This document shows positions 1 through 64,000 of a DNA stretch of 64,000 bases, one piece after another; position 1 is the stretch's first letter, and each line of letters starts with the position of its first letter. This stretch comes from an uncultured Chloroflexia bacterium. GTDB lineage: Bacteria > Chloroflexota > Anaerolineae > Anaerolineales > UBA4823. The DNA lies in assembly GCA_963709875.1 (NCBI GenBank), contig CAVPYB010000012.1, positions 392,320-456,319 on the forward strand, written 5' to 3'. The notes under the pieces are model-generated. The model was not told the DNA's origin, searched no databases, and saw nothing but the letters and a program-made list of their open reading frames with translations. The position numbers and the translations under genes were made by a program.

Positions 1-31
1 CCTGGGATACGAAAAGGATACCGGTTGGTAA

Positions 32-970
32 ATGGGTACTCCCGCCTGCTCGATCGTCATTCGCGCCTATAACGAAGCCCGACATATCGGGCGGCTGCTG
101 GACGGCATCCGCCAGCAGTCCATCTCCGATCCGGAGATCATCCTGGTCGATTCGGGCTCGACCGATGACACTGTGGCAATCGCCAAGCGCCACCCTGTGC
201 AGGTGGTGCACATCCGGCCGGAAGATTTTACCTTCGGGCGGTCGCTCAACCTGGGCATCTCCCACAGCCAGGGTGAGCAGGTGGTTATTGCCAGCGCACA
301 TATCTACCCCGTGTACCCCGACTGGCTGGAGCACCTGCTGGCGCCATTTGCGAACCCGAAGGTGGCGCTCTCCTATGGCAAGCAGCGCGGGGACGGGACG
401 ACGAAGTTTTCTGAAACGCAGATCTTTGCACGCTGGTTCCCAGACCAATCGGACCCCGACCAGCAGCACCCATTCTGCAATAATGCCAATGCTGCCATCC
501 GCCGCTCGGTCTGGCAGGTGCGCCAATATGATGAGAGCCTGAGCGGTCTGGAAGATCTGGACTGGGCACGCTGGGCACAGGGACAGGGGCACAGCATCGC
601 TTACGCCGCCGAAGCCGAGGTCACCCACGTGCATCAGGAGGAGCCAGGTGATGTTTACAACCGCTACCGCCGCGAGGCGATGGCTTTCAAGCGCATATTT
701 CCTCAAGAGCAGTTCCGCTTTTTAGATTTTGTGAGTTTGGTGAGCAGCAATATCGCCAGTGACCTGAGCAGCGCCGTCCGACAGCATCTCTTGAGGCGCA
801 GTCTGGGGAGCATCTTCTGGTTCCGATTTATGCAGTTCTGGGGCACCTACCAGGGCTATCGCCAATCGGGCGAGCTCACCTGGCAGCTGCGGCAGACGTT
901 TTATTACCCTCAAAACACACCCCAGGCTAAGATGCAGCCAGGTCCGGGATGTGGAGCCAATCCGTTATAA
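32..970 (+). CDS. glycosyltransferase family 2 (GT-A fold)
   Basis: 312-aa ORF; N-terminal GT2 signature CSIVIRAYNEARHIGRLLDGIRQQS...ILVDSGSTDDT; first gene of a long co-directional glycan locus. Confidence 0.8.
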   Translation: MGTPACSIVIRAYNEARHIGRLLDGIRQQSISDPEIILVDSGSTDDTVAIAKRHPVQVVHIRPEDFTFGRSLNLGISHSQGEQVVIASAHIYPVYPDWLEHLLAPFANPKVALSYGKQRGDGTTKFSETQIFARWFPDQSDPDQQHPFCNNANAAIRRSVWQVRQYDESLSGLEDLDWARWAQGQGHSIAYAAEAEVTHVHQEEPGDVYNRYRREAMAFKRIFPQEQFRFLDFVSLVSSNIASDLSSAVRQHLLRRSLGSIFWFRFMQFWGTYQGYRQSGELTWQLRQTFYYPQNTPQAKMQPGPGCGANPL

Positions 971-988
971 TGACCCAAATGAGACACA

Positions 989-1672
989 ATGACTAGGATC
1001 GTCGCCCTTGTCCCCATGCGCCACCACTCCCAGCGGGTGCCGGGCAAGAACTACCGCCCATTAGCCGGTCGTCCGCTTTACCAGCACATCATCGAGAGCC
1101 TGCTGGCATGCCCAGAGATCGCCGAGGTGGTGGTGGACACCGACAGCCCGGTGCTGGTTGATGGTTTGGAGGAGAACTACCCGCAGGTGCGGGTGCTGGA
1201 ACGCCCTCAGCACCTGCGCGCCGACGAGACTTCCATGAACGAGGTGCTGGTTTACGACACCTCACAGGTGGAGGCCGACTTCTACCTGCAGACTCACAGC
1301 ACCAACCCGCTCCTGACGGCCAGCAGCATCTCCGGGGCTGTGCAGACCTTCCTGACGAACTACCCGAGCTGTGACTCGCTGTTCTCGGTCACCCGCCTGC
1401 AGACGCGGCTGTGGGACCAGCTTGGCAGGGCGATCAACCACAACCCTGCTATGCTGCTGCAAACACAGGACTTGCCTCCCGTATATGAAGAGAACTCCTG
1501 CCTGTATATCTTCACCCGCCAGACGTTGATATCCCGGCGCAACCGGCTGGGAGAGAGACCGCTGATGTACGAGATCAGCACAGCAGAAGCCTGGGACATC
1601 GACGATGAGACCGACTTCGCAGTCGTCGACACCCTGATGAAGCTGGGCTTTACCGGTGCGGGAGAGGGCTAG
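989..1672 (+). CDS. CMP-sugar synthetase-type cytidylyltransferase (NeuA/KdsB/PseF-like)
   Basis: 227-aa ORF; N-terminus IVALVPMRHHSQRVPGKNYRPLAGRPL resembles the PAR..S.R.P.KN nucleotide loop of the acylneuraminate cytidylyltransferase family; typical size for a single-domain enzyme. Confidence 0.7.
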   Translation: MTRIVALVPMRHHSQRVPGKNYRPLAGRPLYQHIIESLLACPEIAEVVVDTDSPVLVDGLEENYPQVRVLERPQHLRADETSMNEVLVYDTSQVEADFYLQTHSTNPLLTASSISGAVQTFLTNYPSCDSLFSVTRLQTRLWDQLGRAINHNPAMLLQTQDLPPVYEENSCLYIFTRQTLISRRNRLGERPLMYEISTAEAWDIDDETDFAVVDTLMKLGFTGAGEG

Positions 1673-1676
1673 CCCA

Positions 1677-2687
1677 ATGCCGGCAAGCAGTTCTCCACCG
1701 CTTACCGTTCTCTTCTCCGCACCCTATATGCTCCCATTCCTGGATTGCTTCAGGCCGGTCTTCGATCACCTGGGCATCCGGCTGATTGTGGCTGAGGTGC
1801 AGGAACGGCTGGATGAGGGGCACCTGATGGGTATTGCCGGGCAATTCGATGGTGTCCTGTGTGGCGACGACCAATTCACCGCCCGCGTGCTGGAGGCCTG
1901 CTCGCCGCGCCTGCGGGTGATTGCCAAATGGGGCACCGGCATCGACTCGATCGACAAAGAGACCTGCGACCGCCTGGGAATCAGGGTCGGTCGCACGCTC
2001 AACGCCTTCACGCTGCCGGTTGCCGACACGGTCTTAGGCTACATCCTGGCATTCGCCCGCCGCCAGCCCTGGATGGACCGGGCGATGAAAGCAGGGCAGT
2101 GGGAGAAAATCCCCGGTCGTTCGCTCAGCGAATCAACGCTGGGTGTGGTCGGCGTGGGCAATATCGGCAAGGCGGTCATCCGCCGGGGGCGGGCTTTCGG
2201 CATGACCGTGCTGGGCACCGATATCGTCGAGATCGCCCACGACTTCCTACTGGAGAATAACGTCGAGATGACCTCCCTGGAAGACCTGCTGGGGCGCTCG
2301 CACTACGTCAGCCTGAACTGCGACCTCAACCCGACCAGCCACCACCTGATCAATGCCCGCACCCTGGAACAGATGATGCCCAACGGCGTGCTGATCAATG
2401 TGGCGCGCGGGCAGGTGGTGGACGAGCCTGCTTTGGTGGGTGCCCTGCAGCGGGGTGTCATCGGCGGGGCAGCATTGGATGTGTACGAAGTCGAGCCGCT
2501 GCCCAAGGACAGCCCGCTGCTCAAGCTGGATAACGTCCTGCTGGCGCCCCACAATTCCAATTCCAGCCCCTCAGCCTGGGAGCGCGTGCACTGGAGCACC
2601 TTGCGCGCCCTGCTGGAAGGGCTGGGCTTCGAGCTCAACGATGAGCTGGTCGCGCTGGTGAAGCAGCCCATCGTCCACTCGTACTGA
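1677..2687 (+). CDS. D-isomer-specific 2-hydroxyacid dehydrogenase (phosphoglycerate dehydrogenase-like)
   Basis: NAD loop GVVGVGNIGKAV, then LINVARG and APHNSNSS (Arg/His catalytic positions of the family); ATG 1677 chosen because it follows the upstream stop (the ORF track starts at GTG 1656). Confidence 0.75.
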   Translation: MPASSSPPLTVLFSAPYMLPFLDCFRPVFDHLGIRLIVAEVQERLDEGHLMGIAGQFDGVLCGDDQFTARVLEACSPRLRVIAKWGTGIDSIDKETCDRLGIRVGRTLNAFTLPVADTVLGYILAFARRQPWMDRAMKAGQWEKIPGRSLSESTLGVVGVGNIGKAVIRRGRAFGMTVLGTDIVEIAHDFLLENNVEMTSLEDLLGRSHYVSLNCDLNPTSHHLINARTLEQMMPNGVLINVARGQVVDEPALVGALQRGVIGGAALDVYEVEPLPKDSPLLKLDNVLLAPHNSNSSPSAWERVHWSTLRALLEGLGFELNDELVALVKQPIVHSY

Positions 2688-2719
2688 TTCTCCGCTGAAG
2701 GAATAAAGGCATTACTTTG

Positions 2720-3493
2720 ATGACAGAAATGATATCCTCCTCGAGAATCGCCCTGGTCACCGGCGCAGCGGGCGGCATCGGACGCGCCACCATACAGCTG
2801 TTTGCCGATAAGGGCTGGCGCGTGATCGGCGTCGACCGCGCCCCATTCGGTGACAGCTTCCCGGAAAATGGGCTGTTCATCCAATCGGACATTTCGGTTG
2901 GCGAGAACCTGGATATCATTTTCCAGCAGGCACAGGCATACACCGGGTCGCTGAGCGCCCTGGTGAACAACGCCGCTCTCCAGGTCGCCAAGCCGCTGCT
3001 CGAGACCAGTGTTGCAGATTGGGATGCGGTGATGGCCTCCAACCTGCGCTCGGTGTTCCTGGGGATCAAGCTGGCGCACCCGCTGCTCAAGGCAGCCGGA
3101 GGCGGGGCGATTGTCAACGTATCTTCAGTACATGCCGTGGCGACCTCAGCTAATATCGCCGCTTATGCCGCCAGCAAAGGCGGTCTGCTGGCGTTGACGC
3201 GTGCCATCGCCATCGAGTTCGCTCCGGATGATATCCGCTGCAACGCGGTGCTGCCCGGCGCAGTGGACACACCTATGCTGCGCGCCGGGCTGGAGCGCGG
3301 CCATGTCGGCGAAGGCAATATCCTGGAGCGGTTGGACAACCTGGCCCGACGGACTGTCAACGGGCGCGTCGGACTGCCAGAGGAGATCGCCCACGCCATC
3401 TACTTCCTGGCCGACGAGGAGCAGTCATCCTTTATGACCGGGCAGGCATTGATCGTCGACGGCGGTGCGACTGCCCGGCTGAGCACAGAGTAG
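2720..3493 (+). CDS. short-chain dehydrogenase/reductase (SDR)
   Basis: ALVTGAAGGIGRAT Rossmann motif, NNAA, catalytic YAASK, C-terminal FMTGQALIVDGG. Confidence 0.85.
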   Translation: MTEMISSSRIALVTGAAGGIGRATIQLFADKGWRVIGVDRAPFGDSFPENGLFIQSDISVGENLDIIFQQAQAYTGSLSALVNNAALQVAKPLLETSVADWDAVMASNLRSVFLGIKLAHPLLKAAGGGAIVNVSSVHAVATSANIAAYAASKGGLLALTRAIAIEFAPDDIRCNAVLPGAVDTPMLRAGLERGHVGEGNILERLDNLARRTVNGRVGLPEEIAHAIYFLADEEQSSFMTGQALIVDGGATARLSTE

Positions 3494-3509
3494 CCTGCAC
3501 TACACCCCT

Positions 3510-6077
3510 ATGGACAAACAAACTCTGAAAGCCTATATCCCGCCGTCGGTCTGGCGGGCAGCCAGCGAGACGCGTTATGCTTTCAACCGCGCTGCCCTGT
3601 GGCCGGCGGCGACTTTCCACCCCTGGCGGCGCGCCAGCCGGGAGCGCCTGGCAGCGCTCAAAGATATCCACCGCGGCCAGCGCTGCTTCATCATCGGCAA
3701 CGGTCCCAGCCTGAAACAGACCGACCTTACCCGACTGCGGGGTGAGAACACCTTCGGGATGAACCGCTTCTATATGGCTTTCCCAGAGCTGGGCTTCACC
3801 ACTACCTACTTCCTCTCGGTCAACAGCCTGGTCATCGAACAGTGCGCCGCGGATTTCAACCACCTGCCGATACCCAGGTTCCTCTCCTGGCGCTCGCGCC
3901 ACCTGCTCGAGCCTGCCGCAGATAACATCTTCCTGCACACGACATACAGCGGGCCGCGCTTCGCGACAGACGCCGGCGGCAGGCTGTGGGAGGGCGCAAC
4001 GGTGACTTACGTCGCCCTACAGCTGGCCTATCACATGGGATTCCGGCAGGCGATCCTGATCGGGGTGGATCACAGCTTCACGACCCAGGGGACGCCCAAC
4101 ACCACGGTGGTCTCGCAAGGCGATGACCCCAACCACTTCCACCCCGGGTATTTCGGCAAAGGCTTCCGCTGGCAGCTTCCCGACCTGGAGACCTCGGAAC
4201 GCGCCTACCGCCTGGCGAAAGAATCCTACGAGAGAGATGGTCGCCAGGTGCTGGACGCCACCGTGGGCGGCAAGCTGGACGTCTTTCCAAGAGTGGACTA
4301 CAACAGCCTGTTCGAAATCAGCAGCGGTGGAAGAGATCAGCCGATGACCGGTAACGACCAGACTATTGTCGAGAAATCCCGGGAACGGTTCGGCTGGTTG
4401 GATATCGCCCTGCTGGGAGTGCTGCTGGTGGTGACACTTGCGCCGCGCCTGGTTGCGCTGGGGCGCTTCGTCACCGCAGATGAGCCCACCTGGGGCAAGC
4501 GCTCGGCGAGTTTCTATTACGCCCTGGATAACCGTGATTATGCCAGCACCTACCAGACCGGTCATCCGGGCGTGCTGACCATGTGGGCCGGCGCGCTGGC
4601 TTACCACCTCAAATTCCCCCAGTACCTTAAGGTCGGCCAGGCAGAGCTGGGCGATACCAAGCTGCTGCAGATCTTCCAGAAACACGGCCCCAACCCGCTG
4701 GAGCTGATGGTTTCAGCCCGGCTTAATATGGTGGCTGCCAACGTCATCGCCCTGGCAGCCAGCTTCCTCTTTGCCAGGCGGCTCTTCGGGCGCTGGCTTT
4801 CCTTTTTCGCTTTTCTGCTGATCGCCTTCCTGCCGCTGCATGTAGCCCATTCACGCTTCCTGCACACCAACGGTATGCTCAGCAGCTACATGTTCCTGGC
4901 GGTGCTGGCTTATCTTTATTTCCTGCAGTTTCGCAAAGGGCTCGCCCTGGTTGCGTCCGGGATTGCCGGTGGGTTGAGCTTCATGACTATCACACCGGCG
5001 TTTATCCTGGTCCCGGTGGTAGGTTTGCTGACCCTGCTCTCACTGCTTCACAACCAGCCAGGCTACCGCAGTTGGCGGCTCAAAGCTTGGTTCCAGCGCC
5101 TGCTCTTCCCTCCGATCTTGTGGGGGCTGATCAGCCTGCTGACTGTATTCATCATCTGGCCTGCCATGTGGGTGCAGCCGGTCGAATCGCTGCTCAACAT
5201 ATTCCGCTATACAGCCGGCGTAGCGGATGGATATGTGGTCGCTGTGGGTCTGGGTGACACCGATGATGTCCTTGACGCAGCCTGGTACCAGTATCTGCAG
5301 TTCTACCCGCTCACTTACCTGTGGCGGACGACACCGGTGACCTTGCTCGGTCTGATACTGGCGATCCCGGTCTTGATACGCCGGCGTGAATCTTACCGGC
5401 TGGTCTCGGGCGCTCGGTGGAATCTGCTCTTGCTGCTGCTGTATGTTGCCGTCTATACCATTGTCATGACGATCGGCGCCAAAAAAGGTGACCGATATTT
5501 CCTGCCCGCCTATCTGCCCCTTGCGGTGGTCGGCGCTGCTGGTTGGTATGCCTGCGCAAACTGGCTGGCGACCAGATCCGAGTTCATCCGCAAATACTCA
5601 CTGCAGTATGTTATGCTTGGCAGTCTGGTGCTGGTCGAGATATTGGGCACGATGCGCACGGCACCTTATTACCTGACCTACTTCAACCCACTGCTCGGAG
5701 GCATCCGCACCGCCCCGTCCTTTATGTCAATCGGCTGGGGTGAAGGGCTGAACGAGGCCGCGCTGTACCTGGAAGAAAAGACAGATTTTTGCGATAAGAG
5801 GATCATCTCCTGGTACCCACTGGCGTATAACTGGTACAGTACCAGCTTCGGCTGCCAGGCACAGTTTGTCGAATTTTCACCGGACAAAGACCTGATATAT
5901 TATTTGGATAATTTCGATTACGCGATCATCTATATCAACCAGCGCCAGCGCAACTACCCACAAGACCTGCTTGGCTATCTTGAAGGGCAAACGCCCGAAC
6001 ACACCGTCTGGATCGAGGGCATGGATTACGCCCGCATTTACCGTTTGCAGCCGGACAGTCCAGATACAACCCCGTAA
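3510..6077 (+). CDS. fusion protein: N-terminal sialyltransferase-like (GT42/DUF115, MAF-type) domain + C-terminal GT-C (ArnT/PMT-like) polytopic membrane glycosyltransferase
   Basis: 855-aa ORF. Residues ~55-275 carry FIIGNGPSLKQTDLTRLRGENTFGMNRFY and LIGVDHSF, matching the GNGPSL...N.FY...G.D pattern of CstII-type and MAF/DUF115 proteins. From ~aa 297 there are multiple TM helices with a first-loop TADEPTW (GT-C D-E motif) and a soluble C-terminal domain. Confidence 0.65.
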   Translation: MDKQTLKAYIPPSVWRAASETRYAFNRAALWPAATFHPWRRASRERLAALKDIHRGQRCFIIGNGPSLKQTDLTRLRGENTFGMNRFYMAFPELGFTTTYFLSVNSLVIEQCAADFNHLPIPRFLSWRSRHLLEPAADNIFLHTTYSGPRFATDAGGRLWEGATVTYVALQLAYHMGFRQAILIGVDHSFTTQGTPNTTVVSQGDDPNHFHPGYFGKGFRWQLPDLETSERAYRLAKESYERDGRQVLDATVGGKLDVFPRVDYNSLFEISSGGRDQPMTGNDQTIVEKSRERFGWLDIALLGVLLVVTLAPRLVALGRFVTADEPTWGKRSASFYYALDNRDYASTYQTGHPGVLTMWAGALAYHLKFPQYLKVGQAELGDTKLLQIFQKHGPNPLELMVSARLNMVAANVIALAASFLFARRLFGRWLSFFAFLLIAFLPLHVAHSRFLHTNGMLSSYMFLAVLAYLYFLQFRKGLALVASGIAGGLSFMTITPAFILVPVVGLLTLLSLLHNQPGYRSWRLKAWFQRLLFPPILWGLISLLTVFIIWPAMWVQPVESLLNIFRYTAGVADGYVVAVGLGDTDDVLDAAWYQYLQFYPLTYLWRTTPVTLLGLILAIPVLIRRRESYRLVSGARWNLLLLLLYVAVYTIVMTIGAKKGDRYFLPAYLPLAVVGAAGWYACANWLATRSEFIRKYSLQYVMLGSLVLVEILGTMRTAPYYLTYFNPLLGGIRTAPSFMSIGWGEGLNEAALYLEEKTDFCDKRIISWYPLAYNWYSTSFGCQAQFVEFSPDKDLIYYLDNFDYAIIYINQRQRNYPQDLLGYLEGQTPEHTVWIEGMDYARIYRLQPDSPDTTP

Positions 6078-6107
6078 ACCTGTTCGTATGTTTATCGATA
6101 CCGAAGT

Positions 6108-7646
6108 ATGTCAGCAATAAACTCATCTTTAAACCGTAAGCCTCAGCTCTGGCAGTACCTCCTGCTGTCGCTCTTGCTCCTGGCAGGTCTGGCGCTGAGA
6201 TTCTACGACCTCACCGACCAGCCGATAGACTTCCACCCCACGCGCCAGCTGCGCGGGGCGATCATCGCCCGCGGCATGTACTACGACATGCTGACTTCCG
6301 CCGACCCCGTGCTGCGTGAGCAGGCAATCGCTTCCTGGTTCTCCACCGGGCAGTACGAGCCGCCCATCCTGGAGCGGCTGGTAGCCTATGCGTACTTGCT
6401 CGCCGGGGGAGAATACCTGTGGATCTCGCGCATATTCACCTCGATCTTCTGGATCATCAGCGCCATCGCCCTGTTCGACATCGCGCGGCGCATGGCAGCC
6501 AGCCCGGCGCAGGGGAGCTCCCAAATCGCCGGGGCGGCTGCGCTCATCGCCGTGGCATATTTCCTCTTCCTGCCGTTTGCCGTGCAGGCCAGCCGCTCAT
6601 TCCAGCCCGACCCGGGGATGGTGATGTGGATCGTGCTGTCCGTCAACATGCTCTACCGCTGGTCTGAACGGCGCAGCTGGAAATGGGCAATCCTGGCGGG
6701 GGTTTTCGGCGGCATTGCGCTGCTGACCAAAGTGGTGGCGTTCTATATTATCGGCGGCGCTGCCGTCGCTCTGGTCCTCTACACGCTGGGGATCAGGCGC
6801 TTCTGGCGCGACCCGCAGGTCTGGGCTATGATCGCTATCATGGTTGCCCCGCCCGCAATTTATTATCTAGGGCGCGGCGGGAGGGCCTCCGAGTTCTTCA
6901 CCACCTGGACGGTGGAGCTGGCTCACCTGCTGCTCCAACCATCTTTTTACGCCCGCTGGCTGAACACCGTGCAGGGCTTGATGGGGCTCGCCACCCTGCT
7001 GGCAGCCCTGGTCGGGGTGCTGATCGCCCGGCCCAGGCCGCGCGCCCTCTTGATCGGCCTGTGGGCCGGTTACGTCATCTACGGCTTATTCCTGCCGTAC
7101 CAGATGACCACGCACAGCTACTACCACCTGCAGCTGACTCCCATCATCGCTCTCTCGCTCGTTCCATTGATCGAGGTGATCCTGGAAAAGATCGGCGAGC
7201 AGCGCTGGTGGTGGCAGGTCGCGTTTGCCGGGGTGGTGGTCGTGGGGCTGGCTTTCTCCGCCGTGGTATCGATTGGCGAACAGAAGCAGGAGGACCACCG
7301 GGTAGAGACTGCATACTGGCAGGAGATCGCATCGTACCTTCCGGTGGATGGCAAGATCATCGCCCTCACACAGGATTACGGCTACCGTCTGATGTACTAC
7401 GGCTGGCGCAAGGTCACCCTATGGCCGAACCGCGGCGAGCTCAACGTTGCCAAGCTGCGCGGCAGCGAGAAAGAGTTCGAGGAGTACTTCAACAAGCGTG
7501 TCGAAGATAAAAGCTATTTCTTGATCACGGCATTCAACCAGTTCAGAGACCAGCCCGACCTGCAGGAATACCTGGAGAAATACTATCCTGTCGTTGCGGA
7601 AGGGGTTGGTTATCTGATCTACGACCTGGAAAACCCGCTCCAGTGA
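6108..7646 (+). CDS. GT-C fold membrane glycosyltransferase (ArnT/PMT family-like)
   Basis: 512-aa polytopic ORF; first loop RFYDLTDQPIDFHPTRQ, many TM segments, soluble C-terminal domain similar in pattern to those of 3510-6077 and 15872-17401. Confidence 0.65.
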   Translation: MSAINSSLNRKPQLWQYLLLSLLLLAGLALRFYDLTDQPIDFHPTRQLRGAIIARGMYYDMLTSADPVLREQAIASWFSTGQYEPPILERLVAYAYLLAGGEYLWISRIFTSIFWIISAIALFDIARRMAASPAQGSSQIAGAAALIAVAYFLFLPFAVQASRSFQPDPGMVMWIVLSVNMLYRWSERRSWKWAILAGVFGGIALLTKVVAFYIIGGAAVALVLYTLGIRRFWRDPQVWAMIAIMVAPPAIYYLGRGGRASEFFTTWTVELAHLLLQPSFYARWLNTVQGLMGLATLLAALVGVLIARPRPRALLIGLWAGYVIYGLFLPYQMTTHSYYHLQLTPIIALSLVPLIEVILEKIGEQRWWWQVAFAGVVVVGLAFSAVVSIGEQKQEDHRVETAYWQEIASYLPVDGKIIALTQDYGYRLMYYGWRKVTLWPNRGELNVAKLRGSEKEFEEYFNKRVEDKSYFLITAFNQFRDQPDLQEYLEKYYPVVAEGVGYLIYDLENPLQ

Positions 7647-7656
7647 ACCCAGACAG

Positions 7657-8628
7657 ATGGCATTGATCTCGGTGATCACCCCCTCATACAACCAGGCTGC
7701 CTACCTGGAAGAGACCATCCTGTCTGTGTTGGGGCAAGACTTCCCCGGGCTGGAATATATCGTGGTGGATGGGGGTTCCACCGATGGCAGTCAGGATATC
7801 ATCCACAGATACAAGGAGCGGATTTCCTGGTGGGTGTCGGAACCCGACTCCGGTCAGGCAGAAGCGATCAACAAAGGGCTCTCCCGGGCGACCGGGGAGG
7901 TCGTGGCATGGATCAACTCGGACGATGTATATCTGTCCGGAGCAGTTGCCCGGGCAACAGCGGTGCTGCAAGCCGAACCCTGCTTGGGATTCGTGTACGG
8001 GGACGCGGTCACCATCGACGCCGGTGGATACCAGCTCAGCCGGCTGAAATTTGGTCGATACGATCTGCTGGATCTGATGGCGTTCCGGATCATCTGCCAG
8101 CCGGCAGTCTTCATGCGCCGTTCTGTGCTCGAAGAGGCCGGCATGCTGGATGCCAGCTACCATTATCTGCTCGACCACCAGCTCTGGATCAGGCTTGCCC
8201 GGCTGGCTCCTTTCATGTACTTACCGTCCACCATGGCTGCAGCTCGCCACCATCCGGAAGCCAAGAACGTCGCCCAGGCAGCCGGATTCGGGCAAGATGC
8301 GTTCCGCATCCTGGACTGGATGAGCGCCCAACCGGATCTGGCACCCATCGTCGCCTCCCAGCGCAGCCGCATCGAAGCCGGCGCTCACCGCCTGAACGCC
8401 CGCTACCTGCTGGATGGCGACCTCCCATCCCTGGCCCTAAAAGCCTACCGCCAGGCTCTGCGGTTGAACCCGCGCTTTGCCCTGCAGCACTGGCACCGCA
8501 TGCTCTACGCGACCTTGAGCCTGGTAGGCGGGAAAGGTCTGGCTGCCTGGTACTACCGCCTGCGCAGACCTTCAAATACCCGGTTGGTCCAACCGGTTAA
8601 TCCCACCACAGCCCAGCAAGATCGATGA
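7657..8628 (+). CDS. glycosyltransferase family 2
   Basis: ISVITPSYNQAAYLEETILSVLGQDFPGLEYIVVDGGSTDGS...WINSDDVY; paralog of 9597-10400. Confidence 0.8.
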   Translation: MALISVITPSYNQAAYLEETILSVLGQDFPGLEYIVVDGGSTDGSQDIIHRYKERISWWVSEPDSGQAEAINKGLSRATGEVVAWINSDDVYLSGAVARATAVLQAEPCLGFVYGDAVTIDAGGYQLSRLKFGRYDLLDLMAFRIICQPAVFMRRSVLEEAGMLDASYHYLLDHQLWIRLARLAPFMYLPSTMAAARHHPEAKNVAQAAGFGQDAFRILDWMSAQPDLAPIVASQRSRIEAGAHRLNARYLLDGDLPSLALKAYRQALRLNPRFALQHWHRMLYATLSLVGGKGLAAWYYRLRRPSNTRLVQPVNPTTAQQDR

Positions 8629-9593
8629 CCTCCCCCCGGGAACGCGACAAGGACCACCCCACAAATAGCACCAGTTCAGCCAGCCCCATCCTGGTCACCG
8701 GCGCGCACCGCAGCGGGACCACCTGGGTAGGAAAGATGCTGTCTGCCGGAGGCGAGGCTGCTTATATCAGCGAGCCGCTTAACGTCCTGCACCGGCCGGG
8801 AGTCTTCGGCGCTCCAGTCCGCCGCTGGTACACGTACATCTGCACTGAGAACGAAGCCGAATACCTGCCAGGCATGCAGCAGACGCTGGCTTTCCAATAC
8901 CATACCCTTGACGAATTGCGCGCCCTGCGCTCACGCAAGGATGCCCTGCGCATGGGGCGCGATTGGACGGCCTTCCTGGCAGGCAGGCTGGGCAGGAAAC
9001 GACCGCTGCTGAAGGACCCCTTCGCGGTATTCTCCGCTCCCTGGTTCGCCGAGCGGTTGGGATGCAGGGTGGTGATCAGCGTGCGCCACCCGGTCGCGTT
9101 TGCCAGCAGCCTCAAGCGCCTGGCTTGGCCATTCGAGTTCCAGGACCTGCTCGAACAGCCCCTGCTCATGCAGCACCTGCTCGAGCCGTTCCGCTCCGAG
9201 ATCGAGGCAGCATCCCCCACGGATATCATCTCCCAGGCCGGACTGCTGTGGAAGGTCATCTACCAGGTCGCAGCAGGCTTCGTGCAAGAACACCCGCATT
9301 TCATCAGCGTGCATCACGAGGACCTCTCGCTGAACCCGGTGGACGGGTACCGCCTCTTGTACAAGCAGCTCGGTCTGGAATTCAATGCCCGGGCGCAGCA
9401 GGCGGTGCTTGATTCGAGCAGCCCTGCCAATCCGGATGAGCTTTCAAAGGATTCCATCCACGCCTACCAGCTGGACAGCCAGGCAAACCTGTCGAACTGG
9501 AAGGAGCGGCTGACCGGGCATGAGGTCGAGCGCATCCAGGAGATCACCGGCGAAACCGCATCTATATACTACCCCGCGCTCTCATGGAGCTGA
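8625..9593 (+). CDS. sulfotransferase (PAPS-dependent family)
   Basis: ILVTGAHRSGTTWVGKML resembles the 5'-phosphosulfate-binding loop; start overlaps the upstream stop (ATGA), indicating translational coupling. Confidence 0.65.
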   Translation: MTSPRERDKDHPTNSTSSASPILVTGAHRSGTTWVGKMLSAGGEAAYISEPLNVLHRPGVFGAPVRRWYTYICTENEAEYLPGMQQTLAFQYHTLDELRALRSRKDALRMGRDWTAFLAGRLGRKRPLLKDPFAVFSAPWFAERLGCRVVISVRHPVAFASSLKRLAWPFEFQDLLEQPLLMQHLLEPFRSEIEAASPTDIISQAGLLWKVIYQVAAGFVQEHPHFISVHHEDLSLNPVDGYRLLYKQLGLEFNARAQQAVLDSSSPANPDELSKDSIHAYQLDSQANLSNWKERLTGHEVERIQEITGETASIYYPALSWS

Positions 9594-9596
9594 GTC

Positions 9597-10400
9597 TTGA
9601 ACGGCATCGCTGACAGCACACTCCCGCTGGTATCTATCGTCACCCCCTCGTTCAACCAGGCGCGCTTCCTGGAGGATACGATCCAGTCTGTGCTGGAGCA
9701 GGACTATCCGCGCATCGAATATATCATTGTCGACGGCGGCTCTACGGATGGCAGCCTGGAGATCATCCAGCGTTATGCGGGGCAGCTGGCCTGGTGGGTG
9801 TCGGAGCCGGATAAGGGACAGACGGATGCCATCAACAAGGGTTTTGCCCGCGCCAATGGAGATATCCTTGCCTGGCTGAACTCGGATGATACCTACCAGC
9901 CCGGGGCAGTGCGCGAAGCAGTCGAATATCTGGGATCTAACCCGCAGGCCGGCATGGTTTACGGCGATGCCAACCTGATCGATGAAAGCGGTCAGGTCAT
10001 CGGTCAGTTCCCCGCTGCGCAAACCGATTACCACCGTCTGCGGCGCGGCTACGTGCACATCCCCCAGCAGGCTGCCTTCTTCCGCGCCGATCTTTGGCGT
10101 CAGGTGGGTCCGCTGGACCCTAGCTTTTATTTCGCCATGGATTACGACCTGTGGGTGCGACTGGCACGTCTTGCCCGGCTGGACTACCATCCCCGGCTGT
10201 GGGCGAACTTCCGCCTGCACAGCGGCGGCAAATCACTGGTTGCGGACGACCGCTGCTGGCCTGAGATGCTGCGCGTCCACCGCCGCGAAGGTGGCAGCTG
10301 GTTCTCATGGCTGGTCTTCAAAGCCAAAATACGACCGCTGCTTTACGGCTGGCTGCCCATGCGGGCACGCCTATGGCTGCGGCAGAAGCTGTCCTTCTAA
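9597..10400 (+). CDS. glycosyltransferase family 2
   Basis: VSIVTPSFNQARFLEDTIQSVLEQDYPRIEYIIVDGGSTDGS...WLNSDDTY; TTG start 4 nt after the sulfotransferase stop. Confidence 0.75.
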   Translation: MNGIADSTLPLVSIVTPSFNQARFLEDTIQSVLEQDYPRIEYIIVDGGSTDGSLEIIQRYAGQLAWWVSEPDKGQTDAINKGFARANGDILAWLNSDDTYQPGAVREAVEYLGSNPQAGMVYGDANLIDESGQVIGQFPAAQTDYHRLRRGYVHIPQQAAFFRADLWRQVGPLDPSFYFAMDYDLWVRLARLARLDYHPRLWANFRLHSGGKSLVADDRCWPEMLRVHRREGGSWFSWLVFKAKIRPLLYGWLPMRARLWLRQKLSF

Positions 10401-10436
10401 GCTGCTTACAGTATAGTGAGTTGCACTCTTTCCGGC

Positions 10437-10465
10437 TTGACAGCCCTATCTGAATATGGCAGAAT
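10437..10465 (+). promoter_or_regulatory. candidate sigma-70-type promoter (TTGACA - 17 nt - CAGAAT)
   Basis: TTGACA at 10437-10442, 17-nt spacer, CAGAAT at 10460-10465; lies in the only sizeable gap of this part of the locus, ~70 nt upstream of an AGGAG-preceded ATG at 10533. Confidence 0.3.
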
Positions 10466-10532
10466 GCCTCCATCCGTGGCTTAAACCACCGGAAAGGCAT
10501 ATCAAAGTTGGTATTTACAGTAGGAGTGATAA

Positions 10533-12176
10533 ATGAGTTTTTGGAACGGTAATAAACCTTTCCTGATTTCAGCAGCAGTGATACTGCTGGTGTTTGTTTT
10601 CGCTGGCAGCGGCTGGATGCAGGTTGCACTGGCTGATCGGCAGGCAGATGTTTAGCAATCGGATGACAGCGGCACAGCGCCCGAGAGCCCAGAGCTCACC
10701 AATAACGTGTTCGTGCCGCTGATGTTCACCGACCACCCCTGGGAATCACCATTCGGGGTCGAAGCCAACCTGCCGCTGCTGGACTCGAACACCCTGCTGC
10801 CGCGCGCGACCGATCTGCAGCTCGGCTTAGCCAGGATGGGCTATCATATCTCCTGGCGCAAACTGCAGCCAAACCCGGGTGACCCGATCCAATGGGGCTT
10901 GTTGGCTACCTTCGAAGATGAGCTGCGCGGGCTGAAAGCTGCCGGCATCCGGCCGGTGGTGGTGATTAAAGACAGCCCCTATTGGGCGCTCGACCCGGTA
11001 AAAGCGCGTGATGGGAATGGGAACCTGACCTCCTGCGGGGCGATCGATGAAGATTATTTCGACGAGTTCGCCGCCTTTATCACCCAGATAGTCAAGAAGT
11101 ACAACACCGCCGAGTTCAATGTCCTGGACTGGGAGCTGGGCAACGAGCCGGATGTCGACCCCACCGCAGTGCCGCAGAATTACCAATTCGGATGTTGGGG
11201 GGATAAAGATGACCCGTATTACGGTGGAGAACATTACGGCCGCATGCTGATCGCTGTCGCGCCAGCCATCCGGAAAGCAGACTCGCGCGCCCGCATCTGG
11301 ATCGGCGGCTTGCTGCTCAACAGCCCCAACTCAGCCTCGAGCAGCAGCATGACCACACTGCTGCCCCGGGACATAGAAGCGTACCGGAATACACCTTACC
11401 TCCCTGCCGAAACCAGTGCCAGTCTGCCAGAACTTTTCTTCGAAGGCATCCTCAAAGCCGGAGCAGCGCCCCACTTCGACATCGCAGCGTATCATTGGTA
11501 TGCCACCTATTGGGATTTCCTGGGTACTGGAACTCGCTACGATTGGGACCTGTGGCCGCAAAACCAGTGGTATTCCTGGGGCGGCGGGACGGTGGGCAAG
11601 GCGCGCTTCCTGCGCCAGACCATGGCCGCTTACGGCGTCGATAAGCCGCTCGTGCTGAACGAGACCGGTTTCGGCTGCAAAGAAGACCCCACAAAACCTG
11701 ATTACTGTGATGCCCCGGGTAACCTGTTCTTCGAATCGCAGGCCAACCACCTGATCCGCTACTTCATCCGCGGCCTGAGTGAAAATGTCGGCGGCTTCGT
11801 ATGGTACACGCTCAACGGTCCAAGCTGGCGCAACGTCGGTTTGCTGGATGGGAGCAGCCCGCCCATGCCCAGGAAATCCTATACCGCTTTCAAGCAGCTC
11901 TCCGATATCCTGCAGTACGCCCGCTACCGCTACCCGGTCAGCTACGACCCTGCCATCGAAGGATATGCCTTCAAGAGCGGCTCGCAGCACGTGCACGTCC
12001 TGTGGGCTAAAGAAGATCAGACGGTTGAATTCTTCGTCCCCATAAACAAATTCATCCGCGCTGAGCGGTGGGATGGCTCGATCCTTTACGATCTATCCAA
12101 CCCGCCTCCAATCGTGGGCTCGGATTATCGGCTGGAGGTCGGCTTCAGCCCGATCTATCTCGTGCGCTATCCTTAA
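10533..12176 (+). pseudogene. clan GH-A (TIM-barrel) glycoside hydrolase with signal anchor, interrupted by an in-frame TAG
   Basis: ATG 10533 (AGGAG 8 nt upstream) encodes MSFWNGNKPFLISAAVILLVFVFAGSGW..., a TM anchor. In-frame TAG at 10653-10655. The same frame continues into the 489-aa ORF carrying DWELGNEPD (acid/base) and LVLNETGFG (nucleophile) motifs. Confidence 0.6.
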
Positions 12177-12209
12177 TGTCGAGAAGACAACAATTCAGAT
12201 CTTGATCCG

Positions 12210-14946
12210 ATGGGGATTTCTCCCTCCAGAGTTCCGCCTGCGATGAATAGTAAGCGGTTTGTATATGCATGTCTGCTTATTCTGGCTGTCGTCTTCGTCA
12301 CAGTCAGACCCGGGCGCTGGCAGCCCATATCGTCCCATGCTCAGGCGGCGCAAGTCCGCGAGCTTCTGCCCGCCAGCGCACAGCCCGATTCGCCCCTCTT
12401 CTTTCCGCAGGTTTTCAATCCAGACCGTATCGTCCAAGATGAGACGATATGGGCGCACAGCACCCCACCCGCAGCTTCCGAGGTGGTGCTCTTCCGGCAC
12501 AGCTTCACGCTGGAAGAGACAATGAGCCGCGCCGAGCTGCACCTGTTCGCCGATACCCGCTATGAAGTCTGGCTGGATGGCAGCTGGGTCGGGCGCGGGC
12601 CGGCTCGCTTTTCGCGCTCCCTGCACGAGTACGATATCTACAATCTGGGGGGCCTCCCGCCAGGCGAACACCTGCTGGCAGTTCTGGTGCAGTGGGCGCC
12701 AAATACCCGCCGCTCGGAAAGTGAAGTCCCCCACCTGACTCGGTCACGTCCAGGGAGAGGTGGGCGGCAAGGTCAGCATCCACGCCAAAACCGGTCCCGA
12801 GTGGGTAAGCCACCCATTCAGCGCCTGGCAGCAAAACGCGGCTCCGGTACACGCCTGGGGGTTGATCGGACCAACCGAGCTGCTCGACCTCCGAAGCCTG
12901 CCCGCCGATTGGAACCAGGCCGGATTTGACGACACAACCTGGAGCCCCGCTGTGCCGGTTGGCACTGCCGATAGTGCTTACCGGCCGCGCAGCATCCCCC
13001 AGATCATGGAATTGCCGGTCATCCCGGTCGTTATCGATGCGGGGATGATCTCGTCTGGGTACCGGTGGGGAGAAATCACACCTCCCATTTCAGACCCATA
13101 CGCCCAGGTTTTTTCCAATACCGTCCCGGCGTCCCTCACCCTCCAGGCGTTAGGTATCCCCGGTGAGACCGCCGCCGTTATCCGGTTGGACGGCAGCCCG
13201 CTGACCTGGATGGGTGTCGGTCCAGATCGTCCCGACGTGTATGCAGCCCAGGCAGTGCTCCAGCCGGGGGAGCACCAGCTCTCCTTCGAGGGCATCCCCT
13301 CCCGCGGCATGACCTTTGCCGTCTCAGCGCAGGACTTCGAGTACCCTCAGCTTCCCTTCGAGCAGGGGTTGCACGCCGGTCGCAGGACACTCCTGGCTGA
13401 CCTGGATAGCGACTTCAGCCAGGTAGGCATCACAACCGCACCTGATTTGCAGCTTGATTTCGCCCACCTCCCCGGCTATGCGGTGCTAGACCTGGGCAGG
13501 ACGGTGTCGGCAGGCTGCAGGCGGTGGTGGAAGGTCCGCCCGGAACCATCATCGATATTGGTTGGGATGAGCGCCTGACCGGCAGCTCGCAGCGCCCGCT
13601 GCCCTACCCTGGCAGCCTGCACCCCGAATGGAATCAGGTCGAACTCGTGGGTGCTGGACGGAAGCCTGCGCTCGGTCAACACTATCGATGCACGTGCTGG
13701 CAGATATCTCCTGATCGCAGTATGGGGGGACGGACCGGTCAAGATCAAGGATATCAAGCTGCTGGAAGAGTACTATCCGGCAGCGGTCGTGGGCAGTTTC
13801 ACTTCAACGAATCCCAGGCTGGAGCAGGTCTGGCAGGTCGGGCTGGACACATTACGACCCAATATGCTGGATGGCTATACCGATACTCCCTGGCGTGAGC
13901 GTGGGCAGTGGTGGGGTGACGCTTATATCGCCGACCAGGTCAACCGGGTTTCTTTGGGAGACACCCAGGTGCTGAAGCGCGGCTTGAGTTATATGGCTGG
14001 CGCCTTTTCGAGCAGCGATTCCCCTGAGCGGGCTCCAAACAACAGCGGGACCCATATGCTCGACTTCAGCATGCTGTGGGTGGCAAGCCTGAGCGAGTAT
14101 ATCCGCCTGACCGCCGACCGACCATTCCTAAGGGAGACGTATCCGGTCCTGCAGCAGTTCCTCGCCCATCTGGAAACATTCGAAAACAAAGACAGCGGTC
14201 TGCTGGATTTGCCCCCTGCTCACTGGTCGCAGACGGCATATATCGAATCGCTCGGTTATCACAGCCGCTATGGAATATCCACCGCACTCAACGCGATGTA
14301 TTTCCACACCCTGCAGCAGGCCGCTTATCTGGCAGACCAGGCTGGCGACCCGCAGAGCGCAGCAAAGTGGACAGGCAAAGCTGCCGCAGTGCTGCAGAAG
14401 ACCAACGATCTGCTGTACCTGCCGGCTGAGGGGCGCTATGCTACCCATATCTACCAGGGGGTTACCTACCCGCCCACTCCGCACGCCCAGGCCTGGGCGC
14501 TGGCATACGGTCTGGTGCCATCCCAGCACGTTAGCAAGGTTGCGGATGCCCTGCTCGAGCTGTTATCGGCAGATCCTTCCGCGCCTAACCTGGATGTTTA
14601 CGGCATGTACTGGGTATTGGAGGCATTGGGAAAAAGCAGCAAGGTCTATGAAGGACTTGGGATAATTGAAAAATACTACGGTCACATGCTCGATCGCGGC
14701 GCAACGACATGGTGGGAGCGTTTCGATGCCGACCAATCCTATACCGCCAGCCTGTCCCACGTCTGGGGCGGCTCTCCGACCTGGTTTTTAAGCACCTACG
14801 TCCTGGGCGCGCAGTGGCAAGGACCGGGCACATGGTCGGTAAGACCGGCATTTAGCGGTGTATCTCGTGCGGCAGGCCGCATACCGATCGATGATGGATA
14901 TCTCCAGGTGGGATGGGACGCGCAGCCGCAGCCAGGGCTCTCTTGA
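12210..14946 (+). pseudogene. alpha-L-rhamnosidase (GH78-like), about 3 frame disruptions
   Basis: Pieces 12210-~12735 (frame 0), ~12745-~13505 (frame 1), ~13510-~13640 (frame 0) and ~13645-14946 (frame 1) read as one protein. N-terminal signal MNSKRFVYACLLILAVVFV, rhamnosidase N-domain LHLFADTRYEVWLDGSWVGRGPARF, catalytic six-hairpin region DTPWRERGQWWGDAY...WGGSPTWFL. Confidence 0.65.
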
Positions 14947-14980
14947 GATTTCCTCTTCCACAGGGACCAGGGGTGAAATC

Positions 14981-15879
14981 ATGATCTCAGTTAAAGAGCC
15001 GATCCTGGAGGCTATCCTGGACGGTACAATTGTATGGGGTAAAGGCATACCCTTGCACTGGGTGGTATTCGTTTTACACGTTCGATACCCTGATCTACCA
15101 CGAACGGGTGCTGTATCTCTGGCAGTTCTGGCCTGTCCTGCTGGGCAAGCTATGGCCTGCTGCATTTCTGACACTCCTTTATTCTGGCCTGGCGTATCAT
15201 TCAATCAGGGGATCGGCACAAAGGTGGCAGGATCTACCTTGGCTATATTGGGGCTTCAGCGCCGCCCTTATCCTGGCAAGCTGGAGCATCATTCTTTAAA
15301 GTATGGACCTACGACAACGCCTATTTGCCCGCCTGCATTGGATTCGCACTACTGTCCGGTCTGGCATTTGGCGGCATGATGTCATATAGCAGGGAAGCTG
15401 GTTTTTCCCGGTTATATCGAAGCATGATACCACTTCTTGCAAACTCACTTCTCCTCATCCAGTTAGGATTATTCTTCTACAATCCTATGCAACAGGTTCC
15501 GACATCTGAATCTCGTGAGCAGACAGAGAATTTCATCCAATTCGTCCAAAATCTTCCGGGCAAGGTCTGGGTTTTTAGCCACACAGAGTATGGCTATCTT
15601 GCTGGCAAGGGCTCTTACTTCCATAGCGTGCCTTTCGGAGATATCGTCGGCGGGAAAACACCACCCACTGGAACTGACACCTATTACCGCAGAGAGATGG
15701 CTGCGAGCGTTTTTCAAAACGTGATAGCAGAGCAATATTTCGATTGGATCATTGTCGATAAGCTGGAACCTTTTTGGGAGCCATACTACACAGTTGTTGA
15801 GGATCTACCCTATGAGTTCTATCCGGTGACGGGTGCGACCACCCGCCCGCAATTCTTAATGACCAGAGCCTATGAATAG
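14981..15879 (+). pseudogene. membrane protein remnant resembling the C-terminal half of a GT-C transferase; frame-disrupted
   Basis: Hydrophobic reading in frame 0 (15030-15299, WYSFYTFDTLIYHERVLYLWQFWPVLLG...) continues in frame 1 (from ~15297, FFKVWTYDNAYLPACIGFALLSGLAFGG...). It ends in a soluble domain patterned like the C-termini of the neighbouring GT-C proteins. The true start is uncertain. Confidence 0.4.
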
Positions 15880-17401
15880 CAGGATCACGGATAATTATCT
15901 GGCGAGAGATATCAGTAATGACATGCTATTTCAGCGGTATTTTTCGCTGGTATACCTGCTCGTTACATCGGCAGCCCTGTACGCCGTGTTGTCCCAGTGG
16001 GCATACGATGACCCGTTCATCACCTACCGCTACGCCGACAACCTGGCACGTGGTTTGGGATTTGTCTATAACCCGGGCGAACGCGTCCTGAGCACCACCA
16101 CACCGCTGTTCGCCATGCTGCTGGGGATTCTGCACTTCGTCTCCCCCGATCTGCCGCGGACTGCCAACCTGATCGGTGCGGTCAGCCTGGCGCTGGGCGG
16201 GCTGTTCCTGTGGGATCTATCCCGCACCTGGAAAACCCCGATCGCCGGCTGGGCAGCCCTGCTGCTGTACCCGACCTTCACCCTCCCGGCAGTAACGCTT
16301 GGCTCTGAAACACCCCTCTATATTGCCCTCTGCCTGGGGTCGTTTGCATTCTATGCCCGCCAGCGCTATTACATCACAGCAGTATTTGCAGCCCTGGCAG
16401 TCCTCACCCGCCCGGATGGAGTGCTCGTCCCGATTGTCCTGGGCGCGGATTACCTGCTGCGCATCCGCAGACCGGTTCCATGGAAAGCAGCCCTGCTCTT
16501 CCTCTGCCTGGTCGTGCCCTGGTTTGTGTTCGCCTGGGTCTATTTCGGCTACCCGCTGCCGGCTACCCTGGTTACCAAGCAGCAGCAGGGGACGATGGCA
16601 GTCAGCCAGACTTTTGGCCCCGGAGTTATCTCGATCATAGGCTGGTACCTGGATGGCTGGCAGTACTGGCTCGAAACGATACTGGCGATCGCCGGCTTAT
16701 ATTGGCTGGTGCGGTATGCCCGGCAGTGGTCCCTGGTGCTGGTCTGGACGGTGCTGTACTTCGCCGCGTATTCGCTGCTGGGAGTATCGCGCTACTTCTG
16801 GTACTATGCACCGCTGGTCCCGGGGTTTATTGTGCTGGTTGGTTTAGGGTCAGAAGCCCTCTTCAACGCCGTTAGAAGGATTTGTGCCAGCAGGCAGCGG
16901 GAACAGGATAATGAGAACCAATCTCCCCAGACCAGCAGTATTTCCACCTGCCAGCGGCTATCCTACTTGTTCGTTGGGCTGCTGCTGGTAGGGATCACTG
17001 CTGCTCAGGCGGTGGATATCTGGAAGCTAAAGTTAAACCACGACCCACGCTCCACAGCGTACAAGGTAGTGGGAGAGTGGATCAAGGGTAACACACCTGA
17101 GGATGCCGTCGTCAGCAGCCTGGAGATCGGGATTATCGGCTATTATGCGGACCGCAGGATGGTGGATTTTGCCGGGATCCTGCAGCCGGATGTCGCCGGA
17201 CAGCTGGACAGCAGCGAGAATTATGACCGTGCCGCCATCTGGGCGGTAGAAAACTATACCCCGGATTACGTGGTGCTGGTTAAAGGTGATCTGCGCACTC
17301 TCAGGCAGGGCTACCTGGCGGAGCACTGCCTGCTCGAAAAACACTTTCAGAGCGACGTAACGGGGTACGCCGAGAATACAAACATCTATGCCTGCCGTTA
17401 A
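15872..17401 (+). CDS. GT-C fold membrane glycosyltransferase
   Basis: 509-aa polytopic ORF; first loop YDDPFITYRYADNLARGLGFVYNPGERV (acidic pair), >10 TM segments, soluble C-terminal domain. Confidence 0.6.
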   Translation: MNSRITDNYLARDISNDMLFQRYFSLVYLLVTSAALYAVLSQWAYDDPFITYRYADNLARGLGFVYNPGERVLSTTTPLFAMLLGILHFVSPDLPRTANLIGAVSLALGGLFLWDLSRTWKTPIAGWAALLLYPTFTLPAVTLGSETPLYIALCLGSFAFYARQRYYITAVFAALAVLTRPDGVLVPIVLGADYLLRIRRPVPWKAALLFLCLVVPWFVFAWVYFGYPLPATLVTKQQQGTMAVSQTFGPGVISIIGWYLDGWQYWLETILAIAGLYWLVRYARQWSLVLVWTVLYFAAYSLLGVSRYFWYYAPLVPGFIVLVGLGSEALFNAVRRICASRQREQDNENQSPQTSSISTCQRLSYLFVGLLLVGITAAQAVDIWKLKLNHDPRSTAYKVVGEWIKGNTPEDAVVSSLEIGIIGYYADRRMVDFAGILQPDVAGQLDSSENYDRAAIWAVENYTPDYVVLVKGDLRTLRQGYLAEHCLLEKHFQSDVTGYAENTNIYACR

Positions 17402-17464
17402 ATCACATCCATCAACCCCAAACCCCTCTCTACAATCAAAATTCCATCTCAGGAGCGTTCAGAC

Positions 17465-18028
17465 ATGCAGCTAATACCCACCAGCATCGCTGATGTACTA
17501 TTGATCGAGCCGCGGGTATTCAGCGATGAACGCGGCTTCCTGATGGAGACTTACCGCCAGCAGCGCTACAGCGAAGCAGGTGTCGGAGAGTGTTTTGTTC
17601 AGGATAATCACTCGGGGTCACGGCAGAACACCGTGCGTGGCCTGCACTACCAGATATTCCAGGCGCAGGGCAAGCTCGTCCGGGTGATCGCAGGCGAGGT
17701 CTTCGATGTTGCTGTCGATCTGCGCCGCAGCTCGCCCACTTTTGGGAAGTGGCATGCAGCGAATTTATCGGCGGAAAACAGGCTGCAGTTATGGATTCCG
17801 CCGGGTTTTGCGCACGGGTTTTACGTGCTCAGTGAATGGGCTGAGATCATCTATAAAACGACCGATTATTATGCGCCCGAGTGGGAGCGTACGCTGCTCT
17901 GGAACGATCCCGATATCGGCATCTCCTGGCCGGTCCCGCAGGGCACCGCACCCATCATCTCGGCGAAAGACGTGCTGGGCAAGAACTCTGCACGAAGCGG
18001 ATACTTACGAATGAAAGGAACACGCTAA
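17465..18028 (+). CDS. rfbC: dTDP-4-dehydrorhamnose 3,5-epimerase
   Basis: DERGFLMETY, RGLHYQ, GKLVRVIAGEVFDVAVDLR, FAHGFYVLS - canonical RmlC motifs. Confidence 0.95.
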   Translation: MQLIPTSIADVLLIEPRVFSDERGFLMETYRQQRYSEAGVGECFVQDNHSGSRQNTVRGLHYQIFQAQGKLVRVIAGEVFDVAVDLRRSSPTFGKWHAANLSAENRLQLWIPPGFAHGFYVLSEWAEIIYKTTDYYAPEWERTLLWNDPDIGISWPVPQGTAPIISAKDVLGKNSARSGYLRMKGTR

Positions 18029-19114
18029 ATGGAATCTATACTGGTAACCGGGGGAGCCGGGTTCATCGGGTCAAATTTCGTCCATTATCTGCTCGGCGCA
18101 GAGCCGGATATCAGGGTCATCAACCTGGACGCACTGACCTACGCGGGCAGTCTCGAGAACTTGAAAGAGCTGCCCGACCCCGAGCGCCACATCTTCGTCA
18201 AGGGCGATATCTGCGACCGCCAGCTGCTGGACGAGCTCCTCAAGCGCTACCAGATCAGTACAATAGCCCATTTTGCCGCTGAGAGCCACGTCGACCGCTC
18301 GATACTGGGTCCGGAGCAGTTCATCCAGACCAATATCATTGGCACGTTCACCCTGCTCGAGGCCATACGTAAATACTGGCTCGAGGAGCAAGCCTTCTCT
18401 CTGGATCAGGTGCGCTTCCACCATGTCTCCACCGACGAGGTCTTCGGCTCACTGCTGCCGGACGACCCGCCATTTTCAGAGACCACACCCTACGCGCCGA
18501 ACTCTCCGTACGCAGCCTCAAAGGCTGCCAGCGACCACCTGGTGCGAGCATACCACCATACCTACGGACTCCCGGTGAGCATCACCAACTGCTCCAACAA
18601 CTACGGGATGTACCAGTTCCCGGAAAAGCTCATCCCGCTCATGATCCTCAACGCGCTGGATGGTCGCCCACTACCGGTTTACGGCGATGGCCGGCAGATA
18701 CGGGATTGGCTGTATGTCGAGGATCACTGCGAGGCGATCTGGCTGGTCATCCGCCGCGGCACCCCAGGAGAGACCTATAATATTGGCGGCAACAACCAGC
18801 CGGTCAATATTGAGGTTATCCAGACCCTGTGCGACATCCTGGACGAGCTGCAGACAGAATCGCCCCACGTACCGCACGCTTCCCTCATCCAGCATGTGGT
18901 CGACCGTCCAGGGCATGACCGGCGCTATGCCATCGATATCAGCAGGATAAGCAGCGAGCTGGGCTGGCAGCCAAGCCAATCCCTGACCAGCGGTCTGTTG
19001 AAAACTGTCCAGTGGTATCTTGACCACCCGGATTGGATCGATGCGATCCGCAAGCAGCAAACCTACCAGGGTTGGCTGGATCAGAATTATCAGAAAAGGG
19101 GACAACAATCATGA
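18029..19114 (+). CDS. rfbB: dTDP-glucose 4,6-dehydratase
   Basis: [37 protein letters not shown], extended SDR; abuts rfbC. Confidence 0.95.
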
Positions 19115-19986
19115 AAGGTATCATCCTGGCCGGCGGGCGCGGCACCCGCCTCTTCCCACTCACCATCTCGATCAGCAAACAGCTGCTGCCAGTTTACGAT
19201 AAACCGATGGTGTATTACCCGTTATCGATGTTGATGCTGGCCGGGATCCGCGATATCCTGGTGATCAGCACACCCGAGGCGCTGCCCGCGTTTCGCTGGC
19301 TGCTGGAGGATGGCAGCCAGTGGGGGTTGAAGTTCACCTATACCGAACAGGCCGAACCGCGCGGCCTTGCGGACGCCTTCCTGGTCAATCCGGACTTCCT
19401 GGAAAACCAGCCGGTGTGCCTGATCCTGGGCGACAACATTTTCTACGGCACCAGCCTGCCGGAAAAAATGCGTGCGGCTGCCGAACTTACGGAGGGAGCC
19501 CTGATCTTCGCCTATTCCGTGCGCGATCCGGAGCGCTACGGCGTCGTGGATTTTGACGAAAATGGCATCGCGGTGAGCATCGAAGAAAAGCCGGCCAACC
19601 CACGCTCCCATTACGCGGTCCCGGGGCTGTATTTCTATGACAATCAGGTTTATGCGCATGCTTCGGCGCTCGAACCTTCACCACGCGGCGAATTGGAGAT
19701 CACCGACCTCAACCGCAAGTATCTGAAACATGGGAAGCTGCATGTCGACGTGATGGGGCGTGGTATCGCCTGGCTGGACGCCGGCACGCACGAATCGCTG
19801 CTCCAGGCGGCTAACTTCATCCAGGCAGTCGAAGATCGCCAGGGTATGATGATCTCTTGCCCCGAAGAGATCGCCTTGCGGATGGGCTATATCGATAAGG
19901 AGCAGTTCCGCCACCTGGCAGAGAGAATGAACAATAACGAATACGGCAAATATTTGCTGCGCATTCTGCATGAGGAGTTTTCTTGA
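19111..19986 (+). CDS. rfbA: glucose-1-phosphate thymidylyltransferase
   Basis: [18 protein letters not shown]...[12 protein letters not shown]; ATG 19111 overlaps the rfbB stop (ATGA). The ORF-track start at 19033 is an upstream extension. Confidence 0.95.
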
Positions 19987-20888
19987 CACTGGGCAGGAAA
20001 TCGTATCGCCTTCTTCTGCTGGGTAAAAACGGACAGCTGGGCTGGGAGCTCCAACGCACGCTGGCGACCCTGGGAGAATTAATCTGCCTGGGACACCCGG
20101 AGATCGACCTCACTCAGGCCGACCAGATCATCCTTACCCTGCGCCAGGTAAAGCCGCAGGTGATCGTCAACGCGGCCGCTTATACCGCAGTCGATCAGGC
20201 AGACAGCGAACCTGAGACCGCCGGAGCTATAAACGCCGCCGCACCGGGTATCCTGGCTGAACAGGCCCAATCTCTGGGAGCGGCTCTGATCCACTACTCC
20301 ACCGACTACGTATTCGATGGAAACAAAGATCAGCCATATCGTGAGACGGACCGGCCGATGCCTCTGGGGGTGTACGGGCAGAGCAAGCTGGCGGGCGAAA
20401 ATGCCATCACAGAGATCGATGGCGCATACTTGATCCTGCGCACCAGCTGGGTGTACAGCCTGAGGAGGGACAGCTTCGCCCGGAAAGTCCTGCATTGGTC
20501 GCGCCAGCAGGAGACTCTGCGGGTGGTCGCCGACCAGGTGAGCGGCCCGACCTGGGCGCGCATGCTGGCTGAAGTGACCGCACAGTTGCTGGCAGCCGCA
20601 GGCACGGACCCGCCCGGCTGGATCAGGGAGCACCGCGGCCTGTACCATGCTGCTGGCGACGGTCACACCAGCCGATACGAGTGGGCACAGGAGATACTGC
20701 GCCTGGACCCCAGGCGAGATGAGCAGATCGCCAGGCAGATCCTACCCGCCCAGACTGCCGAGTTCCCAACACCAGCCCGGCGACCCCTGTACTCCGCATT
20801 GAACTGCGAGCTGTTTACCAGCACGTTCAATCTGCGATTGCCAGATTGGCAGGCAGCGCTGGCGCTGGCATTAGCCGGTGATCCCTGA
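19983..20888 (+). CDS. rfbD: dTDP-4-dehydrorhamnose reductase
   Basis: [25 protein letters not shown]-like, [17 protein letters not shown]; TTG start overlaps the rfbA stop. Confidence 0.9.
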
Positions 20889-20914
20889 TCGACCCCGACC
20901 CTAATCTACGCACA

Positions 20915-22228
20915 TTGACAGACCAACACAATCCCCCGATAAAATCCATCGTCGCTTATACCACTGCTCCCTGGGAGCATGCCCTGGCGGTGCTGCGCTT
21001 CGTCGCACCGCTGCAGAAGGCCGGCATCACCCCCATACAGGGCAACCCTGGGGGACACACCGACCTGGATAAAATCTCGCAGGCGGATGCGGTTCTAATC
21101 CAGCGCGATTTCCCGAAATACTTGCAGGACTATGAAAGAATCCTGTCGGCCGCACGCGCGCAATCGAAGCCGGTCGTGTACGATCTGGACGACTGGCTCC
21201 TGGAGCTGCCTAAGACCCACCCCGACCGTGTCAGCCACCATTATGCAGGCAGTTTATTCCCCATCCTGCGCGCCATCACCGAAGCAGATGTGGTAACCGT
21301 CAGCACGGACAAGCTGGCGGAGCGCATTCATCCCCTGAATGAAAATATCCATGTGCTGCCCAATTACATTGATGAAGGGCTCTGGCATTTACAACCCAGG
21401 CAGACCACTATCGACCCCCAACTGCCGCTGACGCTCGTCTATATGGGCGGCGACTCTCATATCCCAGATTTCGAACCCCTCGTGCCGATATTATCGGAGA
21501 TATTACAGAGCTACGGCGAGCGAATTGTATATAAGTCCATCGGCATGCAGCCGGTGCCGGCGCTGCGTGGGCTTCCTAACGTGGAAGCTATCCCATTCCA
21601 GTTCACGTATTCCGCATACGCCGGGTTTGTGCAGCGGCAGCACTTTGATATTGCCATCGCTCCCCTGGCAGATAATATCTTCAATCACTGTAAGAGCTCG
21701 ATAAAATATTTGGAATACAGCACCCTGGGCATCCCGGGTGTCTTCAGCCGCGTTACCCCTTATGCAGGGCTGATAACAGATGGTGTAAACGGCTTCCTCG
21801 CCTCGGACCCGGAGGAGTGGCGCCAGGCGATCATCAGGCTGATCGAGGATACTCAGCTGAGAGCGGATATAGGCGCAGCCGCTCAAGAGAGCGTACGGCA
21901 GTGGCTGCTCGGCGACCACGCCTGGCTATGGCAGCAGGCATACCATCAGGCGGCTGCCAATATCGGACAAGAGAAAGCCTATGCCACGCTGCCGCTGTCA
22001 TTATTAGCAGACCTGACCCGTCAAAGCCGCCATTGGGAGCAGGAGATGGAATCGGGAAGGAGTGAAAACAAGCCTCAGGCGCCCGGCGAGCACAATGATG
22101 CCCGACCCGAACTTAAGAATAGACGGCTCCCCCAAAACACACCGGTGCAGGTAAACGACGGCATGGTTGCTGCCATCACCCGCGGGCTGGCACGCATATC
22201 CTCCCGATTTCGTCGGAAGCAGACATGA
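20915..22228 (+). CDS. GT-B-like glycosyltransferase, paralog of the N-terminal domain of 22284-24962
   Basis: Shares blocks with the next gene: VVYDLDDWLLELPKTHPDR / VFFDLDDLLFDLPEEHPDR, ADVVTVSTDKLAERIHPLN / ADAVTVSTPALQAAIQPLN, KYLEYSTLGIPGVFSRVTPY / RFFEHSACGIAGIYSRVAPY. Confidence 0.6.
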   Translation: MTDQHNPPIKSIVAYTTAPWEHALAVLRFVAPLQKAGITPIQGNPGGHTDLDKISQADAVLIQRDFPKYLQDYERILSAARAQSKPVVYDLDDWLLELPKTHPDRVSHHYAGSLFPILRAITEADVVTVSTDKLAERIHPLNENIHVLPNYIDEGLWHLQPRQTTIDPQLPLTLVYMGGDSHIPDFEPLVPILSEILQSYGERIVYKSIGMQPVPALRGLPNVEAIPFQFTYSAYAGFVQRQHFDIAIAPLADNIFNHCKSSIKYLEYSTLGIPGVFSRVTPYAGLITDGVNGFLASDPEEWRQAIIRLIEDTQLRADIGAAAQESVRQWLLGDHAWLWQQAYHQAAANIGQEKAYATLPLSLLADLTRQSRHWEQEMESGRSENKPQAPGEHNDARPELKNRRLPQNTPVQVNDGMVAAITRGLARISSRFRRKQT

Positions 22229-22283
22229 GGCCGGGCCGCAAAGCGATCATGCGGGGTCAATCTTATAGATTAGGTAAACATAT

Positions 22284-24962
22284 ATGAGACAAGATGGCAC
22301 GCCGCGCGTGGCGGCTTTTACGCTTTACAGCTGGGATCACAGGAGCCCAGTCACGCGACTGGTCACCCCCTGGGAACGTGCCGGTGCACAGGTCCTGCGC
22401 GGCACACAGTGGGATCAGGTTTTCATCGAAGTGATCGAAGGTGCCAACCTTGTCGTCTTGCACCGCGATTTCCCGCGCCTGGCAGAAGCTTACCAGCAGG
22501 TCATCCAGAGGGCGCGCAGCCTGGGCGTACCCGTGTTTTTCGACCTGGATGACCTGCTGTTCGACCTTCCCGAAGAACACCCGGATCGACAGTACCACTA
22601 CATCAGCGATGCCTTGTTCCCTGTTCTGCAAGCGGTCCTCGAAGCTGACGCTGTCACGGTCAGCACACCTGCATTGCAAGCAGCGATCCAGCCTCTCAAC
22701 CCAAACACTTTGCTTCTGCCCACCTGTCTGGATGACAATATGTGGAAGAAGGCAGGTGCCAATGCGAAAGGTGATCCGCCAGCATTGGTCATCGGCTGGA
22801 TCAACGACCAGCTGCCCTCGGATGGGTTCGATAACTGCACGGTTGGGCTGGAGCAGTTCCTGCGCCAGCAAGAAGCGGCTATCCTGCTGCGGGTATGGGG
22901 CAGGAGACCACCGGTTTCACTGCTTGCCCTTCCGAATGTGGATTGGCTGGCGGATATCCCAACCAGCTATGCACAGTTCGCAGCCAATTTTAGCGAGCAG
23001 CATATCGACCTGGCGCTGGTCCCCCACGGCAGTGAGCCGTTCGATCTCTGCCAGACGCCACTGCGCTTTTTCGAGCACAGCGCCTGTGGGATAGCTGGCA
23101 TTTACAGCCGGGTAGCGCCCTACCAGGATGTGGTCTCCCTTAGCGAAAACGGTTGGCTAGCGTCAACAGCCGAGGAATGGACGCAGGCGCTGGAGGCGCT
23201 GGCTGGCTCGGCTGAACTGCGAGAACGGATCGCCGCATCGGCCCAAAACAACCTCCGGGAGAAATGGTTGCTCTCGCAGAATGCCTATCTCTGGAAAGAT
23301 GCCTTCGATAGATCTGCCGGTCTGGCCGATCAGCACAAGGAATTCCAGCCGCTTGCCAGCCAGGCAGCACAGCTTTCCGCTCAGATCCGGCGTTGGCAGC
23401 GTGACCTGGAACGCCGCCTGTACGATCGTGAATGGGAGCTGCGCGCCACAAATCTGATGATGGTACGCAAGGACCGCCAAGCCGGTGAATACATCCAGCA
23501 GCTTGGCTCCCAATTGGAGCAGATCTGGAGTGATCCTGCCTGGCGCTTACTCAATAAAGCCAAGCAGCTGGTAAAAAGAGCAGCCGCGCCCAGCGCAGCG
23601 GACACATACTCAGAGACCGAAGCGAATCCAGAGAGCGGGAAGATGGACGCTGATGGAGAGCCTGTTTTCGGGGATCTGCCGCAGGTGATCGCCCCTGCAG
23701 CCACCTTCGACCTGTTCTGGTTTAAAGGAGCGAGCTGGGAGCAACTGCCCGAAAAAGAACACCGCCGTGCGGTCGAGTTCGCCAAAGGCGGCATACGTGT
23801 TGTAATCGTCTCCCCAGACGGGCAGCCGGGAAATTCACCAACCTTCCGGCAGTTGGCGGATGGCATTTATGAGCTAGCCCTACCGACCGATAAACACGCT
23901 CATGATTCCAGCAGCTCGCAGTCTGAAGCAGCCTTTCAATATCAAGAAATATTCGCCGATATGCGCCTGGAGCTTGGCATCTTTGAAGCCGTCTGCTGGA
24001 TCGATGATCCGCTGTGGGTGGACACGTGCTGCCGGTTGCGGAATTTTTACGGCTGGAAAATCGCTGCTCCAGCCCACCGCTCTGATGGCTTACGAAACCC
24101 CGACAGCCTGCTTGTTCGCAGCGATCTTGTCTTCGATTCGCCAATCGAAGATCTGTCTTATGACACTATCCGGCGGGAGCTGCTCGGCCTCTACCCTCTG
24201 ACCAGCATCGTCATCCTAACCTACAACAACCTGGACTACACAAAGCAATGTCTGGACAGCATCCGCCGAAAGACAGCCTATCCGAACTACGAAGTCATTA
24301 TCGTGGATAATGCCTCCACCGACGGTACCGTCGAGTTCTTGAATGTCTACGCCGCATCCCACCACAATATACGGCTGGTTATCAACGAGGAGAATCGGGG
24401 GTTTTCTGCCGGCAACAACCAGGGCGTCGAAATCAGCGAGGGAGATTACATCGTTTTCCTTAACAACGATACCCTGGTTACCCAGGGCTGGCTCTCCGGG
24501 CTGATCTCACACCTGCGCGATCCGGCTACCGGAGCGGTCGGACCGGTGACGAATTCATCCGGTAATGAGAGCAAGATCGGTGTCGATTACAGCGACATCA
24601 GCGGTCTGGAGGATTTCGCCAGACGCAACAGGCGGGCGCACATCGACCGGTCCTTCGATATCCGTATGCTGGCGTTGTACTGTATGCTCGTGCGGCGCTC
24701 GGTGATCGACGAAGTCGGTCTACTCGACGAACGTTTCGGTGTTGGAATGTATGAAGACGACGATTTCTCCCTGCGGATCAGGCAAAAAGGCTACCGCATC
24801 CTGTGCGCCGAGGATGTCTATATCCATCACTGGGGCAGCGCCAGCTTCTCCAGGCTGGAAGAAGAGCATTACCAACGCCTGTACCTTGAGAACCGGCGGT
24901 TATTCGAAGAGAAATGGGGGACAGAGTGGCAACCTCACCGCTGGCGCATGGATGAGGAATAG
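22284..24962 (+). CDS. multidomain glycosyltransferase: GT-B-like domain + coiled-coil + middle domain + C-terminal GT2 domain
   Basis: 892-aa ORF; heptad-like charged segment about 23320-23600 (QAAQLSAQIRRWQRDLERRLYDREWELRATN...). C-terminal SIVILTYNNLDYTKQCLDSIRRKT...VIIVDNASTDGT...FLNNDT and YEDDDFSLR are GT2 (rhamnosyltransferase-like) motifs. Confidence 0.7.
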   Translation: MRQDGTPRVAAFTLYSWDHRSPVTRLVTPWERAGAQVLRGTQWDQVFIEVIEGANLVVLHRDFPRLAEAYQQVIQRARSLGVPVFFDLDDLLFDLPEEHPDRQYHYISDALFPVLQAVLEADAVTVSTPALQAAIQPLNPNTLLLPTCLDDNMWKKAGANAKGDPPALVIGWINDQLPSDGFDNCTVGLEQFLRQQEAAILLRVWGRRPPVSLLALPNVDWLADIPTSYAQFAANFSEQHIDLALVPHGSEPFDLCQTPLRFFEHSACGIAGIYSRVAPYQDVVSLSENGWLASTAEEWTQALEALAGSAELRERIAASAQNNLREKWLLSQNAYLWKDAFDRSAGLADQHKEFQPLASQAAQLSAQIRRWQRDLERRLYDREWELRATNLMMVRKDRQAGEYIQQLGSQLEQIWSDPAWRLLNKAKQLVKRAAAPSAADTYSETEANPESGKMDADGEPVFGDLPQVIAPAATFDLFWFKGASWEQLPEKEHRRAVEFAKGGIRVVIVSPDGQPGNSPTFRQLADGIYELALPTDKHAHDSSSSQSEAAFQYQEIFADMRLELGIFEAVCWIDDPLWVDTCCRLRNFYGWKIAAPAHRSDGLRNPDSLLVRSDLVFDSPIEDLSYDTIRRELLGLYPLTSIVILTYNNLDYTKQCLDSIRRKTAYPNYEVIIVDNASTDGTVEFLNVYAASHHNIRLVINEENRGFSAGNNQGVEISEGDYIVFLNNDTLVTQGWLSGLISHLRDPATGAVGPVTNSSGNESKIGVDYSDISGLEDFARRNRRAHIDRSFDIRMLALYCMLVRRSVIDEVGLLDERFGVGMYEDDDFSLRIRQKGYRILCAEDVYIHHWGSASFSRLEEEHYQRLYLENRRLFEEKWGTEWQPHRWRMDEE

Positions 24963-25208
24963 CAGTGCCTCAATTTTGCTGCCCGTTAAGCCGATCTTAA
25001 TTCATCCATTCCGAGATATTAACCTCAACCGCCAGACTGGAAGCTATAATCCCAAACAGCATTTGCCCAAGCATAACGCCTGCCGGCATTGCTAACTCGT
25101 TTTCTCCAACCAGCTTACAATTTTGTCGTTTGGGCAGGATTGAATATCGGTTATAAATAAGGAGAGAAAGCAGAATATATTGTAATTATTATCGAAACAG
25201 TAATTCAT

Positions 25209-26360
25209 ATGGCAAACAAACAGACTTCACACAATAAATACCTGCCGGGTTGGTCTAATAAGCTTCTGGCATCATTCCTTATTCTGGTCATTTTTATGGG
25301 GTGCCTCAATCTGGTAGAGCGTCCCCTCCCTGCTGCTGCGCAAACGACAACCCGGCGTGTCTTCCTGCCCTTGACCGCCTCCAGCTACCGCAGCGGAGCA
25401 CCGATCCTGCTGGGCACTTATTCTTCAGCATACTTGGGTACCCAGGCTGCAATCGATACTCATTTGAAATCCCTGGATTCTTGGGCTGGAAAAGGCATCT
25501 CTATCGCCGGGACCTTCCTGGGAATACACGATGCTAACCCTCAATACAACGTGGGCGTCCCTTTAGAACTGTTATGGGATAACGGCTACACCGCATTTGT
25601 GAACCTGATGACCCAAGGCACTGCAGCCCAGATTGCCCAGGGAGCGGAAGATGGCAATATTCAAAAAGTGGCAGCTGCGTTCGCTTATTGGATGTGGTTA
25701 GCCCAGCAGGAAAACCAGGAACGCTTCGTCTTTATCGCCCCGTTACCGGAAGCCAATATCACCAATGGTAATTCTTACGGCGGGGACCCGGCCTCCTTCA
25801 TCACCGCCTACAAGCGCATACAGGACATTTTTGCCAGCGAATTTGCCAAAGTCAAGGTGCCATTCAACTCGATCAGCTGGGTATTCGCCCCAAACGGTGT
25901 GGATGAACCCGGCAAACCGGTCTTCGAGGCTTATTATCCAGGCGGAGATCGGGTCGACCTGGTTGCTTTCAGCTCCTACAACTGGGGCTACTGCGTGCAC
26001 TGGAAATACGATCGCTGGCAGTTGGGTCCTGAGCTCTACCTGCCCTTTGTCCAGCGCATGAACGCACTCGCGCCCGGAAAGCCAATCTTCATCGCCCAGA
26101 CAGCATCTACATCGGAGTACCCCTATCCCAACAACTACAACTATACCCAGAAGAGCCAGTGGTTCGTCGATGTATACGGATATCTCGAAAGTCTGGATGG
26201 TGTCCGTGGGATCTTATATTTCAACATCCAAGGAGAATGCGACTGGCCGTTCTTCAAGAGCGGAGTCCTGCAGTACGAAGGCTATCGTCAGGCCATCTCC
26301 AGCCCGGCGTACGAGTACTGGAGCCCGGTTGAAGTCTCAGCCGGCTTCTCAACTCCCTGA
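25209..26360 (+). CDS. membrane-anchored/secreted glycoside hydrolase, GH26-like
   Basis: N-terminal TM LLASFLILVIFMGCL; IAQGAEDGNIQKVAAAF, FIAPLPEANITNG and AYYPGGDRVDLVAFSSYNWG resemble GH26 blocks (ia.G.yD.yi, hEmNg, yYPGddyVDwvG.D.Y). Confidence 0.45.
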   Translation: MANKQTSHNKYLPGWSNKLLASFLILVIFMGCLNLVERPLPAAAQTTTRRVFLPLTASSYRSGAPILLGTYSSAYLGTQAAIDTHLKSLDSWAGKGISIAGTFLGIHDANPQYNVGVPLELLWDNGYTAFVNLMTQGTAAQIAQGAEDGNIQKVAAAFAYWMWLAQQENQERFVFIAPLPEANITNGNSYGGDPASFITAYKRIQDIFASEFAKVKVPFNSISWVFAPNGVDEPGKPVFEAYYPGGDRVDLVAFSSYNWGYCVHWKYDRWQLGPELYLPFVQRMNALAPGKPIFIAQTASTSEYPYPNNYNYTQKSQWFVDVYGYLESLDGVRGILYFNIQGECDWPFFKSGVLQYEGYRQAISSPAYEYWSPVEVSAGFSTP

Positions 26361-26515
26361 AATCCTCATGCTCGAGCCGTAAATTTATTGCATCTTCCCA
26401 GACTACCGGGAATACATATCCCTTTGCTCCGCGATCAGGGGGAGAACCAGGAATTGCTTCGCATATAACCCCGGTTAGCACATCAAGGAGCATCTAACCC
26501 TGTAAGGTATAATCT

Positions 26516-27388
26516 ATGTTCAGGCATCTGCTCCAGTCATGGATGCCTTTTTTGGAGGCTGGCGTGCAGCATTCCGAGGAAATTTACGATTCTTCTCAAA
26601 GACCACACCCATTCATCGATGAGTTCCTGTCGATATTACGCTACCGCGAGCTGATCTACCAGTTCACGGCGCGCTCGATCACCGCGCGCTATAAGCGATC
26701 CGTCATCGGGGTAGCATGGACAATGCTGAACCCGCTGATGACCATGATCGTGCTCACGCTGGTCTTTTCCCAGCTCTTCAGATGGAATGTGCCCTCTTAC
26801 CCGGTGTATGTCCTCAGCGGATTGATCATCTGGAACTTTTTCTCGCATACCACCAGCTCTGCTATGGGCGAAATGATCTGGAGCGGAGGGCTGCTGAACC
26901 GCATCTACGTTCCGAAAAGTGTTTTCGCTGTGTCTGCTATGGGCACCGGGCTGGTGAACCTGGGTCTATCGCTGGTGCCCCTGCTGCTCATCGCGATAGT
27001 CATCGGAACCCGCATCACCCCGGCGATCCTCGTCCTGCCCATCTCGATCCTGCTGCTGGCGATCTTTTCCCTGGGAGTCGGTCTGATCCTGGCGACGGCG
27101 GTAGTTTTTTTCGCCGATATGATGCCGGTTTATGAGGTACTGCTGACGATATGGTTCTATGCCACACCAATCATTTACCCGATAGAAGTGGTGCCTTCGA
27201 ACCTGCTCTGGCTCTTCCGTTTGAACCCCATGCTGTATCTGCTGAAAATCTTCCGCGATCCGCTTTATCTAGGGACCGTCCCCGAACTGCATGTATGGGG
27301 CATCGCCGCCGGTTTTGCTTTCGCTGCCTTTATCGCTGGTGGCTTGATTTTCACTTCCAGGTCGAATGAATTCGCTTACCGCATCTAA
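26516..27388 (+). CDS. wzm: ABC-2 type polysaccharide exporter permease (Wzm/TagG-like)
   Basis: YRELIYQFTARSITARYKRSVIGVAWTMLNPL signature plus 6 TM segments. Confidence 0.85.
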   Translation: MFRHLLQSWMPFLEAGVQHSEEIYDSSQRPHPFIDEFLSILRYRELIYQFTARSITARYKRSVIGVAWTMLNPLMTMIVLTLVFSQLFRWNVPSYPVYVLSGLIIWNFFSHTTSSAMGEMIWSGGLLNRIYVPKSVFAVSAMGTGLVNLGLSLVPLLLIAIVIGTRITPAILVLPISILLLAIFSLGVGLILATAVVFFADMMPVYEVLLTIWFYATPIIYPIEVVPSNLLWLFRLNPMLYLLKIFRDPLYLGTVPELHVWGIAAGFAFAAFIAGGLIFTSRSNEFAYRI

Positions 27389-28145
27389 ATCCCAACACAA
27401 AAACCATATGACATCAGATGGCAGACCGGTTATCCGCTTCGAAGATGTAGCGGTGCTGTACCGCGTGCCGCGCGAACGTGTCTCCGGGATCAAGGAGTAT
27501 GCTGTACGCTGGCTGCAGCGGCGCCTGAGATACGAGGAATTCTGGGCGCTGCGGGATATCAGCTTCGAGGTGAAGCGCGGCGAGGTATTCGGGGTGATTG
27601 GGCGCAACGGTGCCGGTAAGAGCACCATGCTGAAAGTGATGGCACGCGTGCTGCACCCTACTCGCGGACGGGTGGTCATGAACGGTAAGATCGCACCCTT
27701 GCTGGAGTTGGGCGCCGGCTTCCACCCGGAACTGACCGGTCGTGAGAATGTCTACCTGAACGGCGCGCTGCTGGGCTATACCCGCAGGCAGGTAGACGAG
27801 CTCTTCTCCTCCATCCTGGACTTTGCCGAGATCGGTGACTTCATCGATGCCCCTCTGCGCACCTACTCGACCGGGATGGTAGCCCGTCTCGGCTTCTCTG
27901 TTGCGACCTGCATACGCCCCGATATCCTGCTGGTTGACGAAGTGCTTTCCGTAGGAGACAGCCGCTTCCAGCAAAAATGTCTGGACCGCATGAACTCTTT
28001 CCAGGAAGAAGGCACTACCATTGTGATCGTTTCCCACAGCATGCAGACCATCCAGAATTTCTGCAGCCGGGCGTTGTGGCTCGATCAAGGTCGAGCGGGG
28101 GCAATTGGATCTGTATCCGATGTGATCAGCAGTTATACCACCTAA
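27366..28145 (+). CDS. wzt: ABC polysaccharide exporter ATP-binding protein (Wzt/TagH-like), no C-terminal carbohydrate-binding domain
   Basis: Walker A GRNGAGKST, signature YSTGMVARL, Walker B ILLVDEVLSVGD; only 259 aa; an alternative ATG at 27408 is possible. Confidence 0.85.
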   Translation: MNSLTASKSQHKNHMTSDGRPVIRFEDVAVLYRVPRERVSGIKEYAVRWLQRRLRYEEFWALRDISFEVKRGEVFGVIGRNGAGKSTMLKVMARVLHPTRGRVVMNGKIAPLLELGAGFHPELTGRENVYLNGALLGYTRRQVDELFSSILDFAEIGDFIDAPLRTYSTGMVARLGFSVATCIRPDILLVDEVLSVGDSRFQQKCLDRMNSFQEEGTTIVIVSHSMQTIQNFCSRALWLDQGRAGAIGSVSDVISSYTT

Positions 28146-28154
28146 TCTGTACGC

Positions 28155-30521
28155 ATGGCAGTCAAGAACGAGAAAATTCATCCCACCCAAAGCAGCTGGT
28201 TCAAACGCCTGCGCTATTGGCTGATACCTGCCAACAGCAAACAGGAGGCCGAGCTGTGGAAAATGGTCAAAAGCGCCCGTGCCCGCGAGTACGCTGCTGC
28301 GCTGATCGGTGGGGTACGCCTGCTCCTGGCGGTACTATTTGTACCCTTCATCCGCTGGCTGCGGCCGCGCGGTGTTTTCGCCGGCGAGCCCTACCTGCAG
28401 GATAACAGCCGGGTAATCCTGTACACCAATCAAGAGCAGCTGCTCCCGGAATACAAGCTGCGAAGATCATTCGAGAGCGGGTACCCACGCACAAAGCCTG
28501 TATCACTGATATTGACCCTGGTGAACGAAGCAGACAGCCTGCCCGCCTGGCTGGATAGCTTATCCACACAGACCCGCCGGCCGGACGAGCTTGTCATCGT
28601 CGATGGCGGCTCCACCGATGGCTCGCTGGAGCTGCTGCGCAGCTTCGCTGAGAACAGTGAATTCCCGGTTACCATCCTCTCAGAGCCTGGAGCGAATATC
28701 GCCCGCGGCCGCAATATCGCCATCGAGAACGCACAGCATGAAATAATCGCCAGCACCGACCTGGGCTGCAGGCTGAATCCTGCCTGGCTCGAGAATATCA
28801 CCGCCCCCTTCGAGATCGATCAAAAGACCCAGATATCAGCCGGTTGGTATGAGATGATCAAGAGCTCATCCGCGAAGATGGCGCTCTTCGGGGCTGATAT
28901 CGAGAAGATCAACCCGCAGGCTTTCCTGCCCTCTTCACGCTCAATTGCTTTTACCAGAGCAGCCTGGCAGGCTGTTGGCGGTTACCCCGAATGGGTTACG
29001 CTGACCGGGGAAGATTCCCTCTTCGATATCGAGCTAAAAAAAGCCTGCCGGCATTGGGCGTTTGCAGCAGAAGCTGTCGTGTACTGGCAGGCTCCATCCT
29101 CGCTGAGCGAGTACTGGCATAAGCTGCGCAGCTGGTCGGTCGGTGACGGAGAGTCGCTTTTCGGGGGTCGTCTCTACTGGCACAGCCTGCTGCGTCTGGT
29201 ATTCCTGCTGGTCTCGATCATCTTTGTCGCTGCAGCGGGATTATCCGCCGCGATCCTGGGCAGTCTCCCACCGATTTGGGCGGTATTTATCCCGCTGGTC
29301 TGGGCCTATCTAGCCTCGGTGCTGGTCTTCGGCGCCAGGCATTTCTCACCCCTGGACCTGGTCAGCGAAACAGGGGCTGAAGCTGCCCGAGTGCGTGGAT
29401 TCCTGCAGGGATCGAAAAAGCGCCCGTCCGTGCTGGCTCAGCGCTATGCTCGCGCCAAGGGCTTCTTCCTTATCCTGGCTGGTGTGCCGATCGACGACAC
29501 CGGCGGTGGGGCACGCTGTACGCAGATCTCCCTCGAGCTGCTGCGCCAGGGATATGCAGTTTTTTACCTTAACAAATTCCCAAAATATGAGAGCGTCGAT
29601 CTAGACCTGACCATATACCACCCGATGCTGTCAACCGCTCCACTGGCTCACTTTCGCTGGGATGCGTTCCAGAGAAATTATCGTCATTTATTTACCGGAA
29701 ACACCTTCGCCGCATTGCTGGAGTTCCCTTTGAAAGAATTCCTGCCTATCGCCAAAGGCGTATCCCGCCAGGGCGGGGCAGTGATCTACGATCTGCTGGA
29801 CGACTGGAACACATCTCTGGGCGGCGACTGGTATTCATTTGATATTGAAAAGCAGGTCATCGAGCACAGCCAGGTCCTGGTCGCCACGGAAGAATCGCTG
29901 CTCGAGCGGTTGGAGGTGCTGAGCCAGCGCCCGGCTGCACTGCTGCCCAATGCTGTCAACAGCCTGCTGTTCGACCCAAACCACCCCCACCCGCGCCCAG
30001 AAGACTTCCCCGATGGGGAATGGGCGATTATATACATCGGCGCGCTGTGGGGAGAATGGTTCGATTGGGAATTGCTTACCGGCATCGCTATGGCCTACCC
30101 GCAGGCATCGGTCGTAGTGATAGGAGATTACCGCGGCCAGTGCTCGCAGCCACCGACAAACCTGCATTTCCTGGGATTGAAAGCCCAGCAATCCCTCCCG
30201 GCATACCTGGCACACTCCCAGGTTGCCATCATCCCCTGGGTAGTCAGCCCGATCACCCAGGCGACCAGCCCGCTCAAGGTGTACGAATACCTGAGCATGC
30301 GCAAACCCGTTGTTGCCCCAGACCTAACCCCGCTGCGGGATTTACCAGGCGTGCTGACTGCAAGGGATCGCTCGGACTTCACCGCTAAAGTGGAGGCTGC
30401 GCGTCGGCTTGAGCTGCCGCTCGAGCAGATCGATGCATTCACGGCTGAGAACAGCTGGCAAGCACGCGTAAACCAGCTTCTGGAACTCGTCGAGACCGCC
30501 CGCACTACAACTCCTGCATGA
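28155..30521 (+). CDS. bifunctional glycosyltransferase: TM + GT2 domain + TM bundle + GT-B (GT4-like) domain
   Basis: 788 aa; SLILTLVNEADSLPAWLDSLSTQTRRPDELVIVDGGSTDGS (GT2), hydrophobic block ~29170-29350, C-terminal ATSPLKVYEYLSMRKPVVAP (GT-B E..E-type region). Confidence 0.7.
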   Translation: MAVKNEKIHPTQSSWFKRLRYWLIPANSKQEAELWKMVKSARAREYAAALIGGVRLLLAVLFVPFIRWLRPRGVFAGEPYLQDNSRVILYTNQEQLLPEYKLRRSFESGYPRTKPVSLILTLVNEADSLPAWLDSLSTQTRRPDELVIVDGGSTDGSLELLRSFAENSEFPVTILSEPGANIARGRNIAIENAQHEIIASTDLGCRLNPAWLENITAPFEIDQKTQISAGWYEMIKSSSAKMALFGADIEKINPQAFLPSSRSIAFTRAAWQAVGGYPEWVTLTGEDSLFDIELKKACRHWAFAAEAVVYWQAPSSLSEYWHKLRSWSVGDGESLFGGRLYWHSLLRLVFLLVSIIFVAAAGLSAAILGSLPPIWAVFIPLVWAYLASVLVFGARHFSPLDLVSETGAEAARVRGFLQGSKKRPSVLAQRYARAKGFFLILAGVPIDDTGGGARCTQISLELLRQGYAVFYLNKFPKYESVDLDLTIYHPMLSTAPLAHFRWDAFQRNYRHLFTGNTFAALLEFPLKEFLPIAKGVSRQGGAVIYDLLDDWNTSLGGDWYSFDIEKQVIEHSQVLVATEESLLERLEVLSQRPAALLPNAVNSLLFDPNHPHPRPEDFPDGEWAIIYIGALWGEWFDWELLTGIAMAYPQASVVVIGDYRGQCSQPPTNLHFLGLKAQQSLPAYLAHSQVAIIPWVVSPITQATSPLKVYEYLSMRKPVVAPDLTPLRDLPGVLTARDRSDFTAKVEAARRLELPLEQIDAFTAENSWQARVNQLLELVETARTTTPA

Positions 30522-31666
30522 AATCACGCCTGGTGATCTGCCGCTCGAATCCGATCGCCCCAGACCCGAGGGTGGAGAAGGAAGCCCGCACCCTCTCCCA
30601 GGCAGGTTATTCAGTCACCCTGCTGGGATGGGACCGCAGCGCCGGTCTCCCCCGGCAGGACGAGCTGGATGGGATGCCCATGTTCCGCCTACCCATACGC
30701 GCCGAATACGCCACGGGCATGCGCAACCTGCCGGATTTGCTGCGCTGGCAGTGGGGCTTATTCCGCTGGCTGAGACAACACCACCAGGACTACGACCTGA
30801 TCCATGCCTGCGATTTCGATACCATCCTGCCGGCCCTGCTGTGCCGCAGGCTCTACCACAAGAAAGTCATCTACGATATCTTCGATTTCTACGCCGACCA
30901 CCTGCGGCTTACCCCGGGCTTTATCAAGCGGACCATCCGCGCGGTTGACCTGCGCGCCATAGACCGGGCAGATGCAGTCATCCTGGCAGATGACTCGCGT
31001 TGGGAACAGATTCAGGGTTCCAGACCACAGCGCAGTTTGGTCATCTACAACAGCCCGGGGGAGGTCGCTTTTGATACGGAGCCTGGGCAGGAGGGCACAC
31101 CGGATACACTTCGCCCGCCAGGATCGAGCCTGCATATCGTTTACGTCGGTCTGCTGCAGGTAGAGCGCGGGCTGTTCGAGCTGCTCAGCGTCCTGCGCCA
31201 GCATCCAGACTGGTCGCTCGACCTGGCAGGCTTCGGTGGCGATGAGACCCATCTCGTGGGCATGGTTGAGGATATGCCCAACGTTCGATGGCACGGCAGG
31301 GTCCTTTACCAGCGTGCCATCGAATTAAGCGCGGCTGCGGATGTGCTGATTGCCACCTACGACCCATCCATCCCCAACCACCGCTACTCAAGCCCTAATA
31401 AAGTGTTCGAAGCCATGCTGTTGGGCAAACCGGTCATCGTCGCGAAAGACACGAATATGGACCGCATCATCCAGCAGGCAGATTGCGGCCTGGTGGTGCC
31501 GTATGGGGATGTTCCGGCTCTGGAATCTGCCTTGCTCGCTTTGCAATCCGACCACGACCTGCGCCAGCGTTTGGGGGGCAACGCCCGCCAGGCTTACGAT
31601 ACCATGTACAGTTGGGAGATCATGGCGGGCAGGCTGCTAAACTTATACCAGGAGGTCCTTGGCTGA
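30518..31666 (+). CDS. glycosyltransferase family 4 (GT-B)
   Basis: 382 aa; C-terminal SPNKVFEAMLLGKPVIVAKD motif; start overlaps the upstream stop. Confidence 0.75.
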   Translation: MKSRLVICRSNPIAPDPRVEKEARTLSQAGYSVTLLGWDRSAGLPRQDELDGMPMFRLPIRAEYATGMRNLPDLLRWQWGLFRWLRQHHQDYDLIHACDFDTILPALLCRRLYHKKVIYDIFDFYADHLRLTPGFIKRTIRAVDLRAIDRADAVILADDSRWEQIQGSRPQRSLVIYNSPGEVAFDTEPGQEGTPDTLRPPGSSLHIVYVGLLQVERGLFELLSVLRQHPDWSLDLAGFGGDETHLVGMVEDMPNVRWHGRVLYQRAIELSAAADVLIATYDPSIPNHRYSSPNKVFEAMLLGKPVIVAKDTNMDRIIQQADCGLVVPYGDVPALESALLALQSDHDLRQRLGGNARQAYDTMYSWEIMAGRLLNLYQEVLG

Positions 31667-31681
31667 ACCGGTAAGCCCATC

Positions 31682-32824
31682 ATGACCAGGCTGCTGCTGT
31701 CCTCCAATACAGATTGGTATATATACAACTTCCGCCTCGCCCTGGCTGAATACATGCGCGGGCAAGGCTGGGAGGTCGTGCTCGTATCTCCACCGGGCAA
31801 TTTCACAGCCAAACTCCAGCAGCACGGCTTCCGCTGGATACCGTGGAACCTTGGACGCCAGTCTGTCTCTCCCTGGCAGGAGACCAGATCGTTGCTGGAG
31901 ATCCTGTCGATCTACTGGCGCGAGAAACCCGATCTCGTCCACCATCACACCATCAAGCCGGTGCTGTACGGCTCGCTGGCAGCCCGCCTGGCGGGCGTCC
32001 CGGCCGTGGTCAACTCGATCACCGGGAGGGGGTATATCTTCCTGGGAGAGGACCGCAAAGCGCAGCTGCTGAAACGCCCGGTGCTCCAGATCTACAAGCT
32101 GGCTTTGAACTCTCCGCGCTGTGGGGTGATTTTCGAAAATCCTAACGACCGGCAGTACTTCCTCGACCAGCGGCTGGTGTCCGCTGAACGCACCTGGCTG
32201 ATCGAGGGCGTCGGTGTCGATCCAGAGCGATTCACTCCCCTTCCAGAGCGCGAAGGCGTGCCGGTGGTAGCACTGGCGGCACGTATGCTGTGGGATAAGG
32301 GGGTAGGCGTGCTGGTCGAGGCAGCTCGCATCCTGAAAGAAGATACCCAAGCGCGCATCGCCCTGGTGGGCGAGCCCGACCCGGGCAACCCAGGGACGGT
32401 GAGCAGCCAGACCCTGGAGAAGTGGCATGCCGAAGGGCTGGTCGAGTGGTGGGGTTGGCAGCCGGAGATGCCAGAGGTCTATAACAAGAGCCATATCGTT
32501 ACCTTACCCACCATGTACGGTGAGGGTGTGCCAACTACCCTGCTCGAGGCGGCAGCCTGTGGTCGACCGCTTGTGGCAACCGACATCCCCGGGTGCCGGG
32601 CGGTGGTCCTGGATGGGCACAATGGCTTCCTGGTGCCCCCTAACGACCCCCAGGCGCTTGCGCAGGCGCTGAAACATCTGGTATCCGATCCATCCCTGCG
32701 TGGTAGAATGGGTGCAGCAAGCCGCCAACTGGTGATGCAGAAATTCACTCACGCCCGGGTAAACGCAGCTACAATGCAGGTCTACCAGCAGATCCTGGGA
32801 ACGAGCGACGCTGGCGCACCATGA
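31682..32824 (+). CDS. glycosyltransferase family 4 (GT-B)
   Basis: 380 aa; YGEGVPTTLLEAAACGRPLVATDIPG motif typical of GT4. Confidence 0.8.
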   Translation: MTRLLLSSNTDWYIYNFRLALAEYMRGQGWEVVLVSPPGNFTAKLQQHGFRWIPWNLGRQSVSPWQETRSLLEILSIYWREKPDLVHHHTIKPVLYGSLAARLAGVPAVVNSITGRGYIFLGEDRKAQLLKRPVLQIYKLALNSPRCGVIFENPNDRQYFLDQRLVSAERTWLIEGVGVDPERFTPLPEREGVPVVALAARMLWDKGVGVLVEAARILKEDTQARIALVGEPDPGNPGTVSSQTLEKWHAEGLVEWWGWQPEMPEVYNKSHIVTLPTMYGEGVPTTLLEAAACGRPLVATDIPGCRAVVLDGHNGFLVPPNDPQALAQALKHLVSDPSLRGRMGAASRQLVMQKFTHARVNAATMQVYQQILGTSDAGAP

Positions 32825-32853
32825 TCAAACCGGCTCCTGCGGATATCTGACCC

Positions 32854-33861
32854 TTGCTGACCCTGCTCTCCTTCCGCAATATATTTATCGCAGCAATGAT
32901 CGCACTGGTTCTCGGACCGCTGGTGCAGTGGCTGGCGCGCCGGCTGGGGTTCGTGGATATCCCCAACAAGGAGCCGCACAAACAGCACGCCGCCGTGGTG
33001 CCGTTCGCCGGTGGCTTCGTGATCGTTGCTACTGTCTTTGCAGTCAGCCTCGGGCAGCGGATGCTGGAAACGCAGACCGTGTTTGCTCTGCTGGTATCTT
33101 CCATCCTGCTGTTTGCGTTCGGTGTTTGGGATGACCTCAAACAGTTATCACCGCTGGTTAAATTCATCGGTCAGATCGCCGGGGCTCTGCTGCTGATTTA
33201 TCTGGGCGTCCAGGTGCTCATCTTCCCGCAAAACTGGCTCAACCTGCTGATCACCTTACTCTGGGTAGTAGGTATCACCAACGCCTACAACTTTGTAGAC
33301 AGCATGGATGGTCTGGCAGTCGGGCTGAGCGCACAGGCAGCCGCGTTCTTCATGCTGGTCACCTCTGATTCCGGGCAGGTGGAGCTTTCCCTGTTAAGCG
33401 CCATCCTGCTGGGTGCCAGTGTGGGCTGTTTCTATTTCAATGCGCTGCCGGCACGTTTCTTCCTGGGTGATTCAGGGTCGCAGTTCCTGGGCTTCGTGCT
33501 GGCTGGTCTGGCGATTGCCTATAATCCCCCGGGCTTCGAGCAGCTTCAATCCTGGTACATTCCGATCCTGCTGATGGGCGTGCCAATCTTCGATATCACC
33601 CTGGTGGTGTTCTCCCGCCTGCGGCGCAGAAAACCGATCTATAAAGCCTCGCGCGACCACACCTACCACCGCCTGGTACAGATGGGGATGAGCTCCAACC
33701 GGGCGGTGCTCAGCATGCATATCACTGCCCTGCTGCTGGGGTGCCTGGCTTTCATCGCTCTCGGACTGCCGGTGCTGCTGGCCAACGCGATCTTCATCGC
33801 CATCCTGCTCATCGGATTGATCGCCCTGATCGTCCTGGAAAGCCAGAGCCAGCCGCAATAA
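32854..33861 (+). CDS. polyprenyl-phosphate N-acetylhexosamine-1-phosphate transferase (WecA/MraY family)
   Basis: FVDIPNKEPHKQHAAVVPFAGG, FGVWDDL, NAYNFVDSMDGL, ~10 TM segments. Confidence 0.85.
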   Translation: MLTLLSFRNIFIAAMIALVLGPLVQWLARRLGFVDIPNKEPHKQHAAVVPFAGGFVIVATVFAVSLGQRMLETQTVFALLVSSILLFAFGVWDDLKQLSPLVKFIGQIAGALLLIYLGVQVLIFPQNWLNLLITLLWVVGITNAYNFVDSMDGLAVGLSAQAAAFFMLVTSDSGQVELSLLSAILLGASVGCFYFNALPARFFLGDSGSQFLGFVLAGLAIAYNPPGFEQLQSWYIPILLMGVPIFDITLVVFSRLRRRKPIYKASRDHTYHRLVQMGMSSNRAVLSMHITALLLGCLAFIALGLPVLLANAIFIAILLIGLIALIVLESQSQPQ

Positions 33862-33955
33862 TCCCCCCTATAAATCCCTTGAGCGGTAGGGCTCACAGCC
33901 CCTGCTTTGACGGCCTGCTCGGGGATCATCCCTGGGAAATATCCCTAAGATAATT

Positions 33956-34985
33956 ATGGTCAATGAATGGAATCCACGTGCAGAAATACTGGCGGTATCG
34001 CACCGCTGGCCGGTGATCATGCTGTTCATCCTACTTGGCAGCCTGATTGGAGCTGCGGCGGCGTATCTCCTGCCATCTCCATACCGTGCCGAGTCCACGC
34101 TGCACGTCGCCTATAACGCCGATATCCACCTGCGCAACCCGGATGATTACAAGAACTGGCAGATGGAGCAGCTAAATATCTTCATCCTGTCAGAGGATGT
34201 GCTGGATGAGACATTACGTAGATTGCAGAGCCAGAACAGCGCCTGGGGGGATACCACGATCGACGACCTGGCCGGCAGCCTGCACGTTTACTGGCGCAAT
34301 GCCGGGGAATGGAGTTCTGGTAGCCGAGGCGTCCAGCCCCGAGCTGGCCGCGCAGCTGCTGAATACCTGGCAGCAGGTGGTCCTGGAGCAGATCGATGCT
34401 GCCAAAGCCCATGCACAAGCTGTGCTGGACTTAAGCACGCGCGTCGATACGCTGTATCTGCAGCGCGTGGATACCGACCAGCGCATCAGCGAACTCAGCC
34501 AGACCAGAGACGCCATACAAACCTGGATGCAGAGCCTTGATGAGGAGATGGGCGGTTCGCCGCTGGAAGCCAGGCAGCGCTGGCTGCTCCTTTCCCGGGC
34601 GGCCAGTGCAGCCGACTGGCACCCAGCAGGGACAGCTTTGTTGGCAGAGACTCCACCCCCCGAGGCTCCCGCATCTGAATATCTCCCGTGGCTGGAAAAG
34701 ACCCTGGTCTTCATCGAACAGCAGCTAGAATCCCTGGGACCCCAATCCAGCCAGCTCACCGCGGAGTACGATCGGCTGTATAGCGAGTGGGAAAAAGAAT
34801 TAAAGTCCTCACGCGGGCTGACAGCTTACCTGGTGGTCAGCCCTCTGGAAAATAGCAGCCAGCCGGTTGAGCCGGTCCGCCCAACAGGTACGCTGGTATT
34901 CGTCGGTGGGATGCTGGGCTTGCTCACCTGGACGCTGGTCTGGCTGATGGCACCGGTGCTCCGCGCTCGATCGCAGATCGCATGA
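33956..34985 (+). pseudogene. Wzz/PCP-like chain-length determinant, one frame disruption
   Basis: N-terminal TM (WPVIMLFILLGSLIGAAAAYLL) + PYRAESTLHV; the reading continues in the +1 frame after the GGGG run at 34304-34307 (removing one G gives RNAGNGVLVAEASSPELAAQL); coiled region and C-terminal TM (LVFVGGMLGLLTWTLVWLMAP). Confidence 0.6.
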
Positions 34986-36442
34986 GAGAACAAATCACTC
35001 CAAAGGCTGTACTGGCCTTTATCCAGAAAACGGCCTGGATACTGTTCCTGCTGTTCCTGCCGGTGACCAGCTTCCCATATTTTCCATCCGCATTGGGCGG
35101 CGGCACCCTGGTGCGGCCGCTGTCGATCTACCCGCTACTGATCCTGCTGGCATTATCCACCATCCCGACGCTGGTCCGCAAGCCTATCCCCAAAACACTG
35201 CTCACCCTGCTGCCATTCGTGTGCATCGCGGCGGCTGTGTCGCTACTCTCCCTGCTCCGGGATATCGACCCGCTGTTGGGGATCGCTGTCCCGGACCGGG
35301 TGCTGCGGGCATTTTTCACCCTGGTAATCGGCGGCGCTATCTTCGCCACAGTCGCCCTGACCCCGCGCACCCGTGACCAGCTGGTAGCATCGCTGCGCTG
35401 GCTGTACCTTGGCTTCAGCGTCGCGCTGCTGTGGGGATCACTGCAGGCAATCTACATCGTCAGCTACAACCAGGCGTACTTCCGCCTGCTTCAGAAGGTC
35501 CAGCGCCTGATATCGACCCGCAAGCTGTTCACCACCCGCATCTCCGGCATGACCTACGAGCCGAACTGGTTCGCCGAACAGATCAGCATGCTGCTGGTGC
35601 CGTGGCTGCTGGCATCGGTGCTCAGCGGATACAGCGTCTTCCGCTGGCGCTGGCGTTGGGTCACCGTCGAGCTGTTCCTGCTGATCTGGTCGGTGGTCGT
35701 GCTGGCATTCACCTTCTCCCGCTCAGGTCTGGCCAACTTGTTTGTGCTAGCCTTCCTGGGGATACTGTTCCTGCGACCCCAGCAGCGCCAGAAGGAAAAG
35801 CAGCCCGCCACGGTACGCACCTGGGCATTCCGTCTGGTCCAGGCAGGCGTCGCCATTGTCGTGCTGGCTGGAGTGATCTACTTTGCCGGCACAAAGAACG
35901 AGTTTTTCGCCCGCATCTGGAATTATTGGGGCGAAAAAAAGGAACGCAGCATCGCAGGCTATTTCGAGTACCTGGGCTTTGGAGCGCGCCTGACCTATGG
36001 GGATGCTGCCTTTGCGGTATACAATGAGTATCCCGTGCTAGGGGTCGGTCTGGGGAACTTCGCCTATTATTTCGAAGATTTCCTGCCGGATATCCAACTT
36101 GCATCCACACCTGAGGTGCTGCGCATTGTCACACCGGATGCCGGCCGGGACCGGTTGATCACACCCAAGAACCTGTACTACCGTCTGCTTTCCGAGACCG
36201 GTGTGGTCGGCACCGCCGCATTTATGGCATTTGTAGCGGCTGTCCTGGGCTGTGCGTTGTACTTGTGGGCATCCCCCAACGGTGAAGACCGCTACTGGGG
36301 GAAAGCGGGATTATTGGGCATGCTTGCCTTCGGCATGGCCGCGATCTCTTTCGATTCATTTGCACTGCCCAATATGTGGGTGGTATTCGGGTTGATCACC
36401 GCCTCAGCCTGGGTTTTTAACGGATCACAGGCTGAGTTATAA
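34982..36442 (+). CDS. O-antigen ligase/polymerase-like (Wzy_C family) membrane protein
   Basis: 486-aa polytopic ORF with a central loop FTFSRSGLANL typical of the O-antigen ligase domain; start overlaps the Wzz-like stop. Confidence 0.6.
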   Translation: MREQITPKAVLAFIQKTAWILFLLFLPVTSFPYFPSALGGGTLVRPLSIYPLLILLALSTIPTLVRKPIPKTLLTLLPFVCIAAAVSLLSLLRDIDPLLGIAVPDRVLRAFFTLVIGGAIFATVALTPRTRDQLVASLRWLYLGFSVALLWGSLQAIYIVSYNQAYFRLLQKVQRLISTRKLFTTRISGMTYEPNWFAEQISMLLVPWLLASVLSGYSVFRWRWRWVTVELFLLIWSVVVLAFTFSRSGLANLFVLAFLGILFLRPQQRQKEKQPATVRTWAFRLVQAGVAIVVLAGVIYFAGTKNEFFARIWNYWGEKKERSIAGYFEYLGFGARLTYGDAAFAVYNEYPVLGVGLGNFAYYFEDFLPDIQLASTPEVLRIVTPDAGRDRLITPKNLYYRLLSETGVVGTAAFMAFVAAVLGCALYLWASPNGEDRYWGKAGLLGMLAFGMAAISFDSFALPNMWVVFGLITASAWVFNGSQAEL

Positions 36443-36461
36443 TAGCCATCAATGCATCAGG

Positions 36462-36510
36462 GCTGTGTGGACGAGGGATGTCCCCTGACCACACAGCTTT
36501 CTTTTTTCTC
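36462..36510 (+). terminator. rho-independent terminator closing the glycan locus
   Basis: GCTGTGTGG (36462-36470) pairs with CCACACAGC (36489-36497), followed by TTTCTTTTTTC. Confidence 0.7.
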
Positions 36511-36574
36511 AACTTCGGTACTCAAACCCGTATTACAATCTACTGGTAACTTTCGCTATATGCTGAGGTAGTTA

Positions 36575-38632
36575 ATGGAACGAAAAAGAACCTTACCGTT
36601 TGTCTTACTGGGTGTATCCCTGGCGGTATTTGTCCTGTGCTGTTTGTGTGTGCTGCTCTGGATGGCCTTCACCACCCTCGCCGAGAGGTCTACCAATCTG
36701 GAGGAGATACAAGCCTTTATAGCTGATCCCACCTCAACACCGGTCTTCCTGCGCCCGAGTGTATCACCCGAAGCGCGTTCAACTGCAGAGAAAGGCGCAC
36801 CAGCCGTAGCGCTCAACCTGCCAGCCGACCCATTCGAAACCCTGGACGAGCTCTCGAATGCTCAGGTCCCGATCAATGACTATTATGATCTCGCCCGCCG
36901 CCTGGAAGGGATAGATAATGTCCCTCCCACGCTCGAGCCACCGGCTTCTGCTTTTAAAGTCGGCGATCAAAAGAGCTTCTGGGTCGCCAACAACGATACC
37001 AATGCATATTTTCCGATACCGGCAACTTTGCGTGCCGCAACCGACCACGCATACTTCTGGATCCAGGACGGCATTAGCTATCGGAAAGAAGACCTGACCG
37101 CCCTGGCCGAGACATTCGAGAGCCAGATCTACCCCACCAACCGCGAGTTCTTCGGCAGCGAGTGGACCCCCGGTGTGGATGGCGACCCGCATATCTACAT
37201 CCTGTATGCAAGCGACCTGGGGAGCAGGGTCGCCGGATATTTCTCGTCAAACAATTCTTTCAACCCCCAAATCCAGCAATATTCCAACGGACACGAGTTG
37301 TTTGTCCTGCACGCCGACAGCACCGGGCTGGATGAAGAATACACCTATGGGACTCTGGCACACGAGTTCCAGCACATGATCCACTGGTATCAAGACCGCA
37401 ATGAAGCCACCTGGATGAACGAGGGATTCTCCGATCTGGCGATGTTCCTGAACGGCTACGACATCGGTGGGCACGATTTTTTGTACGTCTTGGATCCCGA
37501 CCTGCAGTTAAATCACTGGCCAAGTGATGAAACCGCCCCGCACTACGGTGCATCGTTTCTGTTCATGAACTACTTCCTCGACCGCTTCGGCGAGCAGGCC
37601 ACCCGGGCACTGCTGGCCCATCCGGAAAACGATCTGCAGAGCATCGACGCGACCTTGGAGGAGCTAGGCATCACCGATCCACTGACCGGAGAGACGGTCG
37701 ATGCAGACTCGTTCTTCGCCGATTGGGCAGTGGCAAATTACCTGCAGGATAGCCGTGTGGGGGATGGTCGCTACACCTACAACCTCTACTCAGGTGCGCC
37801 GCAGCCCACAGAAACCGAAACTATCCGCGATTGTGAATCCTCCTTGCAGACAAGGGATGTACACCAGTATGGCATAGACTATATCCGCATCGACTGCCGC
37901 AATCCAACGACCTTGCGTTTCGAAGGCTCCACCCTTGTGCGCCTGCAGCCTGAAGATGCTCACTCGGGCTCGTATGCCTTCTGGTCGAACCGCGGGGATG
38001 AGTCGGACATGACTCTGACGCGCAGCTTCGATTTCAGCGAGCACACAGGACCGCTCACCCTGACCTATTGGACCTGGTACGACCTCGAAGAAGATTACGA
38101 TTATGCCTACCTGCTGGCTTCCGAGGACGGCGAGAACTGGCAAATCCTCTTCACCCCGTCGGGCACCGGAGATGACCCCACCGGCGCAAATTACGGCTGG
38201 GGGTACAACGCAGCCAGCGGAGGCGGGCCACGCTGGGTGCAGGAAAGCGTGGACCTCTCCGAATTTGCCGGCAAAGATGTCCAGCTGCGTTTCGAGTACA
38301 TCACCGACGCGGCTGTGAATGGCGAGGGGCTGCTGCTTGATGACATCGCCATACCGGAAATCGGTTATTCCACCGATTTCGAGGATGATGATGGCGGCTG
38401 GCAGGCGGCCGGATTTGTGCGCACACAGAACCTGCTGCCGCAGTTCTACCAGCTATCGCTGATCACATACGGGGATGCTATCGAAGTGACGCCTGTACAG
38501 CTTTCTCCGGACAACACTGCTGTCATCGAATTGGATTTCGGCGGGGAAGTTGATGAGGCGGTCCTGGTCGTCAGCGGAACCACCCGCTTCACCCGGCAGC
38601 CGACTGCATACCGCTTCAGCTTCCTACCATGA
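36575..38632 (+). CDS. membrane-anchored secreted zinc metallopeptidase (gluzincin, HExxH...NEGF)
   Basis: N-terminal TM LPFVLLGVSLAVFVLCCLCVLLWMAF; TLAHEFQHMIHWYQDRNEATWMNEGFSDL gives HExxH plus a downstream NEGF glutamate as in clan MA(E)/M1-like enzymes; long C-terminal beta-rich region. Confidence 0.65.
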   Translation: MERKRTLPFVLLGVSLAVFVLCCLCVLLWMAFTTLAERSTNLEEIQAFIADPTSTPVFLRPSVSPEARSTAEKGAPAVALNLPADPFETLDELSNAQVPINDYYDLARRLEGIDNVPPTLEPPASAFKVGDQKSFWVANNDTNAYFPIPATLRAATDHAYFWIQDGISYRKEDLTALAETFESQIYPTNREFFGSEWTPGVDGDPHIYILYASDLGSRVAGYFSSNNSFNPQIQQYSNGHELFVLHADSTGLDEEYTYGTLAHEFQHMIHWYQDRNEATWMNEGFSDLAMFLNGYDIGGHDFLYVLDPDLQLNHWPSDETAPHYGASFLFMNYFLDRFGEQATRALLAHPENDLQSIDATLEELGITDPLTGETVDADSFFADWAVANYLQDSRVGDGRYTYNLYSGAPQPTETETIRDCESSLQTRDVHQYGIDYIRIDCRNPTTLRFEGSTLVRLQPEDAHSGSYAFWSNRGDESDMTLTRSFDFSEHTGPLTLTYWTWYDLEEDYDYAYLLASEDGENWQILFTPSGTGDDPTGANYGWGYNAASGGGPRWVQESVDLSEFAGKDVQLRFEYITDAAVNGEGLLLDDIAIPEIGYSTDFEDDDGGWQAAGFVRTQNLLPQFYQLSLITYGDAIEVTPVQLSPDNTAVIELDFGGEVDEAVLVVSGTTRFTRQPTAYRFSFLP

Positions 38633-38727
38633 GATCCCCTGATGGACGGTAACGCCGTTTAATCCCTGATGCACGTTTGCATGACAGTTCGCTGAGCAAT
38701 CCTGACAAATCCATCGAACGACAAACA

Positions 38728-38775
38728 AGCCGGTTTCCCGGGAATGCCCCCGAGAAGCCGGCTTGTTTGATTCAG
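38728..38775 (+). terminator. stem-loop after the peptidase gene
   Basis: CAAACAAGCCGG (38728-38739) pairs with CCGGCTTGTTTG (38764-38775); 24-nt loop; weak T tract. Confidence 0.4.
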
Positions 38776-38826
38776 CTTAAGATTTGTATATTTACGTCAG
38801 TTCGGGGTAACAACGAAAGAAGTGAC

Positions 38827-38869
38827 AGGTGTTGTTTTTTGGCGGCTGCGCCGCCAAAAAACAACACCT
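38827..38869. terminator. bidirectional rho-independent terminator
   Basis: Perfect 20-bp stem AGGTGTTGTTTTTTGGCGGC / GCCGCCAAAAAACAACACCT with a 3-nt loop; the T6/A6 runs inside the arms give a U-tract on either strand; sits between convergent genes. Confidence 0.8.
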
Positions 38870-38920
38870 GAGTCATCTTATCCCGAATTCACGTTATATT
38901 TGGTTGTCAGTCGAACAACG

Positions 38921-39151
38921 CTAGGCAGGTTCGGAGGGCGGTTTAGGCGCCTTCAGAGCGGAGAGCTGCTCTTCAAGCTCCACCCTGCGCTCGGTGGCAG
39001 CTTTCTTGACCTCATCCTGGATATAGGTCGCACGCTCCTGGATCTGGATACGCAGCTCCTCACCAGATGCTGGGGCAAGCAAGATGGCGACCATCGCCCC
39101 CACCAGCGCCCCGCTGAATACCCCCGCCATAAAACTTAGAAAACGGTTCAT
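38921..39151 (-). CDS. YtxH domain-containing protein
   Basis: MNRFLSFMAGVFSGALVGAMVAILLAPASGEELR... followed by a charged helix; GGAG 7 nt upstream of ATG 39151 (the ORF track extends to 39208). Confidence 0.7.
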   Translation of the reverse strand: MNRFLSFMAGVFSGALVGAMVAILLAPASGEELRIQIQERATYIQDEVKKAATERRVELEEQLSALKAPKPPSEPA

Positions 39152-39420
39152 AATCAACTCCTTCTGTTGGTTCACCCTCAGGGAGCAGAGGAATGGATAG
39201 ACCCTCAATACCCGGGATGATGTCCGATTTATACAACACTCAGGCTTAGCCGTAGATACGAGTTACTGCACTTTATATTACCACGCCGCCAAGGCTTGCA
39301 GACAAATGTATAATACTAGAACGGATGCCCGGACGCTGATATTATACTGAAGAATGATCGCTTTGCCTATCAGAGCAAACGGCTTGCGAATGACGACCTA
39401 TCATCGTGGAGGAGGCTGAG

Positions 39421-40419
39421 ATGATCGACTCGGCGCTGCCCTTGATCGACCTGCACCGCCACCTGGATGGCAATGTACGCCTGGAAACGATCCTGGACCT
39501 GGGCCGCCGGCACAACCTGCCGCTGCCTGCCTGGGATATCGAAGGTCTCCGGCCACATATCCAGATCAGCACCCCACAGCCTGGTGTAATGGCATTCATC
39601 GAGAAATTCCACTGGATGCGGGGTGTGCTGGTGGATTACGACGCCTGCCGCAGGATTGCCTACGAAAACATCCAGGATGCGCAGAGTGAAGGTCTGGACT
39701 ATATCGAGCTGCGCTTCAGTCCCTGGTTCATGGCAGAGCCGGCCGGTCTGCAGCCAGAGGCGGTTGTCGAAGCGGTGGTGGATGGCGCGCGGTCAGCCTC
39801 CCAGGATACCGGTCTGCCATTTGGTTTGATCGGCATCCTCAGCCGCACATACGGACCTGAAACTGCCTGGCTGGAGCTGGAAGCCCTGCTGAACCAGCGC
39901 GACCAGCTTGCCGGTCTGGATCTGGCAGGCGATGAGGCCAACTATTCCGGCGAGCTGTTCGTCGAGCACGTCCGCCGGGGACGCGAGGCCGGGCTGGGCA
40001 TCACCATCCACGCCGGTGAAGCCGCCGGAGCGGAGAGCGTCTGGCAGGCCGTCCGCCAGCTCGGCGCAGAGCGCATCGGTCATGGCGTAAGGGCGATCGA
40101 TGATCCCCAGCTGCTCGATTACCTGGCACAGCAGCGCATCGGCGTCGAAACGAACCTGACCAGCAACGTTCAGACCAGCACCGTCCCGGATTACGCCAGC
40201 CACCCGCTGAAGCGCTTCCTGGAGCTGGGCATCCTGGCGACCATCAACACCGACGACCCGGCCATCAGCAATATCACCCTGCGCTACGAGTACGAGGTAG
40301 CCGCCCCGGCAGCCGGGCTCAGCCCGGCACAGATCCGCCAGGCGCAGCGCAACGCGCTGGATGTGGCCTTCCTGGACGAGAACAAAAAGCAAGCCCTGCT
40401 GCAAAACAAGCAGGGCTAA
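39421..40419 (+). CDS. add: adenosine deaminase
   Basis: LIDLHRHLDGN, TIHAGEAAG, INTDDPAIS - metal and catalytic motifs of the family; GGAGGAGG precedes ATG 39421. Confidence 0.9.
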   Translation: MIDSALPLIDLHRHLDGNVRLETILDLGRRHNLPLPAWDIEGLRPHIQISTPQPGVMAFIEKFHWMRGVLVDYDACRRIAYENIQDAQSEGLDYIELRFSPWFMAEPAGLQPEAVVEAVVDGARSASQDTGLPFGLIGILSRTYGPETAWLELEALLNQRDQLAGLDLAGDEANYSGELFVEHVRRGREAGLGITIHAGEAAGAESVWQAVRQLGAERIGHGVRAIDDPQLLDYLAQQRIGVETNLTSNVQTSTVPDYASHPLKRFLELGILATINTDDPAISNITLRYEYEVAAPAAGLSPAQIRQAQRNALDVAFLDENKKQALLQNKQG

Positions 40420-40432
40420 ATCTCTGTATATA

Positions 40433-40470
40433 GGTTGTCTATCGAGCTGCAAACTGCTCGATAGACAACC
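40433..40470. terminator. stem-loop between convergent add and the GH13 gene
   Basis: GGTTGTCTATCGAGC (40433-40447) pairs with GCTCGATAGACAACC (40456-40470); 8-nt loop. Confidence 0.6.
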
Positions 40471-40481
40471 CTATTGTTTAA

Positions 40482-43400
40482 TCAATTCCCACACGGGGCG
40501 ACGTTGCGCCAGTTGATCACCAGGTCGTTGACCGTCTGGACGCCGGTGGTGCCGTAGCTCAAAGTGAGCAGGCGGTTGCTTACCTCTTCACAGGTAGAGC
40601 CTTTCTCCACATATTCCCAGGCGCCCAGGGCGAACTTGTACTCGAGGGACGTAAACTCCTTCCCGGTCAGGGTGATCGTCCAATGGGTCGCATCCACCCG
40701 CGTCAGCACCACTCCACCCGGATCCCACTGCGGCAGGTTGCCATCCAGCCGGTCCAGGAAGCCGGCGATATACACTGACCTGCCGGTGCCGTCGGTGGTC
40801 GCCGGGACGGTCACGTTGATGACCAGGGTCACTGTACGCAGTGCAGCAGTCGCCTCGACCTCGCCAGATTCCGGCGAGCGGTTGAAAGAGGTGTCCACCG
40901 AGCGCACCACGTAATAGTAAGTTATGTCCTGCACCACGTCCAGATCAACGAAGCTCGTCGTGCCGACCACCATCGCCAGCGTGGTGTACGGTCCGCCCAT
41001 CACGTCGCTGCGGCGAATCTCGTAGCCGTGCAGCGTGGGGTCACCGGCTACGGCATCCCAGTTCAGCTCGATCCCTGCCGGAGACTCCGAGACGACCCGC
41101 AGGCCGGTCGGCGTGTCCGGTAGTGTCGTATCTCCGCTGGAGTTCACCGTCAGCACTCCCGGGTTGGGCGGCAGCCCACCGGCAGGTACCGGCCCGTTGA
41201 GGTCGGCATACAGCCAGTCACGCCCGTTTGTGGTGCTGTATCGGTAAACGTAGTCGAAGACTCCCGTCATCTCCGGCAGCAGGCTGGCGGCGAACTCATC
41301 GTTATTGCCGGCATCGACATTGAAGCTGGCATCTACCCAGACCCAGCCTGGCGTCCCGTCTGGATTGCTGCCCTGCGGGCCGAAGCCCAGCTGGGCCAGC
41401 AGAGACCCTGTAGCACCCGGCTGGCTGGTGACGCCATCGATCCACACCTGCCCGTAAGCATTGCCGGTGCGGTTGACGGTGCTGATCGTGTGAACCAGAA
41501 GTCGGCGGCCACTGCAGGTTCGCCCAGCCGATCTGGTAGTGCGGCAGGGCGCTGACCTGGTTGGAGTGCTCGCTCTCGTTGCCGGTCTGGTCCAGGGCAG
41601 TGACCACATAATAGACCATGCGGGCATTCTTCAAGCCGGTATCGGTATAGCTGGTGTCTGCCAATGGGGCGGAGTTCACCTTGACCCAGCCACCGCCGCT
41701 CAGCGGGCTGCGGTAGAGGTTATAGCCGGCTGCACCTTCCACCGGGTTCCAGGCCAGGCTGGCTGTGGCATCCCCTTCACCGGTCAATACCAGCTCATCA
41801 GAGGCCTCTGGTGGCTGCAGGTCGGCGCGGAAGGCCAGGAGCAGCACCGCGCTGAGCGGGTCCAGCTCCACATGCAGCGTGCCATTGCTGACCACTGCCT
41901 GGGTGCCGAAATTGTTGCCGACCTTGTATACCACCCACATGCGCACGCCGTCCGGCAGGTAACCCGCGACCGGGATATCCAGCGCCTGCGGCTGGTCGCT
42001 GCGGTTGATCGCCACAACCGCTGCCTGCCGGGAGGTCTTGCGCCCGAAGGCAACACTGTCTGCGGCGTCATCCGCCAGCAGGGTGTGGAAATCGCCGCTG
42101 ACCAGCACCGGGAAGAACCTACGCAGGAAGGACAGCCCTTTGTAGTAGACGATCATCGCATTGTCAGGCCGCCCGCCGGTCTGGATCCAGGGGTAGGTCC
42201 GCCGGTCATCCGGGTCGTCGTCTCCCGTCACGCCGGCCTCATCTCCAAAATAGATAGTCGGCGCGCCAGGCATGCTGTACTGGATCATGGCTGCGATCTG
42301 CTGGCGGCGCTTGCCTTCCGCCAGGTTGGCTTCATCCAGCTCCCTATCAGCCGTAGTCTCAGCACCTGGTGTAAGCGCCCACAGGATGCGTTCCGTGTCG
42401 TGACTGCCAACCAGGTTCATCAGCGAGTAGTACACCGTATCCGGATAGTCCTCGCGGATCGATTCCAGTCGCGCCGCAAACTCAGACGGCGCGATCGGGC
42501 GCCCGCTGTCGGCAAAGCCCTTGGAATCGAAGACGCCCGGCGAGAGCAGACCCAGAACCGCATCCCGCATGCGGTAGTTCATAGTCGTATCTGCACGGTC
42601 ACCGCGCAGGAAGCGCAGCAGCGTGCTGTCCTTCTGCCACAGCTCGCCGATGATAGCCGCATCCGGCGAGGTGTCTTTGGCAACTTCCCGGAAGCCTTCC
42701 CAATAGCCCGCCGGGAAGGATGGGTCGCCCATCACGTCCTGGCGCCAGCCGGCGATGTCTTTCTCCAGCCAGAAATTCGTAACGCTGTCCGGGTTGAAGA
42801 TAAAGTAATCCTGTATATCCGGGTTGGATTTCTGGATCACGGGGATGCTGTCGAATCCGAACCAGCCGTCATAGTAGGTGTCATCCCCACCTGGGGTTGA
42901 CGGTGCGCAGGGGGAGGGGTCGTTAATACCGGGTGGTCGGAAGTTGAACCAGCCGCGGTAGTCCGAATCGCCCGCCTCGCAGGCACCCACTGGGTCATAG
43001 TGGCTGTAGCGGTCGAATTTCGGGCTGTCGGAGGACATGTGGTTGAAGACACCGTCCAGGATGATCTTGATACCGTGCTGGTCTGCCTTGCGCACCAGCT
43101 TCTCGAAATCCTTCATATCGCCCAGGTAGGGGTCGATGCTGTAGTAGTCGGCGGTGTCGTAGCGGTGGTTGGACCTGGCATCGAAGATCGGATTGAAGTA
43201 GATCGCCGTCACGCCCAGCTTCCTCAGGTACGGAAGCTGCTGTTCGACACCCTTCAAGTCGCCTCCGTAGTAATCACGCCCGCGCGGGCTCTCGATGGTC
43301 GGGCTCCAGGGAGGCGGTGTATCGTCATAGCGCCAGGGGCAGTTCAGGTTGGCGTCCGCGTAGTTGCGGCAGTAGCCCTCCGGCAGCGTGTTCCAGGGCA

Positions 43401-45297
43401 GTATGATCACCGGGTCGTCGTAGCGGACATCGCCGTTCTCAGGATCGTTCTGCGGGTTGCCGTTCTTGAAGCGGTCGGGGAAGATCTGGTAGATGACCGC
43501 ATCGCGCATCCACTCGGGAGCGGTGAACTCCGGATCGTAAACCATCAAGGCAAAGCTGTCATCGACCGCGTCGTCGCTGACGCTGCCCATCCCGCCGTCC
43601 AGGGCGGGGGTGTCGTCGGCATAGTAGTCGGTATCTGTGCCATCCGTGACGATGAAGCGGTACCACAGGTTGTTGGGCTCATCGTTCGGCAGGGTGACCT
43701 CCCAGAAGTCGCAGGTGCGTGGCTCGAGACTCGCCTGGTAGCAGGATACGTCGGCAGCCGCCACGCTCATATCGTAGAAGCGCTGGCTGGTGCTGTTCAG
43801 CTCATACACCCGCAGCCTGACGGAGGTCACGTCGTTGTGGAAGGTGCGCAGGCGCAGCGTGACCGGCGTCCCGGCAGGCACCGCTCCACCCGGGGTGCGG
43901 TACAGGGTATCGCGCGAGTCGTGCCGCACGCCGTCCCACTCCACATCATCCGGAGCGCTGATGGTCAGGATATGGCTGAGCGGGTCGTAGGTGAAGCTCA
44001 TCTCGACCCCATCGGCAGGCACGACGAACGGTATATTGGCGCCACCGGGCACGCCGCCCTGACCGTAATTCTCGCTCCAGCTCTCGTTGATGGTCACCTT
44101 GGCTTCGTAGCTGCCTGCCGGGATAGCAGTGGTGGAGAAGCTGTAGGTGCCGTCCCCATCCGGGTCCTGCAGCCAGGAGCGCAGACAGCCCGGGTCCCAG
44201 TCGCCGCCGCAGCCCAGGGCGCTCTGGAAGCTGCCTGGCACGGTGACGATCACCGCGTTCTGGTTATCAGTGATCCAGTGCGTCTTGTGGTCGTAGTAGA
44301 ACTTGACATCGGTGTCCGCCCCCAGGCTCAGGGGTATATTAGCGCCATCCCGAGTGGCGTTCTGCCCGTAGTTCTCGGTCCAGCTGTCGTCCAGGGCGGC
44401 TTTGTATTCATATGTCCCCGCCGGGACGCTGAAGACCAGCTGCCAGACGTCATCTTCGAAGTCATAGCCCAGGTGCGTGGCAGCGCAGGACGGGTCCCAA
44501 TCGCCGGGGCAGCCCAGCTCATCTTGCAGGCTGCCGACGATGGTCACGCTGGAAGGTCCCGGAGGCAGCGGCGGTGTGGAGGTGATGGTCAGGATGTGGC
44601 TGACAGGGTCGTAGGTGAAGGTCACCGTATCTCCTGCGCCAACTGTAAAGGGGATATTTGCCCCGCCCGGCACGCCGCCTTGACCGTAGTTTTCCGACCA
44701 ATCCTCATTGATCGTTACCTTAGCTTCATAGCTGCCGGCAGGGATGGCAGTGGTGGAGAAGCTGGACATGCCGTCCCCGTCGGGATCCTGCAGCCAGGAG
44801 CGCAGGCAGCCCGGGTCCCAGTCGCCGCCGCAGCCCAGCGCGCTCTGGAAGCTGCCCGGTACGGTGGCGATGACCGCGTTCTGGTTATCGGTGATCCAGT
44901 GCGTCTCGTGATCGTAATAGAACTTGACCGTGGTTTGCGCCGCCAGGTTGAGCAGGATGTTGGCGCCGTTGAAGGCCGCGTTCTGCCCGTAGTTCTCGGT
45001 CCAACTGTCGTTCAGGGCAGCTTTATATTCGTAAGCACCGGCCGGGAGATCCCAGCTGCCCTGCCAGACGGCATCTTCGGCGTCGTAACCCAGATAGGTG
45101 GCGGCGCAGGTCGGGTCCCAATCGCCTGGGCAGCCCAACTCGTCCTGCAGGCTGCCGGCAATGGTCACCGAAGCCGGGTCCGGCGTGTGGTTCGCCGCCA
45201 CCGGCACTGCCGGCAGGATGGGCGACAGCACGCCCAGCGCCATCGCCAGCAATCCAAGCCAGGATATCCATGATCTTCGTATTCTCGTAGTGTGCAT
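40482..45297 (-). pseudogene. GH13 alpha-amylase-family enzyme (amylopullulanase-like) with 4 N-terminal X25/PUD-type modules, FN3-like domains and a C-terminal starch-binding module; one frame disruption near 41499
   Basis: Signal peptide; GSLQDELGCPGDWDP / GSFQSALGCGGDWDP modules x4; catalytic blocks DAVIYQIFPDRF, ILDGVFNHMS, GWRQDVMGD, IIGELW, VGSHDTERI; C-terminal VYIAGF...WDPGG...LEYKF (CBM20-like). Removing one T near 41499 joins ...LQWPPT to LVHTISTVNRTG. Confidence 0.8.
43930..45171 (-). repeat. tandem 621-bp (207-codon) in-gene duplication
   Basis: CTGCAGCCAGGAGCGCAG... at 44167 recurs at 44788 (offset 621 nt); long near-identical stretches; each unit encodes two X25-type modules. 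Confidence 0.8.
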
Positions 45298-45380
45298 TAT
45301 TCTCTCCCTTGTGATCCATTACAAATAAGTAGAATTCGACCAGAAATTGGTGCGTCATCACAGTTTACAACCCAATAACA

Positions 45381-45404
45381 TAAAAACCGGCTGCCTGCCG
45401 GTTT
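45381..45404 (-). terminator. intrinsic-terminator-like hairpin, minus-strand orientation
   Basis: AAACCGGC / GCCGGTTT stem with a 5-nt loop; on the minus strand it is followed by TTTTTAT; located 5' of the GH13 start. Confidence 0.45.
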
Positions 45405-45560
45405 CGCTACTGGCTCCACACCGACCTCCCCCATCCACCTGGACAGGATAAGCGACCAGATTTGGTCAGTGCATCATCGCTCCAAGGGAACTTGTGGTAG
45501 CTCTAGTATAGACAGGTGTGGCACGATTGTCAATCAGGAATATGCGCCCACCGGCACCAA

Positions 45561-45593
45561 TGATATAATGTACTTACTGCGTAAGTACATTAT
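45561..45593 (+). promoter_or_regulatory. extended -10 promoter (TGATATAAT) overlapped by a 13-bp-arm perfect palindrome (probable antitoxin operator)
   Basis: TGATATAAT at 45561-45569; ATAATGTACTTAC-TGC-GTAAGTACATTAT at 45565-45593; GGAG at 45595-45598; ATG at 45602/45605. Confidence 0.6.
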
Positions 45594-45601
45594 TGGAGTT
45601 A

Positions 45602-45853
45602 ATGATGCTGCGAAAAGTATTCAAAACCGGGAACAGCCTGGTGGTTTCCCTGCCAAAAGATGCGCTGGATGCCCTTGGCATCCAGGAAGGCGCCGATGTA
45701 TCCGTCGACCTGGATAAAGAAGGTCGCCAGATCGTCATCACCCCGCTGGAGATGCCGTTGGCCTCTGCCGGCGTGGACGAGACCTTCGCCCGCCAGGTGG
45801 CCGATTTCATCGAGCAGTACCGCCCTGCACTGGAAGCTCTGGCGAAAGAATGA
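45602..45853 (+). CDS. AbrB/MazE/SpoVT-family antitoxin
   Basis: VFKTGNSLVVSLPKDALDALGIQEGADVSVDLDKEGRQIVITP is a swapped-hairpin AbrB-type domain; stop overlaps the toxin ATG (ATGA). Confidence 0.8.
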   Translation: MMLRKVFKTGNSLVVSLPKDALDALGIQEGADVSVDLDKEGRQIVITPLEMPLASAGVDETFARQVADFIEQYRPALEALAKE

Positions 45854-46248
45854 ATTACCTGACAACCGAGCAGGTGCTTTTCCTGCACGCCCGCCTGATA
45901 GAAGAAACCGGCGGGACTCACGGCGTGCGAGATTTAGGTCTCCTGCTCTCAGCGCTGGGCAAGCCGCTCGCCAGCTTCAAAGACCAGGATCTGTATCCGG
46001 ACGTCTTCAGCAAAGCGGCTGCAATGATGGATTCCCTCATCCGTAACCACCCTTTTCTGGATGGGAACAAGCGCACAGGCGTGATGGCTGGCGGGCTTTT
46101 CCTGCTGCGTAATGGGTTCCAGTTGACCGCCAGTAACGCCAGCCTGGAAGCGCTGGCGTTAGATATTGCCCAATCGAAAGTTGCGATCGAAGAAATGGCG
46201 ATCTGGATAAGAGCTAATGCGCAAGCAATTGTAGATGGGGTTTACTGA
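45850..46248 (+). CDS. doc: Fic/Doc-family (death-on-curing) toxin
   Basis: LTTEQVLFLHARLIEETGG...GVRDLGLLLSAL and the Doc-type Fic motif HPFLDGNKRTG. Confidence 0.85.
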   Translation: MNYLTTEQVLFLHARLIEETGGTHGVRDLGLLLSALGKPLASFKDQDLYPDVFSKAAAMMDSLIRNHPFLDGNKRTGVMAGGLFLLRNGFQLTASNASLEALALDIAQSKVAIEEMAIWIRANAQAIVDGVY

Positions 46249-46288
46249 GGCTATCAGCTCTTTATTTCCCGACAAATCCAGGTTGGTG

Positions 46289-46320
46289 ATTTATCCTGTA
46301 CATTTCTGTACAGGATAAAT
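46289..46320. other. perfect 14-bp-stem hairpin at the doc / orphan-RHS junction
   Basis: ATTTATCCTGTACA-TTTC-TGTACAGGATAAAT; contains the stop codon of the orphan RHS fragment. Confidence 0.6.
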
Positions 46321-46652
46321 TGACGTTTGGGGAATACCAGGCTCATAATTGCCTGCCCGCAGGTAGATCAGGCTGGTGGGGTCGCGCCACTCGCCGGTGA
46401 AGGCGTAGCTGCTCGTCGCCTTCCCGGCGCTGCTCAGCACCTCCCCAAAAGGCTCGTAGCTCCTGGCTAACTGCACCTGACCGCTGGCATCCACCAACTG
46501 CCGCACGCTGCCCAGCGCATCACCCAGGAAATACTCCCGCTGGGTGGGCGTCTCCTGAGCGATCCTGCCCAGGCCGTACAGGTAGATAGACCCTGACGGG
46601 TCACCCGTGCCGCTGCTCGCCAGCACCTGCGCAGGTCGTTGTTAAGGTCTAG
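46291..46652 (-). pseudogene. orphan RHS core fragment
   Basis: 46355-46652 matches 48538-48834 with 12 substitutions and one 1-nt indel (hand alignment). Encodes ...LYGLGRIAQETPTQREYFLGDALGSVRQLVDASGQVQLARSYEPFGEV...YLRAG, then degenerates (NYEPGIPQTS versus YYDPATGRFLTS) and stops. Confidence 0.8.
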
Positions 46653-46823
46653 GACGTAGCGAGTGGTGACTACAGCCGCAACTTGTCACACCCAGCCACC
46701 GTGTCTATGCTACTTATCGACCACAATTAGCAGTTACTCATCTACTGAAAAATTGAATAAAGAGACCTATCCAGGATTATTAATTCAACTGTAAATAAGG
46801 GCAATGTGTGCCACCTGGATAGT

Positions 46824-47597
46824 TCAAACTCCACGAACTATCTCTATGTTATAACCTTTGATATTATTTTCTTTCATAAGTTTATATAAGCGGGCGCTGA
46901 TTAACATCAATGGTTCTGGAACCAGCAGACCGCGTCGAACGCCAATCATTTCACTGGTCCTAACAATATCGCTACCATCCCAAGTTTCAGGCTTAATCCA
47001 TAGTTCCGATAGTATGTTCAACCCAAGCACATGTCCCAATGGGCATCGATAAGATCCCTCAGGGTCTTCATGGAATGGATTAATGCCAAACCGGGTGGGT
47101 GGAGAAAGGATAGTTACAGGGTTAGAAATAACCTTAGGCTGATACCAGGCTGGGTGGGCTTTTCCCTTTCTTTGTGAATCCTGTCTGCGCATATTAGCAT
47201 ACTCATCTGTTGCGAGCTCAACAAGGTGCGCCTGTTCTTGTCGATTTAACCATACCCAGAATTGCCATGTTGGATACGGGAAGCCATCTGCTTCGGCGAG
47301 ATCTAAAATCTTCTTACCGCTTGGTACTATTGAAAGATCAAAGGGCTCGTCCTCATATCGAGCTTTGTGGTGTACGCGATGAAATTCAACTCCAGAAATC
47401 TGTTTCTCAACAAGTCGTTCTACAATGCGTTGTGAGACAACCCATTCATTAGCAATTGTGCGAGCGATATCGCTGCTCTTCGGAATTTTGCGAAGGTCGA
47501 GTATTAATTCTGTTTCCTGCACTCGACCCGCTCCGCAAATCGAGCAGGCGACTGAATTCGTCGTACTTCGTGCCACTTTCTTCTCCGGCTGGTTCAA
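46824..47597 (-). CDS. hypothetical protein, candidate RHS-toxin immunity protein (one CxxCG motif)
   Basis: 257-aa ORF in the AT-rich block immediately 3' of the RHS toxin tip; contains ACSICGAG; no family recognised with confidence. Confidence 0.4.
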   Translation of the reverse strand: MNQPEKKVARSTTNSVACSICGAGRVQETELILDLRKIPKSSDIARTIANEWVVSQRIVERLVEKQISGVEFHRVHHKARYEDEPFDLSIVPSGKKILDLAEADGFPYPTWQFWVWLNRQEQAHLVELATDEYANMRRQDSQRKGKAHPAWYQPKVISNPVTILSPPTRFGINPFHEDPEGSYRCPLGHVLGLNILSELWIKPETWDGSDIVRTSEMIGVRRGLLVPEPLMLISARLYKLMKENNIKGYNIEIVRGV

Positions 47598-48040
47598 TCT
47601 TGCGGAGTGGCATCAGCCGAAGGAGTTCAGAGGAATCCAACTCGGCTTGTGTATACTGGCGCCGAATTGTTGCCGAAAATCCGATTAGATTTTTTTCTTC
47701 AAACTGCCCCAAGAGAAATCGCAGTCGTTGATATACTGGGTCATTTTTCTCTACTACTATCCTTCGAGTACAATTCCCCAATACGTTCTCCAGTCGAACC
47801 TAATATCTTTGTAGCCCACTCTTCTGGTAGTCGTATGTCAATAATCTCTCGCATTGGCCTTATCTACACTAACCAATTTAATTATGGTAGTTGCCGAATT
47901 CCCAGGTAAAGGGAATCGCTCATAAAGTTCTTGAAGGAAAACACGTATCTCCTCTTTGTTGTAAGGACCTCCTCCATATGGAAATCTTTTCCTGGTTTCA
48001 TTCGTGATCAATTGGTGATATGCAGCATTAAGCTTTACTT
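47598..48040 (-). other. fragmentary ORFs between the RHS stop and the 257-aa ORF (possible 5' part of the same gene, or small immunity genes)
   Basis: Three consecutive minus-strand readings in different frames: ...KRFPYGGGPYNKEEIRVFLQELYERFPLPGN..., MREIIDIRLPEEWATKILGSTGERIGELYSK..., ...VVEKNDPVYQRLRFLLGQFEEKNLIGFSATIRRQYTQAELDSSELLRL... Confidence 0.3.
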
Positions 48041-48049
48041 ACCTATACA

Positions 48050-51000
48050 CTACCGATTATCGCCCACACTTCGTAAGGGGTGAACAATCAACACGTAGCA
48101 AAATATGCCATTGGGGTCTCCACCAAGGTATATAGGCCATATGTGGTGGAAGTGATATTTTTCGGCCAGTTTCGGGTACTTTAACCTAGCTAATTCGGTA
48201 AGTTCATCTACTTTACTTGCAATCTTGGCAACTTCGTCGAATTTCCCTATCTTACCAATTAATCCAATTGATGGAATAACCGGCAATAGACCAATCACAT
48301 CTAGTGCCAGCCATCCAGCGTTACCCCAGCTTGGGCATTCGATGAAATCGTACAAGCTCCACAGAAATGAGCCGATGTCCACAATGTCCCAAGGGGCAAA
48401 TAGACCAGACGGGTCGGTATAGGTGACTGGGCTATTGGCCACATACACATATGGTTGCTGCGTATGTGGAGCATGCAATATCCCTGGGAAAGGATCGCTC
48501 GTCAGGAACCTGCCCGTCGCCGGGTCGTAGTAGCGCGCCCGCAGGTAGATCAGGCTGGTGGGGTCGCTCCACTCGCCGGTGAAGGCGTAGCTGCTGGCTG
48601 CCTCCCCGGCGCTGCTCAGCACCTCCCCGAACGGCTCGTAGCTCCTGGCTAACTGCACCTGACCGCTGGCGTCCACCAACTGCCGCACGCTGCCCAGCGC
48701 ATCACCCAGGAAGTACTCCCGCTGGGTGGGCGTCTCCTGAGCGATCCTGCCCAGGCCGTACAGGTAGATAGACCCTGACGGGTCACCCGTGCCGCTGCTG
48801 GCAAGCACCTGCGCCAGGTCGTTGTTAAGGTCCAGAGTGTAGTCGACCCTGCTGGTGAAGATGCCGTTGGTCAGCTCGTAGGCCAGCCGGTCGCCGAGGC
48901 CATTATAATAGAATTTGTGGGAGAACTGAGATAAATGGGGGCGGTAGTCGATCAGGCGGTTGGCATGGTCGTAGGTGTAATAGTAGCCCCCATCGGATAG
49001 CAGGTTGCCGTTGTCGTCCCAGGTGTAATTCGCTCCGCCCGCATTGGTCAGGCGGTTGGCGTAGTCGTAGGTGTAGCTGGTTGTCCCGCTGCGTGTCGTT
49101 TCGCTCAGCCGGTTGCCGGCAGCATCGTAGCTGTAATGGTAAAGCTCTCCGCTGTCGTAATCCGCAGACGTCAGACGGTTGAGCCGGTCGTAGTCGTAGC
49201 TGATGGTCTGGCTGATCCCCTCGCCGGCGAGCATCTCCAGCGTGCCCTTCAGACCTGTGGAAAACTCCGGGCTTTTCTCGACAACGTTCAACGCCGGGTC
49301 ACCGGCTGACTGGCTCGATCCACCCCCATAGCAGGACATCACAAAGCTTTCCGGACCGATATAGCTCTGGCGGCGGGATACGAAGGCGTCGAAGCAGTAC
49401 GTCCCACGCGTAGCTGGGTCAACCCCATCCACTGCCCCAAGACGGACCCGGTCGACCCGCTGCTGGTCGTTGTCCACGCCGGTCAGGTCTGCCTTTTGCA
49501 CGCCATCCATCCAGAGCGTCAGCCTGCCGTTGTTGCTCCCCGGCGCGCTTGCCGCCTGCCAATCGATCTCGATGCCATGAGGGGCGTCGGTCATTCCAAA
49601 CCATGCCGAGTACACCCAGGTGTTGTTGTCTCGCCTGATGCCGACCTGCACCTGGTAAGGGGATGTACCGGTTACTTTCCGGATTTGGATTCGCAGCACG
49701 GGGTTGGTGCTGCTGGAGGAGGGATACCCTGCGAAGATAGTATGGATATCGCTGCTTCCCATCGATATCGAATTGGGATCAATGTAGAAGCGCGCCCGGT
49801 AGCGCGGCTCCAAAGCGGGCAAATCATCCCAAACATACAGGCTGCTGTTATAGAGCATCACCTGCATACCATATTGGCCGGTCAAGGCGGCATCCGGACT
49901 CACGCTGAGGAGCAGGCTGCTCACGTAGCCGCTCCAGGCGGAGAAGCTGCCCGACTCGAACCCATCGGAGAAGATCGGGTCGGGGATCGTTGTAGCTGTG
50001 GGTGTGCGGGTGGGCGTGCTGGTCGGCGTACGGGTGGGTGTAGGCGTGCTGGTTGGCGTAGGTGTCCTGGTCGGAGTAGGCGTGGATGTGGCGGTTGGCG
50101 TGGATGTCGGGGTGGCAGTTGCGGTTGGCGTCGGCGTGGCGGTCTCCGGGTAGCTCACCTGCTCGACTGCCTGCACGCGGTTGCCGGCAGGGTCGTAGCC
50201 GTAATCGAAGGATGAGAGCAACTGCCCGGAACGCTCGTGCTGCAGCGAGAGCAATTGACCCAAATTGTCATAGCCGTAGCTGGAAGCGACCCCGTTGGGC
50301 AGCAGCGCCTGCTCCAGCCGGCCGAGCGGGTCGTAGTCGTATTGGGTGATACCCAGGCTCCAGTCGCTGACCTGCACCAGGCGGTCCAGGGCGTCGTACT
50401 GGTAGCTGACCGATTTCAGGTCGGGGTAGGTCAACCCGGTGCGGTTGCCCAGCTCATCATAGCTGTAGCCGACCACAGCGCTGAACGGGTCGCTGATCGT
50501 CTCGACCCGCCCCAGGTCGTCGTAGTCCCAGGTGGTGGTGCCCAGCCCGTCGGTCATCACCGTGCGCCAGCCCAGGGCGTTATAATCGAAAAATACATCC
50601 GCATCCGGAGTCGGGTAGTCGATGGCCGTCAGCCTGCCCAGCGGATCATAGGTGTAGCCGGTCGTGGCGTTCAGCGCATCGGTGGTCGAGATCAGGTTGC
50701 CTTCGGGGTCATAGACATAACTCTGGGTGTGGTTCAGCGGGTCGCTCTCGCTCACCAGGCGGTTCAGCGCATCATAGACGAAAGAGGTCACATCCTGCCG
50801 CCCTTCCAGGACGGCGCGGGCGTCGCGGATGGCGAGCAGGTTGCCGGCTGGGTCGTAGCTGTACTCTCTGCGCACGTTGGTCTCGTGGTCGGGGATGTAT
50901 CCCGGCCTGTAGTTCACGACCACCGCCGCCAGCCGGTTGAGCGGGTCGTACTCATAGGCAGTGACCACACCGTTGGCGTCGGTCTTGCCGACCAGGTTGC

Positions 51001-51130
51001 CGTTGGCGTCGTAAGCGTAGCCGGTGGTGTGGCTTAGGGCGTCTGTCACCGAGATAAGGCGGTTGTCTGCGTCGTAAGCGTAGCGCGTCTCCAGCCCCAG
51101 GGTGTCGGTGACCACCGATAAATTGCCCAC
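48050..51130 (-). CDS. RHS/YD-repeat polymorphic toxin, 5'-truncated, with internal PT-linker/LamG-like insert and a 116-aa C-terminal tip
   Basis: Many YD repeats (YAYDADNRL, YEYDPLNRL...); RHS core end YLRARYYDPATGRFLTSDP ... VTYTDPSGL; tip 48053-48400 with HFHH at 48143-48154. The ORF opens at GTG inside a repeat, with an in-frame TAA immediately upstream. Confidence 0.85.
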   Translation of the reverse strand: MGNLSVVTDTLGLETRYAYDADNRLISVTDALSHTTGYAYDANGNLVGKTDANGVVTAYEYDPLNRLAAVVVNYRPGYIPDHETNVRREYSYDPAGNLLAIRDARAVLEGRQDVTSFVYDALNRLVSESDPLNHTQSYVYDPEGNLISTTDALNATTGYTYDPLGRLTAIDYPTPDADVFFDYNALGWRTVMTDGLGTTTWDYDDLGRVETISDPFSAVVGYSYDELGNRTGLTYPDLKSVSYQYDALDRLVQVSDWSLGITQYDYDPLGRLEQALLPNGVASSYGYDNLGQLLSLQHERSGQLLSSFDYGYDPAGNRVQAVEQVSYPETATPTPTATATPTSTPTATSTPTPTRTPTPTSTPTPTRTPTSTPTRTPTATTIPDPIFSDGFESGSFSAWSGYVSSLLLSVSPDAALTGQYGMQVMLYNSSLYVWDDLPALEPRYRARFYIDPNSISMGSSDIHTIFAGYPSSSSTNPVLRIQIRKVTGTSPYQVQVGIRRDNNTWVYSAWFGMTDAPHGIEIDWQAASAPGSNNGRLTLWMDGVQKADLTGVDNDQQRVDRVRLGAVDGVDPATRGTYCFDAFVSRRQSYIGPESFVMSCYGGGSSQSAGDPALNVVEKSPEFSTGLKGTLEMLAGEGISQTISYDYDRLNRLTSADYDSGELYHYSYDAAGNRLSETTRSGTTSYTYDYANRLTNAGGANYTWDDNGNLLSDGGYYYTYDHANRLIDYRPHLSQFSHKFYYNGLGDRLAYELTNGIFTSRVDYTLDLNNDLAQVLASSGTGDPSGSIYLYGLGRIAQETPTQREYFLGDALGSVRQLVDASGQVQLARSYEPFGEVLSSAGEAASSYAFTGEWSDPTSLIYLRARYYDPATGRFLTSDPFPGILHAPHTQQPYVYVANSPVTYTDPSGLFAPWDIVDIGSFLWSLYDFIECPSWGNAGWLALDVIGLLPVIPSIGLIGKIGKFDEVAKIASKVDELTELARLKYPKLAEKYHFHHIWPIYLGGDPNGIFCYVLIVHPLRSVGDNR
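49985..50146 (-). repeat. Pro/Thr-rich low-complexity linker coding repeats
   Basis: Encodes TATPTPTATATPTSTPTATSTPTPTRTPTPTSTPTPTRTPTSTPTRTPTATT. Confidence 0.8.
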
Positions 51131-51257
51131 CGGGTCATAGGCGTATTAGGTGACGATGTTGTACAGGTCCTGATAGTTCTGCAGGTGGCTGTCGCTGGCT
51201 TTCCTCGATAGGGAGTTGGCAGAATACAGCTGAAGGAAACAACCAAACTCCCGCGCA

Positions 51258-51410
51258 GGGCCTTTTTCTTCACGCCCGCCTGATCGCAGAGATTGGCGGC
51301 GTGCGAGATTTAGGTCTTCGGCTCTCGGCACTGGGCAGGCTCAAAGCTAGTTTTGAAGGAAGGGATTTAAACCCAGATGTCTTCAGCAAGCTCCTAATCT
51401 GATGATTGCT
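51258..51410 (+). pseudogene. relic of a doc-family toxin gene (internal fragment)
   Basis: Translates LFLHARLIAEIGGVRDLGLRLSALGRLKASFEGRDLNPDVFSK; 33 of 46 aligned residues are identical to Doc residues encoded at 45874-46035 (hand alignment, one 9-nt gap). Lacks the start and the Fic motif. Confidence 0.7.
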
Positions 51411-51610
51411 CGAAGAACTTTATCTCCCCCAGCACATTGCCAACCAGATCTAGGAGCCGCAAGACATCCTTCTTACTTTCTGCTGTCCGCCAGGTCCATG
51501 TCAAGATGCCTTCGTCCAGCCAGCCGACCATATATCCTGGAGGCTCTCCCAGGAACGTTTCCTCTCCCCTAACCCCTCTCCCTTCATCCCTTTCCCCTTA
51601 TAATTACCCC

Positions 51611-52355
51611 ATGCTCATCCTCTCCGCCGGCATGCCGCGCGCCGGCTCGGGCTGGTACTACAATCTGACCCACGACCTGGTGGTTGCCGGGGGCGGGCAA
51701 GACGCTCGCGGTATCCGCCGCCGCTACCACCTGGGGCGCGTGCTGACCGAGGTCAACTGCAATATCGGCGCCCTGACCCCCTGGCGCCTGCTGGCTGTCC
51801 TGGTGCCCTCCCTGCTGGGCAACACTTTCACCATCAAAGCCCACGCCGCGACCCACCCCATTCGCCCTGCGGCTTATCCGTGGCGACCTTCTGCGCACAG
51901 CCTACATCTACCGCGACCCGCGCGATGCCATGCTCTCCGCCTACGACAACGGGCAGCGTGCCCTGCAGAAAGGACGCCCCAACGCCTTCTCGCACCTGAC
52001 CGACTTCGACAAAGCGCTCGAGTTCATGCTCGAATACCTGCGCATCTGGGAAGCCTGGAACGGCTGTTCGCAGGCACTGCACGCCCGCTACGAAGACCTG
52101 CTCACGGATTACGATGGCGAGGCTGCCCGCCTGGCGGTATTCCTGGACCTCGACCCCGGCAACCTAGCCGTGCAGGCTGTACTGGACAAATACCGCCCCG
52201 AGCACGCTCGCGGCGCCCAGGTGCAGGGCGGGCAGAAGGGCATCCATTTCAACAAGGGCGTGGTCGGGCGCTTCCGCCAGCGCACCACCCCCGAGCAGCA
52301 GGAGCTGATGGCGGAGAAGTTCGGCCCGTACCTGCAGCGTATGGGTTACCGCTGA
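51611..52355 (+). pseudogene. sulfotransferase, one frame disruption
   Basis: MLILSAGMPRAGSGWYYNL (PAPS loop) ... then, after removing one C from CCCC at 51856-51859, THPFALRLIRGDLLRTAYIYRDPRDAMLSAY (RDPRD 3'-phosphate motif) ... KGIHFNKGVVGRFRQ. Confidence 0.65.
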
Positions 52356-52471
52356 GATCTGAGCCCCTTGCCAAACCCGGCGATTTTCCATGATAATAAC
52401 CCTGCCCGGATCGCCAGCGACCGGGACGAACGGTAAACAGCAAGTCCATATCTTCCGGACTCTACCTGACT

Positions 52472-53371
52472 ATGGAGGGTACCATGACCACACCCCTTGC
52501 CGGGTCCCCCGGCGCACCCTCGGAACGCAAGAAAATCACCACGCTCACCTTCCGCCGCAAGAAGCTGCGCGGCGAGGTGATCAGCATGCTGACCGCCTAC
52601 GACTACCCCACCGCCCTGGCGATGGACCAGGCCGGGATCGACTCGATCCTGGTCGGCGATTCGCTCGGCATGGTCGTGCTGGGCTACCCCAATACGCTGC
52701 CGGTCACCATGGACGACATGCTGCACCACTGCCGGGCGGTGGCGCGCGGCGCCCAGTACGCCCTGCTGATCGGCGATATGCCCTTCATGTCCTACCAGGC
52801 TTCGGCGGAGGAGGCCGTGCGCAACGCCGGTCGCTTCCTGCAGGAAGCCGGCATGGATGCCGTCAAGCTGGAAGGCGGCCGCGAGCGCGCTGGACGCTGT
52901 GCGCGCGATCGTCTCCGCCGGCATCCCGGTGATGGGTCACCTGGGCCTGACCCCGCAGAGCGTCCACCAGTTCGGCGGCTTCCGCCCGCAGGGACGACGA
53001 GGCGGCTGCCGCCCAGCGCCTGCTGGAAGACGCCCTGATCCTGCAGGAGGCCGGCTGCTTCAGCATCGTGCTGGAATCCGTCCCCGCCCGGCTGGCGAGC
53101 GCTGATCAGCCAGCGCCTGGAGATCCCCACCATCGGCATCGGCGCCGGCGCCGGCTGCGACGGGCAGGTGCTGGTCACCCACGACCTGCTGGGGCTGTTC
53201 GACCGCTTCACCCCCAAATTCGTCAAGAAGTACGCCGACCTGCACGGCGAGATGAAGCGCGCCTTCACCTCGTACATCAAACAGGTCAAAGAGCGCTCCT
53301 TCCCGGCCGCGGAGCACACCGTCGAGATGCTCGATGATGAGTGGCAGAGCTTCCTGGATGGGCTGCGCTGA
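52472..53371 (+). pseudogene. panB: 3-methyl-2-oxobutanoate hydroxymethyltransferase, about 3 frame disruptions
   Basis: [34 protein letters not shown]... in frame 2; [23 protein letters not shown] in frame 0; [21 protein letters not shown] in frame 1; IPTIGIGAGAGCDGQVLVTHDLLG in frame 2. Shifts near 52890, 52990 and 53100. Confidence 0.8.
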
Positions 53372-53402
53372 AGACCCGCGGCTCCAGGTCGGACTGATAC
53401 CC

Positions 53403-54337
53403 ATGACTCCCACTTCACCCCCCACTCCTCATCGTCGGCACCGGCGCGATGGCGTGCCTGTTCGCCGCCCGCCTGTCGGCTGCCGGGGTGCCCGTCGTCA
53501 TGCTGGGTACCTGGCAGGCCGGGCTGCAGGCCTTGCAGAGAACAGGGCGTCACCCTGGTCGAAGCGGACGGGCGCCAGCACACTTACCCGGTCGCGAGCG
53601 ACCGATGATCCGAGCTGCGTGCCGCGGGACGCAGCTGGCGCTGGTGCTGGTCAAATCCTGGCAGACCCGAGCGCGCTGCCCGGCAGCTGGCAAACTGTCT
53701 GGACGATGATGGCGTGGCGCTCACCCTGCAGAACGGCATCGGCAACCGCGAGACGCTGGTGGAACTCCTGGGCGCCGCGCGGGTTGCCCTGGGCGTGACC
53801 ACGCTGGGCGCCAACCTGGCCGCTCCCGGGCAGGTGGTCGCGGCCGGGGATGGCACGATCTCCCTCGGCGTGCACTCCCGGCTGGCACCCCTGGTCGATG
53901 CCCTGCAGTCGGCCGGCTTCACCGTCGAGGACGCCCCCGACCCGGACGTGCTGCTGTGGGGCAAGCTGGTGATCAACGCCGCCATCAACCCGCTGACCGC
54001 CCTGCTGCGGGTGCCCAACGGCGAGCTGCTGGAGCGCCCCACTGCCCGCGCCCTGATGGTTTCGCTGGCCCGCGAGGCGGCCGCGGTTGCAGCCGCCCAG
54101 GGCTATGCTTTAGACTACACCAACCCCGCTGCAGCCGTCGAAGCCGTCGCCCGGCGTACCGCCGCCAACCGCTCCTCCATGCTGCAGGACGTGCAGCGCG
54201 GCGCCCCCACCGAGATCGACGCCATCTGTGGGGCAATCGTGCGCGCCGGCGAGCAGACCGGCGTGCCCACCCCGGTCAACCAGCTGGTCTGGCAGCTGGT
54301 CAAAGCTCTATACAAAGAGTCGAACAACGAAGCCTGA
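53403..54337 (+). pseudogene. panE: 2-dehydropantoate 2-reductase, at least 4 frame disruptions in the first 320 nt
   Basis: Removing one C from the C6 run at 53418-53423 gives MTPTSPPLLIVGTGAMACLFAARLSAAG (Rossmann start). The later part is intact: LTLQNGIGN...WGKLVINAAINPLTALL...SSMLQDVQRG..TEID. Confidence 0.75.
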
Positions 54338-54354
54338 ACAAAACAGGACAAACA

Positions 54355-55194
54355 ATGCGAACTGTATCCGACATTTCCGAGCTGCACGCCGCCCGCGCCA
54401 CACTGCCCGAACCCACCGGTCTGGTTCCCACCATGGGCTACCTGCACGAAGGGCACCTCTCTCTGGTGCGCGCCGCCCGCGACGACTGCGCCAGCGTGGT
54501 GGTGAGCATCTTCGTCAACCCGACCCAGTTCGGTCCCACGGAGGATCTAGCAGCCTACCCGCGCGACCTGGCGCGCGACCTGGAACTGCTGGAGAGCGAA
54601 GGCGTCGACCTGGTCTGGATGCCGACAGCAGGTAGTATGTACCCACCCGGCTACCAGACCTGGGTCAGCGTGGAAGAGATGACCCTGCCGCTGGAAGGGG
54701 CGATGCGCCCGGGTCATTTCCGCGGCGTGACCACCGTGGTGGCCAAGCTGTTCAACGCCGTCCAGCCCGACAGGGCCTACTTCGGTCAGAAGGACGCCCA
54801 GCAGGCGCTGGTGATCCAGCAGATGGTGCGCGACCTGAACTTCCCGCTGGAGGTCGTGGTCTGCCCGACCGTGCGCGAGCCGGACGGACTGGCGATGTCC
54901 AGCCGCAACACCTATCTCGACCCGCAGCAGCGGCAGGCCGCCACCGTGCTGTACCGCGCCTTGAGCGCCGCCCGCACAGCTTATCGCTTGGGTGAGGCAT
55001 CCGGCGACCGCCTGCGCCAGGTCATGGCGGATACCATCAACGCCGAGCCGCTGGCCCGCCTGCAGTACGTCTCCTGCGCCGACCCGCAGACGCTGCAGGA
55101 GATCGAAGGGGCGATCCAGGACCGGGCTCTGCTCTCCATGGCGGTCTATATCGGCAAGACCCGCCTGATCGATAATATCCTCTTAGAAGGTTGA
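54355..55194 (+). CDS. panC: pantoate--beta-alanine ligase
   Basis: [16 protein letters not shown] (HxGH), [23 protein letters not shown]. Confidence 0.9.
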
Positions 55195-55196
55195 AC

Positions 55197-55310
55197 ATGT
55201 ACAGCACATTGCTAAGATCGAAGATCCATCGCGTGGTGGTCACCGCAGCCGACCTGAATTACGAAGGCAGCCTGACGGTCGACGAACACAACCGCATCTT
55301 GAGAGGCTGA
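55197..55310 (+). pseudogene. panD: aspartate 1-decarboxylase, 5' stub only (37 codons)
   Basis: [30 protein letters not shown] matches the PanD N-terminus including the Gly-Ser self-cleavage site. It then diverges and stops; the coaX RBS follows directly. Confidence 0.7.
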
Positions 55311-55328
55311 ACTTACAGGAGGGGAGCC

Positions 55329-56093
55329 ATGCTGCTGACCATCGATATCGGGAACACCAATATCACCCTGGGGCTGTATAACGGCGAGACGCTGGGTCCC
55401 CGCTGGCGGCTGGCAACCGTCCACGACCGCATGCCGGACGAGTACGGCTTGCAGTTCCTGGGGCTGCTCTCCCATGCCGAGCGCACGCCCGCCGAGCTGG
55501 ACGGGATCTGCCTGGCCTCGGTGGTGCCGCCCCTGACCGGCAAGGTCGTCGAAGCCTGCACGCATTACCTGGGGCAGGAGCCGCTGGTGGTGGACGCCGG
55601 GGTAAAGACCGGCGTGCGCATCCTGTACGAGAATCCCCGGGCGGTTGGCGCCGACCGCATCGTGGATGCCGCCGCCGTCCAGCGCCTGTACGGCGGTCCG
55701 GCCTGCGTGGTCGATTTCGGCACCGCCACCACCTTCGACGCTATCTCCGCCGAAGGCGATTACCTGGGCGGCGCGATCGCCCCGGGGATCAACATCGCCG
55801 CCGAAGCGCTCTTCCTGCGCACCGCCAAGCTGCCGCGGGTCGACCTGCAGCGCCCTCCGGCTGCCATCGGGCGCAACACCACCCACGCCATGCAGTCCGG
55901 TCTGCTCTTCGGCTACGTCGCCCTGGTGGAAGGCATGGTCGCCCGCTTCCGCAAGGAGCTGGGACCGGAGATGAAAGTGATCGGCACCGGCGGGCTGACC
56001 GAGGTCATCGCCCGCGAAACCACGGTCATCCAGATCATCGCCCCCTGGCTGACCCTGGATGGGCTGCGCATCATCTGGGATTTGAACCAGTAG
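55329..56093 (+). CDS. coaX: type III pantothenate kinase
   Basis: MLLTIDIGNTNITLGLY, GADRIV, DFGTATTFD, GTGGL. Confidence 0.9.
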   Translation: MLLTIDIGNTNITLGLYNGETLGPRWRLATVHDRMPDEYGLQFLGLLSHAERTPAELDGICLASVVPPLTGKVVEACTHYLGQEPLVVDAGVKTGVRILYENPRAVGADRIVDAAAVQRLYGGPACVVDFGTATTFDAISAEGDYLGGAIAPGINIAAEALFLRTAKLPRVDLQRPPAAIGRNTTHAMQSGLLFGYVALVEGMVARFRKELGPEMKVIGTGGLTEVIARETTVIQIIAPWLTLDGLRIIWDLNQ

Positions 56094-56097
56094 GAAA

Positions 56098-56128
56098 GGT
56101 GCGACGCACTTTTGAAGTGCATCGCACC
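56098..56128 (+). other. near-perfect hairpin between coaX and tsaC
   Basis: GGTGCGACGCACTT-TTG-AAGTGCATCGCACC (one mismatch); no U tract. Confidence 0.35.
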
Positions 56129-56143
56129 GGATAAACGAGGCAT

Positions 56144-56758
56144 ATGAGGACGATCGTAATGCTTGCGGAACAGCCGCGTGCGCTGAAGATGGCGCACGAT
56201 CTGCTGTTGGGAGGCGGTCTGGTTGTCTTCCCCACCGATACCGTGTATGGTGTCGGGGCGCTGGCTCACAATCCATCCGGCATCCAGCAGCTCTACAAGG
56301 TCAAAGGGCGCCAGAGCACAAAAGCCATCCCCATCCTGCTCGGCGACCCGGCTGACCTGCCCAGGGTCACATCCACAATCGACGCACGCGTGCAGCGCCT
56401 GGCGGAGCGTTTCTGGCCCGGGGCGCTGACCCTGGTCGTACCGCGCCACCCATCCCTGCCGGAGGTCTTATCACCTTATCCCACCGTCGGCGTGCGCGTC
56501 CCAGACCATCCACACGCGCTGGCGCTGCTCAGGCTCTGTGGGCCGCTGGCAGTTACCTCCGCCAACCTGTCCGACCGTCCCAGCACAACTACCGTCCAGG
56601 AAGTGCTGGATCAGCTCGACGGCAGCTTGCCGCTCGTGCTGGATGGAGGCAGCACGCCGGGTGGGGTATCTTCTACAGTTGTGGATTGTACTCAGGAGCA
56701 GCTGGTCGTCCTGCGCCAGGGACCTATTTCGCTGGAAATGCTGCTGGAAGCCCTATGA
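56144..56758 (+). CDS. tsaC: L-threonylcarbamoyladenylate synthase (YrdC/Sua5 domain)
   Basis: VVFPTDTVYGVGA, KGRQSTKAIPILL, LTLVVP, TSANLS. Confidence 0.85.
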   Translation: MRTIVMLAEQPRALKMAHDLLLGGGLVVFPTDTVYGVGALAHNPSGIQQLYKVKGRQSTKAIPILLGDPADLPRVTSTIDARVQRLAERFWPGALTLVVPRHPSLPEVLSPYPTVGVRVPDHPHALALLRLCGPLAVTSANLSDRPSTTTVQEVLDQLDGSLPLVLDGGSTPGGVSSTVVDCTQEQLVVLRQGPISLEMLLEAL

Positions 56759-56867
56759 AGACCTTATTAAAGCCTTGCGGAGGCAAGATTTCTCACCTAA
56801 CTTTTATCTGCCCTTCAGGTTCTCTTCAGGTATATATGTAAAATAGTAAGTGCATTCTCCTCACTCA

Positions 56868-56923
56868 AAAACTGCGCTTAGGAGTTAGTTGCCAGGACTT
56901 CTCCCAAAGCGCAGTTTTGTTTT
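56868..56923. terminator. bidirectional terminator between tsaC and ppgK
   Basis: AAAACTGCGCTT (56868-56879) pairs with AAGCGCAGTTTT (56907-56918), with an inner GGAG/CTCC extension; followed by TTTTGTTTT on plus and TTTT on minus. Confidence 0.65.
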
Positions 56924-56928
56924 ACCGG

Positions 56929-57669
56929 TTACGGGCCGTGGTTGTGAGCTGCCAGTGCCGCGCCTACGATCCCAGCCTCATTGAGCAAGGCAGCCGGCAT
57001 GACCTCCGCTTCCACACTCAGGTAATGGAAGAACTTATCATGCTTCTTCGCCACCCCACCCCCCAGGATGATCAGGTCAGGCCAGAGCAGGCGCTCCAGG
57101 GTCAGCAGGTATACATCCAGCCGCTTGGCCCACTGCTTCCAGGTTAATTTTTCCAGCTTGCGGGCTGCATCCGAGGCGCGTGTCTCCGCATCTACACAGT
57201 CGATCTCGATATGCCCGAACTCGGTATTTGGGAGCAGATGCCCGTCGGTGAACATCGCCGTGCCAAGTCCCGTGCCAACCGTGACCACCAGCACCACGCC
57301 CATCCGGTCGCGCCCGGCGCCAAACGCCATCTCGGCCATACCCGCTGCGTCGGCATCATTGATCACATAAGTTGGGCAGCCGGTAGCATCGGTCAGCAAG
57401 TCGGAGAGCTGCGTGCCGATCCACTTCTTATGGATATTGGCTGCCGATCTCACCACCCCATGACGGACAACCGCCGGGAAACCAACCCCCATCGGTCCCT
57501 GCCAATCGAAATGCCTGACGATTTTTTGCACGACCTCGGACATCGGGCGCGGCTTGGCGCTCTCCGGGGTAGGTATGCGGTAGCGAGGCGCCAGCAGCTC
57601 CCCGCTTTCCAGGTCGACCGGCGCGCCCTTGATGCCCGATCCCCCGATATCGATTCCCATTACCTGCAT
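56929..57669 (-). CDS. ppgK: polyphosphate/ATP glucokinase (ROK family)
   Basis: [45 protein letters not shown]. Confidence 0.8.
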
Positions 57670-57683
57670 GCAATACCCTCCTT

Positions 57684-58091
57684 TTATCTTCCGATCTCAA
57701 CCGGGCAGATGGCGTCCGCTTCGATCTCAACCAGCATCTGTGGGTCGATCAAGGCGCTCACCTGGACCATCGTCGTCGCCGGTGGGTGGCCAGCGAAAAG
57801 CTCCCCATGCGCCCGGCCGTATTCCTGCCAGCGCGAGATATCCGTGACGTACATGCGCGTGCGCACCACGCAGGTCAGGTCCGCCCCCAGCGCGTTGAGC
57901 GCCTTCTCGATGATCTCGAAGCAGCGCCTGGTTTGGGCATAAGCATCGCCAGGCGCGAAGCAGCTTCCGTCTTCATTTACCGGGGCTGTCCCGGTCACAA
58001 AAATGCGCTCCCCGGCCCGCAGCGCCCGGCAGTAGCCCACCCGGGCTTCCCATGGGGCGCCAGAAAACGTGCGCTGGAAATCAGTCGTCAT
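57684..58091 (-). CDS. RidA/YjgF-family protein
   Basis: 135 aa from ATG 58091 (GGAGAAGGA upstream); [14 protein letters not shown]..., [16 protein letters not shown] are typical of the family. The ORF-track 360-aa ORF fuses it to feoB debris. Confidence 0.75.
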
Positions 58092-58126
58092 ATTCCTTCT
58101 CCTATCGCCAGCCGCACCCAGCACGT

Positions 58127-60412
58127 TTAGGCCAGCAAGCGCCAGATCTGCGCAACGAAGAACGTGATGATAAAGCCCATCCCCAGCGGCAGCAGGGCGG
58201 CTAATGCAGTCCACTTGCGGCTGCCGGTCTCTTTGTACATGGTGTATATCGTGGTGCTGCACGGGTTGTGCACCAGGCTGAACAGCATCAGGTTGACTGC
58301 AGTCAGCAGCGTCCAGCCTCCGGCAACCAGCAGGCCGCGGACGGCGCTCTCCGAATTCAAGCTCGAACATGACTCCGGCGCCCTCGCCGACACCGCTCAC
58401 TCCGGCGACCAGCACGGTCAGCATCAGGATGGTTGGGATGACGATCTCGTTGGCAGGGATGGCGACAATATACGCCACCAGGATGATCCCGTTCAGACCG
58501 ATCAGCAGCCCAAATGGGTTGAGGAAATCGATCATATACTCGGCAATGCTGACACCGCCAATCTGCATGTTGGAGATCAGCCAGATGACCGCTCCGGCCG
58601 GAAGGGCAAAGACGATCGCCCGCCACAGGACGTAGATCGTGCGGTCGATGAGCGAGGTGTAGATGGTCTGCCAGACGCGCGGCGGTCGATAGGGGGGCAG
58701 CTCCAGGCTGAAGGTCGAGACCTCGCCGCGCAGCACGGTGCGGGACAGATCCCCACGAAACAGCAAAGGTCAGCAGTACCCCCAACATGGCGACCCCCAC
58801 CACCGCCATGGCAGAGATCGAACCCGGCCAGGTGAGCCGGCACCAGCATCCCGATGAAGATGGTGGCGATCAGGATCTGGGTCGGCCAGCGACCATTGCA
58901 CAGGGCAAAGTTGTTGGTGATGATGGCGATCAGCCGCTCGCGCGGGCTGTCGATGATGCGGGTAGCGATCACACCGGCAGCATTGCAGCCGAAGCCCATC
59001 ATCATGCTCAAGGACTGCTTGCCGTGCGCGCCGGATTTTCTTGAAGATATTATCCAGGTTGAAGGCCACGCGCGGCAGGTAGCCGAAATCCTCCAGCAGG
59101 GTGAACAGCGGGAAGAAGATCGCCATCGGCGGCAGCATCACGCTGACCACCCAGGCTGTCGCCAGGTACATGCCATCGATCAGCAAACCGCTCAGCCACC
59201 AGGGCAGGCCGATCGCATCCGCCAGGCTTGTGCAGCATCGGGTATATCGTATCGATCAGCAGCGTTGCCAGCCAGGCAGAGGGGACATTCGCCCCGACGA
59301 TCGTGATCCAGAACACCAGGGTGAACAAAGCAGATCATCAGCGGGAAGCCCCATATCCGGCTGGTGACCGATCCGGTCGATCGTGCGGTCCAGATCGAAG
59401 CGTCGGTTGCTCGCCGGGCCGGGTGACCGCCCGGTCGGCGATGCGAGCGGCATCGGCATACAGCGCTTCCATCAGCTTCTCGTGGAAATCTGCGCCCAAT
59501 CTCCCAGCGCAGCGCCTGGGCGGTGACCAGGATATCTTCTGGATTGACCGTTGGCTTGAGAGTTCATCAGGCCGCCTCCAGTTTCAGAGTCCTAGGTCCG
59601 GGGTGCTCTGCTCCAGGTCGCCGCGGCTCAGATCGCCCAGCTCGCCTTTGCGCAGCGCTTCGATAATCTCCTCATCACCATCCAGCAGGCGCAGCGCCAC
59701 CCAGCGGGCATTCGGCAGGCCGGGGTAGAGCTGTCTCGATCTGACCGACCAGTTGAGCAACCGCCTGCTTCAATTCCGGTGGTTCGTTCTGTAGGCGATG
59801 CGGCTTGCCGGAGACCTTGCCCGGTGGCGACTTCGCTCACCATCTGCAGCAGCTCCTGCAAGCCCTCACCGCTGCCGGGCCGCAGTAGGTACCACCGGCA
59901 CCCCCAGATCGCGCGCCAGGCGGCGGTGGTCGATCTGCAGGTCATACCGCCGGGCTTCATCCATCAGGTTCAGGCACACCACCGCCCGGTCGGTGATCTC
60001 CAGCACCTGCAGGACCAGGTTCAGGTTGCGCTCCAGACGGGTGGCATCGACCACCACGATGGTGACATCCGGCTGCCCGAACAGGATGAAATTGCGGGCG
60101 ATCTCTTCGTCCAGACTGGTAGCCAGGAGTGAATATGTGCCGGGCAGATCAACCAGCTTGTAGCGGTTGTCGCCATATTCGAAATCCACCTTCTGCACGG
60201 GATACTGTCTTGCCCGGCCAGTTGCCGGTATGCTGGCGCAGACCGGTCAGGGCGTTGAAAACTGTGCTTTTACCCGTATTCGGGTTGCCGGCCAGCGCCA
60301 CCACATAGTCCCAATCCTGCATGTCGACGCCCAGCTTGAGCAGGTTGGCTGCGTTGTGCGCAGGGCAAGTCTCGCATGCCGATTGGGTGTTTTTCTCAGG
60401 TTGAGCTTTCAC
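58127..60412 (-). pseudogene. feoB: ferrous iron transporter FeoB, at least 9 frame disruptions
   Basis: G-domain [34 protein letters not shown]. Membrane part [54 protein letters not shown]-terminus [11 protein letters not shown]. These occur in about 10 consecutive pieces in alternating frames. Confidence 0.8.
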
Positions 60413-61432
60413 GAAGCTGCCTCCTCGACACGTTGAATGTTAATGAATGCTGCCTGTTCCTCCCGCAGGGCGATCAATGCGCCGCGCACTCGGTACGCAG
60501 TCGGGTCACCTGAAGGGCTGTCCATCTCTGCCTTGACAAGGGTACCGGGCAGGATGCCAAGATCGAGCATGCGCCTGCGTTCTGGGCCGCGGCAAACCGG
60601 GAGCAATATTGATCACCCGACCGCTCTGCCCCGGTCTCAACGCACTCATCGGCTCAACTCCGGCGGGCAGCGCGGTCTCCACCTTCGGGGAGGGCTGGAC
60701 AGAGATATTCGCCGCCACCAGTGGCGCTAATAGATGCTCATCGTTGTTAGCCCAAAACCTGATCCGCTGGGGAGCTGTCTCGATCACGCGCACCTCCATG
60801 CCTGGGTACAGCCCCTCTGCCCTGATCTGCGCGTAAACGGCTTCCGGCTCATCCTCGATATGGACGATGCGCGCCGGTTGGTCGACCTCCAGGGCTGTCA
60901 GGGGCCGCCCGCCATGCGGTTTCATCTCTCCCGCCGCGGTCGGGATGGGGTCACCATGCGGGTCGTAGGCTGGGTTTCCCAGCTGCACCGACAAGGCATC
61001 CGCCCGATCCCTGGTGAGCATATGTTCGTAATAATCTGCCTGACCGTGCCACTCGGCCTCATGGTAGCCGGTCTCGTCTGCCAGATAGCGCTCCCACAGG
61101 CGGTGGGCGCGGATGATGTGCAGGGCATAGTCCTGCCCGGCTGGCGTCAGGCGCAGCTCTCCGTTCGACAGGGCGATCAGACCCTGCTTTTCCATGCTGT
61201 CCATTAATTCAGCAGCCCGGTTGACGCTGATCTGCAGCTCCCCCGCCACACTCTGCAGGTTCGGGTGCTGACCCTTGACAGCAGATTTGTGCAGGTGCTT
61301 GAGCGCATCCTCCAGCAGGACGCGGTCCGACATGCGCCGCACCTGCCGCCAGCGGCTCACCAGCCCGCTGTCCGGCCAGAACAGCAGCAACAGGATTGCC
61401 AGTAGGAACACTCCAATTAACAATGCAATCAA
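60409..61432 (-). pseudogene. membrane-anchored DtxR-family regulator fused to two FeoA domains, one frame disruption
   Basis: N-terminal TM MIALLIGVFLLAILLLLFW; wHTH region; IIRAHRLWERYL, YDPHGDPIP; FeoA-like LTALEVDQPARIVHIED...GLYPGMEVRV. Second FeoA LSALRPGQSGRVINI...RRRMLDLGILPGTLV is restored by removing one G from GGG at 60599-60601. The stop overlaps the feoB start. Confidence 0.65.
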
Positions 61433-61459
61433 AGGACTCGCATAGTTATCTCTCTGTAT

Positions 61460-62137
61460 TTATTCCAATTCGACAAAAATTTGACGGGTTACACGTGGTC
61501 CGAGCACGATCTGGTTATCCCCACCGGCGACTTTCAGACTCAGGTTGCCATCAAACCCCGAGTAGTCCACAACGCGCAAGCGTGCCTGCGGCACCAGACC
61601 GATGTCCAGCAGGTAGCGCAGCAGCCGCGGATCTTCATCGTCAACCCGCTGGACGATCGCCTGCTCGCCCGCCCGCAGGTCTGCAAGCCGCACCCAGGTA
61701 TCGGGCGTGATCCGCAGGTCGCGGGTGGGGATCGGGTCGCCATGTGGGTCGTGCAGCGGGTCTCCCAGCACTTTAGCAATGCGCTCTTCAAAATCCTCAG
61801 AGATCACATGCTCCAGCCGGTCGGCCTCTGCGTGCACTTCATCCCAGGTGTAGCCCAGCCTCTCGTGTAGATACAGCTCGAGCAGGCGGTGGTGGCGGAT
61901 CAGCTCAAGCGCCACACTCTCGCCTTCCGGAGTAAGCGCTACTCCACGGTGCTTGTGGTAATCCAACAAGGGAGGATCGTTGGCTGCCAGGCGCTTGAGC
62001 ATCCCGGTCACGGAAGCCGGGGTTACCCCCATACGCTGGGAGATCTGGCTGGTGGAGGCGCGCCCTTGATCCAGGGTCAGGTCATAGATGGCTTTCAGAT
62101 AGTCTTCTACAGATTGGGTCAGGTTATCACGAAGCAT
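61460..62137 (-). CDS. DtxR/IdeR/MntR-family metal-dependent repressor
   Basis: SVEDYLKAIYDL, ISQRMGVTPASVTGMLKRL, LIRHHRLLELYL, LHDPHGDPIP, C-terminal SH3/FeoA-like LADLRAGEQAIVQRV. Confidence 0.85.
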   Translation of the reverse strand: MLRDNLTQSVEDYLKAIYDLTLDQGRASTSQISQRMGVTPASVTGMLKRLAANDPPLLDYHKHRGVALTPEGESVALELIRHHRLLELYLHERLGYTWDEVHAEADRLEHVISEDFEERIAKVLGDPLHDPHGDPIPTRDLRITPDTWVRLADLRAGEQAIVQRVDDEDPRLLRYLLDIGLVPQARLRVVDYSGFDGNLSLKVAGGDNQIVLGPRVTRQIFVELE

Positions 62138-62145
62138 AATCGTTT

Positions 62146-62164
62146 TAGGTTTGTCTAAATTAAT
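62146..62164. promoter_or_regulatory. DtxR/IdeR-type operator
   Basis: TTAGGTTTGTCTAAATTAA matches the 19-bp consensus TTAGGTTAGCCTAACCTAA at 15 of 19 positions; 9 nt upstream of the repressor start; a second palindromic core TTAGCTAA lies at 62168-62175. Confidence 0.55.
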
Positions 62165-62270
62165 ATTTAGCTAATGATAATATAGGCTCTGCACAATGTC
62201 GAGTGATGAAAATCCCGCATTTAAAGTGACATTCTCCGTACTCCCACCCACAGAATGTGCATAACGCTGA

Positions 62271-62978
62271 TCAGGCTGCATTCATTAACGTCAGGGTGGT
62301 GAAAGAGAAGAAGATCAGATAAGCAATGTTGAACCCGGCTCCCTCGGTGTAATCCGTCAGCCTGCTCGGCAGGACCCGCTTGAGGAGCATCCAGAAGAGC
62401 AGCGCTGTCACCGGGTTGACCACAGCCATCCACTGCGGGAAGCCGGTCCTGCCAATCCCTACCAGGATGGAGTACCAGACCGAAGCAATGATGATGCAGG
62501 CAAACAGGAACCCGTAGGTAATGGTCATGATCTTACGGTGGCGGGCGAACATCTCCAGCAAAGCGGGTTGGGAATCTGCATCCAGACGGTTTAACGCCTG
62601 CACGTACTCGCCCAGGTAGATGAACGAGCCATGCACGAATGTCCCCACGATGGATGCCCAGGCGAACAAGATGAACGGCGGCAGTGCCAGCCCTAGCCCG
62701 GCCGGCAGCAGTCCCCGGTAGACCTGCCAGAAGCCAACCAGTACGAGCGGCGTGGCAAAGACCCCCAGCAGGCCGCCCCAGGACAGCCGCCACCAGGGGA
62801 GAGCCACCATGCGCTCTGTGCCGGAGAGCTGACTGGCATGCGGCTGCAGGTTCGGGTAATCGACCAGGCTGGCCTTGCCCGCCAGCAGGAAGACATCGCC
62901 AACCGCATAGATCAAGGCTCCTGCTACTGCCAGCAGCCCGGTTAGTTGAATGACAAACAAGGGTTCAGCAAACATCAT
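62271..62978 (-). CDS. polytopic membrane protein of unknown function
   Basis: 235-aa ORF with ~7 hydrophobic segments; no motif recognised. Confidence 0.5.
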   Translation of the reverse strand: MMFAEPLFVIQLTGLLAVAGALIYAVGDVFLLAGKASLVDYPNLQPHASQLSGTERMVALPWWRLSWGGLLGVFATPLVLVGFWQVYRGLLPAGLGLALPPFILFAWASIVGTFVHGSFIYLGEYVQALNRLDADSQPALLEMFARHRKIMTITYGFLFACIIIASVWYSILVGIGRTGFPQWMAVVNPVTALLFWMLLKRVLPSRLTDYTEGAGFNIAYLIFFSFTTLTLMNAA

Positions 62979-62990
62979 AGCACCTTATAG

Positions 62991-63611
62991 TTATCTTTGC
63001 AGGCTCAAGCTGGATAATCTGGGCAGGTAGCGCCCGGTGTGCTGCATATAGTCACGATACTCGTCACCAAACCGCTCAATTAGGCGGGCTTCTTCATGCG
63101 GCGTGCGCATGGAAATCGGGATGATGCCGAGCACAAGCACCAGAAGGATGAACCAGTTCGCCGCCAGCAGGCCCAACCCGATGAACATAAGGAAACCCAC
63201 TGTGTACAGCGGGTGCCGCACCCAGCGGTATGGACCATGTGTCACCAGGCTGTGTTCCTGGCGGGTGACCACAGTGGGCGTGACGTTCATCCCCAGGCTG
63301 CTGAACACCCAGTAGATCAGCGGCACACAGACCAGCATGATGCCGGCGCCGACCCAGCGCAGCCAGTAGGGCAGCGGCATCTGGGACCATGCCATCCAGG
63401 CAGGGTTGATCAGGTAGGCAAAAGCGGATAACCACAGCAGCAAACCGAAGATGCGGCGCAGGTTGAGGATCAGCGAGCCCTCTTCTTTGACATCAATCTC
63501 ATCATTTGTCTGGTTCGCCTTACGGCGGTAATAGATCGAAACTGAGAATCCAGACAGCAGTAGAACGATTGCAATAATTTGAAAAACACGTTCCATATCC
63601 ATGTCTACCAT
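62991..63611 (-). CDS. isoprenylcysteine carboxyl methyltransferase (ICMT)/phospholipid methyltransferase-family membrane protein
   Basis: LVTHGPYRWVRHPLYTVGFLMFIGLGL plus EE..L...FG..Y..Y tail are typical of the family. Confidence 0.7.
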   Translation of the reverse strand: MVDMDMERVFQIIAIVLLLSGFSVSIYYRRKANQTNDEIDVKEEGSLILNLRRIFGLLLWLSAFAYLINPAWMAWSQMPLPYWLRWVGAGIMLVCVPLIYWVFSSLGMNVTPTVVTRQEHSLVTHGPYRWVRHPLYTVGFLMFIGLGLLAANWFILLVLVLGIIPISMRTPHEEARLIERFGDEYRDYMQHTGRYLPRLSSLSLQR

Positions 63612-63621
63612 CCTATAGTTA

Positions 63622-64000
63622 TTATTTAATCAGCAGCCCGGTCACCCACAGCACCAGCATGCCGGTGACGATGCCGGAGAAAACTGTAAACGGCATCGGC
63701 TGCCGGTCGGTATCTTTCTGGATCAGCCTGGCGATCTCGTAGACCACCTGGAAGACTGCCCCGGTACCGATCGCCAGGAAGAGCACCGCCAGAGTTGGGG
63801 AGGGTGAGAAACCGCCGATCCAGGCGCCCAGGATCGCCGGCGCTCCGCCGACCAGACCCATCAGCGCCAGGTTCCTTACCCCGGGCCGGTCGCGCAGAAC
63901 CGGGGCGATGATCCCCAACCCCTCGGTGATGTTCTGGACGATGAAGCCGACCACCAGGAACGCGCCCAGGGCTACCTCGCCTACGCTGTAAGCCGCACCG
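63622..64000 (-). CDS. ZIP-family metal transporter (partial, N-terminus outside the window)
   Basis: The open frame runs to the window edge; QNITEGLG (the HNxPEGLA-like motif) and Gly-rich TM helices GGAPAILGAWIGG. Confidence 0.6.
   Translation of the reverse strand, partial: GAAYSVGEVALGAFLVVGFIVQNITEGLGIIAPVLRDRPGVRNLALMGLVGGAPAILGAWIGGFSPSPTLAVLFLAIGTGAVFQVVYEIARLIQKDTDRQPMPFTVFSGIVTGMLVLWVTGLLIK

What the first reader, a model, noticed from the sequence alone, without database searches (positions are those of the whole stretch)
3510..6077. Fusion of a cytoplasmic sialyltransferase-like (GT42/DUF115) domain to a GT-C membrane glycosyltransferase
The first ~290 residues carry FIIGNGPSLKQTDL...NRFY...GVDHSF, the pattern of CstII-type sialyltransferases and MAF/DUF115 proteins that use CMP-activated sugars in the cytoplasm. 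The rest is a polytopic ArnT/PMT-like GT-C enzyme (first-loop DE motif TADEPTW), a class that uses polyprenyl-phosphate-linked donors outside the membrane. One polypeptide therefore combines two donor chemistries and two sides of the membrane. One hypothesis is that the N-domain loads the CMP-sugar from the adjacent module onto a lipid carrier or acceptor, and the GT-C domain then handles it extracytoplasmically. I know of no characterised enzyme with this architecture.
Basis: partly seen in the sequence, partly recalled or inferred. Interest (0 to 1): 0.7.

Follow-up and report, generated by a model that had tools for sequence, protein, structure and literature searches.

The report
Two adjacent glycosyltransferase genes read as one
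The 855-residue "fusion" is two neighbouring genes (a Maf-like CMP-sugar-type transferase and a membrane GT-C glycosyltransferase) that are separate in every relative and are joined here by one extra base, in a contig that demonstrably contains many frameshift errors, so it is most likely an artefact or at best a one-off mutation.

Summary
The ORF 3510-6077 is uninterrupted in the sequence as given, and both domain calls hold. Residues 49-192 hit PF01973 (ex-DUF115/Maf) above threshold and the model's best fold match is Maf 5MU5. Residues from ~279 are a confident GT-C (PMT_2; STT3/ArnT/PMT-like fold; invariant first-loop D-E).

The fusion itself is not a conserved architecture. All 10 syntenic Anaerolineae loci have two genes (11-nt or 1-nt overlap, 2- or 17-nt gap). 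The other 20 members of its 90% cluster are at most 280 aa, and the 120 nearest N-domain homologues are stand-alone. No protein with both halves appeared near the top of an exhaustive search of 1.84 billion representatives.

The merge depends on one extra base at 4317-4320. In the +1 frame the tail still reads ...SLFE-AAVEEISR*, like the relatives' tails, and stops in an ATGA overlap with the GT-C's own ATG (4344).

The same contig carries at least 12 frameshifts in intact-looking genes (panB, panE, feoAB, a rhamnosidase-like gene), including a second merged ORF (FeoB fragment + RidA). No reads cover the junction.

Verdict: artefact ~0.55, real strain-specific singleton ~0.4, evolved bifunctional enzyme ~0.03. 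Interest is low.

The parts
3510..4343 (+). PF01973 (MptE-like / ex-DUF115, Maf-type) gene. It is a stand-alone protein of 259-289 aa in the 120 nearest homologues and 272-280 aa in the syntenic loci. Family-invariant residues are G63-N64-G65, S67, N85, D187, H209-F210, Y214, G216, G218, W221.
   Evidence: Pfam hit; invariant columns; AF2 model pLDDT 91.7 with the last 8 residues disordered; Foldseek best match Maf 5MU5; stand-alone homologues.
4317..4320 (+). Site of the frame change. Four bases (ATCA) occupy the place of one codon between the conserved ...SLFE (GAA, 4314-4316) and the ancestral tail, which is read in the +1 frame from 4321.
   Evidence: Frame translations and deletion scan; tails of the closest relatives; a ~86%-identical X3 contig spans the junction with one base missing at 4318.
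4321..4347 (+). Ancestral C-terminal tail of the PF01973 gene, still encoded in the +1 frame (AAVEEISR*). It ends at TGA 4345-4347 in an ATGA overlap with the GT-C start. A second out-of-frame stop (TAA, 4352-4354) sits at the position that L001/L008 use.
   Evidence: Compare ETSVVREAS*, KTSMVREAS* and GSAALEEAG* in relatives that are 88-92% identical.
4326..4335 (+). Purine-rich Shine-Dalgarno-like stretch GGTGGAAGAG, 8 nt upstream of the GT-C ATG. Relatives have GAGGTGA or GAGAGAGG at the same place.
   Evidence: Read from the sequence. Its function is inferred, not tested.
4344..6077 (+). GT-C membrane glycosyltransferase gene ('GTC1', 577 aa from its own ATG). It is 81-82% identical to stand-alone 577-aa proteins. 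Invariant residues (GT-C numbering) include D46-E47 (TADEPTW), H74, R171 and K380-K381-x-D383-R384-Y385.
   Evidence: stand-alone homologues and their starts; invariant columns; model pLDDT 88.0, pTM 0.91; STT3, ArnT 5F15, ALG12, Pmt4, AglB, AftA/Emb.
989..3493 (+). Conserved upstream cassette: CTP_transf_3 cytidylyltransferase (989-1672, weakly PseF/KdsB-like), D-2-hydroxyacid dehydrogenase (1656-2687) and SDR (2717-3493). It travels with the PF01973 gene across Anaerolineae.
   Evidence: Synteny counts in 87 loci: CTP3 in 61, 2-HADH in 69, SDR in 81.
6108..7646 (+). Second stand-alone GT-C (PMT_2/PMT, 512 aa, 'GTC2'). It is only remotely related to GTC1, and it is the GT-C usually found after the PF01973 gene in other Anaerolineae.
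   Evidence: found in 67 of 87 loci; 22% identity over 106 aa, E=0.004.
52400..54337 (+). Control: panB and panE are broken by at least 6 frameshifts while their protein sequence stays intact. This demonstrates consensus indel errors in this contig.
   Evidence: PF02548 positions 1-120, 118-156, 155-189 and 190-258 lie in four pieces over three frames; ApbA positions 2-86 and 81-148 lie in two frames.
57684..60612 (-). Control: feoA/feoB are fragmented over several frames. ORF 57684-58769 merges a FeoB C-terminal fragment with a complete RidA gene, a second frameshift-made 'fusion' in the same window.
   Evidence: FeoB_N positions 2-44 and 39-145, Gate 2-39, 37-100 and 58-103, and FeoB_C plus Ribonuc_L-PSP in one ORF.

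Best explanation
What is there is two ordinary, adjacent genes of an Anaerolineae (Chloroflexota) cell-wall glycan cluster. One is a roughly 278-aa cytoplasmic PF01973 (Maf-like) transferase. It probably uses the CMP-activated sugar made by the cytidylyltransferase-dehydrogenase cassette just upstream. The other is a 577-aa GT-C membrane glycosyltransferase with its own ribosome-binding site and ATG at 4344. In relatives the two are tightly spaced or overlapping, consistent with translational coupling, but each has its own stop and start. In this contig one extra base at 4317-4320, in the unconserved 3' tail of the first gene, moves the reading frame past the two out-of-frame stops (TGA 4345-4347, TAA 4352-4354) and into the GT-C frame. 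That produces an apparent 855-aa fusion. The most likely origin of the extra base is a consensus indel error of the assembly. Shown: the gene pair is separate everywhere else; the ancestral tail is still encoded in the +1 frame; the contig carries many frameshift errors. Inferred: that this particular base is one of those errors, and the enzymes' substrates.
For: Relatives: all 10 syntenic loci carry two genes (overlap 11 nt in L001/L008, overlap 1 nt in L002, gap 2 nt in L003-L007 and L009, gap 17 nt in L011). The exact 855-aa protein occurs on one contig only. The other 20 members of its 90% cluster are 277-280 aa or fragments. The 120 best N-domain homologues are 259-289 aa. None of 380 fetched proteins has both halves, including the top 150 of an exhaustive scan of 1.84e9 representatives.

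Junction: any 1-nt deletion in 4300-4343 gives a 278-aa protein ending in an ATGA overlap. The +1-frame tail E(T/S)AAVEEISR* resembles the relatives' ETSVVREAS*, KTSMVREAS* and GSAALEEAG*. The actual in-frame tail EISSGGRDQP matches none of them. An ~86%-identical metagenome contig lacks one base at 4318.

Contig quality: panB is split into 4 pieces over 3 frames and panE over 2 frames. feoA/feoB are split over several frames, and a FeoB_C+RidA merged ORF is present. A rhamnosidase-like gene is broken. Most of these shifts are +1, the same type as at the junction. The source contig is 699,698 bp, which suggests a long-read MAG; that last step is inference.
Against: No read-level evidence could be obtained for the junction. 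The 12 kb around the junction contains no other frame disruption, and all 10 neighbouring genes match L001 in length, so the local error density is low. Real frame-changing indels do occur in this tail in nature: the L001/L008 type uses the TAA frame and is seen in several independent assemblies. A rough prior therefore does not clearly favour error over a real mutation. The extra base is not in a long homopolymer (an AAA run or a T). A fusion would be topologically feasible, because both sides of the junction are modelled as disordered and the first hydrophobic TM segment begins only at about residue 299.
Confidence: 0.55

Rival explanations
1. The extra base is real: a very recent, strain-specific +1 insertion fused the two genes. 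The strain then makes an 855-aa protein with the PF01973 domain tethered in the cytoplasm by a ~30-residue disordered linker to TM1 of the GT-C. It probably also makes free GT-C from the retained internal RBS/ATG. The two domains keep their separate jobs, so the fusion is tolerated rather than an innovation.
For: The ORF is intact in the contig and the flanking 12 kb is clean. Natural indels do change the frame of this tail in relatives. The modelled termini on both sides of the junction are disordered (N-domain residues 271-278 pLDDT 52; GT-C residues 1-12 pLDDT <50). No TM segment occurs before residue ~299. Adjacency and stop/start overlap in relatives show the two are co-expressed anyway.
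Against: It is seen on one contig only. None of about 10 related lineages with the pair, nor any database protein, is fused, which suggests the in-frame state is selected against. The +1-frame tail is still family-like, so the event would have to be very recent. The contig demonstrably produces the same kind of merged ORF by error.
Confidence: 0.4
2. One reading: an evolved bifunctional enzyme in which the CMP-sugar-dependent N-domain loads a lipid carrier or acceptor in the cytoplasm, and the fused GT-C domain then uses that product outside the membrane.
For: Both domains and a neighbouring cytidylyltransferase are real. The PF01973 gene is usually near some GT-C gene in Anaerolineae clusters: a GTC2 homologue is present in 67 of 87 loci.
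Against: The architecture is absent from every relative and from the databases. The PF01973 gene lacks this GT-C in 77 of 87 loci. GT-C homologues at 45-51% identity are solitary genes in unrelated contexts. No polyprenyl-phosphate-linked ulosonic-acid donor is known (own knowledge). Three GT2 genes sit in the cluster and could be donor-makers for the GT-Cs, though the crude hydropathy scan found no TM segments in them.
Confidence: 0.03

Closest known systems
Maf (motility accessory factor) flagellin nonulosonic-acid glycosyltransferases, PF01973; structure 5MU5 (Magnetospirillum magneticum)
   Same: Same Pfam family, scoring above threshold. It is the best structural match of the N-domain model (E=5e-7, prob 1.0). 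The gene lies next to a CTP_transf_3 cytidylyltransferase, as expected for a CMP-sugar user. Maf enzymes use CMP-Pse/Leg and also CMP-Neu5Ac and CMP-Kdo (bioRxiv 10.1101/2020.06.03.131540).
   Different: It is only ~270 aa and lacks the extra domains of the 632-aa Maf (TM-score normalised to the target 0.23). There is no flagellin context. It sits in an ABC-transporter-type cell-wall polysaccharide cluster with Rml genes, GT2/GT4 genes and sulfotransferases. Its closest multidomain relatives are giant GT2/GT4/methyltransferase proteins, so the acceptor is probably a glycan and not a protein.
CstII / GT42 sialyltransferases (1RO7) and GT29 sialyltransferases (ST6GALNAC2 6APJ, ST8SiaIII 5BO7)
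   Same: It shares the N-terminal GNGPS nucleotide-binding motif with CstII (local match to residues 58-89). At the fold level it resembles GT29 sialyltransferases (prob 0.84-0.98).
   Different: Sequence similarity to CstII is not significant (E=0.13-0.17). CstII is not in the top 50 fold matches. This is not a GT42 member by any test run here.
Archaeal MptE 6-hydroxymethylpterin diphosphokinase (8SD5), the namesake of PF01973
   Same: Second-best structural match (E=7e-5), and the same Pfam family.
   Different: The context is glycan biosynthesis, not folate/methanopterin biosynthesis. A kinase-type activity cannot be excluded from sequence alone.
GT-C glycosyltransferases of the ArnT / PMT / STT3 type (GT83, GT39, GT66; PMT_2 PF13231)
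   Same: Pfam PMT_2 scores above threshold. The model matches STT3, ArnT 5F15 (TM 0.51/0.54), ALG12, Pmt4, AglB, AftA and Emb. The D-E pair in the loop after TM1 is invariant.
   Different: No significant sequence match to any solved GT-C. Donor and acceptor are unknown. It has a C-terminal alpha/beta soluble domain of its own.
Adjacent genes that are fused in one organism and split in relatives, e.g. mycobacterial Ppm1 (membrane domain + polyprenol-phosphate-mannose synthase fused in M. tuberculosis, two genes in M. smegmatis); recalled from memory, not tested
   Same: A cytoplasmic glycosyltransferase domain is joined to a polytopic membrane partner that is encoded next to it and is separate in relatives.
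   Different: There the fused state is fixed in a species and experimentally confirmed. Here it is a singleton resting on one base in an error-prone contig.

Membership tests
PF01973 (MptE-like / DUF115 / Maf_flag10) | Profile match above Pfam's gathering score | tested here: met
   36.8 bits against a cut-off of 34.6, residues 49-192, profile positions 17-170 of 171.
PF01973 (MptE-like / DUF115 / Maf_flag10) | Modified GT-A/Rossmann fold as in Maf 5MU5 and MptE 8SD5 | tested here: met
   AF2 model pLDDT 91.7. Foldseek: 5MU5 E=5e-7, 8SD5 E=7e-5, both prob 1.0.
Maf flagellin glycosyltransferase (functional class) | Full-length Maf architecture (~600 aa with flanking domains) and a flagellin/flagellar gene context | tested here: not met
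   The stand-alone homologues are 259-289 aa. TM-score normalised to the 632-aa target is 0.23. The context is a polysaccharide cluster with no flagellar gene.
Maf flagellin glycosyltransferase (functional class) | Uses a CMP-activated ulosonic/nonulosonic acid donor | not testable with these tools
   Only context is available: an adjacent CTP_transf_3 gene that is weakly PseF/KdsB-like (69 bits against a cut-off of 205.7). No NeuB/KdsA-type synthase was found among the window ORFs that were scanned.
GT42 (CstII-type sialyltransferases) | Significant sequence or structural similarity to CstII/Cst-I | tested here: not met
   phmmer E=0.13-0.99 over about 32 residues. CstII is absent from the top 50 Foldseek matches.
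GT-C superfamily (PMT_2; ArnT/PMT/STT3-like) | Profile match above the gathering score and a polytopic GT-C fold | tested here: met
   PMT_2 28.8 bits against 26.1. Model pLDDT 88.0, pTM 0.91. 26 PDB matches at E<=0.001, all of them GT-C enzymes.
GT-C superfamily (PMT_2; ArnT/PMT/STT3-like) | Conserved acidic motif in the first extracytoplasmic loop | tested here: met
   D46-E47 (TADEPTW) is invariant in 44 sequences. It lies in the non-helical stretch right after helix 18-36 of the model. Its side of the membrane is inferred, not tested.
GT-C superfamily (PMT_2; ArnT/PMT/STT3-like) | Polyprenyl-phosphate-linked sugar donor | not testable with these tools
   Inferred from the family only.
Natural bifunctional fusion protein (PF01973 + GT-C) | One uninterrupted ORF in the assembled sequence | tested here: met
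   The exact protein is on record once.
Natural bifunctional fusion protein (PF01973 + GT-C) | The same architecture in relatives or independent assemblies | tested here: not met
   0 of 10 syntenic loci. 0 of 20 other cluster members. 0 of 380 fetched proteins, including the top 150 of 1.84e9 representatives.
Natural bifunctional fusion protein (PF01973 + GT-C) | Junction supported by raw reads | tested here: inconclusive
   No available run holds the junction: zero depth at 4287-4456. The contig has at least 12 proven frameshifts elsewhere.

The most novel reading that the evidence does not exclude
The in-frame junction is real in this strain, the 855-aa protein is made and active, and it acts as a 'Rosetta stone'. 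It would show that the Anaerolineae PF01973 CMP-sugar-type transferase and the GT-C encoded next to it work as a physical complex, linking a cytoplasmic and an extracytoplasmic step of the same cell-wall glycan pathway.
Probability: 0.08. Interest if true: 0.5.

Novelty: not a real feature. Interest (0 to 1): 0.12.

Why it matters
If the fusion were a genuine, conserved architecture, it would be a new way of coupling nucleotide-sugar chemistry inside the cell to lipid-linked-sugar chemistry outside it. The evidence says it is not that. It is a singleton created by one base in a contig that is full of frameshift errors.

The practical lesson concerns data quality. Unusual "fusions" in long MAG contigs should be checked against relatives and for other split genes before they are interpreted.

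What remains of modest interest is the underlying biology. A four-gene cassette (cytidylyltransferase, 2-hydroxyacid dehydrogenase, SDR, small Maf-like transferase) is conserved across Anaerolineae next to GT-C, GT2 and sulfotransferase genes. It presumably adds an unidentified CMP-activated sugar to a sulfated, rhamnose-containing cell-wall glycan in a phylum whose envelope is poorly known.

Tried and rejected
1. Read-level confirmation. Three searches for sequencing runs and three lay-downs found no run holding the window's own junction. Only ~86%-identical relatives span it (one of them lacks a base at 4318), and short >=99% fragments lie beside it.

2. A combined full-length alignment for structure prediction (A3) was misaligned: 182 residues of each GT-C row fell in the N-domain columns. 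It was discarded and the two halves were modelled separately, so no model of the fused protein was made.

3. GTC1 as a recent duplicate of the neighbouring GTC2: rejected (22% identity over 106 aa).

4. Sequence search of the PDB gave nothing significant for either half. The top N-domain hits were designed repeat proteins matching a low-complexity stretch.

5. NCBIfam gave no usable name for the N-domain, GTC2, the sulfotransferase or the 489-aa protein.

6. Literature searches for DUF115, MptE-like and Anaerolineae envelope glycans found only the Maf work and nothing on this cassette or pair.

7. Identifying the CMP-activated sugar. No NeuB/KdsA-type synthase was found in the scanned ORFs of the window, and the cytidylyltransferase is far below the PseF/KdsB cut-offs. 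This is left open.

8. Treating the broken rhamnosidase-like gene alone as evidence of assembly error was judged ambiguous, because it has a frameshift plus an in-frame stop and could be a real pseudogene. The panB/panE and feoAB cases settled the point.

9. A rough prior calculation (own reasoning) of a real tail indel against an assembly error did not clearly favour either. That is why confidence in 'artefact' is only 0.55.
Full report
**1. Observation**

The ORF is in the sequence as described. ATG at 3510 opens an 855-codon frame that runs to the stop at 6075-6077 with no internal stop.

Pfam places residues 49-192 in PF01973 (now 'MptE-like', formerly DUF115/Maf_flag10): 36.8 bits against a gathering score of 34.6. 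Residues 401-511 fall in PMT_2: 28.8 bits against 26.1.

The upstream neighbours are:
- a GT2 (32-970);
- a CTP_transf_3 cytidylyltransferase (989-1672);
- a D-2-hydroxyacid dehydrogenase (1656-2687);
- an SDR (2717-3493).

Downstream come a second GT-C (6108-7646), a GT2, a sulfotransferase and another GT2. Further along the window encodes RmlABCD, GT4 and multidomain GT2/GT4 enzymes, a Wzm/Wzt-type ABC transporter, a WecA/MraY-like transferase and a Wzy_C-type protein. The setting is therefore an ABC-transporter-type cell-wall polysaccharide island.

**2.

- **N-part model.** A model built on 49 sequences is confident (pLDDT 91.7, pTM 0.86). Its best solved-structure matches are the Maf glycosyltransferase 5MU5 (E=5e-7), archaeal MptE HPPK 8SD5, and the human GT29 sialyltransferases ST6GALNAC2 and ST8SiaIII.
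- **N-part conserved residues.** Family-invariant residues include G63-N64-G65-x-S67, N85, D187, H209-F210, Y214 and W221.
- **GT42 membership is not supported.** CstII matches only at E=0.13-0.17 over about 32 residues, and it is not among the top 50 fold matches.
- **C-part.** The model is confident (pLDDT 88.0, pTM 0.91) and matches only GT-C enzymes: STT3, ArnT 5F15, ALG12, Pmt4, AglB, AftA and Emb. D46-E47 of TADEPTW is invariant in 44 relatives.

**3. The fusion is unique to this contig**

- **Full-length search.** The best hits (81-82% identity) are 577-aa stand-alone GT-C proteins that cover only the C-terminal 67% of the query. The N-part's relatives are either small stand-alone proteins or domains of giant GT2/GT4/methyltransferase/TPR proteins. 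None of the 120 listed hits has both halves.
- **Closest relative.** L001 has exactly the same gene order, but with a 280-aa PF01973 gene overlapping a 577-aa GT-C gene by 11 nt.
- **Other syntenic loci.** L002 overlaps by 1 nt. L003-L007 and L009 have a 2-nt gap. L011 has a 17-nt gap.
- **Wider survey.** Of 87 Anaerolineae loci, 10 have this GT-C after the PF01973 gene and all 10 have two genes. The other 77 lack it.
- **N-domain relatives.** All 120 best N-domain homologues (71-86% identity) are 259-289 aa.
- **Exhaustive search.** A phmmer scan of 1.84 billion representatives listed 150 top hits.
- **The exact protein.** The 855-aa sequence is on record once, on a 699,698-bp contig. The other 20 members of its 90%-identity cluster are 277-280 aa or fragments.

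**4. Anatomy of the junction**

The upstream gene's conserved sequence ends at ...VDYNSLFE (GAA at 4314-4316). The actual frame then reads ISSGGRDQP and runs into ATG 4344. That tail resembles no relative.

The +1 frame from 4321 reads AAVEEISR and stops at TGA 4345-4347, in an ATGA overlap with the GT-C start. With the preceding residue this gives E(T/S)AAVEEISR*. That fits the tails of the 88-92%-identical stand-alone relatives: ETSVVREAS*, KTSMVREAS*, EPSVVGEASQ* and GSAALEEAG*.

Four bases (ATCA, 4317-4320) stand where the ancestral reading needs three. Any single-base deletion in 4300-4343 restores a 278-aa protein. A ~86%-identical metagenome contig spanning the junction has exactly one base fewer at 4318. 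The third frame stops at TAA 4352-4354, which is the stop L001/L008 use.

The GT-C keeps its own ATG and a purine-rich stretch 8 nt upstream, as in the relatives. The function of that stretch is inferred. So the fusion rests on one base, and the ancestral reading has not yet decayed.

**5. Is that base real?**

No public run holds the junction, so this could not be tested directly. I therefore tested the contig's quality instead.

- **panB.** The Pfam profile is covered consecutively by four pieces in three frames (positions 1-120, 118-156, 155-189, 190-258).
- **panE.** The N-terminal domain is covered by two pieces in two frames (2-86, 81-148). Together with panB that is at least six frameshifts within 0.8 kb, yet each piece still encodes a well-conserved protein.
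- **feoA/feoB (minus strand).** These are fragmented in the same way: FeoB_N 2-44 and 39-145; Gate 2-39, 37-100 and 58-103.
- **A second merged ORF.** ORF 57684-58769 merges a FeoB C-terminal fragment with a complete RidA gene whose own Met is internal.
- **Rhamnosidase-like gene.** It is a single 972-aa gene in L007. Here it is broken by a frameshift near 12740 and an in-frame stop at 13576-13578.

Intact protein sequence across many frameshifts cannot be old pseudogene decay. The contig has consensus indel errors, mostly +1, which is the same type as at the junction.

Against this, the 12 kb around the junction is otherwise clean. Natural frame-changing indels also occur in this tail: the L001-type tail is seen in several independent assemblies. 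I therefore put artefact at about 0.55, a real but very recent strain-specific fusion at about 0.4, and an evolved bifunctional architecture at about 0.03.

**6. Function**

The PF01973 gene is part of a cassette (CTP_transf_3, 2-HADH, SDR, PF01973) conserved across Anaerolineae, including cultured Anaerolinea thermolimosa. In 87 loci the counts are 61, 69, 81 and 86. The cytidylyltransferase is only weakly PseF/KdsB-like.

PF01973 enzymes of the Maf type transfer CMP-activated nonulosonic acids, Neu5Ac and Kdo (bioRxiv 10.1101/2020.06.03.131540). The most likely role is therefore cytoplasmic transfer of an unidentified CMP-activated acidic sugar to the lipid-linked glycan before export. This is inferred, with confidence of roughly 0.5. 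A kinase-type activity like that of MptE is not excluded.

The GT-C most likely decorates the exported polymer from a polyprenyl-phosphate sugar. This is inferred from the family only.

The two proteins are not obligate partners. The PF01973 gene occurs without GTC1 in 77 of 87 loci. GTC1 homologues at 45-51% identity are solitary genes in unrelated neighbourhoods. This argues against the idea that the N-domain makes the GT-C's donor.

A fusion would be topologically feasible. Both termini at the junction are disordered in the models, and no TM segment precedes residue ~299. Feasibility is not evidence that the fusion exists.

**7. Verdict**

The domain-level interpretation is right, apart from GT42 membership. 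The headline claim, a single polypeptide combining two donor chemistries, is most probably not a real feature of the organism, and it is certainly not a conserved architecture. Interest is low.

Noticed in passing
window 52400-54337 (+): panB and panE are each split over several reading frames (at least 6 frameshifts in under 1 kb) while every piece still matches its Pfam profile consecutively. This points to consensus indel errors in the assembly. panC (real start after ~54350) and the type III pantothenate kinase (55329-56093) look intact.
   Followed up: yes
window 57684-60612 (-): feoA/feoB are fragmented over several frames. ORF 57684-58769 joins a FeoB C-terminal fragment to a complete RidA (Ribonuc_L-PSP) gene, an artefactual merged ORF of the same kind as the finding.
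   Followed up: yes
window 12210-15379 (+): A GH78-type alpha-L-rhamnosidase-like gene (a single 972-aa gene in L007) is broken here by a +1 frameshift near 12740 and an in-frame stop at 13576-13578, and possibly again near 14900. It could be a real pseudogene or an error.
   Followed up: partly
window 33956-34985 (+): Two overlapping ORFs in different frames (194 and 262 aa). The first has a weak Wzz (chain-length determinant) N-terminal hit. This may be one PCP-type gene split by another frameshift.
   Followed up: no
window 989-4343 and loci L001-L087: A four-gene cassette (CTP_transf_3, D-2-hydroxyacid dehydrogenase, SDR, small PF01973 protein) is conserved across Anaerolineae, usually followed by a GT-C, a GT2 and a sulfotransferase. 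The activated sugar is unidentified, and no NeuB/KdsA-type synthase was seen in the scanned ORFs.
   Followed up: partly
proteins P0242-P0373: Relatives of the N-domain occur as 2-3 tandem copies inside giant multidomain proteins (up to 2,455 aa). In one search, other N-domain relatives are fused to GT2, GT4, methyltransferase and TPR modules. A Pfam family absent from the local library (PF27901) accompanies PF01973 in many of them.
   Followed up: no
L068 1589-3238 (Anaerolinea thermolimosa IMO-1): A 549-aa polytopic membrane protein with no Pfam or NCBIfam hit is inserted between the 2-HADH and SDR genes of the cassette in several loci. It has a DD motif just after TM1 and a soluble C-terminal part, so it may be an unrecognised GT-C-like enzyme.
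   Followed up: no
window 10707-12176 (+); also 15872-17401 and 25209-26360: Conserved cluster proteins with no Pfam hit: a 489-aa soluble protein (56-58% identical in L001 and L007), a 509-aa protein with about 7 TM segments, and a 383-aa protein with one TM segment.
   Followed up: no
window 8625-9593 (+); L001 1937-3666: Sulfotransferase genes are a constant part of the cluster (one in the window, and two more upstream of the cluster in L001). This suggests the Anaerolineae cell-wall glycan made here is sulfated.
   Followed up: no
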